The notes: generated from the letters alone by a model not told the origin. Shown: positions 1 to 64,000, numbered from the stretch's first letter. The stretch: DNA of 64,000 nt from a virus (IMGVR_UViG_3300045988_113306), one strand, 5' to 3'. Translations and numbers: made by a program.

Positions 1-17
1 GATTCATTCATATATCG

Positions 18-629
18 TTATTCTTTTTCAATCAAGTTCCAATGTTCCATAGCGTATTCCTTTGTTTGCAACCAACATTCCCGGCGTGTGATTTCACAAA
101 TATGATTGCATTTAGGTTGCACGATGATATACTGCTCGGCGGACTTCTCGGACGCTCCAAATTTGTCATTGAGCTTTACGCGCAAGTCTGCCTCGGTCTT
201 TTGCAATAATGCCAACGTCTTTAAGTCCGATGCGTTTTCGCCCGACATCGCGTCTTTTTTCAATTCCACGATTTCACGCAACTGTTGTTCAATTCCTTCT
301 CGGTTTTCCTCAAATGTCATTGAACCGTCATCCGTTCCATTTGTTTTCTTCCCTTTGCTCTTGGCTATCAGATTCGCTATCTCGGCAGCCTCGTCCTTTT
401 CCTTGGCTTGTAGCTTCTCACTTTGGAAGTAGCGTACCAAGTATTTTATGCGGTCAAGCTCCTTGAACGTTTCGTAATTGCCGTCATCGCCGAAAATGAG
501 TCTGTAGGACATCGCTCCGTCGCCGAGTTTGGCAACCAATATGGAATAGCCTACATCCCTTATTCGGACTTCATGGCCGCGCTTCTTTGCATCCTCTATT
601 ACCTTGTCTATATACCTTGTTTCTGCCAT
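18..629 (-). CDS. hypothetical protein, 203 aa, directly downstream of terL
   Basis: Track ORF 18..641; first ATG at 629, 2 nt after the terL stop; charged helical middle; no motif I recognise. Confidence 0.5.
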   Translation of the reverse strand: MAETRYIDKVIEDAKKRGHEVRIRDVGYSILVAKLGDGAMSYRLIFGDDGNYETFKELDRIKYLVRYFQSEKLQAKEKDEAAEIANLIAKSKGKKTNGTDDGSMTFEENREGIEQQLREIVELKKDAMSGENASDLKTLALLQKTEADLRVKLNDKFGASEKSAEQYIIVQPKCNHICEITRRECWLQTKEYAMEHWNLIEKE

Positions 630-631
630 AT

Positions 632-2227
632 CTAACACCAAGTTGAATCATCGTAAATGTTAACTCTTTGACCGTAGATGTCTTCTTCCTCCTCTTCGGT
701 CATGACGCCGTATTGCAACTCGTCGCCGTATTCACAGGACAAGCAGGGGAAATACCTCATTGAACATGCGTCCGTCAAGTCCATTGACCCGTCGTGGCCG
801 AGGTTTGAGTTCATTTCCTTTTTAGTCCACAGTCTTTTCTTTCCGCCCGCCATCTCGTTGAAACGCACCACCGAGCACTCGTCCACAAACTCGGCCAATA
901 CCGTTATTTGTGACTTTATGTTTTGGTGGGTGTATTGCATATTGGCGACATCCTCCGACATTGATATGCGACTTTCGTTGACCGCATTGACAAAGCGCAT
1001 GTAGCACTCGTCCTTCAATAACTGAAAGTTCAGTCGATACAAACCTCTTGGCCGATATGAAGAAACGTAGGGCTGTGCATCGGGAATGTAGTCGGACATA
1101 TACGTGGCTCGCTGTCCGTCGTATATGACATGACTGTCCCCTATGTCGTGTCTGCGCTGCATACGCTTGATATGCTCAACATTGCCTTTCGGCGTGGTCT
1201 TTTGTATTATGTCAATGTCTATGATGTGGAATCCGTTCCAAGCCAAGATTATCGTATTGTCCTTGCCTACATCCGCCAAGTCCGCCGTAATCCACTTGTC
1301 ACCGTTCATCATTGGGTCGTTGTCGGCGATTGAACGGGCCTTGGATAAAATGATAGGGGCTTCAGTTTCCGAGTCGGGGTCGTAATCCCAACTGCCTTCG
1401 AGAAGGGCCGCACCCTCTCGACCACTAATGCTGCCGATATAATCTGGATTAGTTGCAAGAAGGGCTTTATTCTCAGAAACGCTGCCGAGAATAAATGTGA
1501 ATGACTTTATAAGGTTCTCATACGATGCGTCATGCCCTAACTTGCGCAACGATTTGTCAATGCTCTTTTTGCATTTTTGGTACACTTCCAACTTGTCGTT
1601 CCCCCAAACGTAGTCATCTACGGTGTCGCCATCAAGATAAAAATAACGGACAACACCGCTTCTTTCGGGTATTACAAAACCGTCTGGGCCTATATACCAC
1701 TCTAACATTTTACGAGTGAAGTGACGTTTATGAGGATTAGTAGTGGCTCGTATTTTTCCAGTCCACCCTGCTATACCACGACAACGGGACTGAATGTAAT
1801 TCCAAGTGTAAAAATCAAACCCTGTCAATTCGTCAAAGCATATACAGTCAGCTTGCAAGCCTTTGAATACTTCTCGGACTTTGTTTGGGTTTTCGTCAGC
1901 GACTTGACGGCACTCCACGGAAGCCCCACTTGCAAAGGTGATGCGAGGATTCTCCGATTTAGTAATAGAAACATTGTTGCCGTAGACTTGGCTAAACAGT
2001 TCGAGCATACCGCCACTCGTTTTCAATTCCCCAAGAGTGCGACGCAATACGACTGCACGATAATTTGGGTCAAGGGACGGTTCGGCGTGTAATGCAGCAA
2101 GACCCCAGCTTTTTCCTCCAGCTAAGGAACCTCCGTAGATGCATACGTCTACATTGGTGGAACAGAACAGTTCTTGTCCACCCGGCTGCGGTCTTATTAT
2201 CTTCGGTTGTCGTATGTCATCTGCCAT
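632..2227 (-). CDS. terL: terminase large subunit
   Basis: Track ORF 632..2290; Walker A-like GGSLAGGKSWG, Walker B-like CICFDELTG, TerL-like size; ATG at 2227 (MADDIRQPK) preferred; ends in TAG. Confidence 0.85.
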   Translation of the reverse strand: MADDIRQPKIIRPQPGGQELFCSTNVDVCIYGGSLAGGKSWGLAALHAEPSLDPNYRAVVLRRTLGELKTSGGMLELFSQVYGNNVSITKSENPRITFASGASVECRQVADENPNKVREVFKGLQADCICFDELTGFDFYTWNYIQSRCRGIAGWTGKIRATTNPHKRHFTRKMLEWYIGPDGFVIPERSGVVRYFYLDGDTVDDYVWGNDKLEVYQKCKKSIDKSLRKLGHDASYENLIKSFTFILGSVSENKALLATNPDYIGSISGREGAALLEGSWDYDPDSETEAPIILSKARSIADNDPMMNGDKWITADLADVGKDNTIILAWNGFHIIDIDIIQKTTPKGNVEHIKRMQRRHDIGDSHVIYDGQRATYMSDYIPDAQPYVSSYRPRGLYRLNFQLLKDECYMRFVNAVNESRISMSEDVANMQYTHQNIKSQITVLAEFVDECSVVRFNEMAGGKKRLWTKKEMNSNLGHDGSMDLTDACSMRYFPCLSCEYGDELQYGVMTEEEEEDIYGQRVNIYDDSTWC

Positions 2228-2330
2228 TAATCGCCATCGTTTTGAACGCACCGCTTGGAAAGAAAATAGGGAAAGGGAAACGATGCACAACCCTTTGTCA
2301 GCAGGCAGCTATCTCTGCCTATCCCCGCCG

Positions 2331-2338
2331 CAAAATTA
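2331..2338 (-). promoter_or_regulatory. candidate -7 promoter box (TAATTTTG on minus strand) for terL
   Basis: CAAAATTA on plus strand = TAnnTTTG on minus, about 100 nt upstream of terL ATG. Confidence 0.3.
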
Positions 2339-2435
2339 CCTAATGACAATGCCTATATATAATAATAATGTGAAAAACATTGATACTGTATCAAATATTT
2401 CCCCGAAAATCCAAACATCGTATCATCCCGCCAAC

Positions 2436-2443
2436 TATTTTTG
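2436..2443 (+). promoter_or_regulatory. candidate -7 promoter box TATTTTTG
   Basis: TAnnTTTG match 26 nt upstream of ATG 2470; no clear -33 TTTG. Confidence 0.35.
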
Positions 2444-2469
2444 CACCAAACTCTTAAATAATTAGCAGA

Positions 2470-3126
2470 ATGAAGTTTACACAAAACGACGCCTTTAAAA
2501 AGATTAAGGGCATCCTGACACGAGGCGGGAAAGACCTGCAAATGTCAGAAAGAAGCATCATGGAGCAGATTGACAGCCTTTCGGCCCTGATTGCAAACGA
2601 CGACATGGAGTTGGACGATTTTATCGCCAAGGTCGAGAACACTTTCAAGACCATGAACGGCAACGCTAAGAAGGACTACTCCGATTTCGTCAACAAGTGG
2701 AAAGAGGAACACCCCGAAGCCGACCCTCCACAAAACGAGCCTAAGCCCAACGACCAAACAAAGGTCAACCCTGAGCTTGAAGCCCTGAAGGCGGAAATCG
2801 AGGCCCTTAAATCCAAGAACGCCGAGGCCGAGAAACTATCAAAGTTAAGTGCAAAAAAATCGGAACTCGTCAACGCTCTCGGAGCAAAGGGCGTCAAGGA
2901 CAAGGAGTGGATTGAATCTTTCCTGTCGGAAGTGAACATCACGGAGGACTTGGACGTGGACGCGAAAGCAGAGGCTTACGCCAAGTTCTACAACAAGTCC
3001 AACGCTAATGTGCCGCCCACGCCTACGCCCGGCAACCCGAACTCAAACATAGACGATGAATTTGCGTCTTTGAAGAGAGCGTCTGAGCTTGCAAAGCAGC
3101 AGCGTGAGCAAATGGAGTCAATTTAG
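2470..3126 (+). CDS. putative head scaffolding protein
   Basis: 218 aa, very charged, coiled-coil-like (EALKAEIEALKSKNAEAEKLSKL); lies just upstream of capsid-like genes. Confidence 0.4.
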   Translation: MKFTQNDAFKKIKGILTRGGKDLQMSERSIMEQIDSLSALIANDDMELDDFIAKVENTFKTMNGNAKKDYSDFVNKWKEEHPEADPPQNEPKPNDQTKVNPELEALKAEIEALKSKNAEAEKLSKLSAKKSELVNALGAKGVKDKEWIESFLSEVNITEDLDVDAKAEAYAKFYNKSNANVPPTPTPGNPNSNIDDEFASLKRASELAKQQREQMESI

Positions 3127-3145
3127 AAACTTAACACACAAAAAC

Positions 3146-3889
3146 ATGGCAAATATTACAAAAATGGCCGGTGGATATTTTGGCGGGCGTTCACTCGTTC
3201 AGCAAACCGGCACTAAAGGCGGTGCTCGTCACGTCTTTGTAAAATTCGACGACATAAAGGACGACCTTGTGTTCCCGACATTCGGTGGACAGGTCATGAA
3301 TCCGTTTCCCGGCGCTGCCAAGTTATTCGCTGGCGACCTAATGGAATTCCGAACTGAAACCGACGGACTTAAAGGCAAGGTTTGGATTCTCAAGACCTAT
3401 GAGGTCGTTTCCGCTTCCGGCACAACCGTGAACATCGTTCGCGACGGTTATCATCACATCCCATTTGTAAGCGATGTTCTCACAGTGGCTCCCGAAACCA
3501 TCGGCGGAACTGGCGCAGCAATGACAGTCGTAGCAGTCACCAAGACCAAGGTAGACACTCAGGATGTATGGGCGTTGACACTTTCCGCAGCTCCCACAAC
3601 CGCTCCCGCAAAGGGCGACATCCTCGTTGAGTGCGACTCAACAGGCAAGATGTTGGTGAAAAACATAAACGCTTGTGCTGCATGGGATTATGACTTTATG
3701 TGGTCGCAAGCCGCCGACCCGACCGACGAGGATGAGTTTGAGGCCGCCCGCTACTTCCTCACTCCGACTCTCCGTGGAACAATTTATGAGTCAAGAATGA
3801 GCCCCATGCCTAAATGCGTGAAGGATTTGAACATTTCCAACATCAACGGATGGTTCCGCTTCGACGCGCTTAACAAACCGAATGTTTAA
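3146..3889 (+). CDS. hypothetical virion-module protein, 247 aa
   Basis: Track ORF 3089..3889; ATG at 3146 (MANITKMAGG) follows the previous stop; sits between scaffold-like and capsid-like genes. Confidence 0.5.
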   Translation: MANITKMAGGYFGGRSLVQQTGTKGGARHVFVKFDDIKDDLVFPTFGGQVMNPFPGAAKLFAGDLMEFRTETDGLKGKVWILKTYEVVSASGTTVNIVRDGYHHIPFVSDVLTVAPETIGGTGAAMTVVAVTKTKVDTQDVWALTLSAAPTTAPAKGDILVECDSTGKMLVKNINACAAWDYDFMWSQAADPTDEDEFEAARYFLTPTLRGTIYESRMSPMPKCVKDLNISNINGWFRFDALNKPNV

Positions 3890-3909
3890 CCATCTAATAA
3901 AGTATTGAC

Positions 3910-5094
3910 ATGAAATTTGACTTTTCAAACACCAAATACGTCCGAATGTTTGAGGACTCATTGGAGGGACGTAGAATCATATCTTACATCCTCAATGACC
4001 CCAATCTCGTAAAGGCAAACTACACGTTCTGGCGCACATTCTTCCCTGCCGACCCCACTCCCATACCTACTGACAAGTCTGGCCGTGCCGCCGTGCGCGT
4101 TGAAGCCCGTCAACCTGAACATGCAACTATGGCCGATTGGCGAGCACCGCTTGGAAACTCTCGCCTTGCAGAAGGGGGTGCAGCTTCCGAGTATAATGCC
4201 GGAATCATTGACCTCATTGCTCCGGGATGGCAGGAACAGGCAATGGAACGCGAATATAAGGAGAAGCTATTCCAAGACCTCGGCGACGATGCGCCTCTGC
4301 TCTTAGGCTACGCTACCGACGTTCTCCAGCCCCGTGTCGACTCAGTGAACATGGCATTGTCGAACATGGCAGCTCAGGCACTGTCAAAGTCACAGGTTGT
4401 TTACAAGGGCGGTAAAGGCATCACGGGTCCTGTGTACAAGGCACCCACTCCTGCCGAGAACTTCACTAAGATGTTCCACAATATCATATCAGACCCCGAT
4501 TGCGACATCCTTGCAGAACTCGCTGAAATCAACCAGTACTATACCGAAAGCGTATGGGGTAATGAGAATATGCCTACTGAGTACCTTGTACCCGAAGCCA
4601 TCTTCCTTAACAACTTTCTCAAGAATGCCAAGGTAATAGATTGGTTGAAAGTTCAGTGGCTTCTTGATAAGGGCCAGCTTATCAATCAAACATCAAGCGT
4701 TCCGTCGAACATCGTTGATGAAGCAACTTTCCAAAAGTATGCCATCAAATACCCCGGCCTGCCTCCTATTCGCGTCATCCGCGAGAAGCAGCTTAACGAC
4801 GGCGTTGTGACATCAGGTTGGTCGCCCAACATCATAACCCTCAAGGCTACTGGTTTCGCTGGTAAGACCTACCGCACCGAGATACTTGACCGTACACTCT
4901 CGGAGAAATACGGCAACAATATCATCACCAAGGTATTCGGAACAACCCTTGACGGAATTGTCACCGTTGAGAACACCACTGGTGTTGACGGACAATACAA
5001 GTATTGGGCCACCGATGTCAAATGCTCGGCTACTCCTATTCTTGACTTGTATCTGTACATGGCACACATTGACACATCGCAAGTTAAGGCATAA
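3910..5094 (+). CDS. putative major capsid protein
   Basis: 394 aa, position after the scaffold-like gene, followed by a strong terminator; resemblance to lambda-E-type capsid proteins is from memory only. Confidence 0.5.
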   Translation: MKFDFSNTKYVRMFEDSLEGRRIISYILNDPNLVKANYTFWRTFFPADPTPIPTDKSGRAAVRVEARQPEHATMADWRAPLGNSRLAEGGAASEYNAGIIDLIAPGWQEQAMEREYKEKLFQDLGDDAPLLLGYATDVLQPRVDSVNMALSNMAAQALSKSQVVYKGGKGITGPVYKAPTPAENFTKMFHNIISDPDCDILAELAEINQYYTESVWGNENMPTEYLVPEAIFLNNFLKNAKVIDWLKVQWLLDKGQLINQTSSVPSNIVDEATFQKYAIKYPGLPPIRVIREKQLNDGVVTSGWSPNIITLKATGFAGKTYRTEILDRTLSEKYGNNIITKVFGTTLDGIVTVENTTGVDGQYKYWATDVKCSATPILDLYLYMAHIDTSQVKA

Positions 5095-5116
5095 CGAACA
5101 AACACCTCCTTTCTTA

Positions 5117-5155
5117 ATGGGGCGGGGCTTAAATGCTTACCGCCCCATCTTTTTA
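5117..5155 (+). terminator. intrinsic terminator after capsid-like gene
   Basis: ATGGGGCGG...CCGCCCCAT 9-bp stem followed by CTTTTTAT. Confidence 0.75.
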
Positions 5156-5187
5156 TATTACAGTATCAAACTTTTAGCCGATAATAT

Positions 5188-5219
5188 TTTGAACAACCTG
5201 AGCCCAAGCGTTACATTTG
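5188..5219 (+). promoter_or_regulatory. Bacteroidota-type promoter (TTTG-N20-TACATTTG)
   Basis: -33 TTTG at 5188-5191, -7 TACATTTG at 5212-5219, 24 nt before ATG 5244. Confidence 0.55.
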
Positions 5220-5243
5220 TGATAACATATAATTGCAATTGAT

Positions 5244-5675
5244 ATGAAAGAAAAAACAAGTTTAGACCTGTTCGACCTCTCGGAATATCCGAGGGACTTC
5301 AAACAGTACTTAAAAAACTACGGATTCCACTTCACGAAAAAGTGCGTGGATTACGCCGTAAAGGGATTGAAAAAGGAAAATCCCGCCACTAAGAAATTGG
5401 AGGTCATCGAACCTTGGGACAAAGATAAAGTCGACGACTTGCTCAAACGCTTCAACATAGTATTGGAGGACAACGAGCTTCACGACTATGTTTGGGTATG
5501 CAACATGCTCCGTTCAGACATGTTCAAGTCAAGCATTCCCGACGAGCAACACCTTGCGATGGGAGTAAAAGACATGGTTGATGACAAAGACCAAAAGGAC
5601 GGATTCATATTCAACAGATGGGTTAACGACAGATTGTTCAACGGATGCCCGATTGATTGGGCGGAATTGCTGTAG
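5244..5675 (+). CDS. hypothetical protein, 143 aa
   Basis: Track ORF; ATG start, own promoter; ends in TAG. Confidence 0.6.
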   Translation: MKEKTSLDLFDLSEYPRDFKQYLKNYGFHFTKKCVDYAVKGLKKENPATKKLEVIEPWDKDKVDDLLKRFNIVLEDNELHDYVWVCNMLRSDMFKSSIPDEQHLAMGVKDMVDDKDQKDGFIFNRWVNDRLFNGCPIDWAELL

Positions 5676-5677
5676 TC

Positions 5678-5899
5678 ATGGATAAAAAGAATTTGTTCGA
5701 CCATTGGCTAAGGATAATCGCCATCGCCGTAATAATCGTCGGCTTGGTACTGATAATAGAAGGCTTCCTGATTGACCCGCAGGGACAAATCCACCACTCG
5801 GTTCTGATATACTTCGGCGAGTGTCTGATATTCGTCGGATGCGTGCCGATAGTTGAAATATACACGAGAGAAAAAGAGAAAAAGAAAAAAGGCAAATAA
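5678..5899 (+). CDS. small membrane protein, 73 aa
   Basis: Track ORF 5657..5899; ATG at 5678 just after the previous stop; two hydrophobic helices, lysine-rich tail. Confidence 0.55.
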   Translation: MDKKNLFDHWLRIIAIAVIIVGLVLIIEGFLIDPQGQIHHSVLIYFGECLIFVGCVPIVEIYTREKEKKKKGK

Positions 5900-6334
5900 A
5901 TGGAAAGCATATACGAATGGCTTCTCAACAACGCACTTCCTGAGTTTTGGTCATTCATAAAGCCAATGCTGCCGTGGATGCTTATTTCTATGGTGGCTCC
6001 ATTGGTACGCTACAGGCTTGACAAGCAACTTTGGCTGTACAACAAAAAACATCATGACACTCACGACAAGCCAGCATTCAATAAGTATCGCAGCACTATC
6101 ATGAACTGCATATCCATAGTGTCGCTTGCGGGAGTGTGCGAGATGACGTTTGCGCCTGTGCTCGGCATCACTATCGTGTCGAGCGTGTTGATGGTGGTGA
6201 TAGCCACCGTCCAGCTTGTCAAGTGCATAAACTCGTACCTGAAGATTGAGGAGGTGGGCTTCCGCATTGACTTGTTCAAGGTGTTCAAAAAAAGCTCGTT
6301 CGGAGAGGTTGTTGAAAAAGACGAAAAGCAATGA
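5900..6334 (+). CDS. membrane protein, 144 aa
   Basis: ATG abuts the previous stop; several hydrophobic segments. Confidence 0.55.
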   Translation: MESIYEWLLNNALPEFWSFIKPMLPWMLISMVAPLVRYRLDKQLWLYNKKHHDTHDKPAFNKYRSTIMNCISIVSLAGVCEMTFAPVLGITIVSSVLMVVIATVQLVKCINSYLKIEEVGFRIDLFKVFKKSSFGEVVEKDEKQ

Positions 6335-6765
6335 TACGACAAGACGTTCATTTTAACATGATGGATTGGGATGTGACATTGTTCTACAATGCCAAGCCTT
6401 ATGACGCATCCGAGATTATGCGTTGCTTGTGGAACAACGGCATCTGTCCTGAGAAATATTGGGAGGCCCAAACGCTCTTGCGTAGCGGGCGACGAAACGA
6501 GGGACTGACATACACAAACCCACGATACCACAGTAGCGTCGTGGTGATTGGCCATGTTTCCGACATTTGGGAATGGATAGACACCGTTGAACACGAGGGC
6601 CGACATTTGGTGCAGGGTATCTGCAACCATTATGGCATAGACCCGGACAGTGAGGAAGCCGCATATATGGAGGGCCACTTGTTCAAGCAGATTGTAAAAG
6701 AGTTTGCCTATGAGTTCGGCGGACTTTTCATGCGAGCATGGAACTTACTAAAAACAATAAGATAG
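6331..6765 (+). CDS. hypothetical protein with HExxH motif, 144 aa
   Basis: ATGA start-stop overlap with previous gene; VEHEGRHLV contains HExxH (possible metallopeptidase-like site). Confidence 0.45.
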   Translation: MIRQDVHFNMMDWDVTLFYNAKPYDASEIMRCLWNNGICPEKYWEAQTLLRSGRRNEGLTYTNPRYHSSVVVIGHVSDIWEWIDTVEHEGRHLVQGICNHYGIDPDSEEAAYMEGHLFKQIVKEFAYEFGGLFMRAWNLLKTIR

Positions 6766-6799
6766 GCAAGGCGCTTTGCCCTGTAAAACTCAAGTGATA

Positions 6800-6835
6800 A
6801 AAAAGGGAGTGTCCTCACGGATGCTCCCTTTTCAT
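6800..6835. terminator. bidirectional terminator between convergent modules
   Basis: AAAAGGGAG...CTCCCTTTT: 8-bp stem flanked by an A-run and a T-run where plus and minus operons meet. Confidence 0.65.
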
Positions 6836-6858
6836 CATCTAAAAGATTGTTTACAAAA

Positions 6859-7455
6859 TTACGAGTTATCTATGTCTGGTATAGGCGTATTGACAATTTC
6901 GTCAACGGCCTTGGCGCTGTCTATAAATTCGTTGTTTGCCTTGATGTCCTCTTCGGTTTCAGGTTTCAAATCCTGCGACGCAATTCCAATAGCGTATTCA
7001 CTAAAAGACTCAATCATCTTGGCCGTTACTTCGTAAAGCATACGTTGGTCTAATGAGCATAGGATGGGGGTTTGTAATGAATACAATGTAGCATCACGCA
7101 AAGCGCCCTCCATGTCGTCAAGCTCCTTGTCATCGGACGGATTCTCAAGGTATTCAAAGATATGCTCACAAAGCTCATAAAGCGAACGCATACGCATTTC
7201 CACAATTGTGTACATGCCTCCCTTTGCCTCGAATATAAACTTTCCCGTCCGGGTCTTTGACAGCTTGGTCGTTTCAAAGTCGTATGACTTCTCAATGTCG
7301 GCCAATGGGATAATAACCTCGGTGGGCTCAATGTCGGCCTGTTTCTGCAAGCTGACAAGCTCGTCAATCAACGAGTTGGCGAAGTGCGCGTCCTTTGAGT
7401 TGGCGACTATCTTACTTTTTACTTCTTTTAGTTTTTGGTGTAGCTGTTTTTCCAT
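6859..7455 (-). CDS. hypothetical protein, 198 aa
   Basis: Track ORF 6859..7506 (TTG); first ATG at 7455 (MEKQLHQK). Confidence 0.55.
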   Translation of the reverse strand: MEKQLHQKLKEVKSKIVANSKDAHFANSLIDELVSLQKQADIEPTEVIIPLADIEKSYDFETTKLSKTRTGKFIFEAKGGMYTIVEMRMRSLYELCEHIFEYLENPSDDKELDDMEGALRDATLYSLQTPILCSLDQRMLYEVTAKMIESFSEYAIGIASQDLKPETEEDIKANNEFIDSAKAVDEIVNTPIPDIDNS

Positions 7456-7969
7456 ACTTCTTACGTTTTGAAATCTTTTCCATAAGTTCGGGGTCGGCCA
7501 TTTCAATGCGTTTTCGGGCGTCCTCGTTGATGTCCGACACCATCTTGGCTTGGCGCATCGCGACTTCCTCGATATACTCGTTTATTTGCTTTCTGTCGGC
7601 CTCAATCTGCTCAGGCGACTTATCGTCTGTCGAGAGGAGCTTTTTGATGTCAGCCTCGTTGTAGCCCATTTTTCGGAGGTATTTCAACCTTTGCTCATCA
7701 TTGGCAAATCTCGGCACTATGTTCGCTGCGGTTGCCTCGTATGGATGGATTGAAAGCATCTCGCATATTATGGCTACCGGGCCGAAGTCGCGCACGATTC
7801 TTGGATTGTCCTTGCCGTCGTTAACCACAAGGCAGTAACCTATCTGCCCGTTGCTTTTACGGACACGGGCAATGGCCTTTATCCATTTCTTCTTATATTT
7901 GCCGTCGATGGCAGGGGGTAAGTCGGGCCACCCGATTTCTTTCAATGCTTCAAGGAGTCCGTTGTTCAT
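7412..7969 (-). CDS. hypothetical protein, 185 aa, basic C-terminal tail
   Basis: Track ORF; ATGA-type coupling with upstream gene. Confidence 0.55.
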   Translation of the reverse strand: MNNGLLEALKEIGWPDLPPAIDGKYKKKWIKAIARVRKSNGQIGYCLVVNDGKDNPRIVRDFGPVAIICEMLSIHPYEATAANIVPRFANDEQRLKYLRKMGYNEADIKKLLSTDDKSPEQIEADRKQINEYIEEVAMRQAKMVSDINEDARKRIEMADPELMEKISKRKKYGKTATPKTKRSKK

Positions 7970-8544
7970 TCCGTTTCGTTCAGCTTGTCAATTAACTGTT
8001 GGCGTTCCTCGCCTTGCACTTTGTATTTCACACAATAACACGGACGCACATATTGTCCGTTGGATAGGCAAAGATACATTTCTCCGTCGCTGTCATGTGA
8101 CATCGCTTCAATGACCTCGGTTTGACTTTCTCCGGGTTCGGGGATATACTTTACCCAATCGCCGACATGGAAATCATGAACTATGATTTTGTTGCCATCG
8201 ACATGCCATCCGTGTACAAACAGGGATGTTAGTTCTTTTGCAGTTTCGTCATCCATTAGCTTTATGGCATCGGTTATACGGGGATGATTTATATTATCAT
8301 CCAGCTTTTGAATCTTTTTTGATACATGAAACGTCAACGGGTCTAACCATTCTTCAAAATCCTCAAACGAAAGACCCTCGGTCATCCTCACTCCGTCACG
8401 GTTGTAGACGTGGCTGGCAAACTTTATATGCTTCTTGCTGATATATTTTATATGCTGCACCAACCACTCCATGATTGACTTTCTCGCGTGGTGGGTGTAG
8501 ACGGTCTTTGACAAATGGTCTAAGATTTCTTCTTTGGTTTTCAT
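7966..8544 (-). CDS. hypothetical protein, 192 aa
   Basis: Track ORF in tightly packed minus-strand operon. Confidence 0.55.
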   Translation of the reverse strand: MKTKEEILDHLSKTVYTHHARKSIMEWLVQHIKYISKKHIKFASHVYNRDGVRMTEGLSFEDFEEWLDPLTFHVSKKIQKLDDNINHPRITDAIKLMDDETAKELTSLFVHGWHVDGNKIIVHDFHVGDWVKYIPEPGESQTEVIEAMSHDSDGEMYLCLSNGQYVRPCYCVKYKVQGEERQQLIDKLNETE

Positions 8545-8555
8545 TATGTTTGATT

Positions 8556-9041
8556 TTAAATTTGCGACGTTGGATAAAACTTGCCCCCGAAATTCCTGAA
8601 CTTGTATTTCACCACACGGTACTGCTGTTTACCGTGCAGTATCTCATCCGAAACCTCCGGGGCGTCTATAAGGCACAACTGCCAATAGCGGTCGGGACGG
8701 AAAGTGTCGTGGTATTCTATCTTTTGTGCGGTAACGTAGTCAAAGAACGCCTGTTCATCCTCCAATACGGCGTATTCCGCATTGGACTTCCACACAAGCG
8801 TCAAAGTAATGTCGGATGTGTCGTATGCTATGTCGTCAACTGAGGGAACCCACAAGTTGCTACCGCTTTTCTCGGCAAACTTCTCCTCGTACACATTCAT
8901 TGCCTTGGTTGGCTTGTTCCCCGAAAAGGACTTGTAATAGCAATTGAAATGCTCCTCCAAGTCTATGACAGGGAATGTGGTTGAGCCTTGGGGGTACTTA
9001 TGTATGTAGAAGCGGTATTTGGTGTGGTGTTTATAGCTCAT
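8556..9041 (-). CDS. hypothetical protein, 161 aa
   Basis: Track ORF. Confidence 0.55.
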   Translation of the reverse strand: MSYKHHTKYRFYIHKYPQGSTTFPVIDLEEHFNCYYKSFSGNKPTKAMNVYEEKFAEKSGSNLWVPSVDDIAYDTSDITLTLVWKSNAEYAVLEDEQAFFDYVTAQKIEYHDTFRPDRYWQLCLIDAPEVSDEILHGKQQYRVVKYKFRNFGGKFYPTSQI

Positions 9042-9528
9042 CTCTTATGATTTTCACGTTTGACTTGTCATAGTCGTAAATATCGGCATCTTCGCCGTAT
9101 ATGTAGACATTCGCCTTGCCGTCGCCCTTGATGTAGCATTTGCAGTTAACCAAGTGCATCTCGCATATACGATTCTTGGGAATGTATATAGTGCCGATAA
9201 AATCTATCGCTATCAATGCCGTCGTAGTGGCCCGTATCGCGGCAATGTCGTCCCCTTTGCCGTCCAAACAATACATCGCCGATGTGTAGCCGTCCATGTC
9301 GCGGACATACTTGCCGTTATTGAATGGAGCATACTCACGGCAGATATACTCGGCTGTAAGCCCCCATCCCTTGGCAATTGAACGGGCAACCCAAGGCATC
9401 CCGTTTGCGTCAAGACAGATGTCCATGAACGCCTTTTTAGACTTCGCCTTATCCACCTTGTCGGTGTATTCTTGGCAAAGCCCTAAGCGTTTCGCTTTGG
9501 CGATGAATTCTTCAAATGTCTTGTCCAT
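9031..9528 (-). CDS. hypothetical protein, 165 aa
   Basis: Track ORF. Confidence 0.55.
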   Translation of the reverse strand: MDKTFEEFIAKAKRLGLCQEYTDKVDKAKSKKAFMDICLDANGMPWVARSIAKGWGLTAEYICREYAPFNNGKYVRDMDGYTSAMYCLDGKGDDIAAIRATTTALIAIDFIGTIYIPKNRICEMHLVNCKCYIKGDGKANVYIYGEDADIYDYDKSNVKIIRDEL

Positions 9529-9590
9529 AGCGCAAAGATAATGATTTATTGCGGATTATCAAAAAATAAGCGTATATATTTGCCGTCAAT

Positions 9591-10040
9591 TCAACACTCT
9601 GCAAGTCGTTGCGCATTATCATCCCCGTATGCGATTAATACGCTCCCGCAGCCCGAAGTCCCGCCCTGACGCCCGCTTATGTCACAGAATTTTATTCTGC
9701 CACGCATTACTAACATGGCAGTTGCACTCGGAAATATAATGTCATGCCATAATGCCGTGTCCATGCGGTTGAACACTAACGCTATCCCGTTTTTATGCAC
9801 CGCCATCCGTTTCATGAATTGTCCGATTAGCGGATTCTTATACGGGGGATTCAACCATACTCTGCCATACCAAGGTTGCACCAATCCGTCAACATCTTTT
9901 GTGTAGCACGTGTCAGCAGTATAGAATTCCTCACATGGAGCACACGGGTCTAAGTCAAAATGGCCTAATTTAGCAATCAGCGTTTTAGGCGTGTACCATT
10001 CGTCAGTTCGGGAGATAGAACGTTCAAAGGATGTATTCAT
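9591..10040 (-). CDS. phage Dam-type N6-adenine DNA methyltransferase
   Basis: DEWYTP, FDLDPCA and VWLNPPY motifs in the order typical of small phage Dam-family MTases. Confidence 0.8.
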   Translation of the reverse strand: MNTSFERSISRTDEWYTPKTLIAKLGHFDLDPCAPCEEFYTADTCYTKDVDGLVQPWYGRVWLNPPYKNPLIGQFMKRMAVHKNGIALVFNRMDTALWHDIIFPSATAMLVMRGRIKFCDISGRQGGTSGCGSVLIAYGDDNAQRLAEC

Positions 10041-10051
10041 ATCGGTAGTGG

Positions 10052-12139
10052 TTAAAAAGGCACGATTTCGTCGGGGTCGGCTGGCGAGAACGGGTCGGTG
10101 GATAATTCGTAATTAGGCAAATCTACGAATGATTGTTGCTCCGCGTTCTCCTGCCAATTATAGTTAATGACTTCGTAAGGGTCGGATTTCAAACGGTTGG
10201 ATTCTATCTCAAACCACAGCTTTATAATCTTCCCCATAGCTGAACCTTTGTCACGCCACTTGGCAATCTCAATTATATTGGTACAACCACTTGAAGATAT
10301 GTCGTTTATTTTGTCCTTTGACAAAGCTCCCTGCGCTTGCATTTCAAAAGTGTCAGGATATATCCTATGAACAATAAGAACGTTTTGAGCATAGTTAGCG
10401 ATATTGCCACTGCCCGAAATACTATCGCAGTCTAACCATTGACGCTGTTTGTTGGGGTGCGCGACCAAATGAATGTGGCAATTCAATTCCCTCGCAAGGT
10501 TTGTCAATTTGTTTAGCAACTTCTTTTGATTCGACCATTCATCCCTTTCTCCCAAGTCGTCAAGTTCAATAGTCATGAGGTTGTCAAGCGCAAGTATTTG
10601 AAATGGCCATTCCTTATATAGCTGCCGTATCTTATCTTCAAGGTTAAGAATGTCGCCTTGATATACATTGTTGTATATCCGTAAATATTGGTCTATCCAC
10701 GGTTCAATCTTTTCAACGATAGGTGCGGGAGTAAAATAGAAATCGTTAAATCGTGACTTCTGATTAAACTGCTTTCCACTTAACTGAAGCATCATCCATT
10801 GCTTGGTTTCTCCCTCTGACAGCTCACGACTTATCAAAGCGCAACGTGCGCCACGGTTAGCCGCACCTAACAAGACTTGATTAAGAACCGTAGACTTTGC
10901 GCATCCACGCCTACCAGACCACACGGTAATTTGGCCCAACTTCTGCCCTATAACAATGTCATCCAACGTTTTTATCCCAAATGGGATATAATCATCCACA
11001 GACAATTCAACTTTCTTTATTTCAGACATCCTTTTCCACGGCTCGCCTTTTTCCGCAGTTACAGGTTCGGGCTCAAATGGTGGTCGTACACGGTAGTAAT
11101 TCTGCCTATGCACATACTCAGCATAAGTCGCTTTATCGTATGCAGAAGGGTCAAAATGAAGTCTAAAATCACGAAAAGTCAGATGCTTGTGCGATTGGTG
11201 CAGGCACACGAACTGATAGCCGCCGTTGCGGAAAGCGAACACGCAGCTATCGGGAGCTTTATGAGATGATTCAAAGGGACATTCCGCCAGCACGTATTTA
11301 GTGTAGTCGTTCGTCACGGTCTTTTTGGCGACCTTGATGTCGTATTTCTCCAAAAAAGCCTCCAAATCGAAACTATCGGAGCCCCGGTAATGGTTCTGCT
11401 TCGACGGCGTTTCGGGGGTGGGGATTAAGGATGCTATTTTTTGGATGTACACGATGTCCGTCGGCTTGACTTCCTCAGGTGCCCGGACAATGTACGCCAT
11501 TCTGTGGGGACGTTCTTTTGTATTCGCCCCTTTTCTATTGACAGAATAGTAAAGACGGCACAACCTCGCAGGGTTCCCTACGACGCCATCTATATGAACT
11601 CTTTCATCAGAGAATAGCATACCAAGAGCATCCAAAAAATCTTTTACGAGCTTACGGTTAACTTCGCTATTCTCCAGCTTGACACGGTACATGACATGGA
11701 TGCCAGAGCCGGAGCAGCACACCACAGGCTGCTCGAAGTTGGCGTCGCGCAAGTAGGCGTAGACCTCATTGGCTTTCTTTTTGGCGTATGAAAGTTCTTC
11801 ATCAGTGCTTGCTGTACCCGAAGTACGCTCAACATCAATATCGACCATTATCCAATCGTACCCGACAATATCCTTATCGGCTGTCGTTTCACGTGGTTTT
11901 ACGACAAACTTGTTGCTTTGCTGACGGCTAAAACAAGCGTCGTTTATACGGTTAAGGACAAAGTATTGATTGCAATGCTCATACGGCTTCAACGCTTCAA
12001 TGATTGCGTCAACATCCTTAAAGTAGCCAGAGTATGTCTTGCTTGTGGCGGGGTCTATAAGCCTTATCTCCACAAGATGCTGATTGTCCTTGAAAATGTC
12101 ATACCACCTTCTTAGACCTGATATTTGGTCGGAGGTCAT
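10052..12139 (-). CDS. bifunctional AEP primase-polymerase / SF4 (DnaB/RepA-like) helicase
   Basis: N-terminal AEP motifs DIDVE, SGSGIHV, HIDGV; C-terminal Walker A GRRGCAKST and ILALDNL Walker B; 695 aa. Confidence 0.75.
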   Translation of the reverse strand: MTSDQISGLRRWYDIFKDNQHLVEIRLIDPATSKTYSGYFKDVDAIIEALKPYEHCNQYFVLNRINDACFSRQQSNKFVVKPRETTADKDIVGYDWIMVDIDVERTSGTASTDEELSYAKKKANEVYAYLRDANFEQPVVCCSGSGIHVMYRVKLENSEVNRKLVKDFLDALGMLFSDERVHIDGVVGNPARLCRLYYSVNRKGANTKERPHRMAYIVRAPEEVKPTDIVYIQKIASLIPTPETPSKQNHYRGSDSFDLEAFLEKYDIKVAKKTVTNDYTKYVLAECPFESSHKAPDSCVFAFRNGGYQFVCLHQSHKHLTFRDFRLHFDPSAYDKATYAEYVHRQNYYRVRPPFEPEPVTAEKGEPWKRMSEIKKVELSVDDYIPFGIKTLDDIVIGQKLGQITVWSGRRGCAKSTVLNQVLLGAANRGARCALISRELSEGETKQWMMLQLSGKQFNQKSRFNDFYFTPAPIVEKIEPWIDQYLRIYNNVYQGDILNLEDKIRQLYKEWPFQILALDNLMTIELDDLGERDEWSNQKKLLNKLTNLARELNCHIHLVAHPNKQRQWLDCDSISGSGNIANYAQNVLIVHRIYPDTFEMQAQGALSKDKINDISSSGCTNIIEIAKWRDKGSAMGKIIKLWFEIESNRLKSDPYEVINYNWQENAEQQSFVDLPNYELSTDPFSPADPDEIVPF

Positions 12140-12145
12140 GGCTTA

Positions 12146-12153
12146 ACCTCCTT
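12146..12153 (-). promoter_or_regulatory. canonical Shine-Dalgarno AAGGAGGT, 6 nt before primase ATG
   Basis: Read on minus strand; unusual because almost no other gene here has an SD. Confidence 0.5.
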
Positions 12154-12186
12154 ATATCTGATAATGATAGTTTCGGTCATTATATA

Positions 12187-12243
12187 GCACTGTGTTATAT
12201 CGCACTGTGTTATGAAAAAGAGATTGGGAACGATGCACAGTGC
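12187..12243. promoter_or_regulatory. three copies of the 9-bp palindrome GCAC(A/T)GTGC (candidate operators)
   Basis: Copies at 12187, 12202 and 12235 in the primase leader. Confidence 0.5.
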
Positions 12244-12287
12244 CGACATCTACGAAACGGGAGCGACCCATCCGCTCCCAAATCTCT
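12214..12287 (-). promoter_or_regulatory. leader stem-loop with U-run (attenuator/terminator-like) upstream of primase gene
   Basis: AGAGATTTGGGA pairs with TCCCAATCTCT followed by TTTTT; competing local hairpin GGGAGCG/CGCTCCC shares the GGGA bases. Confidence 0.5.
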
Positions 12288-12290
12288 ACG

Positions 12291-12298
12291 CAAAACTA
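12291..12298 (-). promoter_or_regulatory. candidate -7 promoter box TAGTTTTG
   Basis: CAAAACTA on plus strand = TAnnTTTG on minus, just upstream of the leader structure. Confidence 0.4.
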
Positions 12299-12324
12299 AA
12301 CAATCTTTTTCACTTATGCAATAC

Positions 12325-13020
12325 CTACTGCCAATAATCCTCGTTACCATCGTCTTTTTTCACCAACACATCCTCTCCGCTCATAATCTTATCATAAAGA
12401 TACTTCTCGTTATCCCGGTTATGGTATGCGCCCTCGTAAACCTTTGTCGCGTTGGCCGCCGACTTTATCAGCCAATCGAATGTGCATCGCCAATCGGTGT
12501 TTGCGTTCCCGCAAAGAAAACTGCTTGACCCTACCAATTTGAAAATCTTATATAGGTCGCCTATGGTCAGCTCACCTTGATTCATGCAAGACTTGAGCTT
12601 ACGTTTGCGCTGTGGAGTCCATCGCGTAATTGGCGGCAATGTGGGACAACTCTCGGCCCATTTCTTAGATACATCGTCGTAGTCAATGGAACTTAAAGTT
12701 TCAGGTTTCTCGCCCTCGATTACTTTCGGTTGGTTGGTCGGCCGATACTCGGACTTGTACACAAGCGGGAGTATAAGTTTCTGTCCCTCGTCTATGTTGA
12801 CTTGGACGGCACCTTTGTCAAACAATGACCTTAGCGTAGCATCGCACTCTTTCTTTGTTATCTCCAATGCGGTAGCCAATGCGCCAGAGCGGACGTTCAC
12901 GCCCAATTCAGAGCGTGGGTAGCTGTCAATCTCTATAAGCACTACTTTTTCCAACCATGTCAGGTCTTGGTTTTCCCACAAGGACATGGGGATTGCAATG
13001 TATCGGTTTTCTCGTTTCAT
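12325..13020 (-). CDS. putative replication organiser-like protein (N-terminal wHTH-like, conserved phage C-terminus)
   Basis: 231 aa; C-terminal W..R...L....FL.G.....F.WL....KV.EG.Y pattern resembles phage replisome-organiser C-termini; sits upstream of the primase gene. Confidence 0.35.
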   Translation of the reverse strand: MKRENRYIAIPMSLWENQDLTWLEKVVLIEIDSYPRSELGVNVRSGALATALEITKKECDATLRSLFDKGAVQVNIDEGQKLILPLVYKSEYRPTNQPKVIEGEKPETLSSIDYDDVSKKWAESCPTLPPITRWTPQRKRKLKSCMNQGELTIGDLYKIFKLVGSSSFLCGNANTDWRCTFDWLIKSAANATKVYEGAYHNRDNEKYLYDKIMSGEDVLVKKDDGNEDYWQ

Positions 13021-13274
13021 AGTTCGTCCTCCATTTTCTTTAACTCAGCCTCAAGAGCGTCAATAATGATTTGTAACATGAACGGCTGCATGGTAAACGT
13101 TGTTCGTGTTCGTTTCCCATTACGTGCGTACAATGACAATTGATATGGATATTTCACACATTCGTATGGAGCCCCGTTGTCATCGTAAACTTCTTTTAAC
13201 GACTTGTGGGCTTCTACCAAATCGTCATACTTGCGCAACTTGTCGCGACTTTTCAATAAATTTTTCAGTTTCAT
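13017..13274 (-). CDS. hypothetical protein, 85 aa
   Basis: Track ORF, 4-nt overlap coupling. Confidence 0.5.
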   Translation of the reverse strand: MKLKNLLKSRDKLRKYDDLVEAHKSLKEVYDDNGAPYECVKYPYQLSLYARNGKRTRTTFTMQPFMLQIIIDALEAELKKMEDEL

Positions 13275-13786
13275 ATCTTTTCTTTTAATCGTTTTATCGT
13301 TTCATTTTTATCCCACAGCATGGCAAACATGAATCCTATTACACTCGGATATACGCTGAAGCTAAAATTGATGTGCTTGAAGATGTTGTTTATGACGCAG
13401 CATGCAACCATGGTCAGCGTCAGCCACCCAATCATCTTCAGAAAACTCCCGTACCGCTCCCAAAACGTTGACTTTAACTTGACGGGAGGGAACAATATTT
13501 TGTAGTAGTCGCTTTTTTCGTTCCATATCGAGTACTCCACTACTCCGAGCTCAGGCGTTGACGTCGTGTAGTCGCCGGGTGTCACATATCCGTCCTCGTC
13601 TAACGTTTGTTTGACGAAATGTTTATATATGTATGTATCACGAGAGCGCGGTGTGATATACAAAGGTTTATTATAAGTAAGATGGGTCTGAACGAGGTCA
13701 ACCCACAAATAATCCGTTAAACACATTTTTTCTTCGTCCTCGTGTGAGTGCGTATTGTTTATGCAAACTATTTTTAATTGTTTCAT
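13271..13786 (-). CDS. hypothetical membrane-associated protein, 171 aa
   Basis: Track ORF; hydrophobic C-terminal segments. Confidence 0.5.
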   Translation of the reverse strand: MKQLKIVCINNTHSHEDEEKMCLTDYLWVDLVQTHLTYNKPLYITPRSRDTYIYKHFVKQTLDEDGYVTPGDYTTSTPELGVVEYSIWNEKSDYYKILFPPVKLKSTFWERYGSFLKMIGWLTLTMVACCVINNIFKHINFSFSVYPSVIGFMFAMLWDKNETIKRLKEKI

Positions 13787-13808
13787 GTTGTTTTATTAAC
13801 GTTAATAA

Positions 13809-14228
13809 CTACTCCTCATCAAGTTTCTGTATCTCGTCATAGAGGGCGTTAACGATGATTTCCTTGATGTAGTCGGGAAGCTCATTTACACTATATAAAT
13901 AAGAACCATTGCCTCCGGCCTTGACAATTACATTTTTGTCAAAGTAATCTTTCCACTCCTGTAGCTCGTCATATTTTGCCAACTTCTCACGGTTGGCGAG
14001 TAAATCTTTAATTTTCATATTCATTTTTTTTGGGGTTTTATAGTCATCCGGCCAATAATCCTCGTCAATCACCTCCACAATGGAGTTCTCAAACACTTGG
14101 AATCCCACGGGCTTGCGTTGGGGCTCTTTGGTGAAGTCGTGACGATGATAGACGGTTATTCTGCAGAACTTGACCGTTTTCTCCCAATGCTCGCCGTTGT
14201 CGGTTATGGAAATTTGAATTATCGGCAT
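13809..14228 (-). CDS. hypothetical protein, 139 aa
   Basis: Track ORF. Confidence 0.5.
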   Translation of the reverse strand: MPIIQISITDNGEHWEKTVKFCRITVYHRHDFTKEPQRKPVGFQVFENSIVEVIDEDYWPDDYKTPKKMNMKIKDLLANREKLAKYDELQEWKDYFDKNVIVKAGGNGSYLYSVNELPDYIKEIIVNALYDEIQKLDEE

Positions 14229-14431
14229 GGCTTTCCTATGTCATTGCGGTTTATTATATACTCTACCCAACCAATCGGGACTGTTATGTAGTTTTGCGAC
14301 TTATATGTCACGACCTTTAACCACCACCCGAAAAACCAAAACTTGTGTAATACCCAAGCATCAGCATAATATCCATCTAACTTGTGATGAATGGATATTC
14401 TATCGCCCGGTCTTATTGTCAGCTTTCCCAT
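14219..14431 (-). CDS. hypothetical protein, 70 aa
   Basis: Track ORF filling the gap between neighbours. Confidence 0.45.
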   Translation of the reverse strand: MGKLTIRPGDRISIHHKLDGYYADAWVLHKFWFFGWWLKVVTYKSQNYITVPIGWVEYIINRNDIGKPCR

Positions 14432-14432
14432 A

Positions 14433-15056
14433 TCACTTCTTTTTCAGCCCCTCCACAACCGCTTTAGCAACCTTGACGGCATACTCGGCTATTCTTTCCG
14501 GGTCAACTCCATAACTCTTTTCCAAACTCTTGACTGCTATCTCTTTTGCGAGGTCGGCGGTGTATTGCTCCCATTTATCGCAATTTCCGATATTTTGCGA
14601 CAAATTGCGCAAATGTTTTTCTTCGCTTAAAATCTGCAAGGTTTCTGCGGATTCGGGAGCAGCAAGGCTGTTTTTGTCCTCGGTCGACTCGGTATAGGGT
14701 TGTAACTCATCTTCTGATACATCATAGCAAACATCGCCAATCATATAGGTGTACTTACCCCACACCTTCTGATAATATCCGTCTTGTGTAATAACGTGTA
14801 CTCCACCCTGAAACCAAACCTTGTCTCCTTTGTGATACTTTGGCTTCGGCTCTTTCGCCCCGTCCTCGACCTTGATTAGGTATTTGGTGGGGATAGAAAG
14901 GAAGTGGTTGCCATAGGCCCGTATTATGGCACGACTGTCAGTTACATTGACCACGGTGTTCTCAACCTCTGTAAATATATGGTCTGAGCCGCTTACATAA
15001 TCTTTCGGTATATTCTCTCTGACGCGCACCTTGTCGCCTACTTTGATTTGTTCCAT
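14433..15056 (-). CDS. hypothetical protein, 207 aa, shares RNLSQ..NCDK motif with 16149..16622
   Basis: Track ORF; two KVGDKV-type SH3/KOW-like openings; motif HLRNLSQNIGNCDK. Confidence 0.5.
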   Translation of the reverse strand: MEQIKVGDKVRVRENIPKDYVSGSDHIFTEVENTVVNVTDSRAIIRAYGNHFLSIPTKYLIKVEDGAKEPKPKYHKGDKVWFQGGVHVITQDGYYQKVWGKYTYMIGDVCYDVSEDELQPYTESTEDKNSLAAPESAETLQILSEEKHLRNLSQNIGNCDKWEQYTADLAKEIAVKSLEKSYGVDPERIAEYAVKVAKAVVEGLKKK

Positions 15057-15068
15057 GTTATTTTTTAA

Positions 15069-15227
15069 TTAGTTAATTCTCACCTTATCTCCGCAAATAG
15101 GACAGATGATAAAACGATGAACACTCAAAAATCCAAGCTCTATCTCCACGTCGTATTTGCTGAATCGCAGGAGCGCCAAACAGCATTGACAGCGCACTTC
15201 CTTTGGGGATTCAACAACCTCTATCAT
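15069..15227 (-). CDS. small zinc-ribbon protein, 52 aa
   Basis: CQCC...CPICG pairs; ATG at 15227 forms an ATGA overlap with the upstream stop. Confidence 0.5.
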   Translation of the reverse strand: MIEVVESPKEVRCQCCLALLRFSKYDVEIELGFLSVHRFIICPICGDKVRIN

Positions 15228-15427
15228 ATCTTCTCGTATTTCAGCCCGAAAGCCCACCTAAGCATGATGCGCTTGAATTGGGATATGGGTTTGTAAACGG
15301 GTATTCTGCTCATTGTCGGCTCATGGATAAGCTGACCTATCTGGTCGGGGAGCTTGCAGTTGTAGACAGCCGCTTTCCAACCGACTATATCTCGTTCTTT
15401 TTCTTTGATTTTATTTTGTCCTATCAT
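15224..15427 (-). CDS. hypothetical protein, 67 aa
   Basis: Track ORF bridging the HNH gene and the zinc-ribbon gene. Confidence 0.4.
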   Translation of the reverse strand: MIGQNKIKEKERDIVGWKAAVYNCKLPDQIGQLIHEPTMSRIPVYKPISQFKRIMLRWAFGLKYEKI

Positions 15428-15431
15428 ATTG

Positions 15432-15776
15432 TCATTGTTTTTCGTTGTTCATTCTCTCAAAGTGAAATACTATCGGCTTGCTGACACGCTCAATAAGACC
15501 ATACGCGAGCGACATACGCCCTTGAAAAGTCTTGCAGAGCGAATCGCATTGGTCTTGGATTTCGCGTCTGAAATGCTCTACGGAGAGCGTTCCTTTGCGG
15601 AAGTTGCAGGCTCGGCAAGCGGGCATGAGGTTGTCAATGTCATCAGACCCGCCTTTATGCTTCGGATGCACATGGTCTACCTGCATATCCTTGCAGTCTA
15701 TCTCTTTGCCGCAGTAGGCGCAATGGCCGCCGCATTTGTCATAGACAATCTGTCGTATTTTCTTCGGTATGCTCAT
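15432..15776 (-). CDS. HNH endonuclease
   Basis: CAYCGKEI...VDHVHPKHKGGSDDIDNLMPACRACNFRKG. Confidence 0.8.
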   Translation of the reverse strand: MSIPKKIRQIVYDKCGGHCAYCGKEIDCKDMQVDHVHPKHKGGSDDIDNLMPACRACNFRKGTLSVEHFRREIQDQCDSLCKTFQGRMSLAYGLIERVSKPIVFHFERMNNEKQ

Positions 15777-16162
15777 TCTTTTTCGTTGTCAAGGAGTTGG
15801 AGGGCGTCGGAAATGCCATCCGATAACGCTTGTTCATAGATTAGATAACCTCTATATCCCTCAGCTATACAGCAGCCGACAATAGGTAATACCTTGTAAT
15901 ACCAATCGCCGTCAAGGTCAAAATCCACAAGTATATGCAGCTTCTTTTTCTCCCTCAGCCACTTCTGGGCTTGCCATAAGGTCGGAGCGGATGCAGTGCT
16001 ATATTTGCTATTTTGATGTCGTATACAAGAATATACATCCGTAAGCTTAAACTTATCCCCTATAATGCTTTTTCGGGCATAGTAGCGGTCGCACGGCTCA
16101 TCGAAGCCGCACGCTTTGAGAGCCTTTGAAAGCTCGTAGGAGCAATAATCAGTTGTTTCCAT
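15773..16162 (-). CDS. hypothetical protein, 129 aa
   Basis: Track ORF 15773..16174 (TTG); ATG at 16162. Confidence 0.5.
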   Translation of the reverse strand: METTDYCSYELSKALKACGFDEPCDRYYARKSIIGDKFKLTDVYSCIRHQNSKYSTASAPTLWQAQKWLREKKKLHILVDFDLDGDWYYKVLPIVGCCIAEGYRGYLIYEQALSDGISDALQLLDNEKE

Positions 16163-16622
16163 TAAGTTCCGCAATCTTATCTGTCGCTTCTTTCAAATTT
16201 TCCATATTAAACGCCATAAGCAAGGCATCAGCAGCCTTTATCGCGTCTTCCGCTATTTGAGGATAATATTTCTTGCGACTTACTACATCATCAAATACGT
16301 TAGGGTTACTTAGTAATCCTTGCATCGCCATAGCCGCTATCTTCCTCCGCTCGGCCTCGGTGTTAATTTCCAATATTTTATCAAACTGTTTATCGCAATT
16401 TGCGGTTTCTTGCGATAAGTTGCGATGTTCGTTATTTTTAACTCCCCATTCCTTTATGGGACTTAAATCCCAATAGAGGTTAAGGGGTTCTTTTTCGTGT
16501 TCAGCACCCTTGCTGTCGATGTAGGAAACAAAGTCCAATACATCACTACGGGTTGTTGAACCTCCGTAGGAGATAACCTCAACGATTTCTCCCGTCTTTC
16601 TGATTCTGTATTTATTATTCAT
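16149..16622 (-). CDS. hypothetical protein, 157 aa, RNLSQ..NCDK motif
   Basis: Track ORF; HRNLSQETANCDK. Confidence 0.5.
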   Translation of the reverse strand: MNNKYRIRKTGEIVEVISYGGSTTRSDVLDFVSYIDSKGAEHEKEPLNLYWDLSPIKEWGVKNNEHRNLSQETANCDKQFDKILEINTEAERRKIAAMAMQGLLSNPNVFDDVVSRKKYYPQIAEDAIKAADALLMAFNMENLKEATDKIAELNGNN

Positions 16623-16716
16623 CTTTATTTTACGCGCATAACGCGCTGTGTTATTTTACTTTATCGCCCAAAGTTTAAATAAGCAGGTTTTATCATGCTT
16701 ATTTCGACTTCTCGGT

Positions 16717-16866
16717 TTAGTACCATTCAACATAGTGTCCTTGAGATTCAAGGTATTTGCCAAGTCGTTCGGCACTGCTCCATTTGCTATATTTCTCAAT
16801 AGTTCTCCATCCATACCATACTTTCTTTTGTACGGCATAGCAAGAATCTCCTAAAAGATTCTCCAT
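16717..16866 (-). CDS. small hypothetical protein, 49 aa
   Basis: Own translation (MENLLGDSCYAVQKKVWYGWRTIEKYSKW...); ATG 10 nt after upstream stop; preferred to overlapping track ORF 16656..16838. Confidence 0.4.
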   Translation of the reverse strand: MENLLGDSCYAVQKKVWYGWRTIEKYSKWSSAERLGKYLESQGHYVEWY

Positions 16867-16876
16867 TTCTCCTACT

Positions 16877-17221
16877 CTATATCTTTCCATCTTTCTCGGT
16901 TTTAGGGTTAACTATTTCCAATATCTGCTCCAACTGAGTGTCTGTCAGGTTGTCGAAGTTGATTTTGCGGCATCCAGCAAGCATCATATTCCTTGCTATC
17001 TCCTTGCTGACATTCTCAATATCTTCTTCGGTCGCGGGGCGGGCTGATGTTATATTCCATGCGTCAATCGGATACTTATAACCGGTGCTTTTACGATATT
17101 TTGAGCCGCCTGCGATTATATTCGCTTTCAGCACCTTCTCTACGGTGACTATCCTCTTGGCCCACATACTCGTAACAAGCAGTTTATCGCCTACTTTGAC
17201 GTTATCCAATATCCCGTTCAT
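16877..17221 (-). CDS. hypothetical protein, 114 aa
   Basis: Track ORF. Confidence 0.5.
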   Translation of the reverse strand: MNGILDNVKVGDKLLVTSMWAKRIVTVEKVLKANIIAGGSKYRKSTGYKYPIDAWNITSARPATEEDIENVSKEIARNMMLAGCRKINFDNLTDTQLEQILEIVNPKTEKDGKI

Positions 17222-17700
17222 TTCTCACCTCCTTTCTCAATCCCGTTCAGCTTGTAGCCGTAATTTATGAGCCATATAATCATCTGTACAGCGCACTCGA
17301 TAAGGTCGGGCGCATACATAGGCACATCGTCTACCCTGCTTTTCTCGTTGTGCTTCTTTGGCTTGTAGTACAAGCACCACTGATTGCCGATTACGGATTC
17401 ATCGGAGTCCTCGTAATAGATGCTTATACGGTATGGATAACCGTCAATCTTTATCTCTTTCGGCATGAGTCCAAGCAAACAGCCGAGGCTCCATGCAGGA
17501 GTAATATGTATGCGGCTATCGCCAAATCCATATCCTATGAGGGTATTATATTGCTCTTTGTGAGTGTTGCAAATAGGTTTGTCGGTGTTGTTTACACAAT
17601 CATCAATATGTTGGTAACACATATCCGCACTCTCAGCCGGAACGCCACATTTAAGCAGTCGTGTCGATTGTTCTCGGGTAGTTGCTGTGTTCGTTTTCAT
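17218..17700 (-). CDS. hypothetical protein, 160 aa
   Basis: Track ORF 17218..17763; ATG at 17700 (MKTNTATT) gives an ATGA overlap with the upstream stop. Confidence 0.5.
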   Translation of the reverse strand: MKTNTATTREQSTRLLKCGVPAESADMCYQHIDDCVNNTDKPICNTHKEQYNTLIGYGFGDSRIHITPAWSLGCLLGLMPKEIKIDGYPYRISIYYEDSDESVIGNQWCLYYKPKKHNEKSRVDDVPMYAPDLIECAVQMIIWLINYGYKLNGIEKGGEK

Positions 17701-17930
17701 CGCTCTAAATCTGTTTTGTGGCACGGGCAGTCCGGGTCGTGGGTGATGCCGCCAATCGCCCATTTCCCATTTCCGCTATCATATTTCAGATAGCGATGCC
17801 CTTTATAATTAAACTCAGTTATATCTGATGCCATACCATCATCAATCTGTTCTTGTGTCTTTTGTTCCTCGCACCCCGTCAGCGCAACGGCGCACAGGGC
17901 GAGAAAAGCTAATGTAAGTTTCGTTTTCAT
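17697..17930 (-). CDS. putative lipoprotein, 77 aa
   Basis: Signal peptide plus lipobox: MKTKLTLAFLALCAVALTGC. Confidence 0.6.
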   Translation of the reverse strand: MKTKLTLAFLALCAVALTGCEEQKTQEQIDDGMASDITEFNYKGHRYLKYDSGNGKWAIGGITHDPDCPCHKTDLER

Positions 17931-18715
17931 AAGTCAAATTTCATTTGCGCCGTGGACGCTTTTACACGTTCAACGGCAATGTTATAGTATTCTTCCGTAA
18001 GTTCAATCCCCACACCTTTTCGATTGGCATTTGCACAAGCCACCATCGTAGAGCCGCTTCCCATCGTAGCATCGAGCACACAGTCACCCTCGTTGGTGTA
18101 GGTCTTGATTAGATATTCGAGCAACGACACGGGGTTTTGGGTTTGATGTAAGTATTTGCCATGTTCCTTGGCGAAGCTCAGGATTGAGTTTGGGTATTTC
18201 TCGTTGGTTATAACTGGTTCTGTCTGCTTGAAACTGCCATAACAACCGTTTTTTCCAAAGACCGTTCCGTTACCAACTTTGCCTCTGCTATGGACTTTAT
18301 TCCCAATTGACATTTGAGGATTGTATATCGGTTGAGTCCGATAGAACACAATAATGTCCTCATGTATTCTCAAGGGCTTGCGGTTCGCATCCAAGAATCC
18401 CGTCGGCCGGTTTATTTTGTCCCACACCAAAGAGTAGCGGTACAAGTCAGGTCTGCTCATCATAAGCTTGGCAGAGAACAAACCCTGACCGAAAAGCACG
18501 ATGGCGGCATTTTGTTTACTCACACGGAGCAGTTCGGGCCATAATGCGTCAAGGGCTATCTCGTTGTCCCATTGCGCGTGCTTGTTGCCTTTGTTCAGAC
18601 AACCATACGGCAAATCCGTAAGTATCATATCCACGCTTCCGTCTGCAAGCGTTGGCAGCACTTTGAGGCAGTCGCCGTGGATAAGTCTAATATCTGATAG
18701 GGCACAATCTGTCAT
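17927..18715 (-). CDS. N6/N4 DNA methyltransferase
   Basis: ILTDLPYG (DPPY-type motif IV) and DATMGSGST (motif I) in N6_N4_Mtase order. Confidence 0.8.
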   Translation of the reverse strand: MTDCALSDIRLIHGDCLKVLPTLADGSVDMILTDLPYGCLNKGNKHAQWDNEIALDALWPELLRVSKQNAAIVLFGQGLFSAKLMMSRPDLYRYSLVWDKINRPTGFLDANRKPLRIHEDIIVFYRTQPIYNPQMSIGNKVHSRGKVGNGTVFGKNGCYGSFKQTEPVITNEKYPNSILSFAKEHGKYLHQTQNPVSLLEYLIKTYTNEGDCVLDATMGSGSTMVACANANRKGVGIELTEEYYNIAVERVKASTAQMKFDL

Positions 18716-18882
18716 TTGTCAATTATGGTATTAAGTTCGTCCTGAGCTTTCTTAAACTCCTCGTCCGATAGCTGGCGGTCGCCATCCGGGAAGTATTTAT
18801 CCCAAACGGCCTTAACTTCCGCCACCTTATCTTTCTTTGCTCCTATAAGGCGCATCAGCTTACGTCGTTGTTGTCTGTTCAT
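18712..18882 (-). CDS. small hypothetical protein, 56 aa
   Basis: Own translation (MNRQQRRKLMRLIGAKKDK...); stop overlaps MTase ATG (ATGA). Confidence 0.4.
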   Translation of the reverse strand: MNRQQRRKLMRLIGAKKDKVAEVKAVWDKYFPDGDRQLSDEEFKKAQDELNTIIDK

Positions 18883-19846
18883 TGAAATCGAATAAGTTTT
18901 TTGGCTTCTCGTCGGGTAAATATCTGCCTACAGTAGCAAACATCTTGCGTAATGCCTCCCGATAAGTGACGCCGTTGTTAGTATAATTCATTACCATATT
19001 ATAGTACTTCGGCTCAAGCTGATAAAGCAAATTAAAACGGTCATCGTCTTTGAACACACTTCCGTATGAACAAGCGACACAACCAGTCCTTTTCGCCCCT
19101 TTGTAGTATATGTCTGGAATTTCAACATTGAATCTTTTAATATAATTCCAAATGTCTTGTTCTGTCCATATTGAGAGTGGCATAGATACATTCTCCCTCC
19201 TCCCCCCATTTTCAGCGAACACATTGCATCCGCCATTACGGATATATTGTGTTTCACGTAATAAGCTTTCACTTGCCATAGTGCCTAATATCATGCTTCG
19301 TCCCGTTTCCTTGCAAAATTTGGCTACAGGGCGTTTCTTCATGTAGTCACAGCAACAGTTGTCAATGTTGTAAGGCTCATCTATCAAATACATCCAACGT
19401 TTGTTTAGCTTGAACATTGATTTGGGATTTTCAATACCCAACGCCTTTCTTGCCTTTACAGAGTTAGGGTTGACTTTCACGGCGTGGACATTTTCACTGA
19501 CTTCTTTTGAAACCATAGGGAACGCCAATGAGTAAATTTGGCGTGCATTCATTTTTGGGCGCAACAAAACAACGTTGCCGCCATCTCGCTTGTATTTGTT
19601 CACAAATTGGATGATTGAGGGCCATTCCATAGTTGTATTGCAAAAAACAGCGAGAATATCAGGGAACAATCGCTTGCAGAGATGGAGAAGGACAGTTGAA
19701 TCCTTACCGCCACTCCAAGAAACAGCGACCTTATCAACGCCACCGAGTTTGCTTACAAATGATTCTATGGTAGCGATTGAGTGGTCTATCTTTTGTTCCA
19801 ACGACCATCCTTGGCGTTCTCTAAGTTCCTCTCTTGTCATCATCAT
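18860..19846 (-). CDS. PAPS reductase / PP-loop ATP-pyrophosphatase family protein (copy 1)
   Basis: SWSGGKDS PP-loop, C-terminal GCVAC cysteine pair; 328 aa. Confidence 0.7.
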   Translation of the reverse strand: MMMTREELRERQGWSLEQKIDHSIATIESFVSKLGGVDKVAVSWSGGKDSTVLLHLCKRLFPDILAVFCNTTMEWPSIIQFVNKYKRDGGNVVLLRPKMNARQIYSLAFPMVSKEVSENVHAVKVNPNSVKARKALGIENPKSMFKLNKRWMYLIDEPYNIDNCCCDYMKKRPVAKFCKETGRSMILGTMASESLLRETQYIRNGGCNVFAENGGRRENVSMPLSIWTEQDIWNYIKRFNVEIPDIYYKGAKRTGCVACSYGSVFKDDDRFNLLYQLEPKYYNMVMNYTNNGVTYREALRKMFATVGRYLPDEKPKNLFDFNEQTTTT

Positions 19847-19850
19847 ACGT

Positions 19851-20943
19851 TTACAATGCCATCGGCATACAAAGAATAACTCTGTCGGGATTGATAGAAT
19901 CCTTAATCACGATGGGACGCGAAGCGTCGGTCAATTCCACCGTGACTTCTTCGGAACTGCAAGCGCCAACGCAATCCAAAAAGAATTTTGAATTAACGCC
20001 GAACACAATCTCGGCATTTGATGTGCATGAAAGCGTTTCTACGGACTTTTGCAACTTATCCATGTTGTCGGCCTGAACATCCATTGCGAGAGCGTTTACC
20101 TTGATTTTCACCAATTGGCTGTTAGGAGCGAAAAGGGCAGCACGCTGCATTGATTCAACGAGGTCGGACTTGTCACACACAATGTCAATTGAATGGGATT
20201 GCGGTATAGCTCTTTGGTACTGCGGGTAAACGCCCATAGTTTGCAATGTAAATATCGTTGTGGCGCCTATTCTGTATGACACATTACGTTCCGACACTTT
20301 TACGATTACGGATTCCTGTCCCTTGCACGCCTTTACGAGCGATGAAAACACCGCTGGCTCAATGTACCATTCCACATCGGGATTGTCGACATCTACGGAT
20401 TTGGAGTCAATAAACATCTTTCGCGTATCAGTTGCGCACACAGTGAACACGCCACCCCTTCATTATCGCACGAATGGGTTTTATTTGCGGTCGCAAAACA
20501 TCGTCACCGACGAAATTCTTTGCGGCTACGATAAACTCTGCTAATACAGAAGCCGGGATGCTTACATCGGTTGTTTCATCGTCCTGCTTCGGTTCCACGA
20601 ACTCGTCGTTCGGCAATGTCATAAAAGAAGCAGTGCCTCTTCCATGCTTTACAGTAAGCTGTCCATCGCTTATCGTCAAAGTCAAGGTTTCTCCCTTAGT
20701 CTTAACTACGAAAGCGGTAAGAATCGCACAATCCACAAGGAACTCTCCGTCTTGGTCTATGCTTTCGGCCTCGACGTATTTCCTGATTGATGTTTCAGTA
20801 TCAGTGGGCTGCATCCTGATTTTGTTGCCCTTTGTGACAAACTTGATGTTGTTGAGTATGGACAACGGAGTTTTCTTTGAGGCCAACGGAGCCAATTCCA
20901 TCAACGCCTCACTTAACACTGAACGTGATATTGTTATCTGCAT
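19851..20943 (-). pseudogene. dnaN: DNA polymerase III beta sliding clamp, split by a frameshift as assembled
   Basis: N-part 20428..20943 (MQITISRSVLSEAL...) and C-part 19851..20450 (..VCATDTRKMF..) are both clamp-like; frames switch at GGGG (plus-strand CCCC 20455-20458). Confidence 0.75.
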
Positions 20944-21048
20944 AAAATAAAAATTCCTTGCTTTCGTCGGGCGTCTTGCACTCACCCAACTACTTACAAG
21001 GATTATACGTTTTTCCATCCACAGGTGCAAGCTGTGACTTTGTATCGG

Positions 21049-21056
21049 CAAAGATA
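21049..21056 (-). promoter_or_regulatory. candidate -7 promoter box TATCTTTG upstream of dnaN
   Basis: CAAAGATA on plus strand; about 100-nt leader to ATG 20943. Confidence 0.4.
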
Positions 21057-21197
21057 ATACAAGTTTATGACTTTTCCAAGAGAATTCTATAAATTTCTTC
21101 CAAAAGTTGCCGATTGCTCAAATTCGGAATGTCATCTATCTTCTTTTGACGTATCTCTTGCTTTTGTTTTCTGAGCTCTTGTGTTCAAGTCTTATTG

Positions 21198-21227
21198 ATT
21201 CGTTGTTCAAAAATTCGTTGTTCAAAA
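21198..21227. repeat. perfect tandem duplication of 15-mer ATTCGTTGTTCAAAA
   Basis: Read directly; intergenic between 21314..21862 and the dnaN promoter. Confidence 0.9.
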
Positions 21228-21313
21228 AAGCGAATCGGTGCGCTTGTGTTGGGTCTTCATTGAACCGGCCGTCAATCATACCGCCGTATGGATTTAAACA
21301 ATTGTATGACATA

Positions 21314-21862
21314 TCACTCAACGTTTTCAAAATCATTATCCTTAATAGCCATGACGGTCATGACGCAGTAGCAGGCAAGGTCTTTCAACGTGTCATAAAC
21401 ACTCTCGTCGGGGACTTCATTCTTTGCCCCAAGCAAAAGGTTCTCCAAACGGTTGAACTTGTCCGATATTCTTGTCAAAGCGGATATGAGCCCGTATTTG
21501 CGAACCGAAATGCTAAAACTGTCGCCGTATGTCGCGTTCTTGGCTTCATAGGTGCCAACCATCTCGTTGACGATAGCTTGGAATCGCACAACATTGGGAT
21601 TCACCGGGTTCTTTGGAACAGGGGCGGCGAGCTTGCTCAACCATTCAGGGCGAAAGTCCGCAGACAACCCATAACCCCCAAGTGCCACTCTGACGCATCC
21701 GTTGGCTGGGTTGGGATTTTCCACCACTGTGCCCTTATAACCCATGTATTCACATCTATGAATATCCGTGTCGATGACTTGTACCCTGTCGCCGACTTTA
21801 AGCTCTGACTTTGGTGGCTCAACGGTGTATGCCACTCCATAAGGGGCTTGTTCCTCGCTCAT
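21314..21862 (-). CDS. DUF1599-like (nucleotide-modification-associated) protein with N-terminal SH3/KOW-like domain
   Basis: C-terminal NATYGDSF...ISDKFNRL...DTLKDLACYCVM pattern resembles DUF1599; from memory. Confidence 0.4.
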   Translation of the reverse strand: MSEEQAPYGVAYTVEPPKSELKVGDRVQVIDTDIHRCEYMGYKGTVVENPNPANGCVRVALGGYGLSADFRPEWLSKLAAPVPKNPVNPNVVRFQAIVNEMVGTYEAKNATYGDSFSISVRKYGLISALTRISDKFNRLENLLLGAKNEVPDESVYDTLKDLACYCVMTVMAIKDNDFENVE

Positions 21863-22038
21863 GGCTGCCCGAAGTTTTTGAGTATGTATTGTGGGTCAAA
21901 CTCGTCAATCCTACCGTCGGAAAGACGCAACAGCACGTTGCCATTGTCAAGAAACGCCTTGACTTGTGCATGTTCCTTTACCGATGAACCGCTCTGTAGC
22001 AGAACGCGGTCGCAAAATTTTAAATCTGAAATGTTCAT
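21859..22038 (-). CDS. small hypothetical protein, 59 aa
   Basis: Own translation (MNISDLKFCDRVLLQSG...); stop overlaps the next ATG (ATGA). Confidence 0.45.
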   Translation of the reverse strand: MNISDLKFCDRVLLQSGSSVKEHAQVKAFLDNGNVLLRLSDGRIDEFDPQYILKNFGQP

Positions 22039-22049
22039 GTACCTAAATT

Positions 22050-22388
22050 TTAATTTCCATAGCCCTCAAACTCCAATGCAGCTTTACGGGCCTCGTTTAA
22101 TTTATCGACTATTACGGACACTGAAGCATCCTTGGCTACCTCGGCGAAAGCATATCCTTGATGCGTCAAAAATACCGTCCCGTTTCGCTCAACCACCTTG
22201 AAATCCGACTTGATGTTGTTCATTTCGGTCTTTCGGGCCTCATTCTTGTGGTCATTCCACCATTGTACCAGCTTGCTCATTCTCTTGTTCATTTTCCTGT
22301 TCGTAAATTTCCTCGTATTCCACATCTTGAGCATCTGCCATGTCGCGGAGATGACGTTGTGGACTGTAATAGCTATCAATATAGCCAA
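22050..22388 (-). CDS. hypothetical protein, 112 aa
   Basis: Track ORF. Confidence 0.5.
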   Translation of the reverse strand: MAILIAITVHNVISATWQMLKMWNTRKFTNRKMNKRMSKLVQWWNDHKNEARKTEMNNIKSDFKVVERNGTVFLTHQGYAFAEVAKDASVSVIVDKLNEARKAALEFEGYGN

Positions 22389-22438
22389 ATCCCGTGTTTG
22401 CCACGGGGATTCCGTTTATATAAATCACGCTCATAATA

Positions 22439-22771
22439 TCATATAGGTTCATTTAACTGTTCGCACAATTCTTCCGCACACAACTCTGAATACTTCCAAT
22501 CGGCATCCGAGAAATTTCGGATTATTACGTAATGGTCGGGATAGTGACGGAACTTCTTGATTACTAAACATATTCCTAATGGATTTAATTTCTCCACCTC
22601 AAAATAACAGTCGTTCGGCGACACTGTTCGCCCTAACTCCTCACAGATGTGAAATTCATCTTCCATTGATTGAATTTCGTTGGTATAATGAACATACTGC
22701 CACACGCACAATACTGCCAATGCGACTATCGGTATGCTCATAAGCACAATTACGTTTATATAGTCCTCCAT
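22439..22771 (-). CDS. hypothetical protein with N-terminal TM helix, 110 aa
   Basis: Track ORF; IVLMSIPIVALAVLCVW. Confidence 0.5.
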   Translation of the reverse strand: MEDYINVIVLMSIPIVALAVLCVWQYVHYTNEIQSMEDEFHICEELGRTVSPNDCYFEVEKLNPLGICLVIKKFRHYPDHYVIIRNFSDADWKYSELCAEELCEQLNEPI

Positions 22772-22772
22772 G

Positions 22773-24239
22773 TCAAAAAAATGTTAGTTGTTGTTCTTGA
22801 TTTTCTTTATCAATGAATAATTTGTAAAAGATATGATATAATACATCGACCACGATAGAATTGCCTGCCAATGCGTAAATCGCCGTGTTTGATATTCCAC
22901 AGGTACAAATTGCCTTAATGTCATCCTCTGAAACGGCCATTAAGCGCAAACACTCCGATGGCATGAGCTTGCGTATGCGCCACAACCATCCGTCCTTGAC
23001 GTAATACGCCCTGCCGCTTTCGGAGTCAACCAATACTTGGTCGTTCGCCATTTCATGCTCATCACATAAAATGGAGGAGGGTAAAAATGTATTATCTACC
23101 AGCTCTTTCACATAATTGTTACGTTCAAACGCCGACGCCTTCACGCACGGTGCAATCTCCGATTCGCCGCCCTCAAAATAGCCATGAGGAAGCGACAGGA
23201 TGACGGGCTCGAGAACTTTCGGCATCCTATTGCCGCCTGCACATGTGTCAAGGTTTGGAGAAATGCCGTTGATGTCGTATATTCGCCCAGACTGCGGATT
23301 GCCAGAGCCGGGATAGAGTTGCATTATCTCCCACAAGCATGGTTGTCCCGCTTTTGCATCATGCGCAGTCAACGTGGGCGCCACATCAAAATTAATGCTC
23401 CTATATCCCCTGAATTCCATTTTACGGCATAGGGGATGCAAACTTATGCCAATGATTGGCATCTGAACATACGGGTCTGTTTCACGTTGCCCGTATCGAG
23501 CCAAGATGGTACTCGCGATGCCGTCTTGTTTGCAGAATTGAGTCTTAAACCCACATCCCTCGGATTGTTTCTTGTCGCAATGTTCAATAACTCGCGACAA
23601 TTGCTTAGCTGTTAAATAATAACTTTCAGGCACGGTTGGTTCAAGATAATCTTTCAACCGTTTCTCCAATTTGAACGGTTTGGGGAAATAATACTGGTAG
23701 GTGCAGTCAAGTATTGACACCATGAATAAACGTTCACGGTGCTGAGCTACGCCATAGTCACGGGCATCAAGAACTGAACAAAAATTTGTATATCCGTAGC
23801 TTTCCAGCTCGTGCTGCCATTTATTAAAAATTTTGACATGCTTGCGGTTCTTGACGGCCGCGACATTCTCAAATAGGATATATTTGGGCCTCTTGGCGAG
23901 AATCGCCTTACGACACTCCCACAACAATGACGAGCGAGTATTGCTGCCCTCCAAACCGCCTTTGCCTCTGCCAGCGACGGAAAAATCTTGGCAAGGCGAC
24001 GACATCGTGAATATGTCAAAATCAGGCACAGCCACCCAATCTATGTGACGTATGTCGCCGAAGCACGGTACGGCTCCATGTACGGATTCATACGCCTTGA
24101 TGGCCGTTGATTCTATTTCCGATGTGCCGACATAATCAAACTCAACCTTATTTGGGTAATTGGCAAACAAGCGTTTCAAAGCCATTGCTTGCGCACCAAT
24201 CCCGCTAAAAGCCTCAAACACTCTTAGTTTCATCCCCAT
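22773..24239 (-). CDS. DNA (cytosine-5) methyltransferase
   Basis: FSGIGA (motif I), SSPCQDFS (IV), LFENV (VI), RERLFMV (VIII), GNSIVV (X). Confidence 0.85.
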   Translation of the reverse strand: MGMKLRVFEAFSGIGAQAMALKRLFANYPNKVEFDYVGTSEIESTAIKAYESVHGAVPCFGDIRHIDWVAVPDFDIFTMSSPCQDFSVAGRGKGGLEGSNTRSSLLWECRKAILAKRPKYILFENVAAVKNRKHVKIFNKWQHELESYGYTNFCSVLDARDYGVAQHRERLFMVSILDCTYQYYFPKPFKLEKRLKDYLEPTVPESYYLTAKQLSRVIEHCDKKQSEGCGFKTQFCKQDGIASTILARYGQRETDPYVQMPIIGISLHPLCRKMEFRGYRSINFDVAPTLTAHDAKAGQPCLWEIMQLYPGSGNPQSGRIYDINGISPNLDTCAGGNRMPKVLEPVILSLPHGYFEGGESEIAPCVKASAFERNNYVKELVDNTFLPSSILCDEHEMANDQVLVDSESGRAYYVKDGWLWRIRKLMPSECLRLMAVSEDDIKAICTCGISNTAIYALAGNSIVVDVLYHIFYKLFIDKENQEQQLTFF

Positions 24240-24328
24240 AAATACAAATCGGTTAGAATGGCAACGAGAAACATCATCGAGCGATTACGGTCGCCGAAAA
24301 GAAGCCAAAGGATGTAATCTTTATTCAT
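24230..24328 (-). CDS. possible 32-aa hydrophobic peptide
   Basis: Own translation (MNKDYILWLLFGDRN...); ATGA coupling at the 5' end, overlaps the C5-MTase start. Confidence 0.25.
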   Translation of the reverse strand: MNKDYILWLLFGDRNRSMMFLVAILTDLYLWG

Positions 24329-24783
24329 AGCTCACATGGATAATAAGTGAAACAATTCTGAAAACGCTCATGCACGAGGTCTATCACATTTTCCTCCCAG
24401 CACGGCACAAAATTCACGATGGCAAAGCTGTCATGCTCTATGATGTAGTTGTTTAGGAACTCGGACGCCGAGCATTTGTAAGTGGTGCAATTGGGAGCGC
24501 AAAACATCTCGTCTGCAAGGATGTCTATTGCATGATAGGACTTAAAATCGACAAAGAAAAAAGACTGCGCGTTGTAGCCGCAACCGAAATCATAAATAAT
24601 AGTGTCCTTGGGAAGCATCTTTGAGAGATGCCAATAGTATTGTACAAAGCCCATGAAACCGCAGTTAATACTGGCTGAGGCATCGCCGGAGAAAACTTTG
24701 TCTATCTGCTCTTTAGGTATTATACCACATAGATAATGTGACAGCTCCTCATTGGTTGGGTTCAGGGGGTCGGAGAACTCCAT
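24325..24783 (-). CDS. possible small SAM-dependent methyltransferase-like protein, 152 aa
   Basis: IIYDFGCGYNAQ resembles class I MTase motif I; ATG at 24783. Confidence 0.35.
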   Translation of the reverse strand: MEFSDPLNPTNEELSHYLCGIIPKEQIDKVFSGDASASINCGFMGFVQYYWHLSKMLPKDTIIYDFGCGYNAQSFFFVDFKSYHAIDILADEMFCAPNCTTYKCSASEFLNNYIIEHDSFAIVNFVPCWEENVIDLVHERFQNCFTYYPCEL

Positions 24784-24874
24784 AGCAAACAAAATCCCCG
24801 AATGGGGCCGTTACACACCCAAACGAGGCTTTAGAAGGTTAAACTTGCGGTAACGGACGCAAATATAGTCTTAG

Positions 24875-24947
24875 TGGCGGGAGCAGGAATCGAACCTGCG
24901 ACCTCTGAGTTATGAGCACAGCGAGCTTCCGACTGCTCCATCCCGCG
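24875..24947 (-). tRNA. tRNA with CAU anticodon (Met, or Ile2 if lysidine-modified)
   Basis: Hand-folded cloverleaf: 6 Watson-Crick acceptor pairs plus C1:C72 mismatch, U8, D arm GAGC/GCUC, anticodon loop CUCAUAA, T arm GCAGG-UUCGAUU-CCUGC. Confidence 0.8.
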
Positions 24948-24963
24948 ATGTTGTTTTGTACGG

Positions 24964-24994
24964 CAAAGTTAACAACTTTTTTCGTAACGACAAA
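24964..24994 (-). promoter_or_regulatory. Bacteroidota-type promoter for tRNA-Met (TTTG-N19-TAACTTTG on minus strand)
   Basis: -7 box 24964-24971 ends 17 nt before the tRNA 5' end; -33 at 24991-24994. Confidence 0.55.
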
Positions 24995-25027
24995 AAAATC
25001 CACGCTATTTTCAACAAACGGCGTGGA
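24991..25027 (-). terminator. intrinsic terminator downstream of tnpB
   Basis: CCACGC...GCGTGG stem followed on minus strand by ATTTTTTTG. Confidence 0.6.
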
Positions 25028-25200
25028 AAAATTACTTAAATAACCTAAAATTAATACCTATGGAAACAAAAAGCAAAGATATGAAAAACGGACGACTTTC
25101 ACAAGCCATCCGCATAATTAATCACTTAAATCCAATATTATGATGAAAGAATTGCTATTTAGCTTTGACATACTCCCACGGCTAAAGCGCGTGGGATTCT
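25028..25200 (-). ncRNA. expected omega/reRNA of TnpB (position inferred)
   Basis: TnpB guide RNAs overlap the tnpB 3' end and right end; hairpin TCCCACG/CGTGGGA spans the stop codon (about 25172-25195); boundaries not determined. Confidence 0.35.
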
Positions 25201-26334
25201 TGTGTGCAAACGCAGGATGCCGTATCAGATACGGTCTTACTCCCGCTCCACAATTCGGAGATGCCCCTCCGAAGTATATTCTCAGCCGCATTGAGGTCGC
25301 GGTCGTTTACCTTGCCGCATTCGGGACATACCCATTCGCGGTCGCTAAGTTTCAATCCTTTGTTCACATATCCACACTCGCAAGTTTTTGAGGACGGATA
25401 GAATCTATCTATCTTATGAACCGTCACGCCATACTTTCGTGCAATGTGTTCAAGTCTGCCGACAAATTCAGCATGAGCCAAATCCGACATCTTGCGTCCC
25501 CACATTCTCGTCATGCCGAGCAACGATAAATCTTCAATGAAGATATAATCATATTTGCGGCACAACTCATGTGCGAGCTTCCACTGAAAAAACTCGCGTT
25601 TGTGAGTGATGTTCTCGAACTCGCGGCACACATCCTTGCGTCTGCGCTGTCGGTTATTCGAGCCTTTCTTGCATTTGGATAGTGAGCTGGATTTGCGCCT
25701 AACGTTGTCAAGGTCGGATTTTAAGAACTGTGGATTCCTTACGGTCGTACCGTCCGATAAGGTCATATAGGTCTTTAAGCCGAAGTCAATGCCTACGGAT
25801 GCACCATTGTGTGTCTTTCCGTATGCTTTCGGGTCTGCGTCCGTTGTGATTATCAGATAGTATTCACCGAGTCGTGAACGCTTGATTGCGATTCGTTTAA
25901 CCCTGCCCTCATAAGGCCGCGAATAAGAGAATTTGAAACGCTTCTTGATTGTATTCACCGTCAATGCGTTCCCGTTCAAAGAGAATCCTCCCTGCTTATA
26001 GACAATAGAACAGAAGTCAATCGCTTTTCTGAATTTAGGAGGCCGTTTTGCCAGCTTCTTAAAGAAACGTTGATATGATGTATCAAGGCGTTCAAGAATC
26101 TCTTGTGTCGTCTGTGAATGTAGCAGAGTGCGTTTTATTCTCTTTGCATAATGCTTCTGCATCGCATTCTTTGAGATAAACTTACCAAACAGCGAATAAT
26201 ACCTCTTCTGCAATGCAAGGGAGTGATTCCATACAAAGGAAGCCTCTCGCAGCATAGCCGAGAGATGCTTATTCCGCTTGGAATTATAGAGCTTATATTT
26301 GTACGAAATCATATACAAAGATAGTGATTAATTA
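25116..26334 (-). mobile_element. tnpB-only IS200/IS605-type (IS1341-like) element, no tnpA
   Basis: tnpB flanked by a 12-nt inverted repeat TAATTAATCACT (25116-25127) / AGTGATTAATTA (26323-26334); boundaries tentative. Confidence 0.55.
25182..26312 (-). CDS. tnpB: TnpB RNA-guided endonuclease (IS605 OrfB family)
   Basis: RuvC motifs GIDFG, IFIEDL, DRDLNAAENI; zinc finger CECG...CPECG; ATG at 26312; 376 aa. Confidence 0.9.
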   Translation of the reverse strand: MISYKYKLYNSKRNKHLSAMLREASFVWNHSLALQKRYYSLFGKFISKNAMQKHYAKRIKRTLLHSQTTQEILERLDTSYQRFFKKLAKRPPKFRKAIDFCSIVYKQGGFSLNGNALTVNTIKKRFKFSYSRPYEGRVKRIAIKRSRLGEYYLIITTDADPKAYGKTHNGASVGIDFGLKTYMTLSDGTTVRNPQFLKSDLDNVRRKSSSLSKCKKGSNNRQRRRKDVCREFENITHKREFFQWKLAHELCRKYDYIFIEDLSLLGMTRMWGRKMSDLAHAEFVGRLEHIARKYGVTVHKIDRFYPSSKTCECGYVNKGLKLSDREWVCPECGKVNDRDLNAAENILRRGISELWSGSKTVSDTASCVCTQESHAL

Positions 26335-26396
26335 ACAGATATGCAAATTATTAACCAACCCAAAACGGACTGTCGATATGAAATATGCCATATACT

Positions 26397-27023
26397 TTAC
26401 CATTCGTAGCCGTCGTATTCGGACGGCTTTTGTTGTTGTTCTGTTGTTTGTTCTTTATTTTCCTTGGGAGTGAACCATCCCTCTTCGTCGCGGATTTCCT
26501 TGGCCAAGCCTATCTGATGCTCGCCGTAGTTAGTCCGCACGATGACTTCATGGCTGTTGCCGAAAGGATCCAAGAACTCTGTCTTGCGGAAGCTGAACTC
26601 AACGTATTTACGGCCCGTCATCCTATCGGTCTTGACGTCCTCCGGCTGTATGCTGTCAAGAAACAGCTTACCGTCACAAAAAATCTGTGTCATATTGTTT
26701 GTGTAATCTGCTTTTGGCGCTTCGACCATCACGAACGCATGTCCGAGCTTGTTTGACAAGTCAAAGTAACCGAGCGACTTCGCCCTGTCCACATTTTTGT
26801 TGTTTCGGTAAACCAAGCCGAATTTATGCGTGCGCAATTGAGGGTTCGGAGGTATCTCATTCATTCGGAAGCGGATAAACCAAGAGCCATTTGCGGTATG
26901 TCCAATCTGCGCGTCGTCGCATGGGATTACAAGGCACGTTTTCTCCACGCCGTTAACCATTTCTTGCTTCTCCATGCAAAACGGCAGCTTGGATATGAAA
27001 AACGTACACATGTAATCAGCCAT
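26397..27023 (-). CDS. hypothetical protein, 208 aa, paralogue of 29603..29959
   Basis: Shared N-terminus (MA-D/N-Y ... CLVIPCDDAQI vs AVIIPIDTADIF) and Q/E-rich tail ending in W. Confidence 0.45.
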   Translation of the reverse strand: MADYMCTFFISKLPFCMEKQEMVNGVEKTCLVIPCDDAQIGHTANGSWFIRFRMNEIPPNPQLRTHKFGLVYRNNKNVDRAKSLGYFDLSNKLGHAFVMVEAPKADYTNNMTQIFCDGKLFLDSIQPEDVKTDRMTGRKYVEFSFRKTEFLDPFGNSHEVIVRTNYGEHQIGLAKEIRDEEGWFTPKENKEQTTEQQQKPSEYDGYEW

Positions 27024-27028
27024 ACAAA

Positions 27029-28981
27029 TCAAAGGATTGTCAGTTCGGGATAATGCTTGTCTGCCGACAAGGTGACTACCTGTCGTCCGTGGGTATCAGG
27101 AATCTCCGATGTGAAATGCTCAAAGTCATCAATGAACACCGGCACATTCACACCGTATCGCTTGCACAATGCGTTGCTGATGTCAATTCCTATTATAGTC
27201 TTGTTGGCATGGTTGGTGCTGCCTCGGTCTACGCTGTTTATCGTCAGGGTACAAGTGTCCACCAACGCACCAGACTTGGCGATTTCGACCATCTCGACAT
27301 GGGAATGTTCAAGGTACTCATTCGCACGGTTGCGGACGGTATCGGCCCATTCACGCTCGCGCTCAATAAGGTTGTTCAAAATGCCCTCCCATTTGGCCAA
27401 CTCAACGCCTGTGTTGCGTTTGTTGTCCTCATAACTCTTGATGTCGCGCATACATTTGTCATGTGTGTCACGACGCACCACAATCTTGGTCAACGCCTCG
27501 ATGTCCTGAACCAACTGTCGGCTTTCATCTTGCAACTTTGCGGAATTCACGGTGGGTACTTCGGTCAACGAAGCCTCCTTGTCCTCAACCAACTTGAGTA
27601 TGGACTTCGCTTCCTCTGTATTTTCAAAAGAAACGAAGTCCGCTCTTAATTTATTGATTTGCTCCGTGATTGCGGCCGTATCAATATATGCGGGTATCGC
27701 GTTGTTTATCGCATGCTTCTCGGACTCCAACTTTGCGAGTCGGGACTTTTGTATTTCAAGGCGCTCCACGGTCTTTTTACCACGTTCCACTATCGGAGCC
27801 CGCTGCTTGTCTATGTCCTCGTAGAACTTAGTGCGTAATTGGGCTATTTGGTCGGCGGGTAGTTCCTGTCCGCAGTTGGGGCAAACGGTGTCTGAGAACT
27901 CTCGGCTTTTCATCTCCATGTTTTGCTCACGCAGCTTGGTGACTTCTTGCTCCAAATACTCAATGTCCTCTCGGCACATCTTGATTTCCGCCTTGCGGTT
28001 CGCCACAGTCTGTTCATTGCTCTTGATTATGCGCTCGATTTCTGCATTGTTGTCCTCGGCCTTAGACAATTGGTACTCCAACAGCATAACTGCATTGCGG
28101 AGTTTAGCATTGTAAGCGTCCTCCGCATCGTTATATTGGTTTTTTAACGCACGAATCTCGGCAAGCTCGTTGTTGCGCTTCTCCACATAAGGTTTGTTGG
28201 CCTCCTCCAAGCCGAGGATTTCCTTGTTGATTTCCTCAATGCGGGCCTTCTTTTCGGCAATTTGGCGTTCTGCGTCATCAACTGGGCCTAAATCGGGCAG
28301 TTGGCGGTTGGTAGCCTTGATGTCCGCCTCTATTTCCGCAATCTGCTGCTTGAGCGGAGCAATCTGTTGACGCATATATTCCTTGGCCTTCTCACTGTCC
28401 TTATACTTCTCCAAGTATTGCAGGGCCGATGTATAGTCACCCTTAAACTCGCTTTCGTCTATGCTGCCGACGATTTCGGCAAAGTGCTTGCGCAAGTCAC
28501 GCCAATCAAGCATCTGATAATAACGAATGTCAATGGCAAGTTTCAGCTTCTCCACATCCATGCCGAACACCTCGACGACCTTGTCGCGATAAGTGGCGGC
28601 CGACACCTCCAAGTCGTCAACATAGAACTTATACTCGTCGGACTTGTCCTTGACATATTCCGAGCTACCGCGAGGACGAACCCACTTCGGCTTTGCCTGA
28701 CGCTTGAACAGGTATTCAACACCGTCGCAGTCAACAGCCACCTCGGAAACCGCCCAATTGGCGTTCTCAGGAGAGAATGGGAGCGTGGAATCGAACAAGT
28801 CATAGTTCGTGCGATTCAGCTCGTCGACGCCTGTAAGGCACCATTTCACGGCCACGAACAAAGTGGTCTTTCCCGTTCCGTTGTAACCGGCCACATCCGT
28901 GCGAGCATCCTTGAAGTCAACCCGGAACGTATGACCACGGAAGTTTGTCAACTGGGCCGTCTTAATCTTTATCTCCCTCAT
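27029..28981 (-). CDS. Rad50/SbcC-like AAA ATPase with zinc hook
   Basis: FRGH...GYNGTGKTT Walker A, long central coiled coil with CPNCGQ hook, C-terminal VFIDDFEHF Walker B. Confidence 0.6.
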   Translation of the reverse strand: MREIKIKTAQLTNFRGHTFRVDFKDARTDVAGYNGTGKTTLFVAVKWCLTGVDELNRTNYDLFDSTLPFSPENANWAVSEVAVDCDGVEYLFKRQAKPKWVRPRGSSEYVKDKSDEYKFYVDDLEVSAATYRDKVVEVFGMDVEKLKLAIDIRYYQMLDWRDLRKHFAEIVGSIDESEFKGDYTSALQYLEKYKDSEKAKEYMRQQIAPLKQQIAEIEADIKATNRQLPDLGPVDDAERQIAEKKARIEEINKEILGLEEANKPYVEKRNNELAEIRALKNQYNDAEDAYNAKLRNAVMLLEYQLSKAEDNNAEIERIIKSNEQTVANRKAEIKMCREDIEYLEQEVTKLREQNMEMKSREFSDTVCPNCGQELPADQIAQLRTKFYEDIDKQRAPIVERGKKTVERLEIQKSRLAKLESEKHAINNAIPAYIDTAAITEQINKLRADFVSFENTEEAKSILKLVEDKEASLTEVPTVNSAKLQDESRQLVQDIEALTKIVVRRDTHDKCMRDIKSYEDNKRNTGVELAKWEGILNNLIEREREWADTVRNRANEYLEHSHVEMVEIAKSGALVDTCTLTINSVDRGSTNHANKTIIGIDISNALCKRYGVNVPVFIDDFEHFTSEIPDTHGRQVVTLSADKHYPELTIL

Positions 28982-29151
28982 TTCTTTGCAGCTTCGATAG
29001 ATACTTTGCGATACTCCTTCAGCATCTTTTAAAGTTCAAGGGATGCCTTGCGGGCACGAGCGCCAGCGGCCTTGTTTCCGTTTACGTTAGCCTGCATTTC
29101 TTTTGAAAACACAATCATTAATGATTGGATGTCATTGTAAATCTTTTCCAT
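28978..29151 (-). pseudogene. Bacteroidota histone H1-like (Hc1-type) protein with in-frame TAA
   Basis: MEKIYNDIQSLMIVFSKEMQANVNGNKAAGARARKASLEL*KMLKEYRKVSIEAAKK*; TAA at 29029-29031; terminal TGA overlaps the SbcC-like ATG. Confidence 0.5.
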
Positions 29152-29178
29152 TTCGTAGTGGTTTATAAGTTAATAATG

Positions 29179-29601
29179 TTAGTTTCCTGTTGAGCCATAT
29201 CCGCCAGCGCCGCGTTCGGTTTCGGACAATTCATCCGATTCTACCAACGTGATTTGAGGGTATGGCATAATAATGAGTTGACCTATGCGGTCGCCGATAT
29301 TGTAGATATTATGCTTACTTGATGTCGGATAAAATTTAAATGACACCTCGCCGCGATAGCCACTATCGATAACGCCGACGCAGTTTGACAACGCTAAATC
29401 CTTTTTCGATATGGAGCTACGAGGGAATATCAAACCGACATATCCTTTCGGTATCTCAAATGCCAATCCAGTGCCATATACGAAATATCCACGGTTGTCT
29501 ATGTTCATGGATGTCGCCGTGAGGTCGAGGCCCGCATCGCCGTCCTTGGCATAGGAAGGGATTACAGCGTATGGATGCAGTTTCTTGACTTTTACATCCA
29601 T
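29179..29601 (-). CDS. dut: dUTP diphosphatase
   Basis: DAGLDL, GVIDSGYRGE, RGAGGYGSTG motifs. Confidence 0.9.
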   Translation of the reverse strand: MDVKVKKLHPYAVIPSYAKDGDAGLDLTATSMNIDNRGYFVYGTGLAFEIPKGYVGLIFPRSSISKKDLALSNCVGVIDSGYRGEVSFKFYPTSSKHNIYNIGDRIGQLIIMPYPQITLVESDELSETERGAGGYGSTGN

Positions 29602-29602
29602 A

Positions 29603-29959
29603 TCACCATCCTCCGTATTGGTCTTGCTGTGATGGGGCGGAATGCTGTCCGCCGTCGGCGTTGTAAGCCTGCTTCTCCTTTGCGTTGCCGATGAACGGCT
29701 TAGCCTTGATAGCGTCTACGCCAAGGCGGTCGATGGTTTCCTTGTTGTATTTCAGCTTCAGCGAATGTGAGTCGCCGTATTGACTGTTACGGCTTTCGTA
29801 CATGTTTACGCCAAGGTATGCGGCGGTTCCGCTTTCGTTGACGAAAATGTCGGCTGTGTCTATCGGTATGATTACCGCACGCTTGCCCGTGTTCGGGTTG
29901 GTTTGGAGCGTTGCCCCGTCAATCTTCAGGAGATTGATGTTAAGTGAATAATTAGCCAT
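29603..29959 (-). CDS. hypothetical protein, 118 aa, paralogue of 26397..27023
   Basis: See 26397..27023; C-terminus QQDQYGGW. Confidence 0.45.
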   Translation of the reverse strand: MANYSLNINLLKIDGATLQTNPNTGKRAVIIPIDTADIFVNESGTAAYLGVNMYESRNSQYGDSHSLKLKYNKETIDRLGVDAIKAKPFIGNAKEKQAYNADGGQHSAPSQQDQYGGW

Positions 29960-29998
29960 ACTTGTTGTAGTGGTTTATATGTTGTTAATAATACACTG

Positions 29999-30032
29999 CA
30001 AAGATACTAAATATATTTGGAATAATTGCAAA
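29999..30032 (-). promoter_or_regulatory. Bacteroidota-type promoter (TTTG-N22-TATCTTTG on minus strand)
   Basis: -7 box 29999-30006, -33 box 30029-30032, 40 nt upstream of ATG 29959. Confidence 0.5.
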
Positions 30033-30047
30033 TGTTTATAGGAATTT

Positions 30048-30314
30048 TTACAAAACTTCGCCGTCCTTGATTATCAGTCCTTTTATCTCGTCTATGCGGA
30101 TGTATTGCGTTTCCGTCGATATTGTTTCAAGTGGCTCAAGGTAATTGATGTTGCACAATACGCCACCATCGGCGTAATTAGCCTGAAAAACACGGCCATC
30201 CGCGACAACACCGCAAAAATAGACGTAACTGCGCTTGTTGTCGTAAGGGCTCCTGATTAGCAACGGCTTCCCGTTGTCGTCGTCAGTCAACAGATTTATG
30301 TTCTTCCAGTTCAT
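30048..30314 (-). CDS. hypothetical protein, 88 aa
   Basis: Track ORF 30048..30548 shortened to ATG 30314 (MNWKNINLL), which overlaps the upstream stop (ATGA). Confidence 0.5.
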   Translation of the reverse strand: MNWKNINLLTDDDNGKPLLIRSPYDNKRSYVYFCGVVADGRVFQANYADGGVLCNINYLEPLETISTETQYIRIDEIKGLIIKDGEVL

Positions 30315-30481
30315 TTCTTCTCTATTTTGAATCCGTATAAGACACAGAACAATGCAACGGCAAAGCCCCATACAAAAGGAATCCACAACGGGGATGTGAC
30401 CCATATCCACGGCCAATAAATCACCTTGGCCAACTTCAGGATTAAGAACACAATGAATACCACTATCGTTATCTTGTTCAT
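30311..30481 (-). CDS. small membrane protein, 56 aa
   Basis: Own translation MNKITIVVFIVFLILKLAKVIYWPWIWVTSPLWIPFVWGFAVALFCVLYGFKIEKK; ATGA overlaps at both ends. Confidence 0.5.
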   Translation of the reverse strand: MNKITIVVFIVFLILKLAKVIYWPWIWVTSPLWIPFVWGFAVALFCVLYGFKIEKK

Positions 30482-30687
30482 CTTCTAATGTTGTTTGTTT
30501 GTTGTTGGTTGTCAAACATTCGCTCGACCAATGCGTTCGCGACGACATTCATGACAAAGTCCCTGTCGTTCTCATTGGCCTTGTATTTGGGGTCGTCCAC
30601 CTTGCGCACATACGAAAGTATCTCGCTCAGCATCTCGTCGTTGCGACGGGCCAAGGACAAAAGCTCCGAATACTGCTCGTCCGTCAT
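30478..30687 (-). CDS. hypothetical protein, 69 aa
   Basis: Track ORF. Confidence 0.5.
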   Translation of the reverse strand: MTDEQYSELLSLARRNDEMLSEILSYVRKVDDPKYKANENDRDFVMNVVANALVERMFDNQQQTNNIRR

Positions 30688-30690
30688 GGC

Positions 30691-30948
30691 TCAGTCGTCA
30701 TAAAAGTTGCACATCCCGATGCACTGTCCCGAAAAACCGTCGAAGTCGGCCAACACGTAACGCGAATAGCCTCCCCATTCGGCAGGAAGCCGGTCGTCCT
30801 TGTCCGAGGCGAGGGATATGCGCACATTGTGTACATAAGGCATCTCGACCGCCAATATGCGTCGCAAGTCGTGAATCCCCGAAACCTCTATCGTCGTTTC
30901 AAGGCTCTCGGCCAACGAACCCCGATGAAACCTGAACAGCTTGCTCAT
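30691..30948 (-). CDS. hypothetical protein, 85 aa
   Basis: Track ORF 30691..31002 shortened to ATG 30948 (MSKLFRFHRG), ATGA overlap with upstream stop. Confidence 0.5.
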   Translation of the reverse strand: MSKLFRFHRGSLAESLETTIEVSGIHDLRRILAVEMPYVHNVRISLASDKDDRLPAEWGGYSRYVLADFDGFSGQCIGMCNFYDD

Positions 30949-31217
30949 GACTTCGGGTTCTCCTGTTCGGTGGAATTCTCGTCCTCCACGACAGGAGGAC
31001 ACTCACAATGAAGCTCATTGAACTCGGTTTCAAGCTCAACGCGCAAACCGTTAAGGTAAATCAAGAAAGATTCCGGGTCGCTTCTCACGAGCTCGGACAC
31101 TCTATACCTGAAAGTCTGGGATTGGGTATCTCCAACTGTGATGCTCCTGATGAGCTCGTTGACCCCTTCGAGCTTGGAATAAATCTCGGTCGCTTTTTTG
31201 AATGTTTCTATGTCCAT
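30945..31217 (-). CDS. hypothetical protein, 90 aa
   Basis: Track ORF. Confidence 0.5.
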   Translation of the reverse strand: MDIETFKKATEIYSKLEGVNELIRSITVGDTQSQTFRYRVSELVRSDPESFLIYLNGLRVELETEFNELHCECPPVVEDENSTEQENPKS

Positions 31218-31223
31218 AGTCGG

Positions 31224-31703
31224 CTAAAGTTTCAGTTTGTCGTTGAGATGTGAGTCCGCAGCAGAATTGCAGACGTCTATGAAATCGGCATTGTCGCACA
31301 TCATGTCGGTGAGCACGTTCTGATTGGGAATGATGACGAACGACGCTATTTTCTGCGACAGCCGACGAAGCTCCTCCACATCCGACCGAAGCGAGAAGTC
31401 GTTCAGGTCAAGCTGGGAGAGCAGCGCCTTGGCTTCCTCCGAGCATTCATTCGCGAAGTCGGCGGCCAACGATATTTTCAGCAGCGCCTTGTAGACTGAG
31501 TTCTTGACGTCCTGCCCCTTGTCGTCGAGGACGTCCGCGAGCTTCATAGGCTGGTAACGCCTCGCCTCAATCAACTCCCGCTCCTTTTCCTGTATCTTTC
31601 CGTTGTTGGCCGACAGCCAAAACAAATCGTTGCGGCGCATGGCCGCCTGACGGTACGAATAGAGCTTTTCAAGCTCCCGTTCAAGTCTTTCAACCCTTGT
31701 CAT
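31224..31703 (-). CDS. hypothetical coiled-coil protein, 159 aa
   Basis: Track ORF 31224..31808 (GTG) shortened to ATG 31703 (MTRVERLEREL). Confidence 0.5.
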   Translation of the reverse strand: MTRVERLERELEKLYSYRQAAMRRNDLFWLSANNGKIQEKERELIEARRYQPMKLADVLDDKGQDVKNSVYKALLKISLAADFANECSEEAKALLSQLDLNDFSLRSDVEELRRLSQKIASFVIIPNQNVLTDMMCDNADFIDVCNSAADSHLNDKLKL

Positions 31704-31807
31704 TTCCTGTAAAAACAGCGAACCGCATGATGCACCACTACTATACACCACACGGAACGCATAATGAGTTCTTAATTCATGGAGGTAGTGGACTCCACTT
31801 TCAAGCA

Positions 31808-31839
31808 CAAAGATAAGTATTTATTCCTAATAATGCAAA
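31808..31839 (-). promoter_or_regulatory. Bacteroidota-type promoter (TTTG-N20-TATCTTTG on minus strand)
   Basis: -7 box 31808-31815, -33 box 31836-31839; about 100-nt leader. Confidence 0.5.
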
Positions 31840-31859
31840 TCAAACAAAGGCTTCATGCT

Positions 31860-32302
31860 TCACTTTGGAAGTGTCATCTTCGCAACAAATCCATAGCAAC
31901 TTGACAACCAATGACTCTCATTGTCAAACTCTCCGCCAGTAGTAGGCACTTCCTCCTCATTATTGACAAGAATTACATTATTCAAATAATAATATTTGGT
32001 GAAATTGAATATCATATATCCGACAAGGCCATCATTATCGCCAAATTCCATGTAATCAAAGAGAACGGGTTCTTGATTATAGTTACGACCTCTGCTCCAC
32101 ATTTGTGAAGATTCAACAATACTTGGCGCAACAATGAATAGTTCAAATTCTTCCGACGGCTCGTCACGCACTTTTCTCAAATAAAGACTTCTGCTGTTAA
32201 GCGGTATTTTATCAACTACGTCACCCCCCCCTCGGAAGAGCCACCGGCCTGTAAATCAGCAACATGCTCGGTGACTAACTTGTCTAATTTATACTTGTTC
32301 AT
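31860..32302 (-). pseudogene. hypothetical ORF interrupted at a G8 (plus-strand C8) tract
   Basis: ATG 32302 gives MNKYKLDKLVTEHVADLQAGGSSEGGVT*; a 9-nt tract would fuse it to track ORF 31860..32180. Confidence 0.5.
32224..32231. repeat. C8 homopolymer tract
   Basis: Counted directly in the sequence. Confidence 0.95.
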
Positions 32303-32319
32303 ATCAACATGTTTTGTCG

Positions 32320-32327
32320 CAAATTTA
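32320..32327 (-). promoter_or_regulatory. candidate -7 promoter box TAAATTTG
   Basis: CAAATTTA on plus strand, 17 nt upstream of ATG 32302. Confidence 0.35.
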
Positions 32328-32357
32328 CGACATTCGCACGACTAAAACAACAGTGTA

Positions 32358-33089
32358 TCAATCTTTTGCACTGAGAACACCGCAAAGCCCGTTCGACAGG
32401 ACGTTTATGAAGTAATTGGCTCCGTCCATCGTGATGCGAACCCTCGGCCTTATCAACTTGCGCTGACCTCCCCGCTTGGTGCGGTCTATCACGCTCATCA
32501 AGCCCAAGCTGATGGCCAATTCCGTCGGGTAGTCCGCACAACCCGGAACATACTGAAGAAAACCATGCTCATGTAGATACGCCACGAACAAACGACGCTG
32601 CATGGGCTTGCCGTTCCACTTTATGAGCCGCCCGACCTCCGAGAACGAATAATCCTTGTCCTGAATCCTCATGGCCGTGGTCACTATCGCGTCATTCTTG
32701 ACGACATCCTCCGTGGGAGTCGGCGGCACACAATTATGAATAGTCGTGCGACCCGTCGTCAGCAGCTCCTCAATTCGACGATTACACCACAAACCGAACA
32801 AAGGCGCAAGCCATCGCGCAAACTCCATAGCCACATCCTTGTGCATCCATGTGCCCTGCGTGGTCTGAATTGAGCCTCCGCCTTTTCGCGTTATCACAAG
32901 CTCCGAAACGCAGATTTTCGTTTCGGCAGAAACAGCCTCAATGTAATCTTTCGCTGCTTGCGTCTTGAGCCAATCATTCGGGCTCTTGTTAAAACCTCGC
33001 GCCATTTGAGTGGCACAAACATACACATTCTTGCCCCGTGAGAACGTAATCTTGCTACCGTTGTAGCTAAAGTCCTGATAATTAATCAT
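32358..33089 (-). CDS. KilA-N domain / antirepressor (KilAC-like C-terminus), copy 1
   Basis: FSYNGSKITF...KSPNDWLKT...GTWMHKDVAMEFARWLAPLFGLWCNRRIEELL; ATG at 33089 (MINYQDF). Confidence 0.7.
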   Translation of the reverse strand: MINYQDFSYNGSKITFSRGKNVYVCATQMARGFNKSPNDWLKTQAAKDYIEAVSAETKICVSELVITRKGGGSIQTTQGTWMHKDVAMEFARWLAPLFGLWCNRRIEELLTTGRTTIHNCVPPTPTEDVVKNDAIVTTAMRIQDKDYSFSEVGRLIKWNGKPMQRRLFVAYLHEHGFLQYVPGCADYPTELAISLGLMSVIDRTKRGGQRKLIRPRVRITMDGANYFINVLSNGLCGVLSAKD

Positions 33090-33144
33090 AAGACAAATAA
33101 AATAAAGTTCCCCTCCCGAGGCTACCACACACTCGAAAGGGGAA
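33090..33144 (-). promoter_or_regulatory. terminator-like hairpin in the leader of KilA-N copy 1
   Basis: 13-bp stem TTCCCCTTTCGAG/CTCGGGAGGGGAA (two G-U pairs), then CTTTATTTTATTT immediately before the ATG. Confidence 0.55.
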
Positions 33145-33196
33145 AACTTCAATATCTTACACCGAACGCCAGAGGTGGTAGGTGGCATCCACGACG

Positions 33197-33228
33197 CAAA
33201 GTTATAACATCTTTCCCGATATTCCAAA
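33197..33228 (-). promoter_or_regulatory. Bacteroidota-type promoter (TTTG-N20-TAACTTTG on minus strand)
   Basis: -7 box 33197-33204, -33 box 33225-33228. Confidence 0.55.
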
Positions 33229-33697
33229 CGATTTCAACAAAAATATGCCAAAAAACATGAGATAAGACAGCAGAATCTCACACTCCCGACCTTATTTCCA
33301 AGGTTTCCCCGCCATTATATAACGTATATTAGTACCCCATCCTAACATAGAAACACTATACTATGTATATACTATATATAAAGAAAAGAATAACTAAAGT
33401 TATTCTCAAAGAAGTGAAACTCCCCTCACAGCACGGCAATTGTTTGGAGTTGTCGACGCCTGAAAGGCACAAGACGAATCCAAGCCTTTGCCAGTGCGAC
33501 CCCAACGCCACACATAAAAAACGTGCATCATATTCTCATACAATGCACGCCATCCAAAAAGTTAACTTACCAATGCAATTTGAAACAAAAAACCAATCAT
33601 TGCTCGAACACAAAGGTAACACTTCCTGAACGAAAATAAAAAAAATAAAAATAAAAAATTTCGAGATGAGGTTGGGTGCAGCCAAAATGGCTATACA

Positions 33698-33705
33698 GGG
33701 GGGGG
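33698..33705. repeat. G8 homopolymer tract in non-coding DNA
   Basis: Counted directly. Confidence 0.95.
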
Positions 33706-33910
33706 CGGTATGTAGCATATATAGACAACAAAATCATAATGCCGTCTATTTGGCTCAGAAATGGCTCTATTTTCGATTTAAATATGTTAGACGATAATTT
33801 ATATATCTGAAATATTTTAGGCTGCCACAACGCAAATAAACGACCAATTGTCAAGCGTTGCACTTGAATAGTGTTATATAGCAATGTAACACCACTATTG
33901 TTGGTATCAT

Positions 33911-33968
33911 AATAAGTGTATATTTTACACTCAATCCTGCGATGCAGCAAACAACTATAAATTTAGTT
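33911..33968. repeat. control-region repeat block, copy 1
   Basis: AATAAGTGTATATTTTACAC, TGCGATGCAGC, then AACTATAAATTTAGTT. Confidence 0.8.
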
Positions 33969-34000
33969 TGCGCTCGTACTCAAATCACCCACACAACTAT

Positions 34001-34016
34001 AACTATAATTATAGTT
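34001..34016. repeat. perfect 16-bp palindrome AACTATAATTATAGTT
   Basis: Read directly; an extra half-site AACTAT lies immediately upstream. Confidence 0.9.
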
Positions 34017-34169
34017 TATCCACACAAAAACAAAGGGGCAATTAAGCACCCTTAACGTTATGCATGTGGCATATGCAAATATTATTCTTATTTTTATAAT
34101 CTATTAACAATTATTTACATTTTCCTTATATATAGTACCGCGTGCGAGTGTATCTATTACGGTTTCTGG

Positions 34170-34244
34170 AATAAGTGTATTTTTTACACTTATTATGTGC
34201 GCTGCATCAATTTTGCCGGCTAATCCTCAACTATAATTTTAGTT
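34170..34244. repeat. control-region repeat block, copy 2
   Basis: AATAAGTGTATTTTTTACACTTATT (10-bp-arm palindrome), TGCGCTGCATC, then AACTATAATTTTAGTT. Confidence 0.8.
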
Positions 34245-34363
34245 GTGTGAACTATGAATTGCCGTTTGAATGTTGGATATTGAGGTGTATTTGTAAATGA
34301 ATGTAAACTAAATTATGCTATTTGTTAAATAATATATAATATATGAAAAATTACGGCATAACA

Positions 34364-34395
34364 TTTGGTATTTGCAACCAAATGTTATAACTTTG
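34364..34395 (+). promoter_or_regulatory. Bacteroidota-type promoter (TTTG-N20-TAACTTTG) heading the rightward module
   Basis: -33 box 34364-34367, -7 box 34388-34395. Confidence 0.55.
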
Positions 34396-34812
34396 CTCCC
34401 GCAATCGAACATTGACACAATGAAATGGTGAAGTTAACACTAACGCAATTGATTTTGTGTGAATTATTACTTTTGAGTGAGCGTGTTAATGTAGCTATTT
34501 TGCGCTTTACCATTCAGATAAATTCCTGAGTTTCAGGAGGATTAAAAACGAGTTGAACCGTTAACAGGTGAACTATGTCCCAACTGAAACATGAATTAAT
34601 TGCCAATGGCGGGGCAAAAACCGCGTTGACAGCCAAAACCAATCTATTTTGTGAGTATTGAACTTATGTCGTAATTAAGGGATAAAGGGGCAAAATACAT
34701 ACGTTAATACAATTCCAAGCGAATAGGGCACGGGTTATTCCCATTACGTGTTAGAGCCAGGAAGCCGTGACGTTGGAATATAACGGGCAGGTTGCGTTCA
34801 TCGGAAAGACAT

Positions 34813-34880
34813 CGGGGAGATATGGAAACATTGAGCGGGTCGAGCCGCCTCCCCGAACCAACCAATTAAACTTACAATAT
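34813..34880 (+). promoter_or_regulatory. intergenic cassette 1: stem-loop plus ACCAAT box
   Basis: CGGGGAG/CTCCCCG stem; ACCAAT at 34861, 20 nt before the ATG. Confidence 0.6.
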
Positions 34881-35000
34881 ATGAAAGAGAAACTAATCAT
34901 AGGCGCGAAGTGCGTCGCCGTCATCGTGGCGTGTGTGTCAGCGGTAGTGTTGTTAATCGGATTCATGCGTGTGTGTGAGTCGATTGGATTTACAATGTGA
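34881..35000 (+). CDS. 39-aa membrane peptide
   Basis: MKEKLIIGAKCVAVIVACVSAVVLLIGFMRVCESIGFTM; ATG at the cassette-defined distance. Confidence 0.45.
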   Translation: MKEKLIIGAKCVAVIVACVSAVVLLIGFMRVCESIGFTM

Positions 35001-35096
35001 TGAGCGAGGCAATTGTGTGCATCGGCGGAGATTCCCCGATGTCGACTGTGACGAGATGATATGGGAGATGTTTCCCAAGTATTAAACTTTAAATAG

Positions 35097-35145
35097 GCGG
35101 TATTGAACCGCTCTCAATGTTTAACCAATAAAAAACTTACGTAAA
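35097..35145 (+). promoter_or_regulatory. intergenic cassette 2
   Basis: GCGGT/ACCGC stem; AACCAATAAAAAACTTA, ACCAAT at 35124. Confidence 0.55.
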
Positions 35146-35334
35146 ATGAGGTACAGAATGTCATTGAACTATGGCCGCCTGACGGCGACAATTCGCGAGT
35201 ATGAGGACGGCAAGGTGGTGAGCAAATGGAGAACCGCAAGGCTGTGTAAAAAGGAATTCGAGTCGCTTGAATATTTCACCGAGAGCGACATCAAGAGTTA
35301 CTTGAACCGCGAAGAGCTTCAGCGAATAAAGTGA
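35146..35334 (+). CDS. small hypothetical protein, 62 aa
   Basis: Track ORF; carries copy 1 of the 35-nt repeat. Confidence 0.5.
   Translation: MRYRMSLNYGRLTATIREYEDGKVVSKWRTARLCKKEFESLEYFTESDIKSYLNREELQRIK
35168..35202 (+). repeat. 35-nt perfect direct repeat, copy 1
   Basis: ACTATGGCCGCCTGACGGCGACAATTCGCGAGTAT, identical to 36003-36037. Confidence 0.9.
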
Positions 35335-35338
35335 GCCG

Positions 35339-35392
35339 AGGAGGTTGGGCGACCGACCTCCTGCATTGTTCAACCAATTAAAACTTAGAATT
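35339..35392 (+). promoter_or_regulatory. intergenic cassette 3
   Basis: AGGAGGT/ACCTCCT stem; TCAACCAATTAAAACTTA, ACCAAT at 35373, 20 nt before the ATG. Confidence 0.6.
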
Positions 35393-35770
35393 ATGGAAAG
35401 ATACGATTATTTAGAAGTAGTGACGAACGATGTTAAGGGTTACATTGAAAGTGAAATCACAATGTCGGACTATTCCGACCGCGACGAACTTGAAGAGTAC
35501 CTGAACGAAGTTCTGTGGACTAACGACGGAGTGACCGGCAACGGCTCGGGGTCTTACACGTTCAATAAGTGGGAAGCCGAGGAGAATCTGTGCCACAATC
35601 TCGACCTGTTGGGCGAGGCTCTGAACGAATTTGGATGCGAGGCGAGCTATCTCGTTGAGAAAGGCGCCGAATCATGCGACGTGGCGATACGTTGCTATCT
35701 CCTCAATCAAGCCATCTCCGCAGCTCTTGACGAGTTGTGGGAGGATGAGGATGAGGATGACGACGATTGA
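35393..35770 (+). CDS. acidic hypothetical protein, 125 aa (EDEDEDDDD tail)
   Basis: Track ORF 35345..35770 shortened to ATG 35393. Confidence 0.55.
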   Translation: MERYDYLEVVTNDVKGYIESEITMSDYSDRDELEEYLNEVLWTNDGVTGNGSGSYTFNKWEAEENLCHNLDLLGEALNEFGCEASYLVEKGAESCDVAIRCYLLNQAISAALDELWEDEDEDDDD

Positions 35771-35774
35771 ATTG

Positions 35775-35834
35775 TGGAGGCTTGTGTTACGGCATTGGCC
35801 TCCAACCCTGTTTAATCCATTTAAAAACAAGATT
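35775..35834 (+). promoter_or_regulatory. intergenic cassette 4 (degenerate box)
   Basis: TGGAGGC/GCCTCCA stem; AATCCATTTAAAAAC, 20 nt before the ATG. Confidence 0.5.
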
Positions 35835-36073
35835 ATGAGAATTTATGAATTAGCCCCAATCTCAGGCCAAGGCCAAAAGAGCTTCTACGGCAAGGCAATC
35901 GTCACCATTGACGACAACGGAGTTGAAACGCTTTTAAGCTACTGCACCAAGATTTGCGAGAGGCATCCCGACGGCAGCATAAAGAAGCTGTGGGACGGAT
36001 GGACTATGGCCGCCTGACGGCGACAATTCGCGAGTATTGCGGTCTTAACAAGAAACAGTGGGAAGCGTTATGA
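35835..36073 (+). pseudogene. small ORF apparently split by a frameshift inside the 35-nt repeat
   Basis: MRIYELAPISGQGQKSFYGKA...LWDGWTMAA* (to 36017); the other frame continues DYGRLTATIREYCGLNKKQWEAL* to 36073. Confidence 0.45.
36003..36037 (+). repeat. 35-nt perfect direct repeat, copy 2
   Basis: Identical to 35168-35202. Confidence 0.9.
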
Positions 36074-36080
36074 ATCATGG

Positions 36081-36135
36081 GAGGGCGAATGAATCGCCCT
36101 CTGCCAACCAATTAACAATTAAAACTTAAAGAATC
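36081..36135 (+). promoter_or_regulatory. intergenic cassette 5
   Basis: GAGGGCGA/TCGCCCTC stem; CCAACCAATTAACAATTAAAACTTA. Confidence 0.6.
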
Positions 36136-36273
36136 ATGAAACTAAAAGACCTACATTGCGACAAGCTCACTGCAACGGTACAAGACTATTTCGACTGTTT
36201 CCTTGAAAATCGCGGTGACGGCATAATATATGACGAGGATGATGAAAAGTGTTACCGCTACGAGTATCTTTAA
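36136..36273 (+). CDS. small hypothetical protein, 45 aa
   Basis: Own translation MKLKDLHCDKLTATVQDYFDCFLENRGDGIIYDEDDEKCYRYEYL; bracketed by cassettes. Confidence 0.45.
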   Translation: MKLKDLHCDKLTATVQDYFDCFLENRGDGIIYDEDDEKCYRYEYL

Positions 36274-36280
36274 CCCATGG

Positions 36281-36325
36281 GCGGCCGAGGGCCGCTTTCA
36301 ATCACCAATTTAAAATTAACGAATT
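36281..36325 (+). promoter_or_regulatory. intergenic cassette 6
   Basis: GCGGCC/GGCCGC stem then TTTCAAT; TCACCAATTTAAAATTAAC. Confidence 0.6.
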
Positions 36326-36562
36326 ATGAAACGTAGAGAATTTTCAAACGAGGCCAAGAAGGCCGTAGCTATCCAAATCATCACATTGTTGGAGAACAGC
36401 ATCCTTGAAGAAAACGGGCCGCAGTCCTTCAGTGTATGGTGCGAGAACGGTGCGGTGTTCGACGATGAGGATTGCGCGGAAGAATGCAAGGAGCTGATGG
36501 AGCTGATGGAGAGCCGAGTAGAGGCGGTGGTGTTCAGTCCGATGGCGATTGATTTCGAGTAG
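36326..36562 (+). CDS. small acidic hypothetical protein, 78 aa
   Basis: Track ORF. Confidence 0.55.
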   Translation: MKRREFSNEAKKAVAIQIITLLENSILEENGPQSFSVWCENGAVFDDEDCAEECKELMELMESRVEAVVFSPMAIDFE

Positions 36563-36567
36563 CACCG

Positions 36568-36618
36568 TGGGGCGACAAGCCCCATGACAATTATTAACCC
36601 AATTAAAATTTAACAGAT
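36568..36618 (+). promoter_or_regulatory. intergenic cassette 7
   Basis: TGGGGC/GCCCCA stem; TTAACCCAATTAAAATTTAAC. Confidence 0.6.
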
Positions 36619-36786
36619 ATGAATGTTTACAAGTTCAGATTGATTGAAACGTATTCAAAAGTAGTCAGCATCGAGGCCGATTCAAGGGAAGAGGCATTTG
36701 ATATGCTTGACCAAAAGGTTTCCGAGGGCGATATTGACGCGATGGACAACTACGACGACTACGAGCGAGAAATCTACGACGCCTAA
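36619..36786 (+). CDS. small acidic hypothetical protein, 55 aa
   Basis: Own translation MNVYKFRLIETYSKVVSIEADSREEAFDMLDQKVSEGDIDAMDNYDDYEREIYDA. Confidence 0.5.
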   Translation: MNVYKFRLIETYSKVVSIEADSREEAFDMLDQKVSEGDIDAMDNYDDYEREIYDA

Positions 36787-36793
36787 CGGCGAG

Positions 36794-36839
36794 GTGGGGC
36801 GCAAGTCCCGCTGCTTCTAACCAATTAAATTTAGGTAGT
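36794..36839 (+). promoter_or_regulatory. intergenic cassette 8
   Basis: Stem with GCAA tetraloop; CTAACCAATTAAATTTAGG, ACCAAT at 36820, 20 nt before the ATG. Confidence 0.6.
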
Positions 36840-37166
36840 ATGAATAACAAAGAAAAAACAGTAAAGTTGATTAACGCAATCTTGAACAAACTCTATAACG
36901 ATTTCAACATTAAAGTCATTGATGTGAACGGGAATTGCGTAAAAGCGATAATCAAGCATGAGATGGACGAATTAGAACGTAAGCTGTCGATTGCCATGAT
37001 ATTTGAAGTGTGTGACGAAATAGAGAATGTGCCGTTTTATGGCAAGATTCTTATACCAAATACAATCAGAGTTGTAGACTTAAACACCGTTTACACGTTC
37101 CGTGATGAGTGCAAGTTCACAGATGAAGATTTAGGGTCAATACTTAACAACCCTATTTTCAATTGA
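36840..37166 (+). CDS. small hypothetical protein, 108 aa
   Basis: Track ORF. Confidence 0.55.
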   Translation: MNNKEKTVKLINAILNKLYNDFNIKVIDVNGNCVKAIIKHEMDELERKLSIAMIFEVCDEIENVPFYGKILIPNTIRVVDLNTVYTFRDECKFTDEDLGSILNNPIFN

Positions 37167-37171
37167 TTTAT

Positions 37172-37216
37172 AGAGGTCGCAAGACCTCTCGCTATTCACC
37201 AACAATTAAACTTATT
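37172..37216 (+). promoter_or_regulatory. intergenic cassette 9
   Basis: AGAGGTC-GCAA-GACCTCT; TTCACCAACAATTAAACTTA. Confidence 0.6.
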
Positions 37217-37492
37217 ATGAAAAGACTATTTATCGTGACTGCTCCGATAGATTTCGGACGGAATGAGCTGGAAGAGGCGTTGTGGATTGAGGATATTGAC
37301 ACCGAAAAGATAACCGAGATAATGGACGGCAATCCCGACTTTCAATTGTGGGACTTGGTAGACTTCGTGGAGTTCTGCAACAACCAAGAGTTCGATGTCG
37401 AAGGCTGCTGGATGCAGTCGGTTGAGGTTGAAGTCCCCGACGACTACAGTCCTAACAAGTCGACATGGTACATGAAGCTGATTCGGTTCTAA
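37217..37492 (+). CDS. small hypothetical protein, 91 aa
   Basis: Track ORF 37163..37492 shortened to ATG 37217. Confidence 0.55.
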   Translation: MKRLFIVTAPIDFGRNELEEALWIEDIDTEKITEIMDGNPDFQLWDLVDFVEFCNNQEFDVEGCWMQSVEVEVPDDYSPNKSTWYMKLIRF

Positions 37493-37523
37493 ACAACGAG
37501 GACAAAAATTGTAAGGGTAATAT

Positions 37524-37574
37524 GTAGGGCCATTGTAGGCCCTACTACAATCACCAACTTAAAACTTAAAAACT
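37524..37574 (+). promoter_or_regulatory. intergenic cassette 10
   Basis: GTAGGGCC/GGCCCTAC stem; ATCACCAACTTAAAACTTA. Confidence 0.6.
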
Positions 37575-37820
37575 ATGAAAGTATATGTTTACACTGAGTC
37601 GTGGTACACGCCCGACGAGTATGTGGGCATCGCCGATGTTCAGGTATTCAAATACAAGGCCGACGCATTGTCGTATCTCGCAATGAAGCGTGACGACTTT
37701 CTTAATTACCCGGATGATGAATGGGTGTGTGATTGGGGCGATAAAGACGGCTCGACATTCGCACATCTGTCAGCGGGCAATGACGATGTAGTGATGAGCG
37801 TGACCGAGCGTGACATTTAA
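37575..37820 (+). CDS. small hypothetical protein, 81 aa
   Basis: Track ORF. Confidence 0.55.
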   Translation: MKVYVYTESWYTPDEYVGIADVQVFKYKADALSYLAMKRDDFLNYPDDEWVCDWGDKDGSTFAHLSAGNDDVVMSVTERDI

Positions 37821-37823
37821 TGA

Positions 37824-37846
37824 TTAACCATTTAAATTTTATCATT
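37824..37846 (+). promoter_or_regulatory. intergenic cassette 11 (box only, no hairpin)
   Basis: TTAACCATTTAAATTTT, 20 nt before ATG 37847. Confidence 0.45.
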
Positions 37847-37921
37847 ATGTTTTTCGTATGTGTATTAATTTGGGCCGTAGTCACGGTGTTTAAAGGACTT
37901 ACTGATGGCAGGGCCGACTAA
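37847..37921 (+). CDS. possible 24-aa membrane peptide
   Basis: MFFVCVLIWAVVTVFKGLTDGRAD; called only because the box-to-ATG spacing fits. Confidence 0.3.
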   Translation: MFFVCVLIWAVVTVFKGLTDGRAD

Positions 37922-37926
37922 GAAAC

Positions 37927-37974
37927 GGAGGTCGCAAGACCTCTGACATCACCAATAACTAAAACTTTAAGATT
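37927..37974 (+). promoter_or_regulatory. intergenic cassette 12
   Basis: GGAGGTC-GCAA-GACCTCT (same core as cassette 9); CATCACCAATAACTAAAACTTTA. Confidence 0.6.
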
Positions 37975-38250
37975 ATGACACAGAAAGAATTTGAACAAAC
38001 GAAAGAATGGGTCGAAAATAACACTGGATTAGAGTTTATAGACGACCAAGCATTGTATGACAAGGATGGAGCCTATTTTGAAAAGGCGATAGACTCCGAC
38101 AAACGAGTCAAGCTTTGCATAGACAATGACCGTTCCGCCGAGTTGTGGATGCTCTTCAACGATGATTCATGCGTTGAAATATTCACATCAAGTTCACAGA
38201 ACAATTGGCGATGTTTGAGAGTGTTCGCACACATCGTGACTTACAACTAA
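37975..38250 (+). CDS. small hypothetical protein, 91 aa
   Basis: Track ORF. Confidence 0.55.
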   Translation: MTQKEFEQTKEWVENNTGLEFIDDQALYDKDGAYFEKAIDSDKRVKLCIDNDRSAELWMLFNDDSCVEIFTSSSQNNWRCLRVFAHIVTYN

Positions 38251-38253
38251 GAC

Positions 38254-38269
38254 GGAGGCTTCGGCCTCT
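38254..38269 (+). promoter_or_regulatory. orphan stem-loop GGAGGC-TTCG-GCCTCT
   Basis: UUCG tetraloop hairpin not followed by a box or a gene. Confidence 0.55.
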
Positions 38270-38321
38270 GACAGACCGTCGTTGTGAAACGGCCTTAATT
38301 GTAAGTTTAAGTGTTTAATGG

Positions 38322-38388
38322 GCGGCCATTTAGTTGGCCGCTTTCAATGCGGGATGTTCCGCAGACAACCAATTTTAACTTAATCATC
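38322..38388 (+). promoter_or_regulatory. intergenic cassette 13
   Basis: GCGGCCA/TGGCCGC stem then TTTCAAT; second small hairpin GCGG/CCGC; ACAACCAATTTTAACTTA. Confidence 0.6.
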
Positions 38389-38580
38389 ATGAAAGAAACA
38401 GAAAACGGCTTTGAGGAAAAAGTAGGAGGCTTCGTGCGCATACTGCTTATTTTCATCGGTGTGATGATTCTCTTGTCAATGTGCGAGCGGTCATCATGTA
38501 GCGGAGGCGATTACGATGACCGATGGGACAGGTTGCAACACGAGGTGGACACAGACCCATACTACCAACAATGGAAGTGA
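38389..38580 (+). CDS. small membrane protein, 63 aa
   Basis: Track ORF 38311..38580 shortened to ATG 38389; FVRILLIFIGVMILLSM helix. Confidence 0.55.
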   Translation: MKETENGFEEKVGGFVRILLIFIGVMILLSMCERSSCSGGDYDDRWDRLQHEVDTDPYYQQWK

Positions 38581-38590
38581 CCTAAACCCG

Positions 38591-38643
38591 AAGGGAGATT
38601 AAGTTCTCCCTTTGCAAATCATTAACCAATTAAAGAAACTATT
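38591..38643 (+). promoter_or_regulatory. intergenic cassette 14
   Basis: AAGGGAGA/TCTCCCTT stem; CATTAACCAATTAAAGAAAC. Confidence 0.6.
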
Positions 38644-39303
38644 ATGAGAATTTCAAACGAAACAATCCGACATTTTGAGTCATTGGGTATCGAAGTCAAG
38701 AACCATCCCGGAACAGAGAGCGATTGGCGTGAAAAGGTGTGGAATGACGAATATAAGTGGTCTTACAACTACGGCAAGGACGCAACTCTCGGCTACGACG
38801 AAAACGGCAAATCAATCCATCCGACGCACGAGCAACTACACAAACGTGCGACCGAATGGGCCGACAGATACACTCCGAGAAAGATGAACAATTGGTACGA
38901 CGCCAATATGCTCTACGTGGAGTATGACGACGGTGAGAATCACCGCGTCATCTGCCAAAAAGTCAGTGTCAAGTCAAAGGAAATCACGGTCGAATACATC
39001 GACAAGCTGATTGCAAAGGACAAGAAAGCGTACAGTGGCACATTCGGCAAGTTCACGGATGCCATGAACAAAGTGCTTGAAACATTGGGGTACACCGGCC
39101 GGTTCTGGGTATATCCCACGACATACGGCATCGGGGTATGGGTATTCTACAACTTCAACGCTGAAAAGAACATCAAGGATGTGGAGTCCATACTGAAGGC
39201 CAATAACGTTCAATACTACAACGAGTATAGTGACGCGCATTACGTATATCGATTCAAGGTGTCAAAAAAGCAGGCTAACATGAAGCTCATTGCAGCTTGC
39301 TGA
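38644..39303 (+). CDS. hypothetical protein, 219 aa
   Basis: Track ORF; largest gene of the cassette array. Confidence 0.6.
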   Translation: MRISNETIRHFESLGIEVKNHPGTESDWREKVWNDEYKWSYNYGKDATLGYDENGKSIHPTHEQLHKRATEWADRYTPRKMNNWYDANMLYVEYDDGENHRVICQKVSVKSKEITVEYIDKLIAKDKKAYSGTFGKFTDAMNKVLETLGYTGRFWVYPTTYGIGVWVFYNFNAEKNIKDVESILKANNVQYYNEYSDAHYVYRFKVSKKQANMKLIAAC

Positions 39304-39310
39304 CTTATGG

Positions 39311-39354
39311 GAGGGGTTGGCCCTCTATCTATCAACCAATTAAATTTTAAAGAT
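39311..39354 (+). promoter_or_regulatory. intergenic cassette 15
   Basis: GAGGG/CCCTC stem; TATCAACCAATTAAATTTTAAAG, ACCAAT at 39335, 20 nt before the ATG. Confidence 0.6.
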
Positions 39355-39720
39355 ATGAAAACAAGAACGATGAATGACGGCTATGTATGGCTGGTGGTCG
39401 AGAAACCCTTGGCATTGCAGATGTTCAAATGCAACGAGGATGTCTACAAGCTGTACGACGACGGCAGCGAGAGCCTTTGCGAGGACGAGAACGAGATTAA
39501 GTTGTCCGACGCCGAGTTCGGCATAGGATTGGGATTCGTGGACGACATGAACCCGACCTGCCCGACTTGCGGTGCGCAGCTTACAAGGATGACGGCAAAT
39601 GGTGGGACACTGGGCTATGCTCTTCCGGCCGTGACGGATGGACACCCGGAGAGCTTGAAACTTATTATGAGCGAGAGTGTGAGTAAACCGCTTTCTAACC
39701 GCGTTTCTCGGCTCGGATGA
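39355..39720 (+). CDS. hypothetical protein, 121 aa, one CPTCG motif
   Basis: Track ORF 39307..39720 shortened to ATG 39355. Confidence 0.55.
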   Translation: MKTRTMNDGYVWLVVEKPLALQMFKCNEDVYKLYDDGSESLCEDENEIKLSDAEFGIGLGFVDDMNPTCPTCGAQLTRMTANGGTLGYALPAVTDGHPESLKLIMSESVSKPLSNRVSRLG

Positions 39721-39775
39721 TAAAGTGTCCATTCGGGCGGAGAAGTCGCGGGAGAAGGCAAATAAATAGACGATT

Positions 39776-39961
39776 ATGAATAAGGATATGGAACAACTAG
39801 GCGCAAATCAAGCCGATTCTGTTGCAAAGAAAATTACGAAATTAACCAAGTCATTAAAGAACTCAACTGAGCTTGGATATGAAACAAAAGAAATCAAACA
39901 GGAGATTCTCGAAAGATGTGCAGAACTGAGCAATCTCATGATTTGTATGATATTTCACTGA
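39776..39961 (+). CDS. small hypothetical protein, 61 aa
   Basis: Track ORF; no cassette upstream. Confidence 0.45.
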   Translation: MNKDMEQLGANQADSVAKKITKLTKSLKNSTELGYETKEIKQEILERCAELSNLMICMIFH

Positions 39962-39967
39962 TTTACG

Positions 39968-40006
39968 GCGGGGTCATTCCCGCTCTCTAACCAATTAAAA
40001 CAAACT
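39968..40006 (+). promoter_or_regulatory. intergenic cassette 16
   Basis: GCGGG/CCCGC stem; CTCTAACCAATTAAAACAAAC. Confidence 0.6.
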
Positions 40007-40248
40007 ATGACAAAGAAAGATTTGCTAAAATTGCTCCCCAACTGCAAGATGGTGGGGTGGACGAGCCAAGCGTGGAGATAAACGGCAAGCGATACCTGTT
40101 GTGGGGATTCATGCGTGATGACAGACAGATATGGGTAGATATGGAAAGCGATGACGGCTTCGGCCGGTGGCTGACACCGATAAACGACTTTCCGAGAGGT
40201 GTTGTAAAGTACATCTACCAATGCGCTGAACGAAAGCTGGTCAAGTGA
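40007..40248 (+). pseudogene. small ORF apparently frameshifted at a G4 run
   Basis: Cassette-positioned ATG 40007 gives MTKKDLLKLLPNCKMVGWTSQAWR*; one extra G in GGGG (40054-40057) would join it to track ORF 40057..40248. Confidence 0.45.
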
Positions 40249-40251
40249 ACA

Positions 40252-40296
40252 TAGAGGGGAGCAATCCCCTCTACTAACCAATAAAAAACAACAACG
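40252..40296 (+). promoter_or_regulatory. intergenic cassette 17
   Basis: TAGAGGGGA-GCAA-TCCCCTCTA; CTAACCAATAAAAAACAAC, ACCAAT at 40277, 20 nt before the ATG. Confidence 0.6.
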
Positions 40297-40611
40297 ATGA
40301 AAAAGAATGAAATCAATTTGAAAAAGGAAGGCTTCAATTTAAATGCAAATGTCTATCCAGCAGGCTACCATTATAAGGAGATTATGAGGCTCGGACGAGT
40401 GTTCCCCACCACCAAGGCGCAGGCTGCATATTTCATACAACTGGGCAGATACCCCGACGCATACAACATGGATGATGTGGAGCTTGTGGAAAGGGAACTC
40501 AACCCTTACGGCTTCGATGGAGAGTATGAATACACCAAAAGCAAAACAATGGTTCGTCTTGTCAATCTTGACGACATGTGCAAGGCGTTGAAACTGAAAT
40601 ACGGCCTTTAA
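40297..40611 (+). CDS. small hypothetical protein, 104 aa
   Basis: Track ORF. Confidence 0.55.
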   Translation: MKKNEINLKKEGFNLNANVYPAGYHYKEIMRLGRVFPTTKAQAAYFIQLGRYPDAYNMDDVELVERELNPYGFDGEYEYTKSKTMVRLVNLDDMCKALKLKYGL

Positions 40612-40618
40612 TCCAAGT

Positions 40619-40663
40619 GGGCTTGAAACAAGGCCCGCTCCTAAACACCCAAACAACAGCAAC
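40619..40663 (+). promoter_or_regulatory. intergenic cassette 18 (imperfect stem, degenerate box)
   Basis: GGGCTT/AAGGCCC stem with one bulge; ACACCCAAACAACAGCAAC. Confidence 0.4.
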
Positions 40664-40951
40664 ATGATTAAGAACGAAGTTTTAAACTACATCCCAACAG
40701 CCACGCTGAGGGAAGTGTGCGACTTGTGGCACAAAGTAAACGACATAGTTAACGGCTCCGAGGACTGCTACAAGCAGTTCGACGTGACAAACGATGATGG
40801 TTGGTACGTTGATAGGGACATTGACACGGATTCGTGCCGTATCAGAATAACGACGGACATCGAAGTAAACAGAACATATCTATGGGAATCCATATCCCTT
40901 TTCTATGAAGGCGATTGGATAGCAGACACCGACATCCACGAGCTTGAATAG
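40664..40951 (+). CDS. small hypothetical protein, 95 aa
   Basis: Track ORF. Confidence 0.55.
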   Translation: MIKNEVLNYIPTATLREVCDLWHKVNDIVNGSEDCYKQFDVTNDDGWYVDRDIDTDSCRIRITTDIEVNRTYLWESISLFYEGDWIADTDIHELE

Positions 40952-40965
40952 TTCATAGAATAATT

Positions 40966-41009
40966 GGAGGCTGAAAAAGCCTCTGCCTAATAACCAAAAA
41001 AGAAAAAGC
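40966..41009 (+). promoter_or_regulatory. intergenic cassette 19
   Basis: GGAGGCT-GAAAA-AGCCTCT; TAATAACCAAAAAAGAAAAAGC. Confidence 0.55.
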
Positions 41010-41312
41010 ATGATATACAAATCGTACAAATTCAAAGACAGAAACGGGCAAGAGTTTAAGGTTCGTTTTTATTTCACCGGCATCTACACCTTCGTTGACT
41101 GCAACGGGGAACACGAAATAGGCATGTGGTGGAAGGAGCCACTGATGGTCGGCAAGCACAATGACAAACCATCGAAAGACAGGAACAATGTCAGGTATCA
41201 CGCTCGTCCGTTCAGTCAGGAATATGCCTACCGCTACGCCGACTTCTCGCTCGGAGAGGTGGCGAGGAGGATAGCGATAGCCGAGATTATGAGAGTCAAT
41301 GCCACGCTATGA
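41010..41312 (+). CDS. small hypothetical protein, 100 aa
   Basis: Track ORF. Confidence 0.55.
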   Translation: MIYKSYKFKDRNGQEFKVRFYFTGIYTFVDCNGEHEIGMWWKEPLMVGKHNDKPSKDRNNVRYHARPFSQEYAYRYADFSLGEVARRIAIAEIMRVNATL

Positions 41313-41342
41313 CCGATTGTTAACTTTTAAAACTCCAACAGT

Positions 41343-41531
41343 ATGAAAGAATCAATCAAAGTAAAAGAGCTAAATTCAATGCTCAACAAAGTTGAAGCCA
41401 TGTCCAAGCAAGTGACGCGGATAAAACAACGTAACGACTTGTCCTCTGATGACAAATATATGGCCTTAAAAGTAGGGCAAGAACTACATACTCTCAATCA
41501 ATATATTAAGATATGGTTATTTCAAATATAA
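41343..41531 (+). CDS. small hypothetical protein, 62 aa
   Basis: Track ORF. Confidence 0.5.
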   Translation: MKESIKVKELNSMLNKVEAMSKQVTRIKQRNDLSSDDKYMALKVGQELHTLNQYIKIWLFQI

Positions 41532-41545
41532 AAACGACGCAAAAA

Positions 41546-41577
41546 CTTGTGCAATCAAAAAATTGTCGCTACCTTTG
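41546..41577 (+). promoter_or_regulatory. candidate promoter (CTTG-N20-TACCTTTG)
   Basis: -7 box 41570-41577; lies between the last array gene and the terminator. Confidence 0.35.
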
Positions 41578-41628
41578 TGTCAGCAAGCATAGCATAACGA
41601 TAACACTGCATTTTTGAATTATTCATCA

Positions 41629-41665
41629 AAACACCTCGTTTGAGAAAATAAGGTGTTTTTTATTT
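41629..41665 (+). terminator. intrinsic terminator ending the small-gene array
   Basis: AAACACCT/AGGTGTTT 8-bp stem followed by a T-run. Confidence 0.75.
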
Positions 41666-41673
41666 GAAAATAT

Positions 41674-41704
41674 TTTGCGGTTTCAAAAAAATGATTTACA
41701 TTTG
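41674..41704 (+). promoter_or_regulatory. Bacteroidota-type promoter (TTTG-N19-TACATTTG)
   Basis: -33 box 41674-41677, -7 box 41697-41704; about 145-nt leader to ATG 41856. Confidence 0.55.
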
Positions 41705-41855
41705 CAATGCAAACAACCAATAGGGCACGGTTGAACATAGCATAGTCGAAAACATACGATAGTCCGTTTCGCCTACTTGATTGTAGGAGATTCCGATAAA
41801 GCGATACCAGCTCGTGCCCTACATTGGAGTTGGTATTGCTTTTTTTATTTCTTGC

Positions 41856-42701
41856 ATGGCGACGAAACTCAACATACCAATATCGGAACTCTCAACCCGA
41901 AAGGATAAAGACCAAAAATCGGATTGGGAGCTGTTGTGTTTCAATGTCGGTGTGAAAATACTCAGCGGGGCTGGGAAATTCAGGGCCACCGCACAAGACA
42001 TCCAAAAGGCTTTTCATTGCAACTACTACAAGGCGAAGCGATTGGCCGAGGATGCGAAATCCAACAAAAAACTATTCAGATACGACGAGAAACGTAATGT
42101 GCTTACCGCAAAGCGATTTGAGCACAGGACTGAATGCAATCGCCGTAACGAAGAAATAGAAGCAACCTATTGCGTGAAGATAAAAGTCAAGAGGGATTTG
42201 CCAGTGTTTTCACTGCAAGCGATTTCTGACTTGTTACGCCAACGGTTAATGCAAAATGCGTTCAATGCCACCTATCGGACGAATAAGTTTCCTTTGCGGG
42301 CATCTGTTGAAAAAGATTCCTATTGTTCACGAAAGACAGAGCTGACATTGAACAAACTTGCTAACATCGTGGGGCGCAGCCGTCGTCAAACAATACGGAT
42401 GATGAAGCGAATGGAGAATGACAATGTTATCAAGGTGGAACGACACCCTATGAAACTTGTCCTCGCTTGCGTTAATGACGAAACCGTCAAGGAAATCAAA
42501 CGGGTTAAGCACATAAGGCCGTTTTTCATCAACGGGATGGGTTACAGTCGTAGCGCAAACGTTTACTTCCTGAATGATGCTGAGATTGAGCAATCGTTCT
42601 GTCACATCATTTACTCCCACACCAAGAGAGTCAAGTCAAAACAATCATCGTCAAAGGAACAAGGATTCTATGATAGAGAGATTAATCAGATGTTTAATTG
42701 A
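41856..42701 (+). CDS. hypothetical protein with wHTH-like segment, 281 aa
   Basis: Track ORF 41814..42701 shortened to ATG 41856; LANIVGRSRRQTIRMMKRMENDNVIKVE resembles a winged-helix recognition region. Confidence 0.35.
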   Translation: MATKLNIPISELSTRKDKDQKSDWELLCFNVGVKILSGAGKFRATAQDIQKAFHCNYYKAKRLAEDAKSNKKLFRYDEKRNVLTAKRFEHRTECNRRNEEIEATYCVKIKVKRDLPVFSLQAISDLLRQRLMQNAFNATYRTNKFPLRASVEKDSYCSRKTELTLNKLANIVGRSRRQTIRMMKRMENDNVIKVERHPMKLVLACVNDETVKEIKRVKHIRPFFINGMGYSRSANVYFLNDAEIEQSFCHIIYSHTKRVKSKQSSSKEQGFYDREINQMFN

Positions 42702-42803
42702 TGTTTTTGTTTTGTCACCAATGTATGATAATACATTATTTAGGGGCATCTGCCTTGATGTGGCCTTTAAGAAAGAAAATTAACAAGTTAATTTCCAAAA
42801 GAA

Positions 42804-43220
42804 ATGAAACCGAATCGAAAACGCAAGACAAGCAGGATTGACCGAGATTCAATCTATGAGGAGTTTTGTCAAGAAATGGACTTATTCTCGGACACCCAAC
42901 CTTATCCCGACTGGGTGTTTGACTATCGGGATGAACATTTGAGCAAAATGTCAAGTAAACTTATAAAAATCTGTCGAAAGTTCAAGTCGTCAGGCATTGA
43001 ATTCAGGATATTCCAGCCTATGCGAATATTTGATAAGTGGAAGTTTGCCGACATTTACGTTCCCAGCAAGAACACGGTCATAATAGTCACCACTTATCCA
43101 CATCCCGTTGGATGGCTTACTGAAAGGGCAAGATTCTTTAAAGACCGATGCAATGTATATGAGCTTGACGGTGATGAAACGACAGATTATTTATCAGAGT
43201 TGATTGATAAGCTAAAATAG
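42804..43220 (+). CDS. hypothetical protein, 138 aa
   Basis: Track ORF; the FADIYVP..NTVIIV segment faintly recalls PD-(D/E)xK proteins but this is unsupported. Confidence 0.45.
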   Translation: MKPNRKRKTSRIDRDSIYEEFCQEMDLFSDTQPYPDWVFDYRDEHLSKMSSKLIKICRKFKSSGIEFRIFQPMRIFDKWKFADIYVPSKNTVIIVTTYPHPVGWLTERARFFKDRCNVYELDGDETTDYLSELIDKLK

Positions 43221-43226
43221 AGATAA

Positions 43227-43265
43227 GGAGGTAATTCCTCCCACCAACCAAAATCCCCCTTTGAT
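43227..43265 (+). promoter_or_regulatory. intergenic cassette 20 (outlier)
   Basis: GGAGG-TAATT-CCTCC; CACCAACCAAAAT, 19 nt before ATG 43266. Confidence 0.5.
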
Positions 43266-43448
43266 ATGAAAAAGAAAATCAATTCAAAACACATCTTTGA
43301 CAATCTGAATGATGCGTTCAAGTTCACCAATACCATTGAATCAGCAGGATTCAAGTGCGATGAATACACAGATGACGGCGGAGTTGTGTTCGTCAACGCC
43401 GACGGCTACACATTGTATGTCGCCGTTCAACAGAAAATACGTTATTAA
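43266..43448 (+). CDS. small hypothetical protein, 60 aa
   Basis: Track ORF. Confidence 0.5.
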   Translation: MKKKINSKHIFDNLNDAFKFTNTIESAGFKCDEYTDDGGVVFVNADGYTLYVAVQQKIRY

Positions 43449-43474
43449 CTACCACACAAAATCACTACATTATT

Positions 43475-43723
43475 ATGAAAGAAATTGAAGAGTATTGGAA
43501 GCTCAAAGAGCAGATACACCAAAAGAAAGTAGCCGCCATGTATCAAATCCAAAGGAAGATGAATCTTTACGGATTTGATACACTACCTTATGAGATAAAT
43601 ACGGCGATTTACCCCGAATTAAATAGAGAGAAAATGGTGATTACGGTATTTTTTTCCAAAGATGAAAAGAAGCTTGATAAATTGGCCGAAAAAATATTCA
43701 AGAGTTTGACGGACAAACAATAA
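43475..43723 (+). CDS. small hypothetical protein, 82 aa
   Basis: Track ORF. Confidence 0.5.
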   Translation: MKEIEEYWKLKEQIHQKKVAAMYQIQRKMNLYGFDTLPYEINTAIYPELNREKMVITVFFSKDEKKLDKLAEKIFKSLTDKQ

Positions 43724-43737
43724 TAAACCACTACAAC

Positions 43738-44013
43738 ATGGGCAAGGAAGTAACCCCCGACGATTCAAGCGACCTCAAAAGCAGCATGGATGTATTGAAG
43801 CAGCTGGAAGCCAAACGCAACACAAAGATAAGGCAAGCCGTCAGCGCATTGGCAAAGGCCATATACGGAGTCCACTTGGACGGCATGGATGTTTCCATCA
43901 AACACAATCGCAAAGGATTCACGGTGGAGATAGCGACCGACCTTGACAGCGGCATAGAACGCCTCAGGGAAAATTTGAAAGTATTGATGTTTAACTATTT
44001 TGACAATAAATAA
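43738..44013 (+). CDS. small hypothetical protein, 91 aa
   Basis: Track ORF. Confidence 0.5.
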   Translation: MGKEVTPDDSSDLKSSMDVLKQLEAKRNTKIRQAVSALAKAIYGVHLDGMDVSIKHNRKGFTVEIATDLDSGIERLRENLKVLMFNYFDNK

Positions 44014-44017
44014 AACA

Positions 44018-44809
44018 ATGGCAACGTATGCGTATCTAAGGTATTCAACAAATTTGCAAGACGAGGCACAACAGTTGAATACGATAACAAACTACCTCAA
44101 GCAAAAAGGCATGACACTCGATAGAACTTATATGGATGAGGGCATATCGGGCGGTATAAGCTATACAAAACGTAATCTCTATGACTTATGCAAGGCTATC
44201 AAGCAAGGCGATACCGTGGTCGTGAGCGAAGTTAGCCGATTGACACGTTCAGGAATATCGGAGCTTTCGGAAATCATAGAGAAGCATTTCAAGACCAATA
44301 AACTTAGGCTTATTATATGTAATGTGGGCCTTGACATTGACTGCTCTGACATAAATCCCATGACGGAGCTACAGCTTGCAATGCTTGCCACTTTTGCCAA
44401 AATAGAGCGTAATTTGATTAAAGAGCGCACCAAATCTGCTCTTGATGTGCGTAAGCAAAAACTCGCCAACGGTGAAACTCTAATCAGCAAGGCTGGAAGA
44501 GCATACACCAAGTTAGGCCGACAGGACGACAATGCAGGCACCGCGTGGGACAAGGCATTGAACAACTCCATCGAAACCAATAAGAAAAAAGCGCAGGACA
44601 ACGAGAACAACATACGCTTCGCCCGATGGCTCGGCGTGTGGGAATCCAAGAACGGCGTCGTTGACCGACATACCGACCTCGCCCCAATTCTCGCCGAGGT
44701 CAGCGCTTTGGGCCTAAAGACATCATCCGGCATGGAGTTCAAAAAAGAATCCCTAAGACAGATGATATATCGAACCCACGAAAGAAAATTGCAAACAATC
44801 AACGCATAA
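44018..44809 (+). CDS. serine recombinase (resolvase/invertase catalytic domain), 263 aa
   Basis: MATYAYLRYSTNLQDEAQQ (catalytic Ser context), GISGG, VVSEVSRLTRS, ERNLIKERTKSAL; ATG at 44018. Confidence 0.7.
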   Translation: MATYAYLRYSTNLQDEAQQLNTITNYLKQKGMTLDRTYMDEGISGGISYTKRNLYDLCKAIKQGDTVVVSEVSRLTRSGISELSEIIEKHFKTNKLRLIICNVGLDIDCSDINPMTELQLAMLATFAKIERNLIKERTKSALDVRKQKLANGETLISKAGRAYTKLGRQDDNAGTAWDKALNNSIETNKKKAQDNENNIRFARWLGVWESKNGVVDRHTDLAPILAEVSALGLKTSSGMEFKKESLRQMIYRTHERKLQTINA

Positions 44810-44811
44810 TG

Positions 44812-44843
44812 CTTGCATATATGAATACTATTCGCTAACTTTG
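44812..44843 (+). promoter_or_regulatory. candidate promoter (CTTG-N20-TAACTTTG)
   Basis: -7 box 44836-44843, 35 nt upstream of ATG 44878. Confidence 0.45.
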
Positions 44844-44877
44844 CAACATAATCATTAACCATTAATAACCACTACAA

Positions 44878-45196
44878 ATGGAAACAACAACCACTACTAC
44901 CAAGGTCTGCTCCAAGTGCGGACAGGAACTTCCCTTAACCAGCTTCTACACCAAAAAAGGAACTAAGGACGGCTTGCAATATTGGTGCAAGGAATGTCAG
45001 GGTAAGATGTCTAAGAAGTATTACAAGGCCAAAACTATCACCCCCCCCCCATTCTGAGTTGTCGAATCCCGAACTCGCAAGCCTACAGCCACGTGAAATC
45101 ATTGCACAAATTAAGACTTTAATAAAGGAGCTTCGCGCCCGTGGATATACCTACGAGGAAGGCAAGCTGTCATATACTCAAACAATCAAACTTTAA
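44878..45196 (+). pseudogene. zinc-ribbon ORF interrupted at a C10 tract
   Basis: METTTTTTKVCSKCGQELPL...YWCKECQGKMSKKYYKAKTITPPPF*; with C9 it would continue ..HSELSNPELASLQPREIIAQIKTLIKELRARGYTYEEGKL.. to 45196. Confidence 0.55.
45041..45050. repeat. C10 homopolymer tract
   Basis: Counted directly. Confidence 0.95.
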
Positions 45197-45200
45197 TGAA

Positions 45201-45452
45201 ATGAAAGAGGAATTAATCGTCACCAAAATGTCACGCCTCATCGCCGATGAGATAAAGGCCCAAATGGAAGCCCAAGGCATCACCGCCACCAAGCTTGAAC
45301 GTATGCTGGAGGATAAGTGTAATAAATACACCATTCGTAGAATCCGCAAGGGTTCGTCCGGCTGCATACTGCGCTCATACGAACAAGTGCTTGATGCTTT
45401 GGGCCTGCGCATAGGAATCATACACAATTCACATAAGGACATCATAGACTAA
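45201..45452 (+). CDS. possible XRE-type HTH regulator, 83 aa
   Basis: Track ORF 45141..45452 shortened to ATG 45201; QGITATKLERMLEDKCNKYTIRRIRKG resembles an HTH_XRE core. Confidence 0.4.
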   Translation: MKEELIVTKMSRLIADEIKAQMEAQGITATKLERMLEDKCNKYTIRRIRKGSSGCILRSYEQVLDALGLRIGIIHNSHKDIID

Positions 45453-45752
45453 ATGGCCATGCTGACCAACGAACAAATCACCGCCCTCGCCCGCGAGTTT
45501 GCGGAGGAAATGTGCGCCCACATGGAGGACGACTTCATTAAAGACGAAGCCATTAGAGATAACGAGTTGACCTTTAAGATGGCAGTCAATCACCTCTCAC
45601 AACGCTACTGCCTCGTCGAGAAAAGCAAAGCCACTGAACTATGCCGTCTGGCTTTGGAACACAGCGACAGCGTAGACTACGGACTGATAGACGGTCTTAG
45701 CGATATTGTGTGGGAACTCTTTCCCGACATAGCAAAGGAGGTGGAGGGATGA
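45453..45752 (+). CDS. hypothetical protein, 99 aa
   Basis: Track ORF. Confidence 0.5.
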   Translation: MAMLTNEQITALAREFAEEMCAHMEDDFIKDEAIRDNELTFKMAVNHLSQRYCLVEKSKATELCRLALEHSDSVDYGLIDGLSDIVWELFPDIAKEVEG

Positions 45753-46167
45753 TTATGCAGAATGAGATTGAAAAGGCGGCAGACGAATATGTCTATGAGC
45801 GTCTTAAAATAAGACATTATGCCAAAAGAGAAGAAGATGCCACTATGCGCGACTTCGATAAGACAGTGAAAGCATGGGATTCCTACGACATGATGCAAGC
45901 CTTTGAATCTGGAACTAATCTCTTCCTCGGCAAACAGAAGGACGCCGATACCGTGATTCAAGGATGGGTGGCACGAGACCAAGACGGCTATATCTCCCTA
46001 TTCAAAGACAAACCCACAAGGGACACGTGCGACAAAGACGATATTCTCTATGGCTTTTGGGATGAAGCTAACGGACACCATATCGAATTGCCAACCGACT
46101 CTTCCCCTCCGTGACGTGGGAAGGCGAGCCTAAGAAAGTTAAAATTGAGATAACACCTATTGACTAA
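45749..46167 (+). pseudogene. hypothetical ORF apparently frameshifted at a C4 run
   Basis: Frame A stops at 46114 (..ELPTDSSPP*); the other frame reads FPSVTWEGEPKKVKIEITPID* and its TAA overlaps the next ATG (TAATG); one extra C at 46104-46107 joins them. Confidence 0.45.
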
Positions 46168-46334
46168 TGAAAAGGATAAAAATAGCATTTGACTGCATTG
46201 TTACAGACAAAACCGCTCAGGAGCTAATGGATGCCCCTGAGATATGCGTCCAAGATAATATCATGGACGCATTGGAGATAAATGATACCTGTGAATGTGC
46301 TTTGGATTTAAGGATTGAGGAGATTTGGGAATGA
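46167..46334 (+). CDS. small hypothetical protein, 55 aa
   Basis: Own translation MKRIKIAFDCIVTDKTAQELMDAPEICVQDNIMDALEINDTCECALDLRIEEIWE. Confidence 0.45.
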   Translation: MKRIKIAFDCIVTDKTAQELMDAPEICVQDNIMDALEINDTCECALDLRIEEIWE

Positions 46335-46510
46335 AATTGTATAAATTCTTAAAATACTTCGACCTGTGCCTCATGGGTATGTGCGGTGGGTTAACGTTGG
46401 TGACCGTTATTAAACAAAATTACGGGTACGCTCTTTGGTTCACCGTCTTATGTGCGGCCTACTATTGGTGTTATAATATAAGTTCAAAACAATTAAAAAA
46501 AGATAAATGA
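46331..46510 (+). CDS. small membrane protein, 59 aa
   Basis: ATGA overlap with previous stop; two hydrophobic helices. Confidence 0.5.
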   Translation: MKLYKFLKYFDLCLMGMCGGLTLVTVIKQNYGYALWFTVLCAAYYWCYNISSKQLKKDK

Positions 46511-46776
46511 ATATCTTCATGTTAATAATCATTGTCGTTGTAATCTTTATAGCTTTATTAGGTATTATACTTGCGGTGCGTAATTATAGAGTATATTGTT
46601 TCCGCTGTGAGATTATAGGTATGAGGCATTATTGTAGCGACCCTTATAAAAGTAGACGAATATATTTAAAGTATAGCTACGAAGATATGCTATATTCATT
46701 CAAGCCACTCAAACTTGAATCGTGGTTTACTGAAGAAGAAATTAAAATACTTAAAGGAAATGAGAATTTACGTTAG
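46507..46776 (+). CDS. small protein with N-terminal TM helix, 89 aa
   Basis: Track ORF; MNIFMLIIIVVVIFIALLGIILAV. Confidence 0.5.
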   Translation: MNIFMLIIIVVVIFIALLGIILAVRNYRVYCFRCEIIGMRHYCSDPYKSRRIYLKYSYEDMLYSFKPLKLESWFTEEEIKILKGNENLR

Positions 46777-47116
46777 TATTCCCATATCGGGCCACGACCT
46801 CGCCACACAACGCGCCAAAGCCGCCGAGGTAGCTGGGATGATAAAATCCCTCGGCCATGAACCGGTCAACCCGTTCGACACGCCGGAAGCACCGCCCGAA
46901 ATGAGCGATAAAGAAAAATACGCCTACTACATGGGATGTGATATAGAGCGGTTGCTCCTGTGCGACGCCATATTCATGTGCGAGGGCTGGAAGGACAGCA
47001 AAGGGTGTCGCACGGAGTTGGCGGTCGCCGAGCGAAACCTCATACAGGTGTTCGACTCTTTCGGCACCCTCAAATTAATCAACGGATTCTTTGCTTTTAC
47101 GCAAAAAAATAACTAA
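46760..47116 (+). CDS. DUF4406 / nucleoside 2-deoxyribosyltransferase-like protein
   Basis: MRIYVSIPISGHD...EPVNPFD...LLLCDAIFMCEGWKDSKGCRTELAVAE matches the DUF4406 pattern as I remember it; ATG at 46760. Confidence 0.55.
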   Translation: MRIYVSIPISGHDLATQRAKAAEVAGMIKSLGHEPVNPFDTPEAPPEMSDKEKYAYYMGCDIERLLLCDAIFMCEGWKDSKGCRTELAVAERNLIQVFDSFGTLKLINGFFAFTQKNN

Positions 47117-47154
47117 CTTTACAAAGCCGACCACTACCGGCATTAACGACTAAA

Positions 47155-47190
47155 AGTCCGTGTATCGTAGTGGGTATGCGGACTGTTTTT
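47155..47190 (+). terminator. intrinsic terminator
   Basis: AGTCCG/CGGACT stem followed by GTTTTT. Confidence 0.55.
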
Positions 47191-47197
47191 ATACATC

Positions 47198-47485
47198 ATG
47201 CTAAACAAAAAAGTAATTATTCGTGGTGACCGTTCTGGCGTGTTCTTTGGCACCCTTGCCGAAAAGAATGGTCAAGAAGTCAAATTAACCAATTGTCGCC
47301 GACTGTGGTATTGGAGCGGCGCTGCATCACTCTCGCAGCTTGCCGTGGACGGTGTTGCTAATCCTGACGGATGTAAGTTTACAGTGTCGGTTGACGAGAT
47401 TGTCATTCTTGACGCAATCGAAATCATTCCCTGCACCGTTAAGGCCGTAAAATCAATAACGTCAACACGCGAATGGAGAATTTAG
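47198..47485 (+). CDS. hypothetical protein, 95 aa
   Basis: Track ORF. Confidence 0.5.
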   Translation: MLNKKVIIRGDRSGVFFGTLAEKNGQEVKLTNCRRLWYWSGAASLSQLAVDGVANPDGCKFTVSVDEIVILDAIEIIPCTVKAVKSITSTREWRI

Positions 47486-48183
47486 AAAACAAGATAAGGA
47501 ACTTCTTATCTATAGGCTCCGGCTCCGGCTCCGGCGACGGCTCCGGCTCCGGCGACGGCGACGGCGACGGCGACGGCTCCGGCTCCGGCGACGGCTACGG
47601 CTACGGCTACGGCTACGGCTCCGGCGACGGCTACGGCTACGGCGACGGCACCGGCTCCGGCGACGGCTACGGCTCCGGCTACGGCTACGGCTCCGGCGAC
47701 GGCTCCGGCTCCGGCATGTTGAAAGAATGGATGGGGCAACATGTCTATTCGATAGATGGTGTTGCGACATTGATTGATTCAGTCCACGGCAACTATGCTA
47801 AAGGTCGCATATTAAAAAAAGACCTCACTACTGAATCGTGTTTCATCGCTAAGGTTGAGGGCAGATACTTCGCCCACGGCGAAACATTGCGTGAGGCGAT
47901 GGCTGATGCGATGAACAAGGCGTTTGAAGATTTGCCTGAAGGCGAGCGTATAGATAAGTTTGTGGCAGAATATCCCGATAAGAATATAGTCGCCAAGAAT
48001 ACGGATTTATTCGCTTGGCACAACCGATTGACAGGTTCGTGCGAGATGGGACGCCGTGCATTCGCTAAAGAACACGACATTGATGTTGAGAACGGTTTAA
48101 TGACCGTTGAAGAATTCATAAAGCTAACCATTGATTCTTATGGCGGCGAAACTATTGTGAAACTAAAAGAAAGATATGAGTAG
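47473..48183 (+). CDS. protein with N-terminal (Gly-X) repeat and globular C-terminal domain, 236 aa
   Basis: Track ORF; 67 residues of strict G-S/D/Y/T alternation, then an ordinary-looking 155-aa domain. Confidence 0.6.
   Translation: MENLENKIRNFLSIGSGSGSGDGSGSGDGDGDGDGSGSGDGYGYGYGYGSGDGYGYGDGTGSGDGYGSGYGYGSGDGSGSGMLKEWMGQHVYSIDGVATLIDSVHGNYAKGRILKKDLTTESCFIAKVEGRYFAHGETLREAMADAMNKAFEDLPEGERIDKFVAEYPDKNIVAKNTDLFAWHNRLTGSCEMGRRAFAKEHDIDVENGLMTVEEFIKLTIDSYGGETIVKLKERYE
47515..47715 (+). repeat. 201-nt hexanucleotide repeat GGC-(TCC/GAC/TAC/ACC)
   Basis: Every Gly codon is GGC and every X codon ends in C; read directly. Confidence 0.95.
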
Positions 48184-48184
48184 A

Positions 48185-48216
48185 TTTGCATATTGTCTGA
48201 CTTTTCGTTATCTTTG
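48185..48216 (+). promoter_or_regulatory. Bacteroidota-type promoter (TTTG-N20-TATCTTTG)
   Basis: -33 box 48185-48188, -7 box 48209-48216. Confidence 0.55.
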
Positions 48217-48324
48217 CTTATAAATTCTAAGCCGACTGTCAGCGGCAATTCAAAAATTATTAGGATAATCCCTATCATTGCGACTGACAGCGCATGGTAG
48301 GGGTTGTCTGTTTTTATTGCAAGA

Positions 48325-48978
48325 ATGACAAGAGAAGAACGAAAGTGTTTCCTTCAATCACTTAACAACAAGCGTCGTGGCCAACCAAATATGAGCCAAC
48401 GTACAGGCGTTTGCGAGTGGGGAATAACCGATGTCAATATCCCCGTGTATTCAAATTCAAACAGCGCGAATATCCGTCCATATCGGGTGTGGCGCGGAAT
48501 GATTAATCGGTGTTATGATACTAAAACACAGAAGCGCAATCCAATGTATATTGGATGTGTTATAGATGAAAGATGGCGACATTTCTCTTCGTTCTTCGAG
48601 TGGTATAATCAAAACTATCAGGATGTATACGATTTAGATAAAGATATACTCATTAAAGGCAATAAAGTATATGGTCCCGATACTTGCTGCTTTGTGCCTC
48701 ACCTCATAAATTCTATATTTACCAAATCAAAATCAGCAAGAGGTTTATACCCAATTGGTGTTTGTAGACGCGGTAATAGGTATCAAGCAAGGATGCTAAT
48801 GTATGACAAATCCATAAATTTGGGGAGCTTTAGCACTCCCAGCGAAGCCTTTCAAGCCTACAAAACAGCGAAAGAAGCGTATATCAAGGAGGTCGCAACC
48901 TCTTACTACAACGAGGGCAAGATAACCGAAAAGGTCTATCGCGCTCTTATGAACTACCAAGTAGAAATAACCGATTAA
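48325..48978 (+). CDS. AP2-domain DNA-binding protein, 217 aa
   Basis: GVCRRGNRYQARMLMYDKSINLGSFSTPSEAFQAYKTAKEAY is an AP2-type fold signature; ATG at 48325. Confidence 0.5.
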   Translation: MTREERKCFLQSLNNKRRGQPNMSQRTGVCEWGITDVNIPVYSNSNSANIRPYRVWRGMINRCYDTKTQKRNPMYIGCVIDERWRHFSSFFEWYNQNYQDVYDLDKDILIKGNKVYGPDTCCFVPHLINSIFTKSKSARGLYPIGVCRRGNRYQARMLMYDKSINLGSFSTPSEAFQAYKTAKEAYIKEVATSYYNEGKITEKVYRALMNYQVEITD

Positions 48979-48991
48979 TAAATCATAAATT

Positions 48992-49732
48992 ATGGCAGAG
49001 CAAGATTTAGTATTAGCCCAACCCAACAGAGAGGTTGGCCTGAGCGTGTTTAAGGACTTAGAGAGCTTTGAACTCGCAACAAGAATGGCGAAATGCCTGA
49101 ATTCAAGCTCAATCGTCCCAGATACATACCGAGGCCCGCAAAACCTCGGCTCGTGTATGATTGCGCTGGATATGTCCGCAAGACTCGGTCTAAGCCCAAT
49201 CCAAGTGATGCAGTCACTTTACTTAGTGAAGGGAAAGCCCTCATTCTCAGGACAGTTCGTTATTGCCCTCGTTAACGCCAGCGGTTTGTACAAGACCAGA
49301 ATCCAATATGAGGAAGTCGGTAAAGCTGGCACCGACAACTACGGGCTTCGTGCATGGGCTATTGACCATGAAGGAAATAAAATATACGGCCCAGCTGTCA
49401 CTATAAAGATGGCTAAGGATGAGAATTGGTGGTCAACCAATAAGAAATGGCAGAATATGACGGAGCTTATGTTGCGTTATCGAAGTGGCACCCTGTTCCA
49501 GCGTACAAATTGCCCTGAACTCACATTTGGCGTGCCTACCACCGAGGAAGTTGAGGACATGGGCGTTAAAGTCGTTGACATCCCGGCCCACGAGGTTCAG
49601 GAAGTGGACATCGACAAAGTGCCTGAGAGCATCATCAAGGGCGACAACACCATCGAAGTGAAAGCCACATTGACGAGCGAACCGATAAAGGAAGAGCCCA
49701 AGAAACCCCAACCCGAAGAGCAAGACTTTTAA
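48992..49732 (+). CDS. recT: RecT-family single-strand annealing protein
   Basis: IVPDTYRG..NLGSCMIALDMSARLGLSPIQVMQSLYLVKGKPSFSGQFVIALVNASG follows the RecT pattern from memory; acidic C-terminus. Confidence 0.5.
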   Translation: MAEQDLVLAQPNREVGLSVFKDLESFELATRMAKCLNSSSIVPDTYRGPQNLGSCMIALDMSARLGLSPIQVMQSLYLVKGKPSFSGQFVIALVNASGLYKTRIQYEEVGKAGTDNYGLRAWAIDHEGNKIYGPAVTIKMAKDENWWSTNKKWQNMTELMLRYRSGTLFQRTNCPELTFGVPTTEEVEDMGVKVVDIPAHEVQEVDIDKVPESIIKGDNTIEVKATLTSEPIKEEPKKPQPEEQDF

Positions 49733-49734
49733 AT

Positions 49735-50019
49735 ATGGATATGATTCAGGTAAAGGACATGGTAACGCTGCGTCAAGTATCTGCGGAGCTTGTCACACGG
49801 ACAATCGGAGCAATCAGCGGATTTAACAGCCCCGCCGCCTACGACATCAACAATCACCTCGCTATCGCCAAGGCCATAGAGAAGTATATCAAGGGTGACG
49901 CTTCACTCCCCGAGATAGACAATCCTACCGAGCCGTGGAAGGAGATTATGGAGAAGATGCAGAGCAACTTCACGAAGTCCGCAGAGCCCAAGACACCAAA
50001 CTTTGAAGTAAAACAGTAA
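49735..50019 (+). CDS. hypothetical protein, 94 aa
   Basis: Track ORF. Confidence 0.5.
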   Translation: MDMIQVKDMVTLRQVSAELVTRTIGAISGFNSPAAYDINNHLAIAKAIEKYIKGDASLPEIDNPTEPWKEIMEKMQSNFTKSAEPKTPNFEVKQ

Positions 50020-50030
50020 CCAACTTAAAT

Positions 50031-50064
50031 CGGGGCGTGGAAATTGAGTACACGCCCCGTTTAT
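50031..50064 (+). terminator. terminator-like hairpin
   Basis: CGGGGCGTG/CACGCCCCG 9-bp stem followed by TTTATAAG (weak U-tract). Confidence 0.45.
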
Positions 50065-50076
50065 AAGACTTCAGTT

Positions 50077-50448
50077 ATGACAATGAACAGCATAGAGCAA
50101 TACCCTTTGGCGCAGCTAAAGGGCGCATACGAGGAGATATGCGAGGAATACCGCCGCCGCATCAACGAGCAATGGGACTTGGACATCAAAGATTCTTGGT
50201 GGATTCCCTCTGACCGTATAGGTATGACTCTTGCATTGTGCGACCTTGAATACTCTCTTGGCATGGAGGACGTAAGGCTTATGGTAGATTTGAATGTAAG
50301 TTACGAGGACTTCAACGAGTGGTGGAATCATTGTCTCGGTGATACCAAATATCATATCAACGCATTTAGCTGGTTCGTGAATGGAGCGAGACCTAAAGAC
50401 TTGAACAATGACCTCTATCCGCAAGACAAAGAAAGCGTTGAAGCGTGA
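50077..50448 (+). CDS. hypothetical protein, 123 aa
   Basis: Track ORF 50044..50448 shortened to ATG 50077. Confidence 0.5.
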   Translation: MTMNSIEQYPLAQLKGAYEEICEEYRRRINEQWDLDIKDSWWIPSDRIGMTLALCDLEYSLGMEDVRLMVDLNVSYEDFNEWWNHCLGDTKYHINAFSWFVNGARPKDLNNDLYPQDKESVEA

Positions 50449-50683
50449 GATACGACGCATTGAATCTCAAACGGATTATTCGTATCTTGGCGTGAACGAC
50501 AATCCCTTGCAAGAGTGCGCAACCGCATACACTAACGCATGGATTGTCGCTTTTAAGGAATCCGAATTAGTTTTTTTGATTGTGCGATGTCGCGTAAAGT
50601 CTTTTCATACAAAGATGATGCGTAAATTAAAGGCCATGCCCGAAAGTCCAAAGAAAGAACAAACAGCAAAACAGACAATATGA
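50408..50683 (+). CDS. hypothetical protein, 91 aa
   Basis: Track ORF; 41-nt overlap with the previous gene. Confidence 0.4.
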   Translation: MTSIRKTKKALKREIRRIESQTDYSYLGVNDNPLQECATAYTNAWIVAFKESELVFLIVRCRVKSFHTKMMRKLKAMPESPKKEQTAKQTI

Positions 50684-51508
50684 AAATAGACATTACATTT
50701 GAACAAGCGTTGGCGAAAGCGTCACCATCCCTACGCGAGAAAATGATTAAGACCGTGGGGTTGCTTCGTAAGGCTGAAAAGTTAGCATTGAAATACGATG
50801 CTGATAACGGCTATTGGCTTGCGTTCTCTTGCGGCAAAGACAGCCAATGCTTATATCACATGACACAACTTGCATGCGTTAAGTTTAAGGCCCATTTCTC
50901 GCCAACATCATGCGACCCGCCGCAAGCGATAAGATTCTGTAAAACCAAATATCCCGAAGTGGAAATCATTCCGCCTAAGACGTCTATCTATAAAGCCGCA
51001 GTAGAGATGGCCTGTTTGCCTATGATGCGTGTAAGATACTGTTGTGCATTGTTCAAAGAGGGCCACGGTTCGGGGCGCGTAACCCTTACAGGTGTGCGTA
51101 AATCTGAATCTATCAAGCGTTCAAAACGACACGAGGTGGAAGTGTCTAACCACAAATTCAGTGGTGATTTAGACGATTTTACGGCGTATTCTGAAAAGCG
51201 CATAAAGAAAATCCTTAAACACGTCAATCAAGACCAATTCGGCGAAGCCAAGGAAACCGAAATAAGGTGCATATCGGGCAAGGACAAGATTATAGTCAAT
51301 CCTATAATCGACTGGACCGAATCGGATGTGTGGGAGTTCTTGAATAATGTCGTTGAAGTTCCCCATTGCGAGTTGTATGACCCTCCGTATAATAAGAAAC
51401 GAATCGGATGTATTCTTTGCCCGATGTCCTCTTACAAAAACAAGCTGCAAGATTGTGAAGACTATCCGCATATAAAAGCTAAATGGCTGAAAGTCATTAA
51501 ATTAATTC

Positions 51509-51516
51509 GGGGGGGG
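51509..51516. repeat. G8 homopolymer tract
   Basis: Counted directly. Confidence 0.95.
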
Positions 51517-51564
51517 CGAATCAGGCTCGAAGGAGTATGGGGCCTCAACATACCTACAACGTAT

Positions 51565-51575
51565 GGGGGGGGGGG
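51565..51575. repeat. G11 homopolymer tract
   Basis: Counted directly. Confidence 0.95.
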
Positions 51576-51802
51576 ATTTCCCGAATGGGCTTCCCAATAC
51601 ACGCGAAATCAGACGGAGCGGAATCGCATGAACAAAAGAATGGAGAGAATTATCCCTTTTGCGATAGCCCCGACATGGGGCTGACCGACGAAGAAAAAGA
51701 GGACTATATATGTGAAAAGATTTTTCAATGGTGGATAAGTGGCAAATCTTACGACAAGTGGTTTGCAGAAGAATTTCTACAACAAAAACTAAATTTTGAC
51801 GA

Positions 51803-52042
51803 ATGACACAAGAACAGTACGAAAGAGCGGAGTTAATAGCTCGCAAACTTCGCAATATGAACTTAGCGCTTGACGCTATGAAATCCCAATAGGACGTTAC
51901 TCTGACTATTGATTTGTACAGACATGAATATGATGTGTTCCCACAAAAAGTTGTTCTGTGTGACGATGGCGTGAATAATCTCATAAGAGAATATTTAACC
52001 AACCGTATCACCGAACTTGAAAAGGAATTTAAATGGCTATGA
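51803..52042 (+). pseudogene. small ORF with in-frame TAG
   Basis: MTQEQYERAELIARKLRNMNLALDAMKSQ-TAG(51890-51892)-DVTLTIDLYRHEYDVFPQKVVLCDDGVNNLIREYLTNRITELEKEFKWL*; no ATG in the second half. Confidence 0.4.
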
Positions 52043-52111
52043 CAAGAGACTATGTGAAAAATTGCGACGGGCGATAAGCAATTTCTTTTGACTAACTTAA
52101 AATCAAAGAGA

Positions 52112-52411
52112 ATGGCTACATTAATTCACGATAACATAATCCCGATGGTGGCGGAAGTCTACGGAGTGACTGTGGAGGACATACTCGGCAAGACACGGAA
52201 ACAGCCTATAGCCGAGGCAAGACAGATGGCGATGTATATCTATCGTTCTCACGCTCAATTTAAGTTCGATGCCATTGCGAATATTTTTGGACGTAAGCAT
52301 CCAACCGTTATAAGTGGGGTGCAATCAGCGTTAGCGTTAATCGACGTGGATAATACGACTAAACAGAAATACAATCAAATTCTCGTCAAACTATGCCCCA
52401 ATCTCAATTGA
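52112..52411 (+). CDS. stand-alone DnaA domain IV-like HTH protein, 99 aa
   Basis: VEDILGKTRKQPIAEARQMAMYIYRSH...FGRKHPTVISGV parallels the DnaA C-terminal DNA-binding domain. Confidence 0.6.
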   Translation: MATLIHDNIIPMVAEVYGVTVEDILGKTRKQPIAEARQMAMYIYRSHAQFKFDAIANIFGRKHPTVISGVQSALALIDVDNTTKQKYNQILVKLCPNLN

Positions 52412-53115
52412 CCGTATTGGCTTCGGGCAGTCAAGGCAACGGATATGTAATCAAATCAGACAATGAAGTGCTGATACTTGAAGCTGGCGTTCCGTTCAAG
52501 GAGTGTTCCAAATCACTCACCCACGACATCAGCCAAGTTAAGGCGGTGATATGCTCCCACGGGCATAAAGACCATTCAGCTTACATCAAACAATACCAAC
52601 AGCACGGCTTGACCGTATATTCCAACGCAGATGTCGCAAGCGACTTCGACGGAGTGATTGCGCTGGAGCCAATGAAAAAGTATCACCTCGGCGGCTTTAC
52701 GGTGACACCGCTTAGAGTACCGCACGGTGACTGCCCCAATTACGCCTATCATATCACACTACCCGACGGTCAGACATTGCTGTTCGCGACTGATTTGGAA
52801 TACTTCGGCTATGGGTTCAAGGGCATTAATCACCTCGCCATTGAATGTAATTATTCCGATGACATCCGCATTGACGCGATGCTCAACGGAGCGGAGCTGA
52901 GAAGCCAAAGTCGCAACCATCTGAGCTTGGACAAGTGCGTGGAGGTCATAAAACGCCTCAAATCGCCGTCTTTGTCCTCGGTGGTATTGTTGCACCTATC
53001 ACAGGGATTAGGTGACGCAGAGGGCTTTAAAAAGCGCATTTTCGACGAGTGCGGAATACGGGCCGAAGTGGCGGACAAAGGGACTGTGCATGTTTTGAAT
53101 AAAGACGAGTTTTAG
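52393..53115 (+). CDS. metallo-beta-lactamase fold hydrolase
   Basis: VICSHGHKDHS (HxHxDH) plus later conserved His and Asp residues; 240 aa. Confidence 0.65.
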   Translation: MPQSQLTVLASGSQGNGYVIKSDNEVLILEAGVPFKECSKSLTHDISQVKAVICSHGHKDHSAYIKQYQQHGLTVYSNADVASDFDGVIALEPMKKYHLGGFTVTPLRVPHGDCPNYAYHITLPDGQTLLFATDLEYFGYGFKGINHLAIECNYSDDIRIDAMLNGAELRSQSRNHLSLDKCVEVIKRLKSPSLSSVVLLHLSQGLGDAEGFKKRIFDECGIRAEVADKGTVHVLNKDEF

Positions 53116-53147
53116 CTTGCGTGTTTCAAGGATTATTGCTATCTTTG
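53116..53147 (+). promoter_or_regulatory. candidate promoter (CTTG-N20-TATCTTTG)
   Basis: -7 box 53140-53147; 119-nt leader to ATG 53267. Confidence 0.5.
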
Positions 53148-53186
53148 TGATGCGAATTAGTATGAATCAGTTTTATGAAATAAAAA

Positions 53187-53262
53187 GTCCGAGAAAGTGT
53201 TGGGTAGCGGAAACGCCCCAAGGTTGCATACTAACCTCGCAGCACTTCGCTCGGATTTTTTT
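53187..53262 (+). promoter_or_regulatory. terminator-like structure in the leader of KilA-N copy 2
   Basis: TCCGAG..AAGTG pairs with CACTT..CTCGGA around two small inner hairpins, followed by TTTTTTT 5 nt before the ATG. Confidence 0.5.
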
Positions 53263-53266
53263 AACT

Positions 53267-54061
53267 ATGAATGAAATTCAAGTTTTTAATTACAACGGTA
53301 GCGGAATCGCGTTTAGCACCGACAAGTGTGTAATGGTGTCAGCTACCGCAATGGCGAAACCTTTTGGTAAATCCCCGACTGATTGGCTTAAAACTCGCAG
53401 TGCCAAACAGTTTGTCAAAGAATTGGGCGAGTTGAAGAATATCAACTCGGTTGATTTAGTGAAAGTTACATACGGTGACAACGGCGGCACATGGATGCAC
53501 GAAGATGTCGCGTTGGAGTTCGCACGTTGGTTGGCCCCCAAGTTTGCCATTTGGTGCAACGACCGAATAAAAGAATTGCTAACATATAGCAAAACTAATA
53601 TGCCCGCTATCCCGCAGACTTTCGCTGAAGCGTTGCAGCTCGCCGCCGACCAAGCCAAGCAGATTGAACAACAGCAAGCACTCCTATTGGCACAAGGCGA
53701 GGCAATAGCCGAAAAGGACAAGGCTATATCGGAACTGCACGAAAAGACTTCTTACCTTGATAAAATCCTGCAAAGCAAAGAAACTATCACCACGACTCAA
53801 ATAGCTCAAGACTATGGAATGTCGGCGAAGAAATTCAATGTTGAGCTTCGCAACATGAAGATTCAACGCAAAGTGGGCGGTCAGTGGATTCTTTACTCTC
53901 CCTACAACACTATGGGTTATGTCCATTCCGAAACTTTTATCCCAGAAAGCTCCACCACAAGGAAAGTTGTTACCCTTTCTAAATGGACTCAAAAAGGGAG
54001 GCTGTTTTTGTATGAGGAGATGAAGAAACGCGACATCCTGCCGTTGATTGAACGCAGATAG
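53267..54061 (+). CDS. KilA-N domain / antirepressor (KilAC-like C-terminus), copy 2
   Basis: FNYNGSGIAF...KSPTDWLKT...GTWMHEDVALEFARWLAPKFAIWCNDRIKELL; ATG at 53267 (MNEIQVF). Confidence 0.7.
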   Translation: MNEIQVFNYNGSGIAFSTDKCVMVSATAMAKPFGKSPTDWLKTRSAKQFVKELGELKNINSVDLVKVTYGDNGGTWMHEDVALEFARWLAPKFAIWCNDRIKELLTYSKTNMPAIPQTFAEALQLAADQAKQIEQQQALLLAQGEAIAEKDKAISELHEKTSYLDKILQSKETITTTQIAQDYGMSAKKFNVELRNMKIQRKVGGQWILYSPYNTMGYVHSETFIPESSTTRKVVTLSKWTQKGRLFLYEEMKKRDILPLIERR

Positions 54062-54063
54062 TT

Positions 54064-54093
54064 TTTGAACTTAAAGATATTTTTGTAACTTTG
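54064..54093 (+). promoter_or_regulatory. candidate promoter for the tRNA pair (TTTG-N18-TAACTTTG)
   Basis: -7 box 54086-54093. Confidence 0.5.
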
Positions 54094-54182
54094 CATAAGC
54101 GTTGTGAAACGCGCTATCGATTCATGATTTTAAAGTTAAAATGGTTAATTGGGGGCGGGGGGTGAAACTCCCCGCCTAATTC

Positions 54183-54254
54183 TGCCTCGTAGTATAACGG
54201 CTATTACATCAGTTTTTGGCACTGAATATGGTGTTTCGACTACACCCGAGGCAA
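54183..54254 (+). tRNA. tRNA-Gln (UUG)
   Basis: Hand fold: 7-bp acceptor with U1-A72, anticodon stem TCAGT/ACTGA, loop TTTTGGC, T arm GGTGT-TTCGACT-ACACC. Confidence 0.8.
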
Positions 54255-54353
54255 CTAAGGGATATGCAAGAGAGCAGTCCTGCGGCGTGAGGCGCTAATG
54301 ATACCATATTTATCTTATTTTTTCGCGGATGCAATGCAAGCACATCCGCACAT

Positions 54354-54424
54354 GGTTGAGTAGAAAAGTGGTAATTCAACGGTCTGCAAAACCGTCATCG
54401 GCGGTTCGATTCCGCCCTCAACCT
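54354..54424 (+). tRNA. tRNA-Cys (GCA)
   Basis: Hand fold: acceptor GGTTGAG/CTCAACC, anticodon stem ACGGT/ACCGT, loop CTGCAAA, T arm GGCGG-TTCGATT-CCGCC, discriminator U as in tRNA-Cys. Confidence 0.8.
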
Positions 54425-54442
54425 CTAATATTTTTGACTTCA

Positions 54443-54862
54443 ATGCCCGTAAGATTTAAAAGAAAGAAAGGGAACAAGTACAACGCATCCAAAGCGTCCG
54501 CCGACGGCATGGAGTTTGACTCCACCAAGGAACGTGACAGGTATTTGTTCCTTAAACAAGCCGAAAAAAACGGAATTATTTCCAATTTGGAGTTGCAGCC
54601 CAAATACATCATCTTGCCCGCTATCACCGACGAACGTGTGAAGCGCCTTAAAACAAAGGACAAAGTGGAATCATACACGGTTCAACAGCCGGTGAGATAC
54701 ACTGGTGATTTCCGTTATGTGAAAGATGGGCTAATCGTGGTGGAGGACGTGAAAGGCTCCAAGTTCACTATGAGCCGTGATTTGCCCTTGCGGGTAAAGA
54801 TGCTCCGCTATTTCCACGGCATACAAGTAAAGTTGGTGTTCAACCCTAATGAACCGATATGA
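54443..54862 (+). CDS. DUF1064-type PD-(D/E)xK nuclease-like protein, 139 aa
   Basis: GMEFDSTKERDRYLFL...YTGDFRYVKDGLIVVEDVKG fits the DUF1064 pattern from memory; ATG 54443 chosen because track start 54329 overlaps tRNA-Cys. Confidence 0.5.
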   Translation: MPVRFKRKKGNKYNASKASADGMEFDSTKERDRYLFLKQAEKNGIISNLELQPKYIILPAITDERVKRLKTKDKVESYTVQQPVRYTGDFRYVKDGLIVVEDVKGSKFTMSRDLPLRVKMLRYFHGIQVKLVFNPNEPI

Positions 54863-55026
54863 AAAAGAAAAATCAAAAAACACCCGTGCCCTGCCTCGGA
54901 TTCAGGTTCACCGAAAAAGAGGAACTGTTGATTGACTTGCACATACTGAATTCTATAAAGTTTATGCGCAAATACGGTAAGGGAATCCAGCCTTTGCGCG
55001 AAGGCCATCCAATTTCTCGCCGTTAA
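54859..55026 (+). CDS. small hypothetical protein, 55 aa
   Basis: Own translation MKKKNQKTPVPCLGFRFTEKEELLIDLHILNSIKFMRKYGKGIQPLREGHPISRR; ATGA coupling. Confidence 0.4.
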   Translation: MKKKNQKTPVPCLGFRFTEKEELLIDLHILNSIKFMRKYGKGIQPLREGHPISRR

Positions 55027-55027
55027 G

Positions 55028-55059
55028 TTTGCATAACTCAATGCAATACATTAATTTTG
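55028..55059 (+). promoter_or_regulatory. Bacteroidota-type promoter (TTTG-N20-TAATTTTG)
   Basis: -33 box 55028-55031, -7 box 55052-55059, 26 nt before ATG 55085. Confidence 0.55.
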
Positions 55060-55084
55060 TGTTACAGTATCAATTTTTTACATT

Positions 55085-55426
55085 ATGGCAACGACAACAA
55101 CTGAAAAAGTAAAGTTCGGGACAGTGGAAAGCGCCACAGTTCCCGCCGACAACTCATTGGACTCATCTCGTGAATACAACATCCGTGAATCGGTTTCAAT
55201 CCGAGGCAACAGCGTTGAATCATTGAACAGCGGCATCGTGGAACCTCTAAGCGGAGGCAGCTCATTGGCGCTGTTCAATCAATACATGGGTTCGGGACTA
55301 AACATTACGTTCATGAACGACGTTGAAACTTCCGCTCAGTGCTCAATCCTAAACGCCGTCAACGAGCATATCAAGGCCGTCAAGGACAAGATTGCGTCGA
55401 ACGCAAGTCAGGCAATTAACGCATAA
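55085..55426 (+). CDS. hypothetical protein, 113 aa
   Basis: Track ORF. Confidence 0.55.
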   Translation: MATTTTEKVKFGTVESATVPADNSLDSSREYNIRESVSIRGNSVESLNSGIVEPLSGGSSLALFNQYMGSGLNITFMNDVETSAQCSILNAVNEHIKAVKDKIASNASQAINA

Positions 55427-55436
55427 AACCTCCCAA

Positions 55437-56033
55437 ATGACATACGATACGTTAGTTTTATCCAACAACCTGTTGTCCAACATACCCGTTGTGTTGGGGT
55501 CAAAGCAAATGGACAGCGACCTGTACACGACTATAACCCTTTTACAGGTTTCGTACCAAAGGGAGATAACCAAGTTGGACGAGTTCATGCAGGATGTTGT
55601 GAAAAAGCTCAAAAAGGAGGGATTCGACGACCGAGCCGCAAAGCAGAAGAAGCGTGAGGACATCGAGCGTCGCATCGCCGAGCATGATAATTGGCAGGAG
55701 GGACAAAAGGACGCCGAGGGCAACGAAATCCCGCGACCTGCAATGCCGAGTGACGAGGAAATCAACGATGCAAAAGAAATTGAGAAAGACAAGGATGCAT
55801 ACGACAAGGAACTTGACGAGCTCAATAAAGCCTACCAAAAGGCTTATATGGAGAAGATGGGACAGGAGGCTCCAAAGCTACCCAAGCTGTCACGCGACCA
55901 ATATGTCAACCTTGTTTCTTTCGTCGGACTCGCTGGCGACATCGAATACAAAGGAATTGGCATGGAAAAGCCGACAAAACTTGAAAGTCGACATTTCCTG
56001 ACCATGATTGCATTCAACGTTGTAGAATCTTAG
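55437..56033 (+). CDS. hypothetical protein, 198 aa, charged central region
   Basis: Track ORF 55392..56033 shortened to ATG 55437. Confidence 0.55.
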   Translation: MTYDTLVLSNNLLSNIPVVLGSKQMDSDLYTTITLLQVSYQREITKLDEFMQDVVKKLKKEGFDDRAAKQKKREDIERRIAEHDNWQEGQKDAEGNEIPRPAMPSDEEINDAKEIEKDKDAYDKELDELNKAYQKAYMEKMGQEAPKLPKLSRDQYVNLVSFVGLAGDIEYKGIGMEKPTKLESRHFLTMIAFNVVES

Positions 56034-56042
56034 CCTGCGTAT

Positions 56043-56327
56043 ATGATTCATGACATAATCTCAACTTTCTGCGTCGCACGAGGTGTTAGTGCGGACGATG
56101 TTACTCATGAATCTACTTTTAGGGACATCTGCATCACCAGATACATGATTTACGCCTATCTCCACAACAACATGAACGTGTCGGCATCCGACATCGGGAA
56201 AGTGTTCGGAAGGACGCGCATAAATGTCCTGCGGGGAATAAGGGTGTTGAAAGGGTGGATGCGATACCACACTGAAATCAAGGAAGAGTATCATTCCATA
56301 ATAAAAACGATTGAGGGAGCCGATTAA
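56043..56327 (+). CDS. second DnaA domain IV-like HTH protein, 94 aa
   Basis: VSADDVTHESTFRDICITRYMIYAYL...DIGKVFGRTRINVLRGI parallels 52112..52411 and the DnaA C-terminus. Confidence 0.5.
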   Translation: MIHDIISTFCVARGVSADDVTHESTFRDICITRYMIYAYLHNNMNVSASDIGKVFGRTRINVLRGIRVLKGWMRYHTEIKEEYHSIIKTIEGAD

Positions 56328-56342
56328 GCTCCCTCTTTTTTG
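56313..56342 (+). terminator. intrinsic terminator at the convergence with the tape-measure gene
   Basis: GAGGGAGC/GCTCCCTC stem followed by TTTTTTG. Confidence 0.75.
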
Positions 56343-56366
56343 TATATGGATGGGTAGAAAAAGGAA

Positions 56367-59300
56367 TCATCCAACTTTCACTATGTATGACCCAGCACCG
56401 CCGTTGCGGTTGACAATCACCCGGCCCAATTTTTCGTCAATGCTTGCCACGAGATTCCTTATGGCCTTTACCTCGGTGAGCATCGGATTGTCCTCACTTG
56501 TCCCGTATTGCGACTTTATGGCTTCAAGCATATTCGTGAGTATGTTGTTCTGCTCAAACACCGCGAAACGCATTGAATTGAGGTACGCTTCAATGGCTGC
56601 CGCCTGTGGCTCGGTAATGTTTTGTATGCCTTTTTGCAGGTCGGACAGCAACAACTCGCCTGTGCCGCCCTTGATTCCAAGAGCGTCAAAGAACGCCTTT
56701 AAGTCCTCATTCCAATCGCCAAGCTCGGATTTTAGGTTCTCGCCTATATTGGCGAACACCTGAGCCAATGGAAGCCCGGTCACACCGCTGTCAATGGCTG
56801 CGTTTATTTGGTCGATATATTTTGACATACGCTTTGAAACAACCGCTGAAGCTGCTTGCTTCATGACCAAATTCTTGAAGAAGTCATCCCAATGCTCTTG
56901 TAGCCCTGTCAATCCGTCGCCGGTTTCCTCGTATGCGTCCAACCATGCTGAAACAAAGTTCCCGGCTTCGTCCAAGTAGTCGGACTGTCCGATGGAACCC
57001 ATCTCTCGGTATCTGTCCTCCCTTATTTGCTTTTCGGTTTCATTGAGTTGTTCAAGCGCATCCTCGTATTCCTTGATTCTGTCCTTGTCGGCTTTTTTCT
57101 TGGACTTCTCCAATGCCAACTGTTCCTGAATGGCCTTGCGTTGCTCTTCCAAGTTGCGCATGGATTGGTCATAGGCCATGTTGTAATCGTCGTAAGTATA
57201 GGCTTCCTCGATTGCCTTTCCCAGCTTCTCATACGCTTTCTGTAGGTTTTCCACCTTATCCTGCAAACGCTGTATCTGACGTTCCTTCTTTTTGTCGCCG
57301 ATTTGGAATATGGAGCCTATCGTTCCTGCTAATCCTTTTACAGCCTGCATGTAGCCACCAATATCGGCTGGATTTACTATCGCTCTGCCGATACCCGAAG
57401 CCATGTCGCCCATTCCGTTAAGTATCTCTTGCACTGATGCAATCGTATCTGCCGTACCCGCTGACATATTGCCAAATACATTCTCCATTGAAGCCGCCAC
57501 ATCGCCTATCGTGGACGAAAGCTCTTTGGCATAGTTTACTATCGTCTGCAATGCCGTGCCGGTACCCTTAAATTGCGCTTTAAGCGTTTCTAAATGGGCA
57601 TTGCTCGTTGCAACTGAGGTTTCAAGCTCTGCAACTTGTTGGCCTTGCGCCTTGAGTATGCCTTTATGCAATGACAGCTCCATTTTTAAATTGTCTATCA
57701 GTTTGTCATGCTCGGCTTTCCCTTCCTTTGTCACATCTGTTCGTGCCTCTTCTATGCTAAGTTGGTCGGATAGCAGCGCAACTTGTTTTTGAGTATCTGC
57801 TTGCATACCCTTGGCGGCCCCAAGTTTGGCGGAGTTCTCAAGATAGTCCTTTTCTATACGTGAATACTCACGCATATTCTTTATTACATCGCCAATATTG
57901 TCCTTCAATGCTTTGAATGGATTGCGTTCAGCTTGCTCAGTTTCAAGTTTCTCCAATTGCTTGACAATTGCACGCACTTGGTCGGCCGGGAATTCTTTTA
58001 GCGATTCCTTTAGGCTTCGTAGCTTATTTAGCACATAGTTTATAGATTGAGTGGAAGCCCTTTCTACATCCTCAAACAAGGATATGTAAATGTCCGAGCC
58101 TTGAAAGTCTTTCCATGCTTGTTGACTCAGCTTTTTTCTCTCTTCATCCTTTGCACGAGTTATGGCCATTACCTTTGTTTCGTCGTCAAGAGTTCCATCT
58201 TGGCGTATCTTACTTATCTCCTGAGCCGTTTCCATTTCTATGCGCACTCTCTCCGACATGGCCTGAAGCATGTATTTGTTGTGGTTTTTCAACCTCTCTA
58301 CCGCTTCCTTGTTCTCCATGTCGGCTATCTTGCGCAAAGCGTCCTCATAGGTCTTGACCCTCTCTTCCTGACCGTTTGTGGCTTTTGTCACAGTCAGCTT
58401 GTCCTCCAAGTCTTTGCGTATCTCGCCCAATGTCATGGGCTTGCCGCCGACCAAGTAAGTCAAGTCGACATTCAATCCGAGATTGCCAAGCGTCTTTGTC
58501 AACTCGTAGTTGTCGAACGCTTTTTGTATGTCGTCTTTCGCCTGCTGTATCTGCTGCTCCTTGACCTTGATTTCAAGTTCGGCCTCCAATACGCCGACAG
58601 CTTCAAGTATCTTTTTCTTGGCTTTGCCCCCGGCTTTCTCCGCAAGAGCTTCAAGACGCTTAATGGTCGCCTCGGCGTCAAATGTCCCCCATGTGGATAT
58701 GTCGGCCCATTCCGTTTTCTTGAAAGCCTCAGCTACCGATGGTGCAAAAGATTCCAATACCTTTTTCTTGGCTTCCTCGGCACTGTAGTATTTCAGCAGC
58801 TTCTCATACTCCTTGTTTACTTTCTGCATGAGGTTCAGGCGGGGAGTCCAAATGTCCTGCTGACCGCTCTTTTTTTCCTTGTCCTCGTAGAAACCAAGAG
58901 CCCTTGAAAGTTTATCCCACCATTCAGCTTCCTTTTTAAGCTGTTCTTCAGTTGACCCGTTACCGAATTTACCTTCGGCTTCTGCCTGAGCTTCAGCGGC
59001 AGTTCTACCAAGAAGCATCAACTGTGTTCGAGATTCTTGTATTTTTCTAATATTGTCAGTGGCGGCTTCTGAAAGTTTATGAGCATCAGTGGCGGCGGAT
59101 GTATAGTTTGTATTTGCTGATATTTTTAATTTATCCAACATGGTTAATTGCATTCCATTGACTTTTGCGGAAGTTTTGGCGATGTCTATTATATCCATTT
59201 GCAAATCTCCCAACCCAATATTATGTAATTCTCGTGCGGTACGTCGTGCCCATGCTTGAATATTATTTCCATCGGTGGTTTCTTTTATGTTTTGTATAAA

Positions 59301-62300
59301 CCCGCCCAAAACACGTTGTTGGACATCATTAAACAATAATAGTGCATCAGTGTTGTTTTGAGTAGCATCCCTAATGCTGTCCCAACTGATTCTTGTTTCG
59401 TTTAACGACCCTAAATAATTATTTAGCGCTATCCTCGCAGCACCTAACTCTCGTATAGATTCTGCCCCTAAATCTGTTAGATGCCCACTTTCATCTTTCA
59501 AATTCCCGCTTTGAACAAGAGAAGCGTAGGTATTTAGGGTATCGTAAAAATCTTTTACCGCTTTTTTACGTACCTCATATTTTGCTATAATGGCTTTGGT
59601 TTGGAGCGAAAATCCCTCAGCAAATTGAGCGTCAAATTCTTGTTGTGATTCAACGCCCTTTTCATGAATATCTCTTATGTCATCATAAAAATCCGCATAA
59701 GTGCCTGTATATTCGCCAAAAAGGGCTCTAAAACCTCTTGTGTTAAAATTATCTTCCAAATCAAATCCGCTCGTTTGTTTAAATAATTCCTTAAAACGAA
59801 TCCAAGCATCATTCACATCTGTAGTGCCCTTATCAATTTCATCCTTCAATTCAAGCATGGACTTGCCAATAAGCCCCTTTAAAGTTCCAGTGGGTAAATC
59901 CTCCAATGATGGTTGTCCGCTTTTCAGATAAGCAGCCATATCTTTAGCGTGGCCTATCAAAGTATTCCATGCCTGCTCTTGGTCATTTTTTATCGCGTCT
60001 TCAGCCTTATTTTTTGCAGCTTCAGTATAATATTCCTTTATTGCGTTGGTAGCCTCATTGTAATTGTCAGATATTTTCTTTATGTTTTCTATTTCAAGCA
60101 TTTCTGACGGTAATATATCCTTATATATTCGATTCAAGGATTCCATCGCTTCATTTCGTTCTTTGTATGACTTGTTCCCATCTTTAATGGTATCTGCTAA
60201 TTCCTTAAAACGATAAATTGAGTCATACATATCAGTCATTGATTCTCCTGCAATGCGGTCAAGCTCTTCACTCAAAGCCGATGTGCTCGAAGTCAAATCC
60301 ACTATTGCTGAAATCGCTAATCCTAAACCCGCAATAATAGTTCCCCATCCTGTGAAATTCAATGACATAAGAGCTGCTTTAAGACCACCAGCTGCAATGA
60401 TGGTTTGCTTTATCGTAGTGAGATACGCTTTCATTCCAGCTATCAATGTTGAAGTCCATTTGCTTATGACTAATGATTTTGTTATGAGATAAAAACCGCC
60501 TAACACGCCACCCGCTGTCTTAATGCTCGTTGCAAGTATTCTCCAATTATTTATAAGCGCACGAATGGTAGTAAGTATAGCGGAAATCTCATCTTGATGA
60601 CTCTTGCCGATTTCATTGAACATGATGCTCATTGCATCCTGAATACGCTGCAACTGACCCCACAACGTTTCAGATTGCTTCTTCTGCATGTCGTAGAACA
60701 AACCGCCAGCGGATGTCACGCGCTTGAATACTTCCTCGACATCCTCAAAACGCACCATGCGCTTGGTAATCATGTCCATCACGTCGCCGACGGAAATCAT
60801 CTTGCCCTGAAGCTCCGAGAAGTAGTTCGCAAGCTCACCGGCGATGTTCAAACCCGCCTCGGTGAACTGACGGACTTCAGTATTGTGCGTTACGATATTA
60901 TCCTCAATTATGAAGCGATGGTTGCCGTCAATGGAGAATCCGTAATACGTGTCCTCTTTGTCAGCTTCCACAGTTATAAAGAATGGCTCATATTTGCCAG
61001 CTATACGGCGGACTCCTTGATAACGGTATATTAAGGGACTGTTGTAGACTTCGGTGACAAATACATCTGTCACGCAATCACACAATGCGTCATAAACCGT
61101 GAGTATGTGGTGTTCGTTGCATCGAAACTCACCGCCTTTGTATTTTACACGGTACATCATCTGCTCACCCTGATAGAGCTTGCTGACATGACGAGGCTGT
61201 TCGTCGTCACCCATAAGCACGTCGCCAACTACAACATCTTCCACATTCTTGAAAGTGCCGTCGAACAACTTAACGCGAGTACCCTTACCCAAACAAGCAC
61301 GGAGGTAGTTCGCTGCCTTGACCTGCCCGTAGGCGAGAATCAATCTCCCCATATCTACGCCAAGTCCAGCGGAAACATCCGCGAGCATCTTGGTCGTCCC
61401 CACGAGTTTCTCCGACTCGATACGGTACGCCGCCAACTGCTTAGTGTAGTTGGTTATCTGCATAATCGTGAACGGCGACTGCATGGCCAACTGTTGCACT
61501 TGCATGAATATTCTGTCCGCTTCGTCCTTGTTCTGCAAAATCGCCCTCAATGCGGTGCTCTGCAACTCGAACTGCGCCCTGACCTGTATCATTTTGTTTA
61601 TGTAGCCGGTTATCGCCGACACGGAGAAAGTCGCCGCCAATGTCCTCGCCAACTGACCCGATATGTCGCCCACACCCTTTGCTTGTCCCTTGAACTCGCC
61701 CATCTTCTTTTTGATTTCGTCGATGCGGGTGCGGGTCTTTTCAAGCGTGGCGTTCATCTGATTCCATTCCTTTGTGTCGGGCTTAGTGGTGGCCATGACC
61801 GCTTTTAGATTCTTGTAGGCTGCTTGTAGCTCGTTCAACGACTTGGCGTTCTTGGCATAGTTTATCGCACCCGCAGGGTCGGCTATCTTTTTTGCCATTT
61901 CGTTGCGTAATTTTCCTTGTGCTTTTGCAAGCTCTGATGCGTTGGTCTGCTGCTTGCGGTTCAGCTTGTCTATCTCTTGATAGATGTCCACATACCTGTT
62001 TTTCAGCTTTGTGAGCAAGTCAAGCTCATCGGCTGATTTCTGAGGCTTGTTTTGTAGCGCTGTGATTTCGCGCATAATCTGTGCTTGCTCCTTGTACAGC
62101 TTATTGTATTGGGTCGCAGTAGCTATTTTGGACGATTCAGCCTGTTGCGCCTGTTGGACGGTGCGTATGTCACGAGCCAATTGCGCCATCATCTGCGATA
62201 GGTTCTTTACATTGTCAATGGTCTGCTGAGAAGTGCTACCTATTTTCTCTATGCCGTTGGCTATGTTCGTGAACAATGAGGGGTCGGGATTGGCGGTCTG

Positions 62301-62648
62301 TAATTTCGCCATTGCATCGGCTATCCTGCCGAGTCTGTTAGACCCGGTCGTGGCCGACCTATCAATAACCCCCATTGATTTCGACAACTCCTGTATGGCT
62401 GCTGACAACCCAGTGGCGTCAATCGTCGGCATCTTTATGTCGCCCAGCTTGCTCTGCGCATCCTGAACTTTCTTTATGAAGGCGTTCACTCCGCTTACCA
62501 TCGTGTTATCAAAGTGTCCTTTCACCTTGGTCGCCGCGTGGCGCGAGGTCGCTTCAAGTGCCTTTATTGCCTTGTCGGCGTTCTCTATGTTATCAAGGAC
62601 TTCCTTCGGAATGTCCAATACTATGCCGGTTACGTTGTCGTTTCCCAT
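56367..62648 (-). CDS. tail tape measure protein (2093 aa) containing a mini-intein
   Basis: Long helical protein; conserved TMP core motif GQVKAANYLRA/TEVRQFTEAG is interrupted by a Hint domain; hydrophobic segment around aa 700-800. Confidence 0.75.
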   Translation of the reverse strand: MGNDNVTGIVLDIPKEVLDNIENADKAIKALEATSRHAATKVKGHFDNTMVSGVNAFIKKVQDAQSKLGDIKMPTIDATGLSAAIQELSKSMGVIDRSATTGSNRLGRIADAMAKLQTANPDPSLFTNIANGIEKIGSTSQQTIDNVKNLSQMMAQLARDIRTVQQAQQAESSKIATATQYNKLYKEQAQIMREITALQNKPQKSADELDLLTKLKNRYVDIYQEIDKLNRKQQTNASELAKAQGKLRNEMAKKIADPAGAINYAKNAKSLNELQAAYKNLKAVMATTKPDTKEWNQMNATLEKTRTRIDEIKKKMGEFKGQAKGVGDISGQLARTLAATFSVSAITGYINKMIQVRAQFELQSTALRAILQNKDEADRIFMQVQQLAMQSPFTIMQITNYTKQLAAYRIESEKLVGTTKMLADVSAGLGVDMGRLILAYGQVKAANYLRACLGKGTRVKLFDGTFKNVEDVVVGDVLMGDDEQPRHVSKLYQGEQMMYRVKYKGGEFRCNEHHILTVYDALCDCVTDVFVTEVYNSPLIYRYQGVRRIAGKYEPFFITVEADKEDTYYGFSIDGNHRFIIEDNIVTHNTEVRQFTEAGLNIAGELANYFSELQGKMISVGDVMDMITKRMVRFEDVEEVFKRVTSAGGLFYDMQKKQSETLWGQLQRIQDAMSIMFNEIGKSHQDEISAILTTIRALINNWRILATSIKTAGGVLGGFYLITKSLVISKWTSTLIAGMKAYLTTIKQTIIAAGGLKAALMSLNFTGWGTIIAGLGLAISAIVDLTSSTSALSEELDRIAGESMTDMYDSIYRFKELADTIKDGNKSYKERNEAMESLNRIYKDILPSEMLEIENIKKISDNYNEATNAIKEYYTEAAKNKAEDAIKNDQEQAWNTLIGHAKDMAAYLKSGQPSLEDLPTGTLKGLIGKSMLELKDEIDKGTTDVNDAWIRFKELFKQTSGFDLEDNFNTRGFRALFGEYTGTYADFYDDIRDIHEKGVESQQEFDAQFAEGFSLQTKAIIAKYEVRKKAVKDFYDTLNTYASLVQSGNLKDESGHLTDLGAESIRELGAARIALNNYLGSLNETRISWDSIRDATQNNTDALLLFNDVQQRVLGGFIQNIKETTDGNNIQAWARRTARELHNIGLGDLQMDIIDIAKTSAKVNGMQLTMLDKLKISANTNYTSAATDAHKLSEAATDNIRKIQESRTQLMLLGRTAAEAQAEAEGKFGNGSTEEQLKKEAEWWDKLSRALGFYEDKEKKSGQQDIWTPRLNLMQKVNKEYEKLLKYYSAEEAKKKVLESFAPSVAEAFKKTEWADISTWGTFDAEATIKRLEALAEKAGGKAKKKILEAVGVLEAELEIKVKEQQIQQAKDDIQKAFDNYELTKTLGNLGLNVDLTYLVGGKPMTLGEIRKDLEDKLTVTKATNGQEERVKTYEDALRKIADMENKEAVERLKNHNKYMLQAMSERVRIEMETAQEISKIRQDGTLDDETKVMAITRAKDEERKKLSQQAWKDFQGSDIYISLFEDVERASTQSINYVLNKLRSLKESLKEFPADQVRAIVKQLEKLETEQAERNPFKALKDNIGDVIKNMREYSRIEKDYLENSAKLGAAKGMQADTQKQVALLSDQLSIEEARTDVTKEGKAEHDKLIDNLKMELSLHKGILKAQGQQVAELETSVATSNAHLETLKAQFKGTGTALQTIVNYAKELSSTIGDVAASMENVFGNMSAGTADTIASVQEILNGMGDMASGIGRAIVNPADIGGYMQAVKGLAGTIGSIFQIGDKKKERQIQRLQDKVENLQKAYEKLGKAIEEAYTYDDYNMAYDQSMRNLEEQRKAIQEQLALEKSKKKADKDRIKEYEDALEQLNETEKQIREDRYREMGSIGQSDYLDEAGNFVSAWLDAYEETGDGLTGLQEHWDDFFKNLVMKQAASAVVSKRMSKYIDQINAAIDSGVTGLPLAQVFANIGENLKSELGDWNEDLKAFFDALGIKGGTGELLLSDLQKGIQNITEPQAAAIEAYLNSMRFAVFEQNNILTNMLEAIKSQYGTSEDNPMLTEVKAIRNLVASIDEKLGRVIVNRNGGAGSYIVKVG
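60882..61295 (-). other. mini-intein (138 aa, no homing-endonuclease domain) inside the tape measure gene
   Basis: Starts CLGKGTRVKLFDG (block A), ends YYGFSIDGNHRFIIEDNIVTHN with +1 Thr (blocks F/G); codons checked: TGT at 61295-61293, AAT at 60884-60882. Confidence 0.75.
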
Positions 62649-62661
62649 CGCTATGTGATTT

Positions 62662-63249
62662 TTACTTTAATTCGATATATTCGTTGTATGTTATCTTTGT
62701 GTGGGGATTGGATGAAACCACGGTCTGCTTTATGGCCTTGCAGCCCCACTTTATGAACCAAAACTTGTGCGGCACCTTATGCACGACCGTGGTCAATGTG
62801 TCACGTGAAATAATGTCCAAGTCCACGCTGTCGCGTTCCAAGACGCCTGTTATGTCCGTCCATGAATCCTGCCACGTGAACGCCTTGACGGGAACAATCA
62901 CGCTGTCACGGTAGACGACGGAATCACGCACTTGCGTCACCACCTTTACCTCGGTCTTAGTCCCGGTGGTCGAGGCCGACTGCATACGCCTCAGCTTTAT
63001 GTTCAACTCATCGGCGGTCTTCACCAATTGAGAGTTGGCGTTACGAAGCTCATTTACCGTGAGGCTTAATTTAAGCGCGTCTGCGGCGCTCTTCCCATGT
63101 TCGGTGGCCCAATACTCCACTTGCGACAATAAAGACGCCTGATTGGTCTTAAAACGCTCTTTCTCGCTGCGCTCCGATTGGACGGAATAGGCCAATGCGC
63201 AACACATGAGTATTAATACGGCGTTGGCGGTTAGAAGCGCTTTTTTCAT
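62662..63249 (-). CDS. membrane-anchored protein downstream of the endolysin (spanin-like position), 195 aa
   Basis: ATG at 63249 (MKKALLTANAVLILMCCALAYS) overlaps the endolysin stop; signal-anchor then coiled coil. Confidence 0.35.
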   Translation of the reverse strand: MKKALLTANAVLILMCCALAYSVQSERSEKERFKTNQASLLSQVEYWATEHGKSAADALKLSLTVNELRNANSQLVKTADELNIKLRRMQSASTTGTKTEVKVVTQVRDSVVYRDSVIVPVKAFTWQDSWTDITGVLERDSVDLDIISRDTLTTVVHKVPHKFWFIKWGCKAIKQTVVSSNPHTKITYNEYIELK

Positions 63250-63656
63250 AACTTTATTATTTGGCGTTTGAGATTGGACGGGTCGTAGCTGATATGTACC
63301 CACAATGGCCCAATTGCGTTTGTTTTTTCAGAAATTATTTGTGTGAATGGGAGATTGAGCTTGAGCACGAGGTCGAACAACTTCTTGTTGTCCGCACGCG
63401 AACCGACAGTCAGGTCGGCCGCCATGCCTTTAACGTGATGACTTGTGGGGCTTCCGCCCACAGCCCGATTCAGGGCGGGACAGCGATAACCGCTGTTGAC
63501 GGTGATAGGGCCGCCCCAAGCCTCCCTGAGAGGGTCAAGAACATTGTCGACCAAATCAACCAAGTGACATTCAATCTCGGCGGTGGGGACGTTCACTATC
63601 CTCTTCCGTGTCGCGGTGTCGCTCTTGCAAAGTTCTTTTATCGTAAAGTATTTCAT
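63246..63656 (-). CDS. peptidase M15 family endolysin
   Basis: SGYRCPALNRAVGGSPTSHHVKGMAADL; ATG at 63656 (MKYFTIKEL) preferred to track start 63848. Confidence 0.75.
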   Translation of the reverse strand: MKYFTIKELCKSDTATRKRIVNVPTAEIECHLVDLVDNVLDPLREAWGGPITVNSGYRCPALNRAVGGSPTSHHVKGMAADLTVGSRADNKKLFDLVLKLNLPFTQIISEKTNAIGPLWVHISYDPSNLKRQIIKL

Positions 63657-64000
63657 TCTTCGTTTTCTTTTTCGTCGTCGTTGAATATCGGCAGTCCGAG
63701 GTCGCTCATGAACTTCTCCGGGTCGTCGTAGCCCTTGCCTTCCTTTGGATGCTTGGCCCAATAAGCCTTTGCCTGCTTCTCCGAAAGATACTTGGTGTAC
63801 GTGCCGTCGCTTGCCATAATCCTTATCATCGGTACGCTGTACCTCCAAAAGTAGTCCTCAAAGGAAAAGGACGGGTACTGCTTTATGAAGTCCATCGCCT
63901 GACCGACAATGCTTTTTGCCCCGATGATTATTGTTCTTGAATCCTCCTCAGAGTCATCGTCCTCAATTCCGTCATCTGAGCCGTTATAGTAAAAAAAAAC
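63653..64000 (-). CDS. hypothetical protein, probably 5'-truncated by the window edge
   Basis: Track ORF 63653..63895; the frame stays open upstream to position 64000 (..YYNGSDDGIEDDDSEEDSRTIIIGAKSIVGQAMDF..). Confidence 0.4.
   Translation of the reverse strand, partial: VFFYYNGSDDGIEDDDSEEDSRTIIIGAKSIVGQAMDFIKQYPSFSFEDYFWRYSVPMIRIMASDGTYTKYLSEKQAKAYWAKHPKEGKGYDDPEKFMSDLGLPIFNDDEKENEE

Follow-up and report, generated by a model that had tools for sequence, protein, structure and literature searches.

The tape measure protein (TMP) encoded on the minus strand of the window (the whole 64,000-nucleotide stretch of viral DNA analyzed, IMGVR_UViG_3300045988_113306) carries a 138-residue insert that, judged from its sequence and predicted fold, is a real class-1 mini-intein for which splicing is predicted. 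The insert is very probably functional, with the TMP precursor undergoing protein splicing; it is one of a sizeable family of naturally minimal inteins, seen in metagenomes, that occupies one motif of the TMP.

The insert and its host protein

The initial annotation had located a 138-residue insert at 60882-61295, as residues 452-589 of the protein followed by Thr, and had left the strand unstated. These positions proved exact on the minus strand, where the translation reads CLGKGTRVKLFDGTFKNVEDVVVGDVL...YYGFSIDGNHRFIIEDNIVTHN and continues with Thr590 (Table 1). A plus-strand reading of the same interval was rejected, its translation being meaningless, and a compositional anomaly was likewise rejected, with a G+C content of 0.45 in the intein and 0.46 in the gene. 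Excision of the insert fuses ...YGQVKAANYLRA with TEVRQFTEAGLNIAG..., and the Lys-C peptide spanning the predicted spliced junction is AANYLRATEVRQFTEAGLNIAGELANYFSELQGK. A profile built from TMP inteins found no second intein in the window.

Table 1. Coordinates of the tape measure gene, its exteins and the predicted intein in the window
Feature	Coordinates	Strand	Basis or remark
TMP precursor gene, 2093 aa + stop (1955 aa if spliced)	56367..62648	minus	ORF list and translation
N-extein, residues 1-451, C-terminal end ...YGQVKAANYLRA	61296..62648	minus	aligned up to the junction with 32 intein-bearing TMP cores and with intein-free cores
Predicted class-1 mini-intein, 138 aa, residues 452-589	60882..61295	minus	PF05203, PDB matches, AlphaFold2, Foldseek
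Block A CLGKGTRVKLFDG, Cys1 nucleophile	61257..61295	minus	C1 and L2 invariant in 35 TMP inteins
Block B EFRCNEHHILTV, Asn60-x-x-His63	61095..61130	minus	N60, H63, L65 and T66 invariant
Block F DTYYGFSIDGNHRFII	60906..60953	minus	Y117, G119, F120, D123, N125, R127 and F128 invariant
Block G (DNIVTHN) and +1 Thr590	60879..60902	minus	T136, H137 and N138 invariant; +1 is T/S in 35/35
C-extein, residues 590-2093 + stop, N-terminal start TEVRQFTEAGLNIAG	56367..60881	minus	translation
TMP_3 (PF20155) domain	60606..61595	minus	split by the intein near profile position 108 of 192

The host ORF gave tblastn matches to annotated TMPs of Bacteroides, Parabacteroides, Phocaeicola and Riemerella phages, always in two pieces straddling residues ~329-723 of the 2093-residue protein. 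Against the Pfam TMP_3 profile the unspliced protein scored 23.0 bits over three stretches, the best of which placed residues 352-451 on profile positions 2-108, whereas the core spliced in silico scored 56.4 bits in a single stretch covering positions 2-191 of 192, above the cut-off of 41. The proposal that excision restores the TMP core is therefore borne out, and the restored core agrees exactly with intein-free homologues. It also means that gene callers and domain searches under-score intein-bearing TMPs (23 versus 56 bits). The score for TIGR01760 (tape_meas_TP901) was slightly under its cut-off (26.3 versus 28.8), and weak coiled-coil-like matches to SMC/Rad50 were present in the protein. 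The surroundings of the gene are atypical, with Peptidase_M15 and DUF6549 genes upstream and opposite-strand genes downstream, and the window stops 1.3 kb upstream. The identical 2093-residue protein is present on five metagenomic contigs, the longest of 82.8 kb, and the region had no megablast match among GenBank phages. The phages carrying this TMP intein family are apparently of Bacteroidota type.

The search against Hint/intein profiles that the initial annotation had called for was positive, the isolated insert matching PF05203 (Hom_end_hint) with 68.6 bits and an E-value of 1e-18 (curated cut-off 32.1); the full-length protein gave 47.5 bits with the same profile. The blocks named in that annotation (A, F and G, with Cys1, the terminal His-Asn and a +1 Thr) hold up as residues invariant in 35 homologous inteins, the +1 position being Thr or Ser, and block B can be added to them. 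It reads N60-E-H-H63 here, which we take to be block B with Asn in place of the usual Thr, as in PI-SceI. In inteins of this clade a Cys (C59) adjoins the block B Asn. At the other end of the insert, Thr is less common as a +1 nucleophile than Cys or Ser.

A phmmer search of the PDB returned PI-SceI (the VMA1 intein; 1GPP, 1DFA and 1VDE) as the best sequence match, with an E-value of 1e-12, and fungal Prp8 inteins at about 1e-11 to 1e-10. The PI-SceI alignment falls into two pieces, an N-terminal splicing region and the C-terminal DDYYG...VVVHN region, so that the A-B and F-G block regions are aligned, and block F of the insert lies opposite DDYYGITLSDDSDHQFLL of PI-SceI. PI-SceI has 454 residues and includes a LAGLIDADG endonuclease and a DNA-recognition region, whereas the intein of the window has 138 residues and neither of these.

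An AlphaFold2 model of the insert, computed from an alignment of 20 homologous inteins, has a mean pLDDT of 96.8 and a pTM of 0.89 and consists of a single well-packed, all-β domain with the canonical HINT fold. The Foldseek ranking against the PDB is led by the Prp8 mini-inteins of Cryptococcus, with TM-scores of 0.89 and 0.88, r.m.s. deviations of 2.0-2.6 Å and 30% identity, followed by domain I of PI-SceI, gp41-1, and the DnaB and DnaE inteins. The insert superposes as one domain on the 140-residue Prp8 mini-intein chains. These mini-inteins from C. gattii and C. neoformans (6MWY and 6MX6) are thus the closest solved structures; like the insert they belong to PF05203, consist of the HINT domain only, begin with Cys1 and end in His-Asn. 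Their host is a eukaryotic spliceosomal protein, and their site and evolutionary context are unrelated to those of the phage TMP intein.

No endonuclease family was found in the insert with Pfam profiles, and no homing endonuclease domain lies between blocks B and F, in keeping with a mini-intein. Since inteins with an endonuclease in another reading frame have been described in a 2025 preprint, the plus-strand ORFs overlapping the insert (60594-61034 and 61107-61808) were tested as out-of-frame endonucleases, and neither matched a family. The earlier remark that an endonuclease domain is absent therefore extends to the overlapping antisense ORFs as well as to the modeled fold. The assignment to class 1 follows from the Hint profile and fold, the contiguous intein-free homologues, Cys1, the block B N-x-x-H, and the terminal His-Asn with +1 Thr. 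A class 3 intein, with its WCT triplet and block F Cys, was considered and rejected: Cys1 is present and invariant, and block F has the pattern Y-Y/F-G-F with no invariant Cys.

Insertion site and the TMP intein family

Searching with the spliced core yielded 127 homologues. The best match (P0001), intein-free and 83% identical in the core, reads ...SANYLRATEVRQFTEAGLNIAGELA... across the site, giving the junction NYLRA|TEVRQF, and over a longer stretch runs uninterrupted as ...YGQVKSANYLRATEVRQFTEAGLNIAGELA.... The site likewise reads LR[AG]|[TSQAD]E.RQFTEAG, uninterrupted, in the 99 intein-free homologues. According to the initial annotation the insert sits in the most conserved motif of the TMP. 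The site does lie inside the most conserved block of ~45 residues, but not at its peak: the junction has a smoothed conservation of 0.81 and its column ranks 40 of 217, whereas the local maximum of 0.94 lies at LADVSAGLGVD, 24 residues upstream.

An exhaustive HMMER search with the intein against 1.84 billion cluster representatives (E <= 1e-3) gave 6559 matches. Among the best 150 of these, 32 are TMPs with a mini-intein of 132-146 residues at the same site and TMP core on both sides; 29 of the 32 are 1883-3234 residues long, and the closest within the best 150 (P0121, 2097 aa) has an intein 78% identical to that of the window. At least 32 clusters at 50% identity thus carry an intein at the TMP site. 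A PF05203 intein at this position was also seen in three spliced-core homologues (P0072, P0076 and P0104) among the 120 matches listed of 127, and the nearest relative with available DNA (L005, an intein-bearing locus) is 56% identical. Queried with the intein alone, a word-indexed protein search returned no relatives, because these have no exact 5-mers in common with it.

The 35 TMP inteins are 40-100% identical in pairwise comparison, yet C1, L2, G24, M47, Y48, N60, H63, L65, T66, D77 and D112 are invariant in all of them, as are Y117, G119, F120, D123, N125, R127, F128, T136, H137 and N138. Invariance in the face of such divergence is the pattern expected under selection for splicing. The 32 examined alleles are all mini-inteins, and none with an endonuclease was seen among them. 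Inteins and extein cores show correlated pairwise identities (Pearson 0.68), which is consistent with mainly vertical co-inheritance inside clades. Cores with the intein are, however, interspersed among intein-free cores that are up to 85% identical to them, so that the intein must have been gained or precisely lost in places.

Proposed splicing and alternative readings

The steps of splicing can be proposed from the conserved residues together with established intein chemistry. The intein would be translated within the 2093-residue TMP precursor. An N-S acyl shift at Cys452, helped by the block B Asn-x-x-His, would be followed by trans-esterification with the hydroxyl of Thr590 as acceptor; the terminal Asn589, aided by His588, would then cyclize and so free the intein, and an O-N shift would join Ala451 to Thr590 through a normal peptide bond, giving a TMP of 1955 residues with its TMP_3 core intact. 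By the rule derived from lambda gpH, about 1.5 Å of tail per residue, a protein of this length would correspond by analogy to a tail of ~290 nm. The tube lumen could hardly accommodate a folded 15.8-kDa HINT domain in the conserved core, and splicing should therefore precede tail polymerization. We infer this order of events, like splicing itself and its chemistry, from the sequence. An intein with conserved catalytic residues need not be active between its native exteins, and the block B Asn, the less common +1 Thr, the patchy distribution of an element that lacks an endonuclease and the absence of endonuclease-bearing alleles among the 32 examined also count against the reading. Having no homing endonuclease, the intein cannot home by itself; it probably persists because it is seated in an indispensable, highly conserved motif that would tolerate only its precise deletion.

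A Hint domain can also act purely as an autoprotease, and the precursor might be cut in two without ligation as a maturation step, in the manner of BIL or hedgehog domains. TMPs of several phages do undergo proteolytic processing, and BIL and hedgehog HINT domains appear among the Foldseek matches, although lower in the ranking (E 3e-7 to 3e-6) than the inteins. We regard such cleavage as very improbable here. The +1 residue, the nucleophile specific to ligation, is Thr or Ser in 35 of 35 intein-bearing alleles; in the 99 intein-free alleles it is Thr in 49, Ser in 20, Gln in 26, Ala in 3 and Asp in 1, so that 30 of 99 lack Thr or Ser (Fisher p 3.5e-5, a value that is indicative only, the sequences being related). 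That the position is strict only where the intein is present argues for ligation rather than for cleavage alone. Moreover, TMP_3 is continuous across the site in intein-free homologues, and a TMP in two separate halves would be an unprecedented form. BIL domains, finally, are not known to sit in conserved motifs of conserved proteins, whereas this insert does, and its nearest relatives in both sequence and structure are true inteins. Assignment of the insert as a BIL or hedgehog-type autoprocessing domain was rejected on the same grounds.

Equally slight is the chance that the intein has decayed, has lost its activity and stays in the mature protein as an additional globular domain. The endonuclease has been lost, and mini-inteins are often seen as late-stage relics (2025 preprint). 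Decay is difficult to square, however, with splicing residues that are all invariant across alleles diverged to 40% identity, or with a model that has the well-packed canonical HINT fold, and a globular domain of ~15 kDa would be hard to reconcile with a TMP that, from what is known of TMP biology, lies extended in the lumen of the tail tube. An assembly chimera or chance resemblance, conceivable for a window taken from a metagenome assembly, is effectively refuted by the recurrence of the protein on five contigs and of the same architecture in at least 32 independent clusters, and the in-frame insertion, the similar G+C content of intein and gene and E-values of 1e-18 to 1e-68 also speak against it.

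Relatives of the intein and other elements at its site

Outside TMPs, the nearest relatives are the P-loop inteins in helicases and terminases of giant viruses and of Salmonella Jerseyvirus (SETP3-like) phages, with an identity to the insert of up to 57% over the N-terminal 67 residues; for many IMG/VR relatives the full-length identity is 36-41%. Most relatives in IMG/VR follow the Walker A Gly-Lys of ATPases, the insertion sites reading ...ARGAGK|C in terminase-like proteins and ...PCGRGK|C in giant-virus or phage helicases, and TMPs account for only two of the 80 retained loci. The P-loop inteins sit after the Walker A GK (...GRGK|C, ...ARGAGK|C), and in many of them a split match reveals an inserted endonuclease. 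A tblastn search of 50,697 deposited phage records with the intein found helicase, terminase and P-loop hosts only and no TMP. The sole full-length match from an uncultured source (MT835760) was considered as a TMP and rejected as terminase-like.

The expectation that a TMP is an uncommon intein host accordingly stands for the literature and for deposited phage genomes but not for metagenomes, in view of the many clusters with the same element. We found the TMP as an intein host in one 2025 preprint only, an actinobacteriophage survey that lists the tape measure protein (IPR013491) as a new host (bioRxiv 10.1101/2025.01.02.630785). Those inteins share the kind of host protein with the present family, but occur in phages of Actinobacteria and not in the apparently Bacteroidota-type phages considered here, and the text of the preprint states no insertion site for them. 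The phages phiCbK, CampHawk, Mooltan and Shashou were considered as published cases of a TMP intein and rejected, their inteins residing in terminase, helicase or RNR. No description of a Bacteroidota-type TMP intein family, of its size, or of a site shared by introns and inteins was found in the literature.

The PF05203 lineage is well established, as are inteins and mini-inteins in general, and the TMP family leaves the concept of inteins unchanged. Inteins in virion structural proteins, by contrast with this, are scarcely documented, and tail assembly in the phages that carry the family (inteins of 132-146 residues) presumably relies on post-translational splicing. Small natural mini-inteins with Thr at +1 may also interest protein engineers.

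The site is used by a second kind of element. In three spliced-core homologues (P0098, P0103 and P0102) the ORF diverges directly after ...LRG, and on the contigs of the interrupted TMP ORFs a second long ORF resumes 165-260 nucleotides downstream. Two of the loci contain a full-length group I intron (RF00028; Rfam gathering score 50), at 7261-7513 of locus L002 with 87.9 bits and at 2559-2793 of locus L001 with 81.8 bits. In L002 the 5' exon ends with ...AGG GGT (Arg-Gly, last base U), the intron ends with ...AAACG and exon 2 starts with CAG GAA TTA CGA CAA TTT (QELRQF), so that the intron separates GGT (Gly) from CAG (Gln) precisely at the codon boundary used by the intein. In L001 exon 2 resumes with QEVRQFTEAG, and its 3' splice site is ambiguous at the level of the exact nucleotide. 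Rfam searches found no intron in the window or in the intein-bearing loci L004, L005 and L032. On this sequence evidence, self-splicing elements have settled repeatedly at the codon boundary in the TMP_3 core, some phages having the mini-intein there and others a group I intron, which would make the TMP motif a hotspot for selfish elements.

It is a speculative and rather doubtful extension that the Ala/Gly|Thr boundary is a homing site common to these two unrelated, endonuclease-deprived elements, which may spread among co-infecting Bacteroidota-type phages through a free-standing endonuclease acting in trans or through recombination. As part of the same suggestion, the kinetics of splicing could serve as a checkpoint or timer of tail assembly, because the unspliced globular domain cannot fit the tail tube, and splicing might in principle respond to redox conditions by way of C59.

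In Vibrio phage ICP1 and others, homing endonucleases carried by introns have been shown to target TMP genes frequently (PMC10448857). The TMP gene of ICP1 is thus, like that of the window, a landing site for a self-splicing mobile element, although the ICP1 element is an RNA intron with an HNH endonuclease gene and that of the window a protein intron with no endonuclease (PMC10448857). Unlike the ICP1 intron, those of L001 and L002 are also endonuclease-free, their ~235-253 nucleotides being too short to encode one.

Group I introns and interruptions in related tape measure genes

The position occupied by the intein in the tape measure protein (TMP) of the window is also the position of group I introns (RF00028, Rfam) that split the homologous genes of two related metagenomic phage contigs, L001 (2559-2793, 81.8 bits) and L002 (7261-7513, 87.9 bits), with the codon boundary being exactly identical in L002. 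Both introns lack an endonuclease, and each intron-bearing gene appears as two ORFs in the gene-caller output. The intein-bearing TMP of a further related contig, L004, is interrupted in another way, with a stop ~50 residues past the intein and a 1364-aa ORF restarting 48 nt on (ORFs 7165-8718 and 8767-12861). No Rfam intron match was found at this break, and consequently a frameshift or a genuine split of the gene is possible. In P0072, another intein-bearing relative, the sequence C-terminal to the intein contains a Peptidase_M23 domain.

Intein cysteines and relatives in other hosts

Within the TMP-intein clade of the window, the block B Asn is adjoined on its N-terminal side by a Cys (FRCNEHH), with Val in its place in more distant TMP-intein alleles (YRVNENH). 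The window intein has further cysteines at Cys72 and Cys74. Among the intein relatives on IMG/VR viral contigs (L005-L084), most are inserted immediately past the Gly-Lys of an ATPase Walker A motif, including many at helicase sites of giant viruses (PCGRGK|C) and, within a single series of samples, a large group whose terminase-like insertion sites are nearly identical (WSSYLCARGAGK|C).

Genes surrounding the tape measure gene and the c4/ant region

The order of genes near the TMP is atypical, and neither a tail assembly chaperone pair nor distal tail genes are recognisable within the window. The window also encodes a free-standing HNH endonuclease; because its gene lies ~8 kb from that of the TMP, a role in mobility of the intein is only conceivable and is not supported.

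Features of the window by coordinate
Feature	Position	Strand	Remarks
tRNA-Met (CAT)	24874-24947	-	
HNH endonuclease, free-standing	48304-48978	+	phrog_953, 6e-72
RecT-like annealing protein	48992-49732		directly downstream of HNH endonuclease gene
Ant anti-repressor ORF	53117-54061	+	phrog_63, 4e-36
c4-2 antisense RNA	53184-53261	+	Rfam RF02944, 61 bits vs 41
tRNA-Gln (TTG)	54183-54255	+	
tRNA-Cys (GCA)	54354-54425	+	
Region downstream of TMP	55349-56366		single 158-aa ORF without family match, then opposite-strand genes
Intein Cys59	61119-61121	-	directly before block B Asn
Peptidase_M15_3 (endolysin-like) and DUF6549	within 62662-63848	-	immediately upstream of TMP

The c4-2 antisense RNA is located at the 5' end of the Ant ORF, an arrangement that resembles the c4/ant immunity modules of the P1/P7 type. 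The Ant ORF is listed from a TTG codon; this start is probably too far upstream, so that the ORF runs over the RNA gene. Three tRNAs are phage-encoded, of which tRNA-Cys overlaps the 5' end of a Holliday junction resolvase-like ORF (listed as 54329-54862); the true start of this ORF must therefore be downstream of the listed one.
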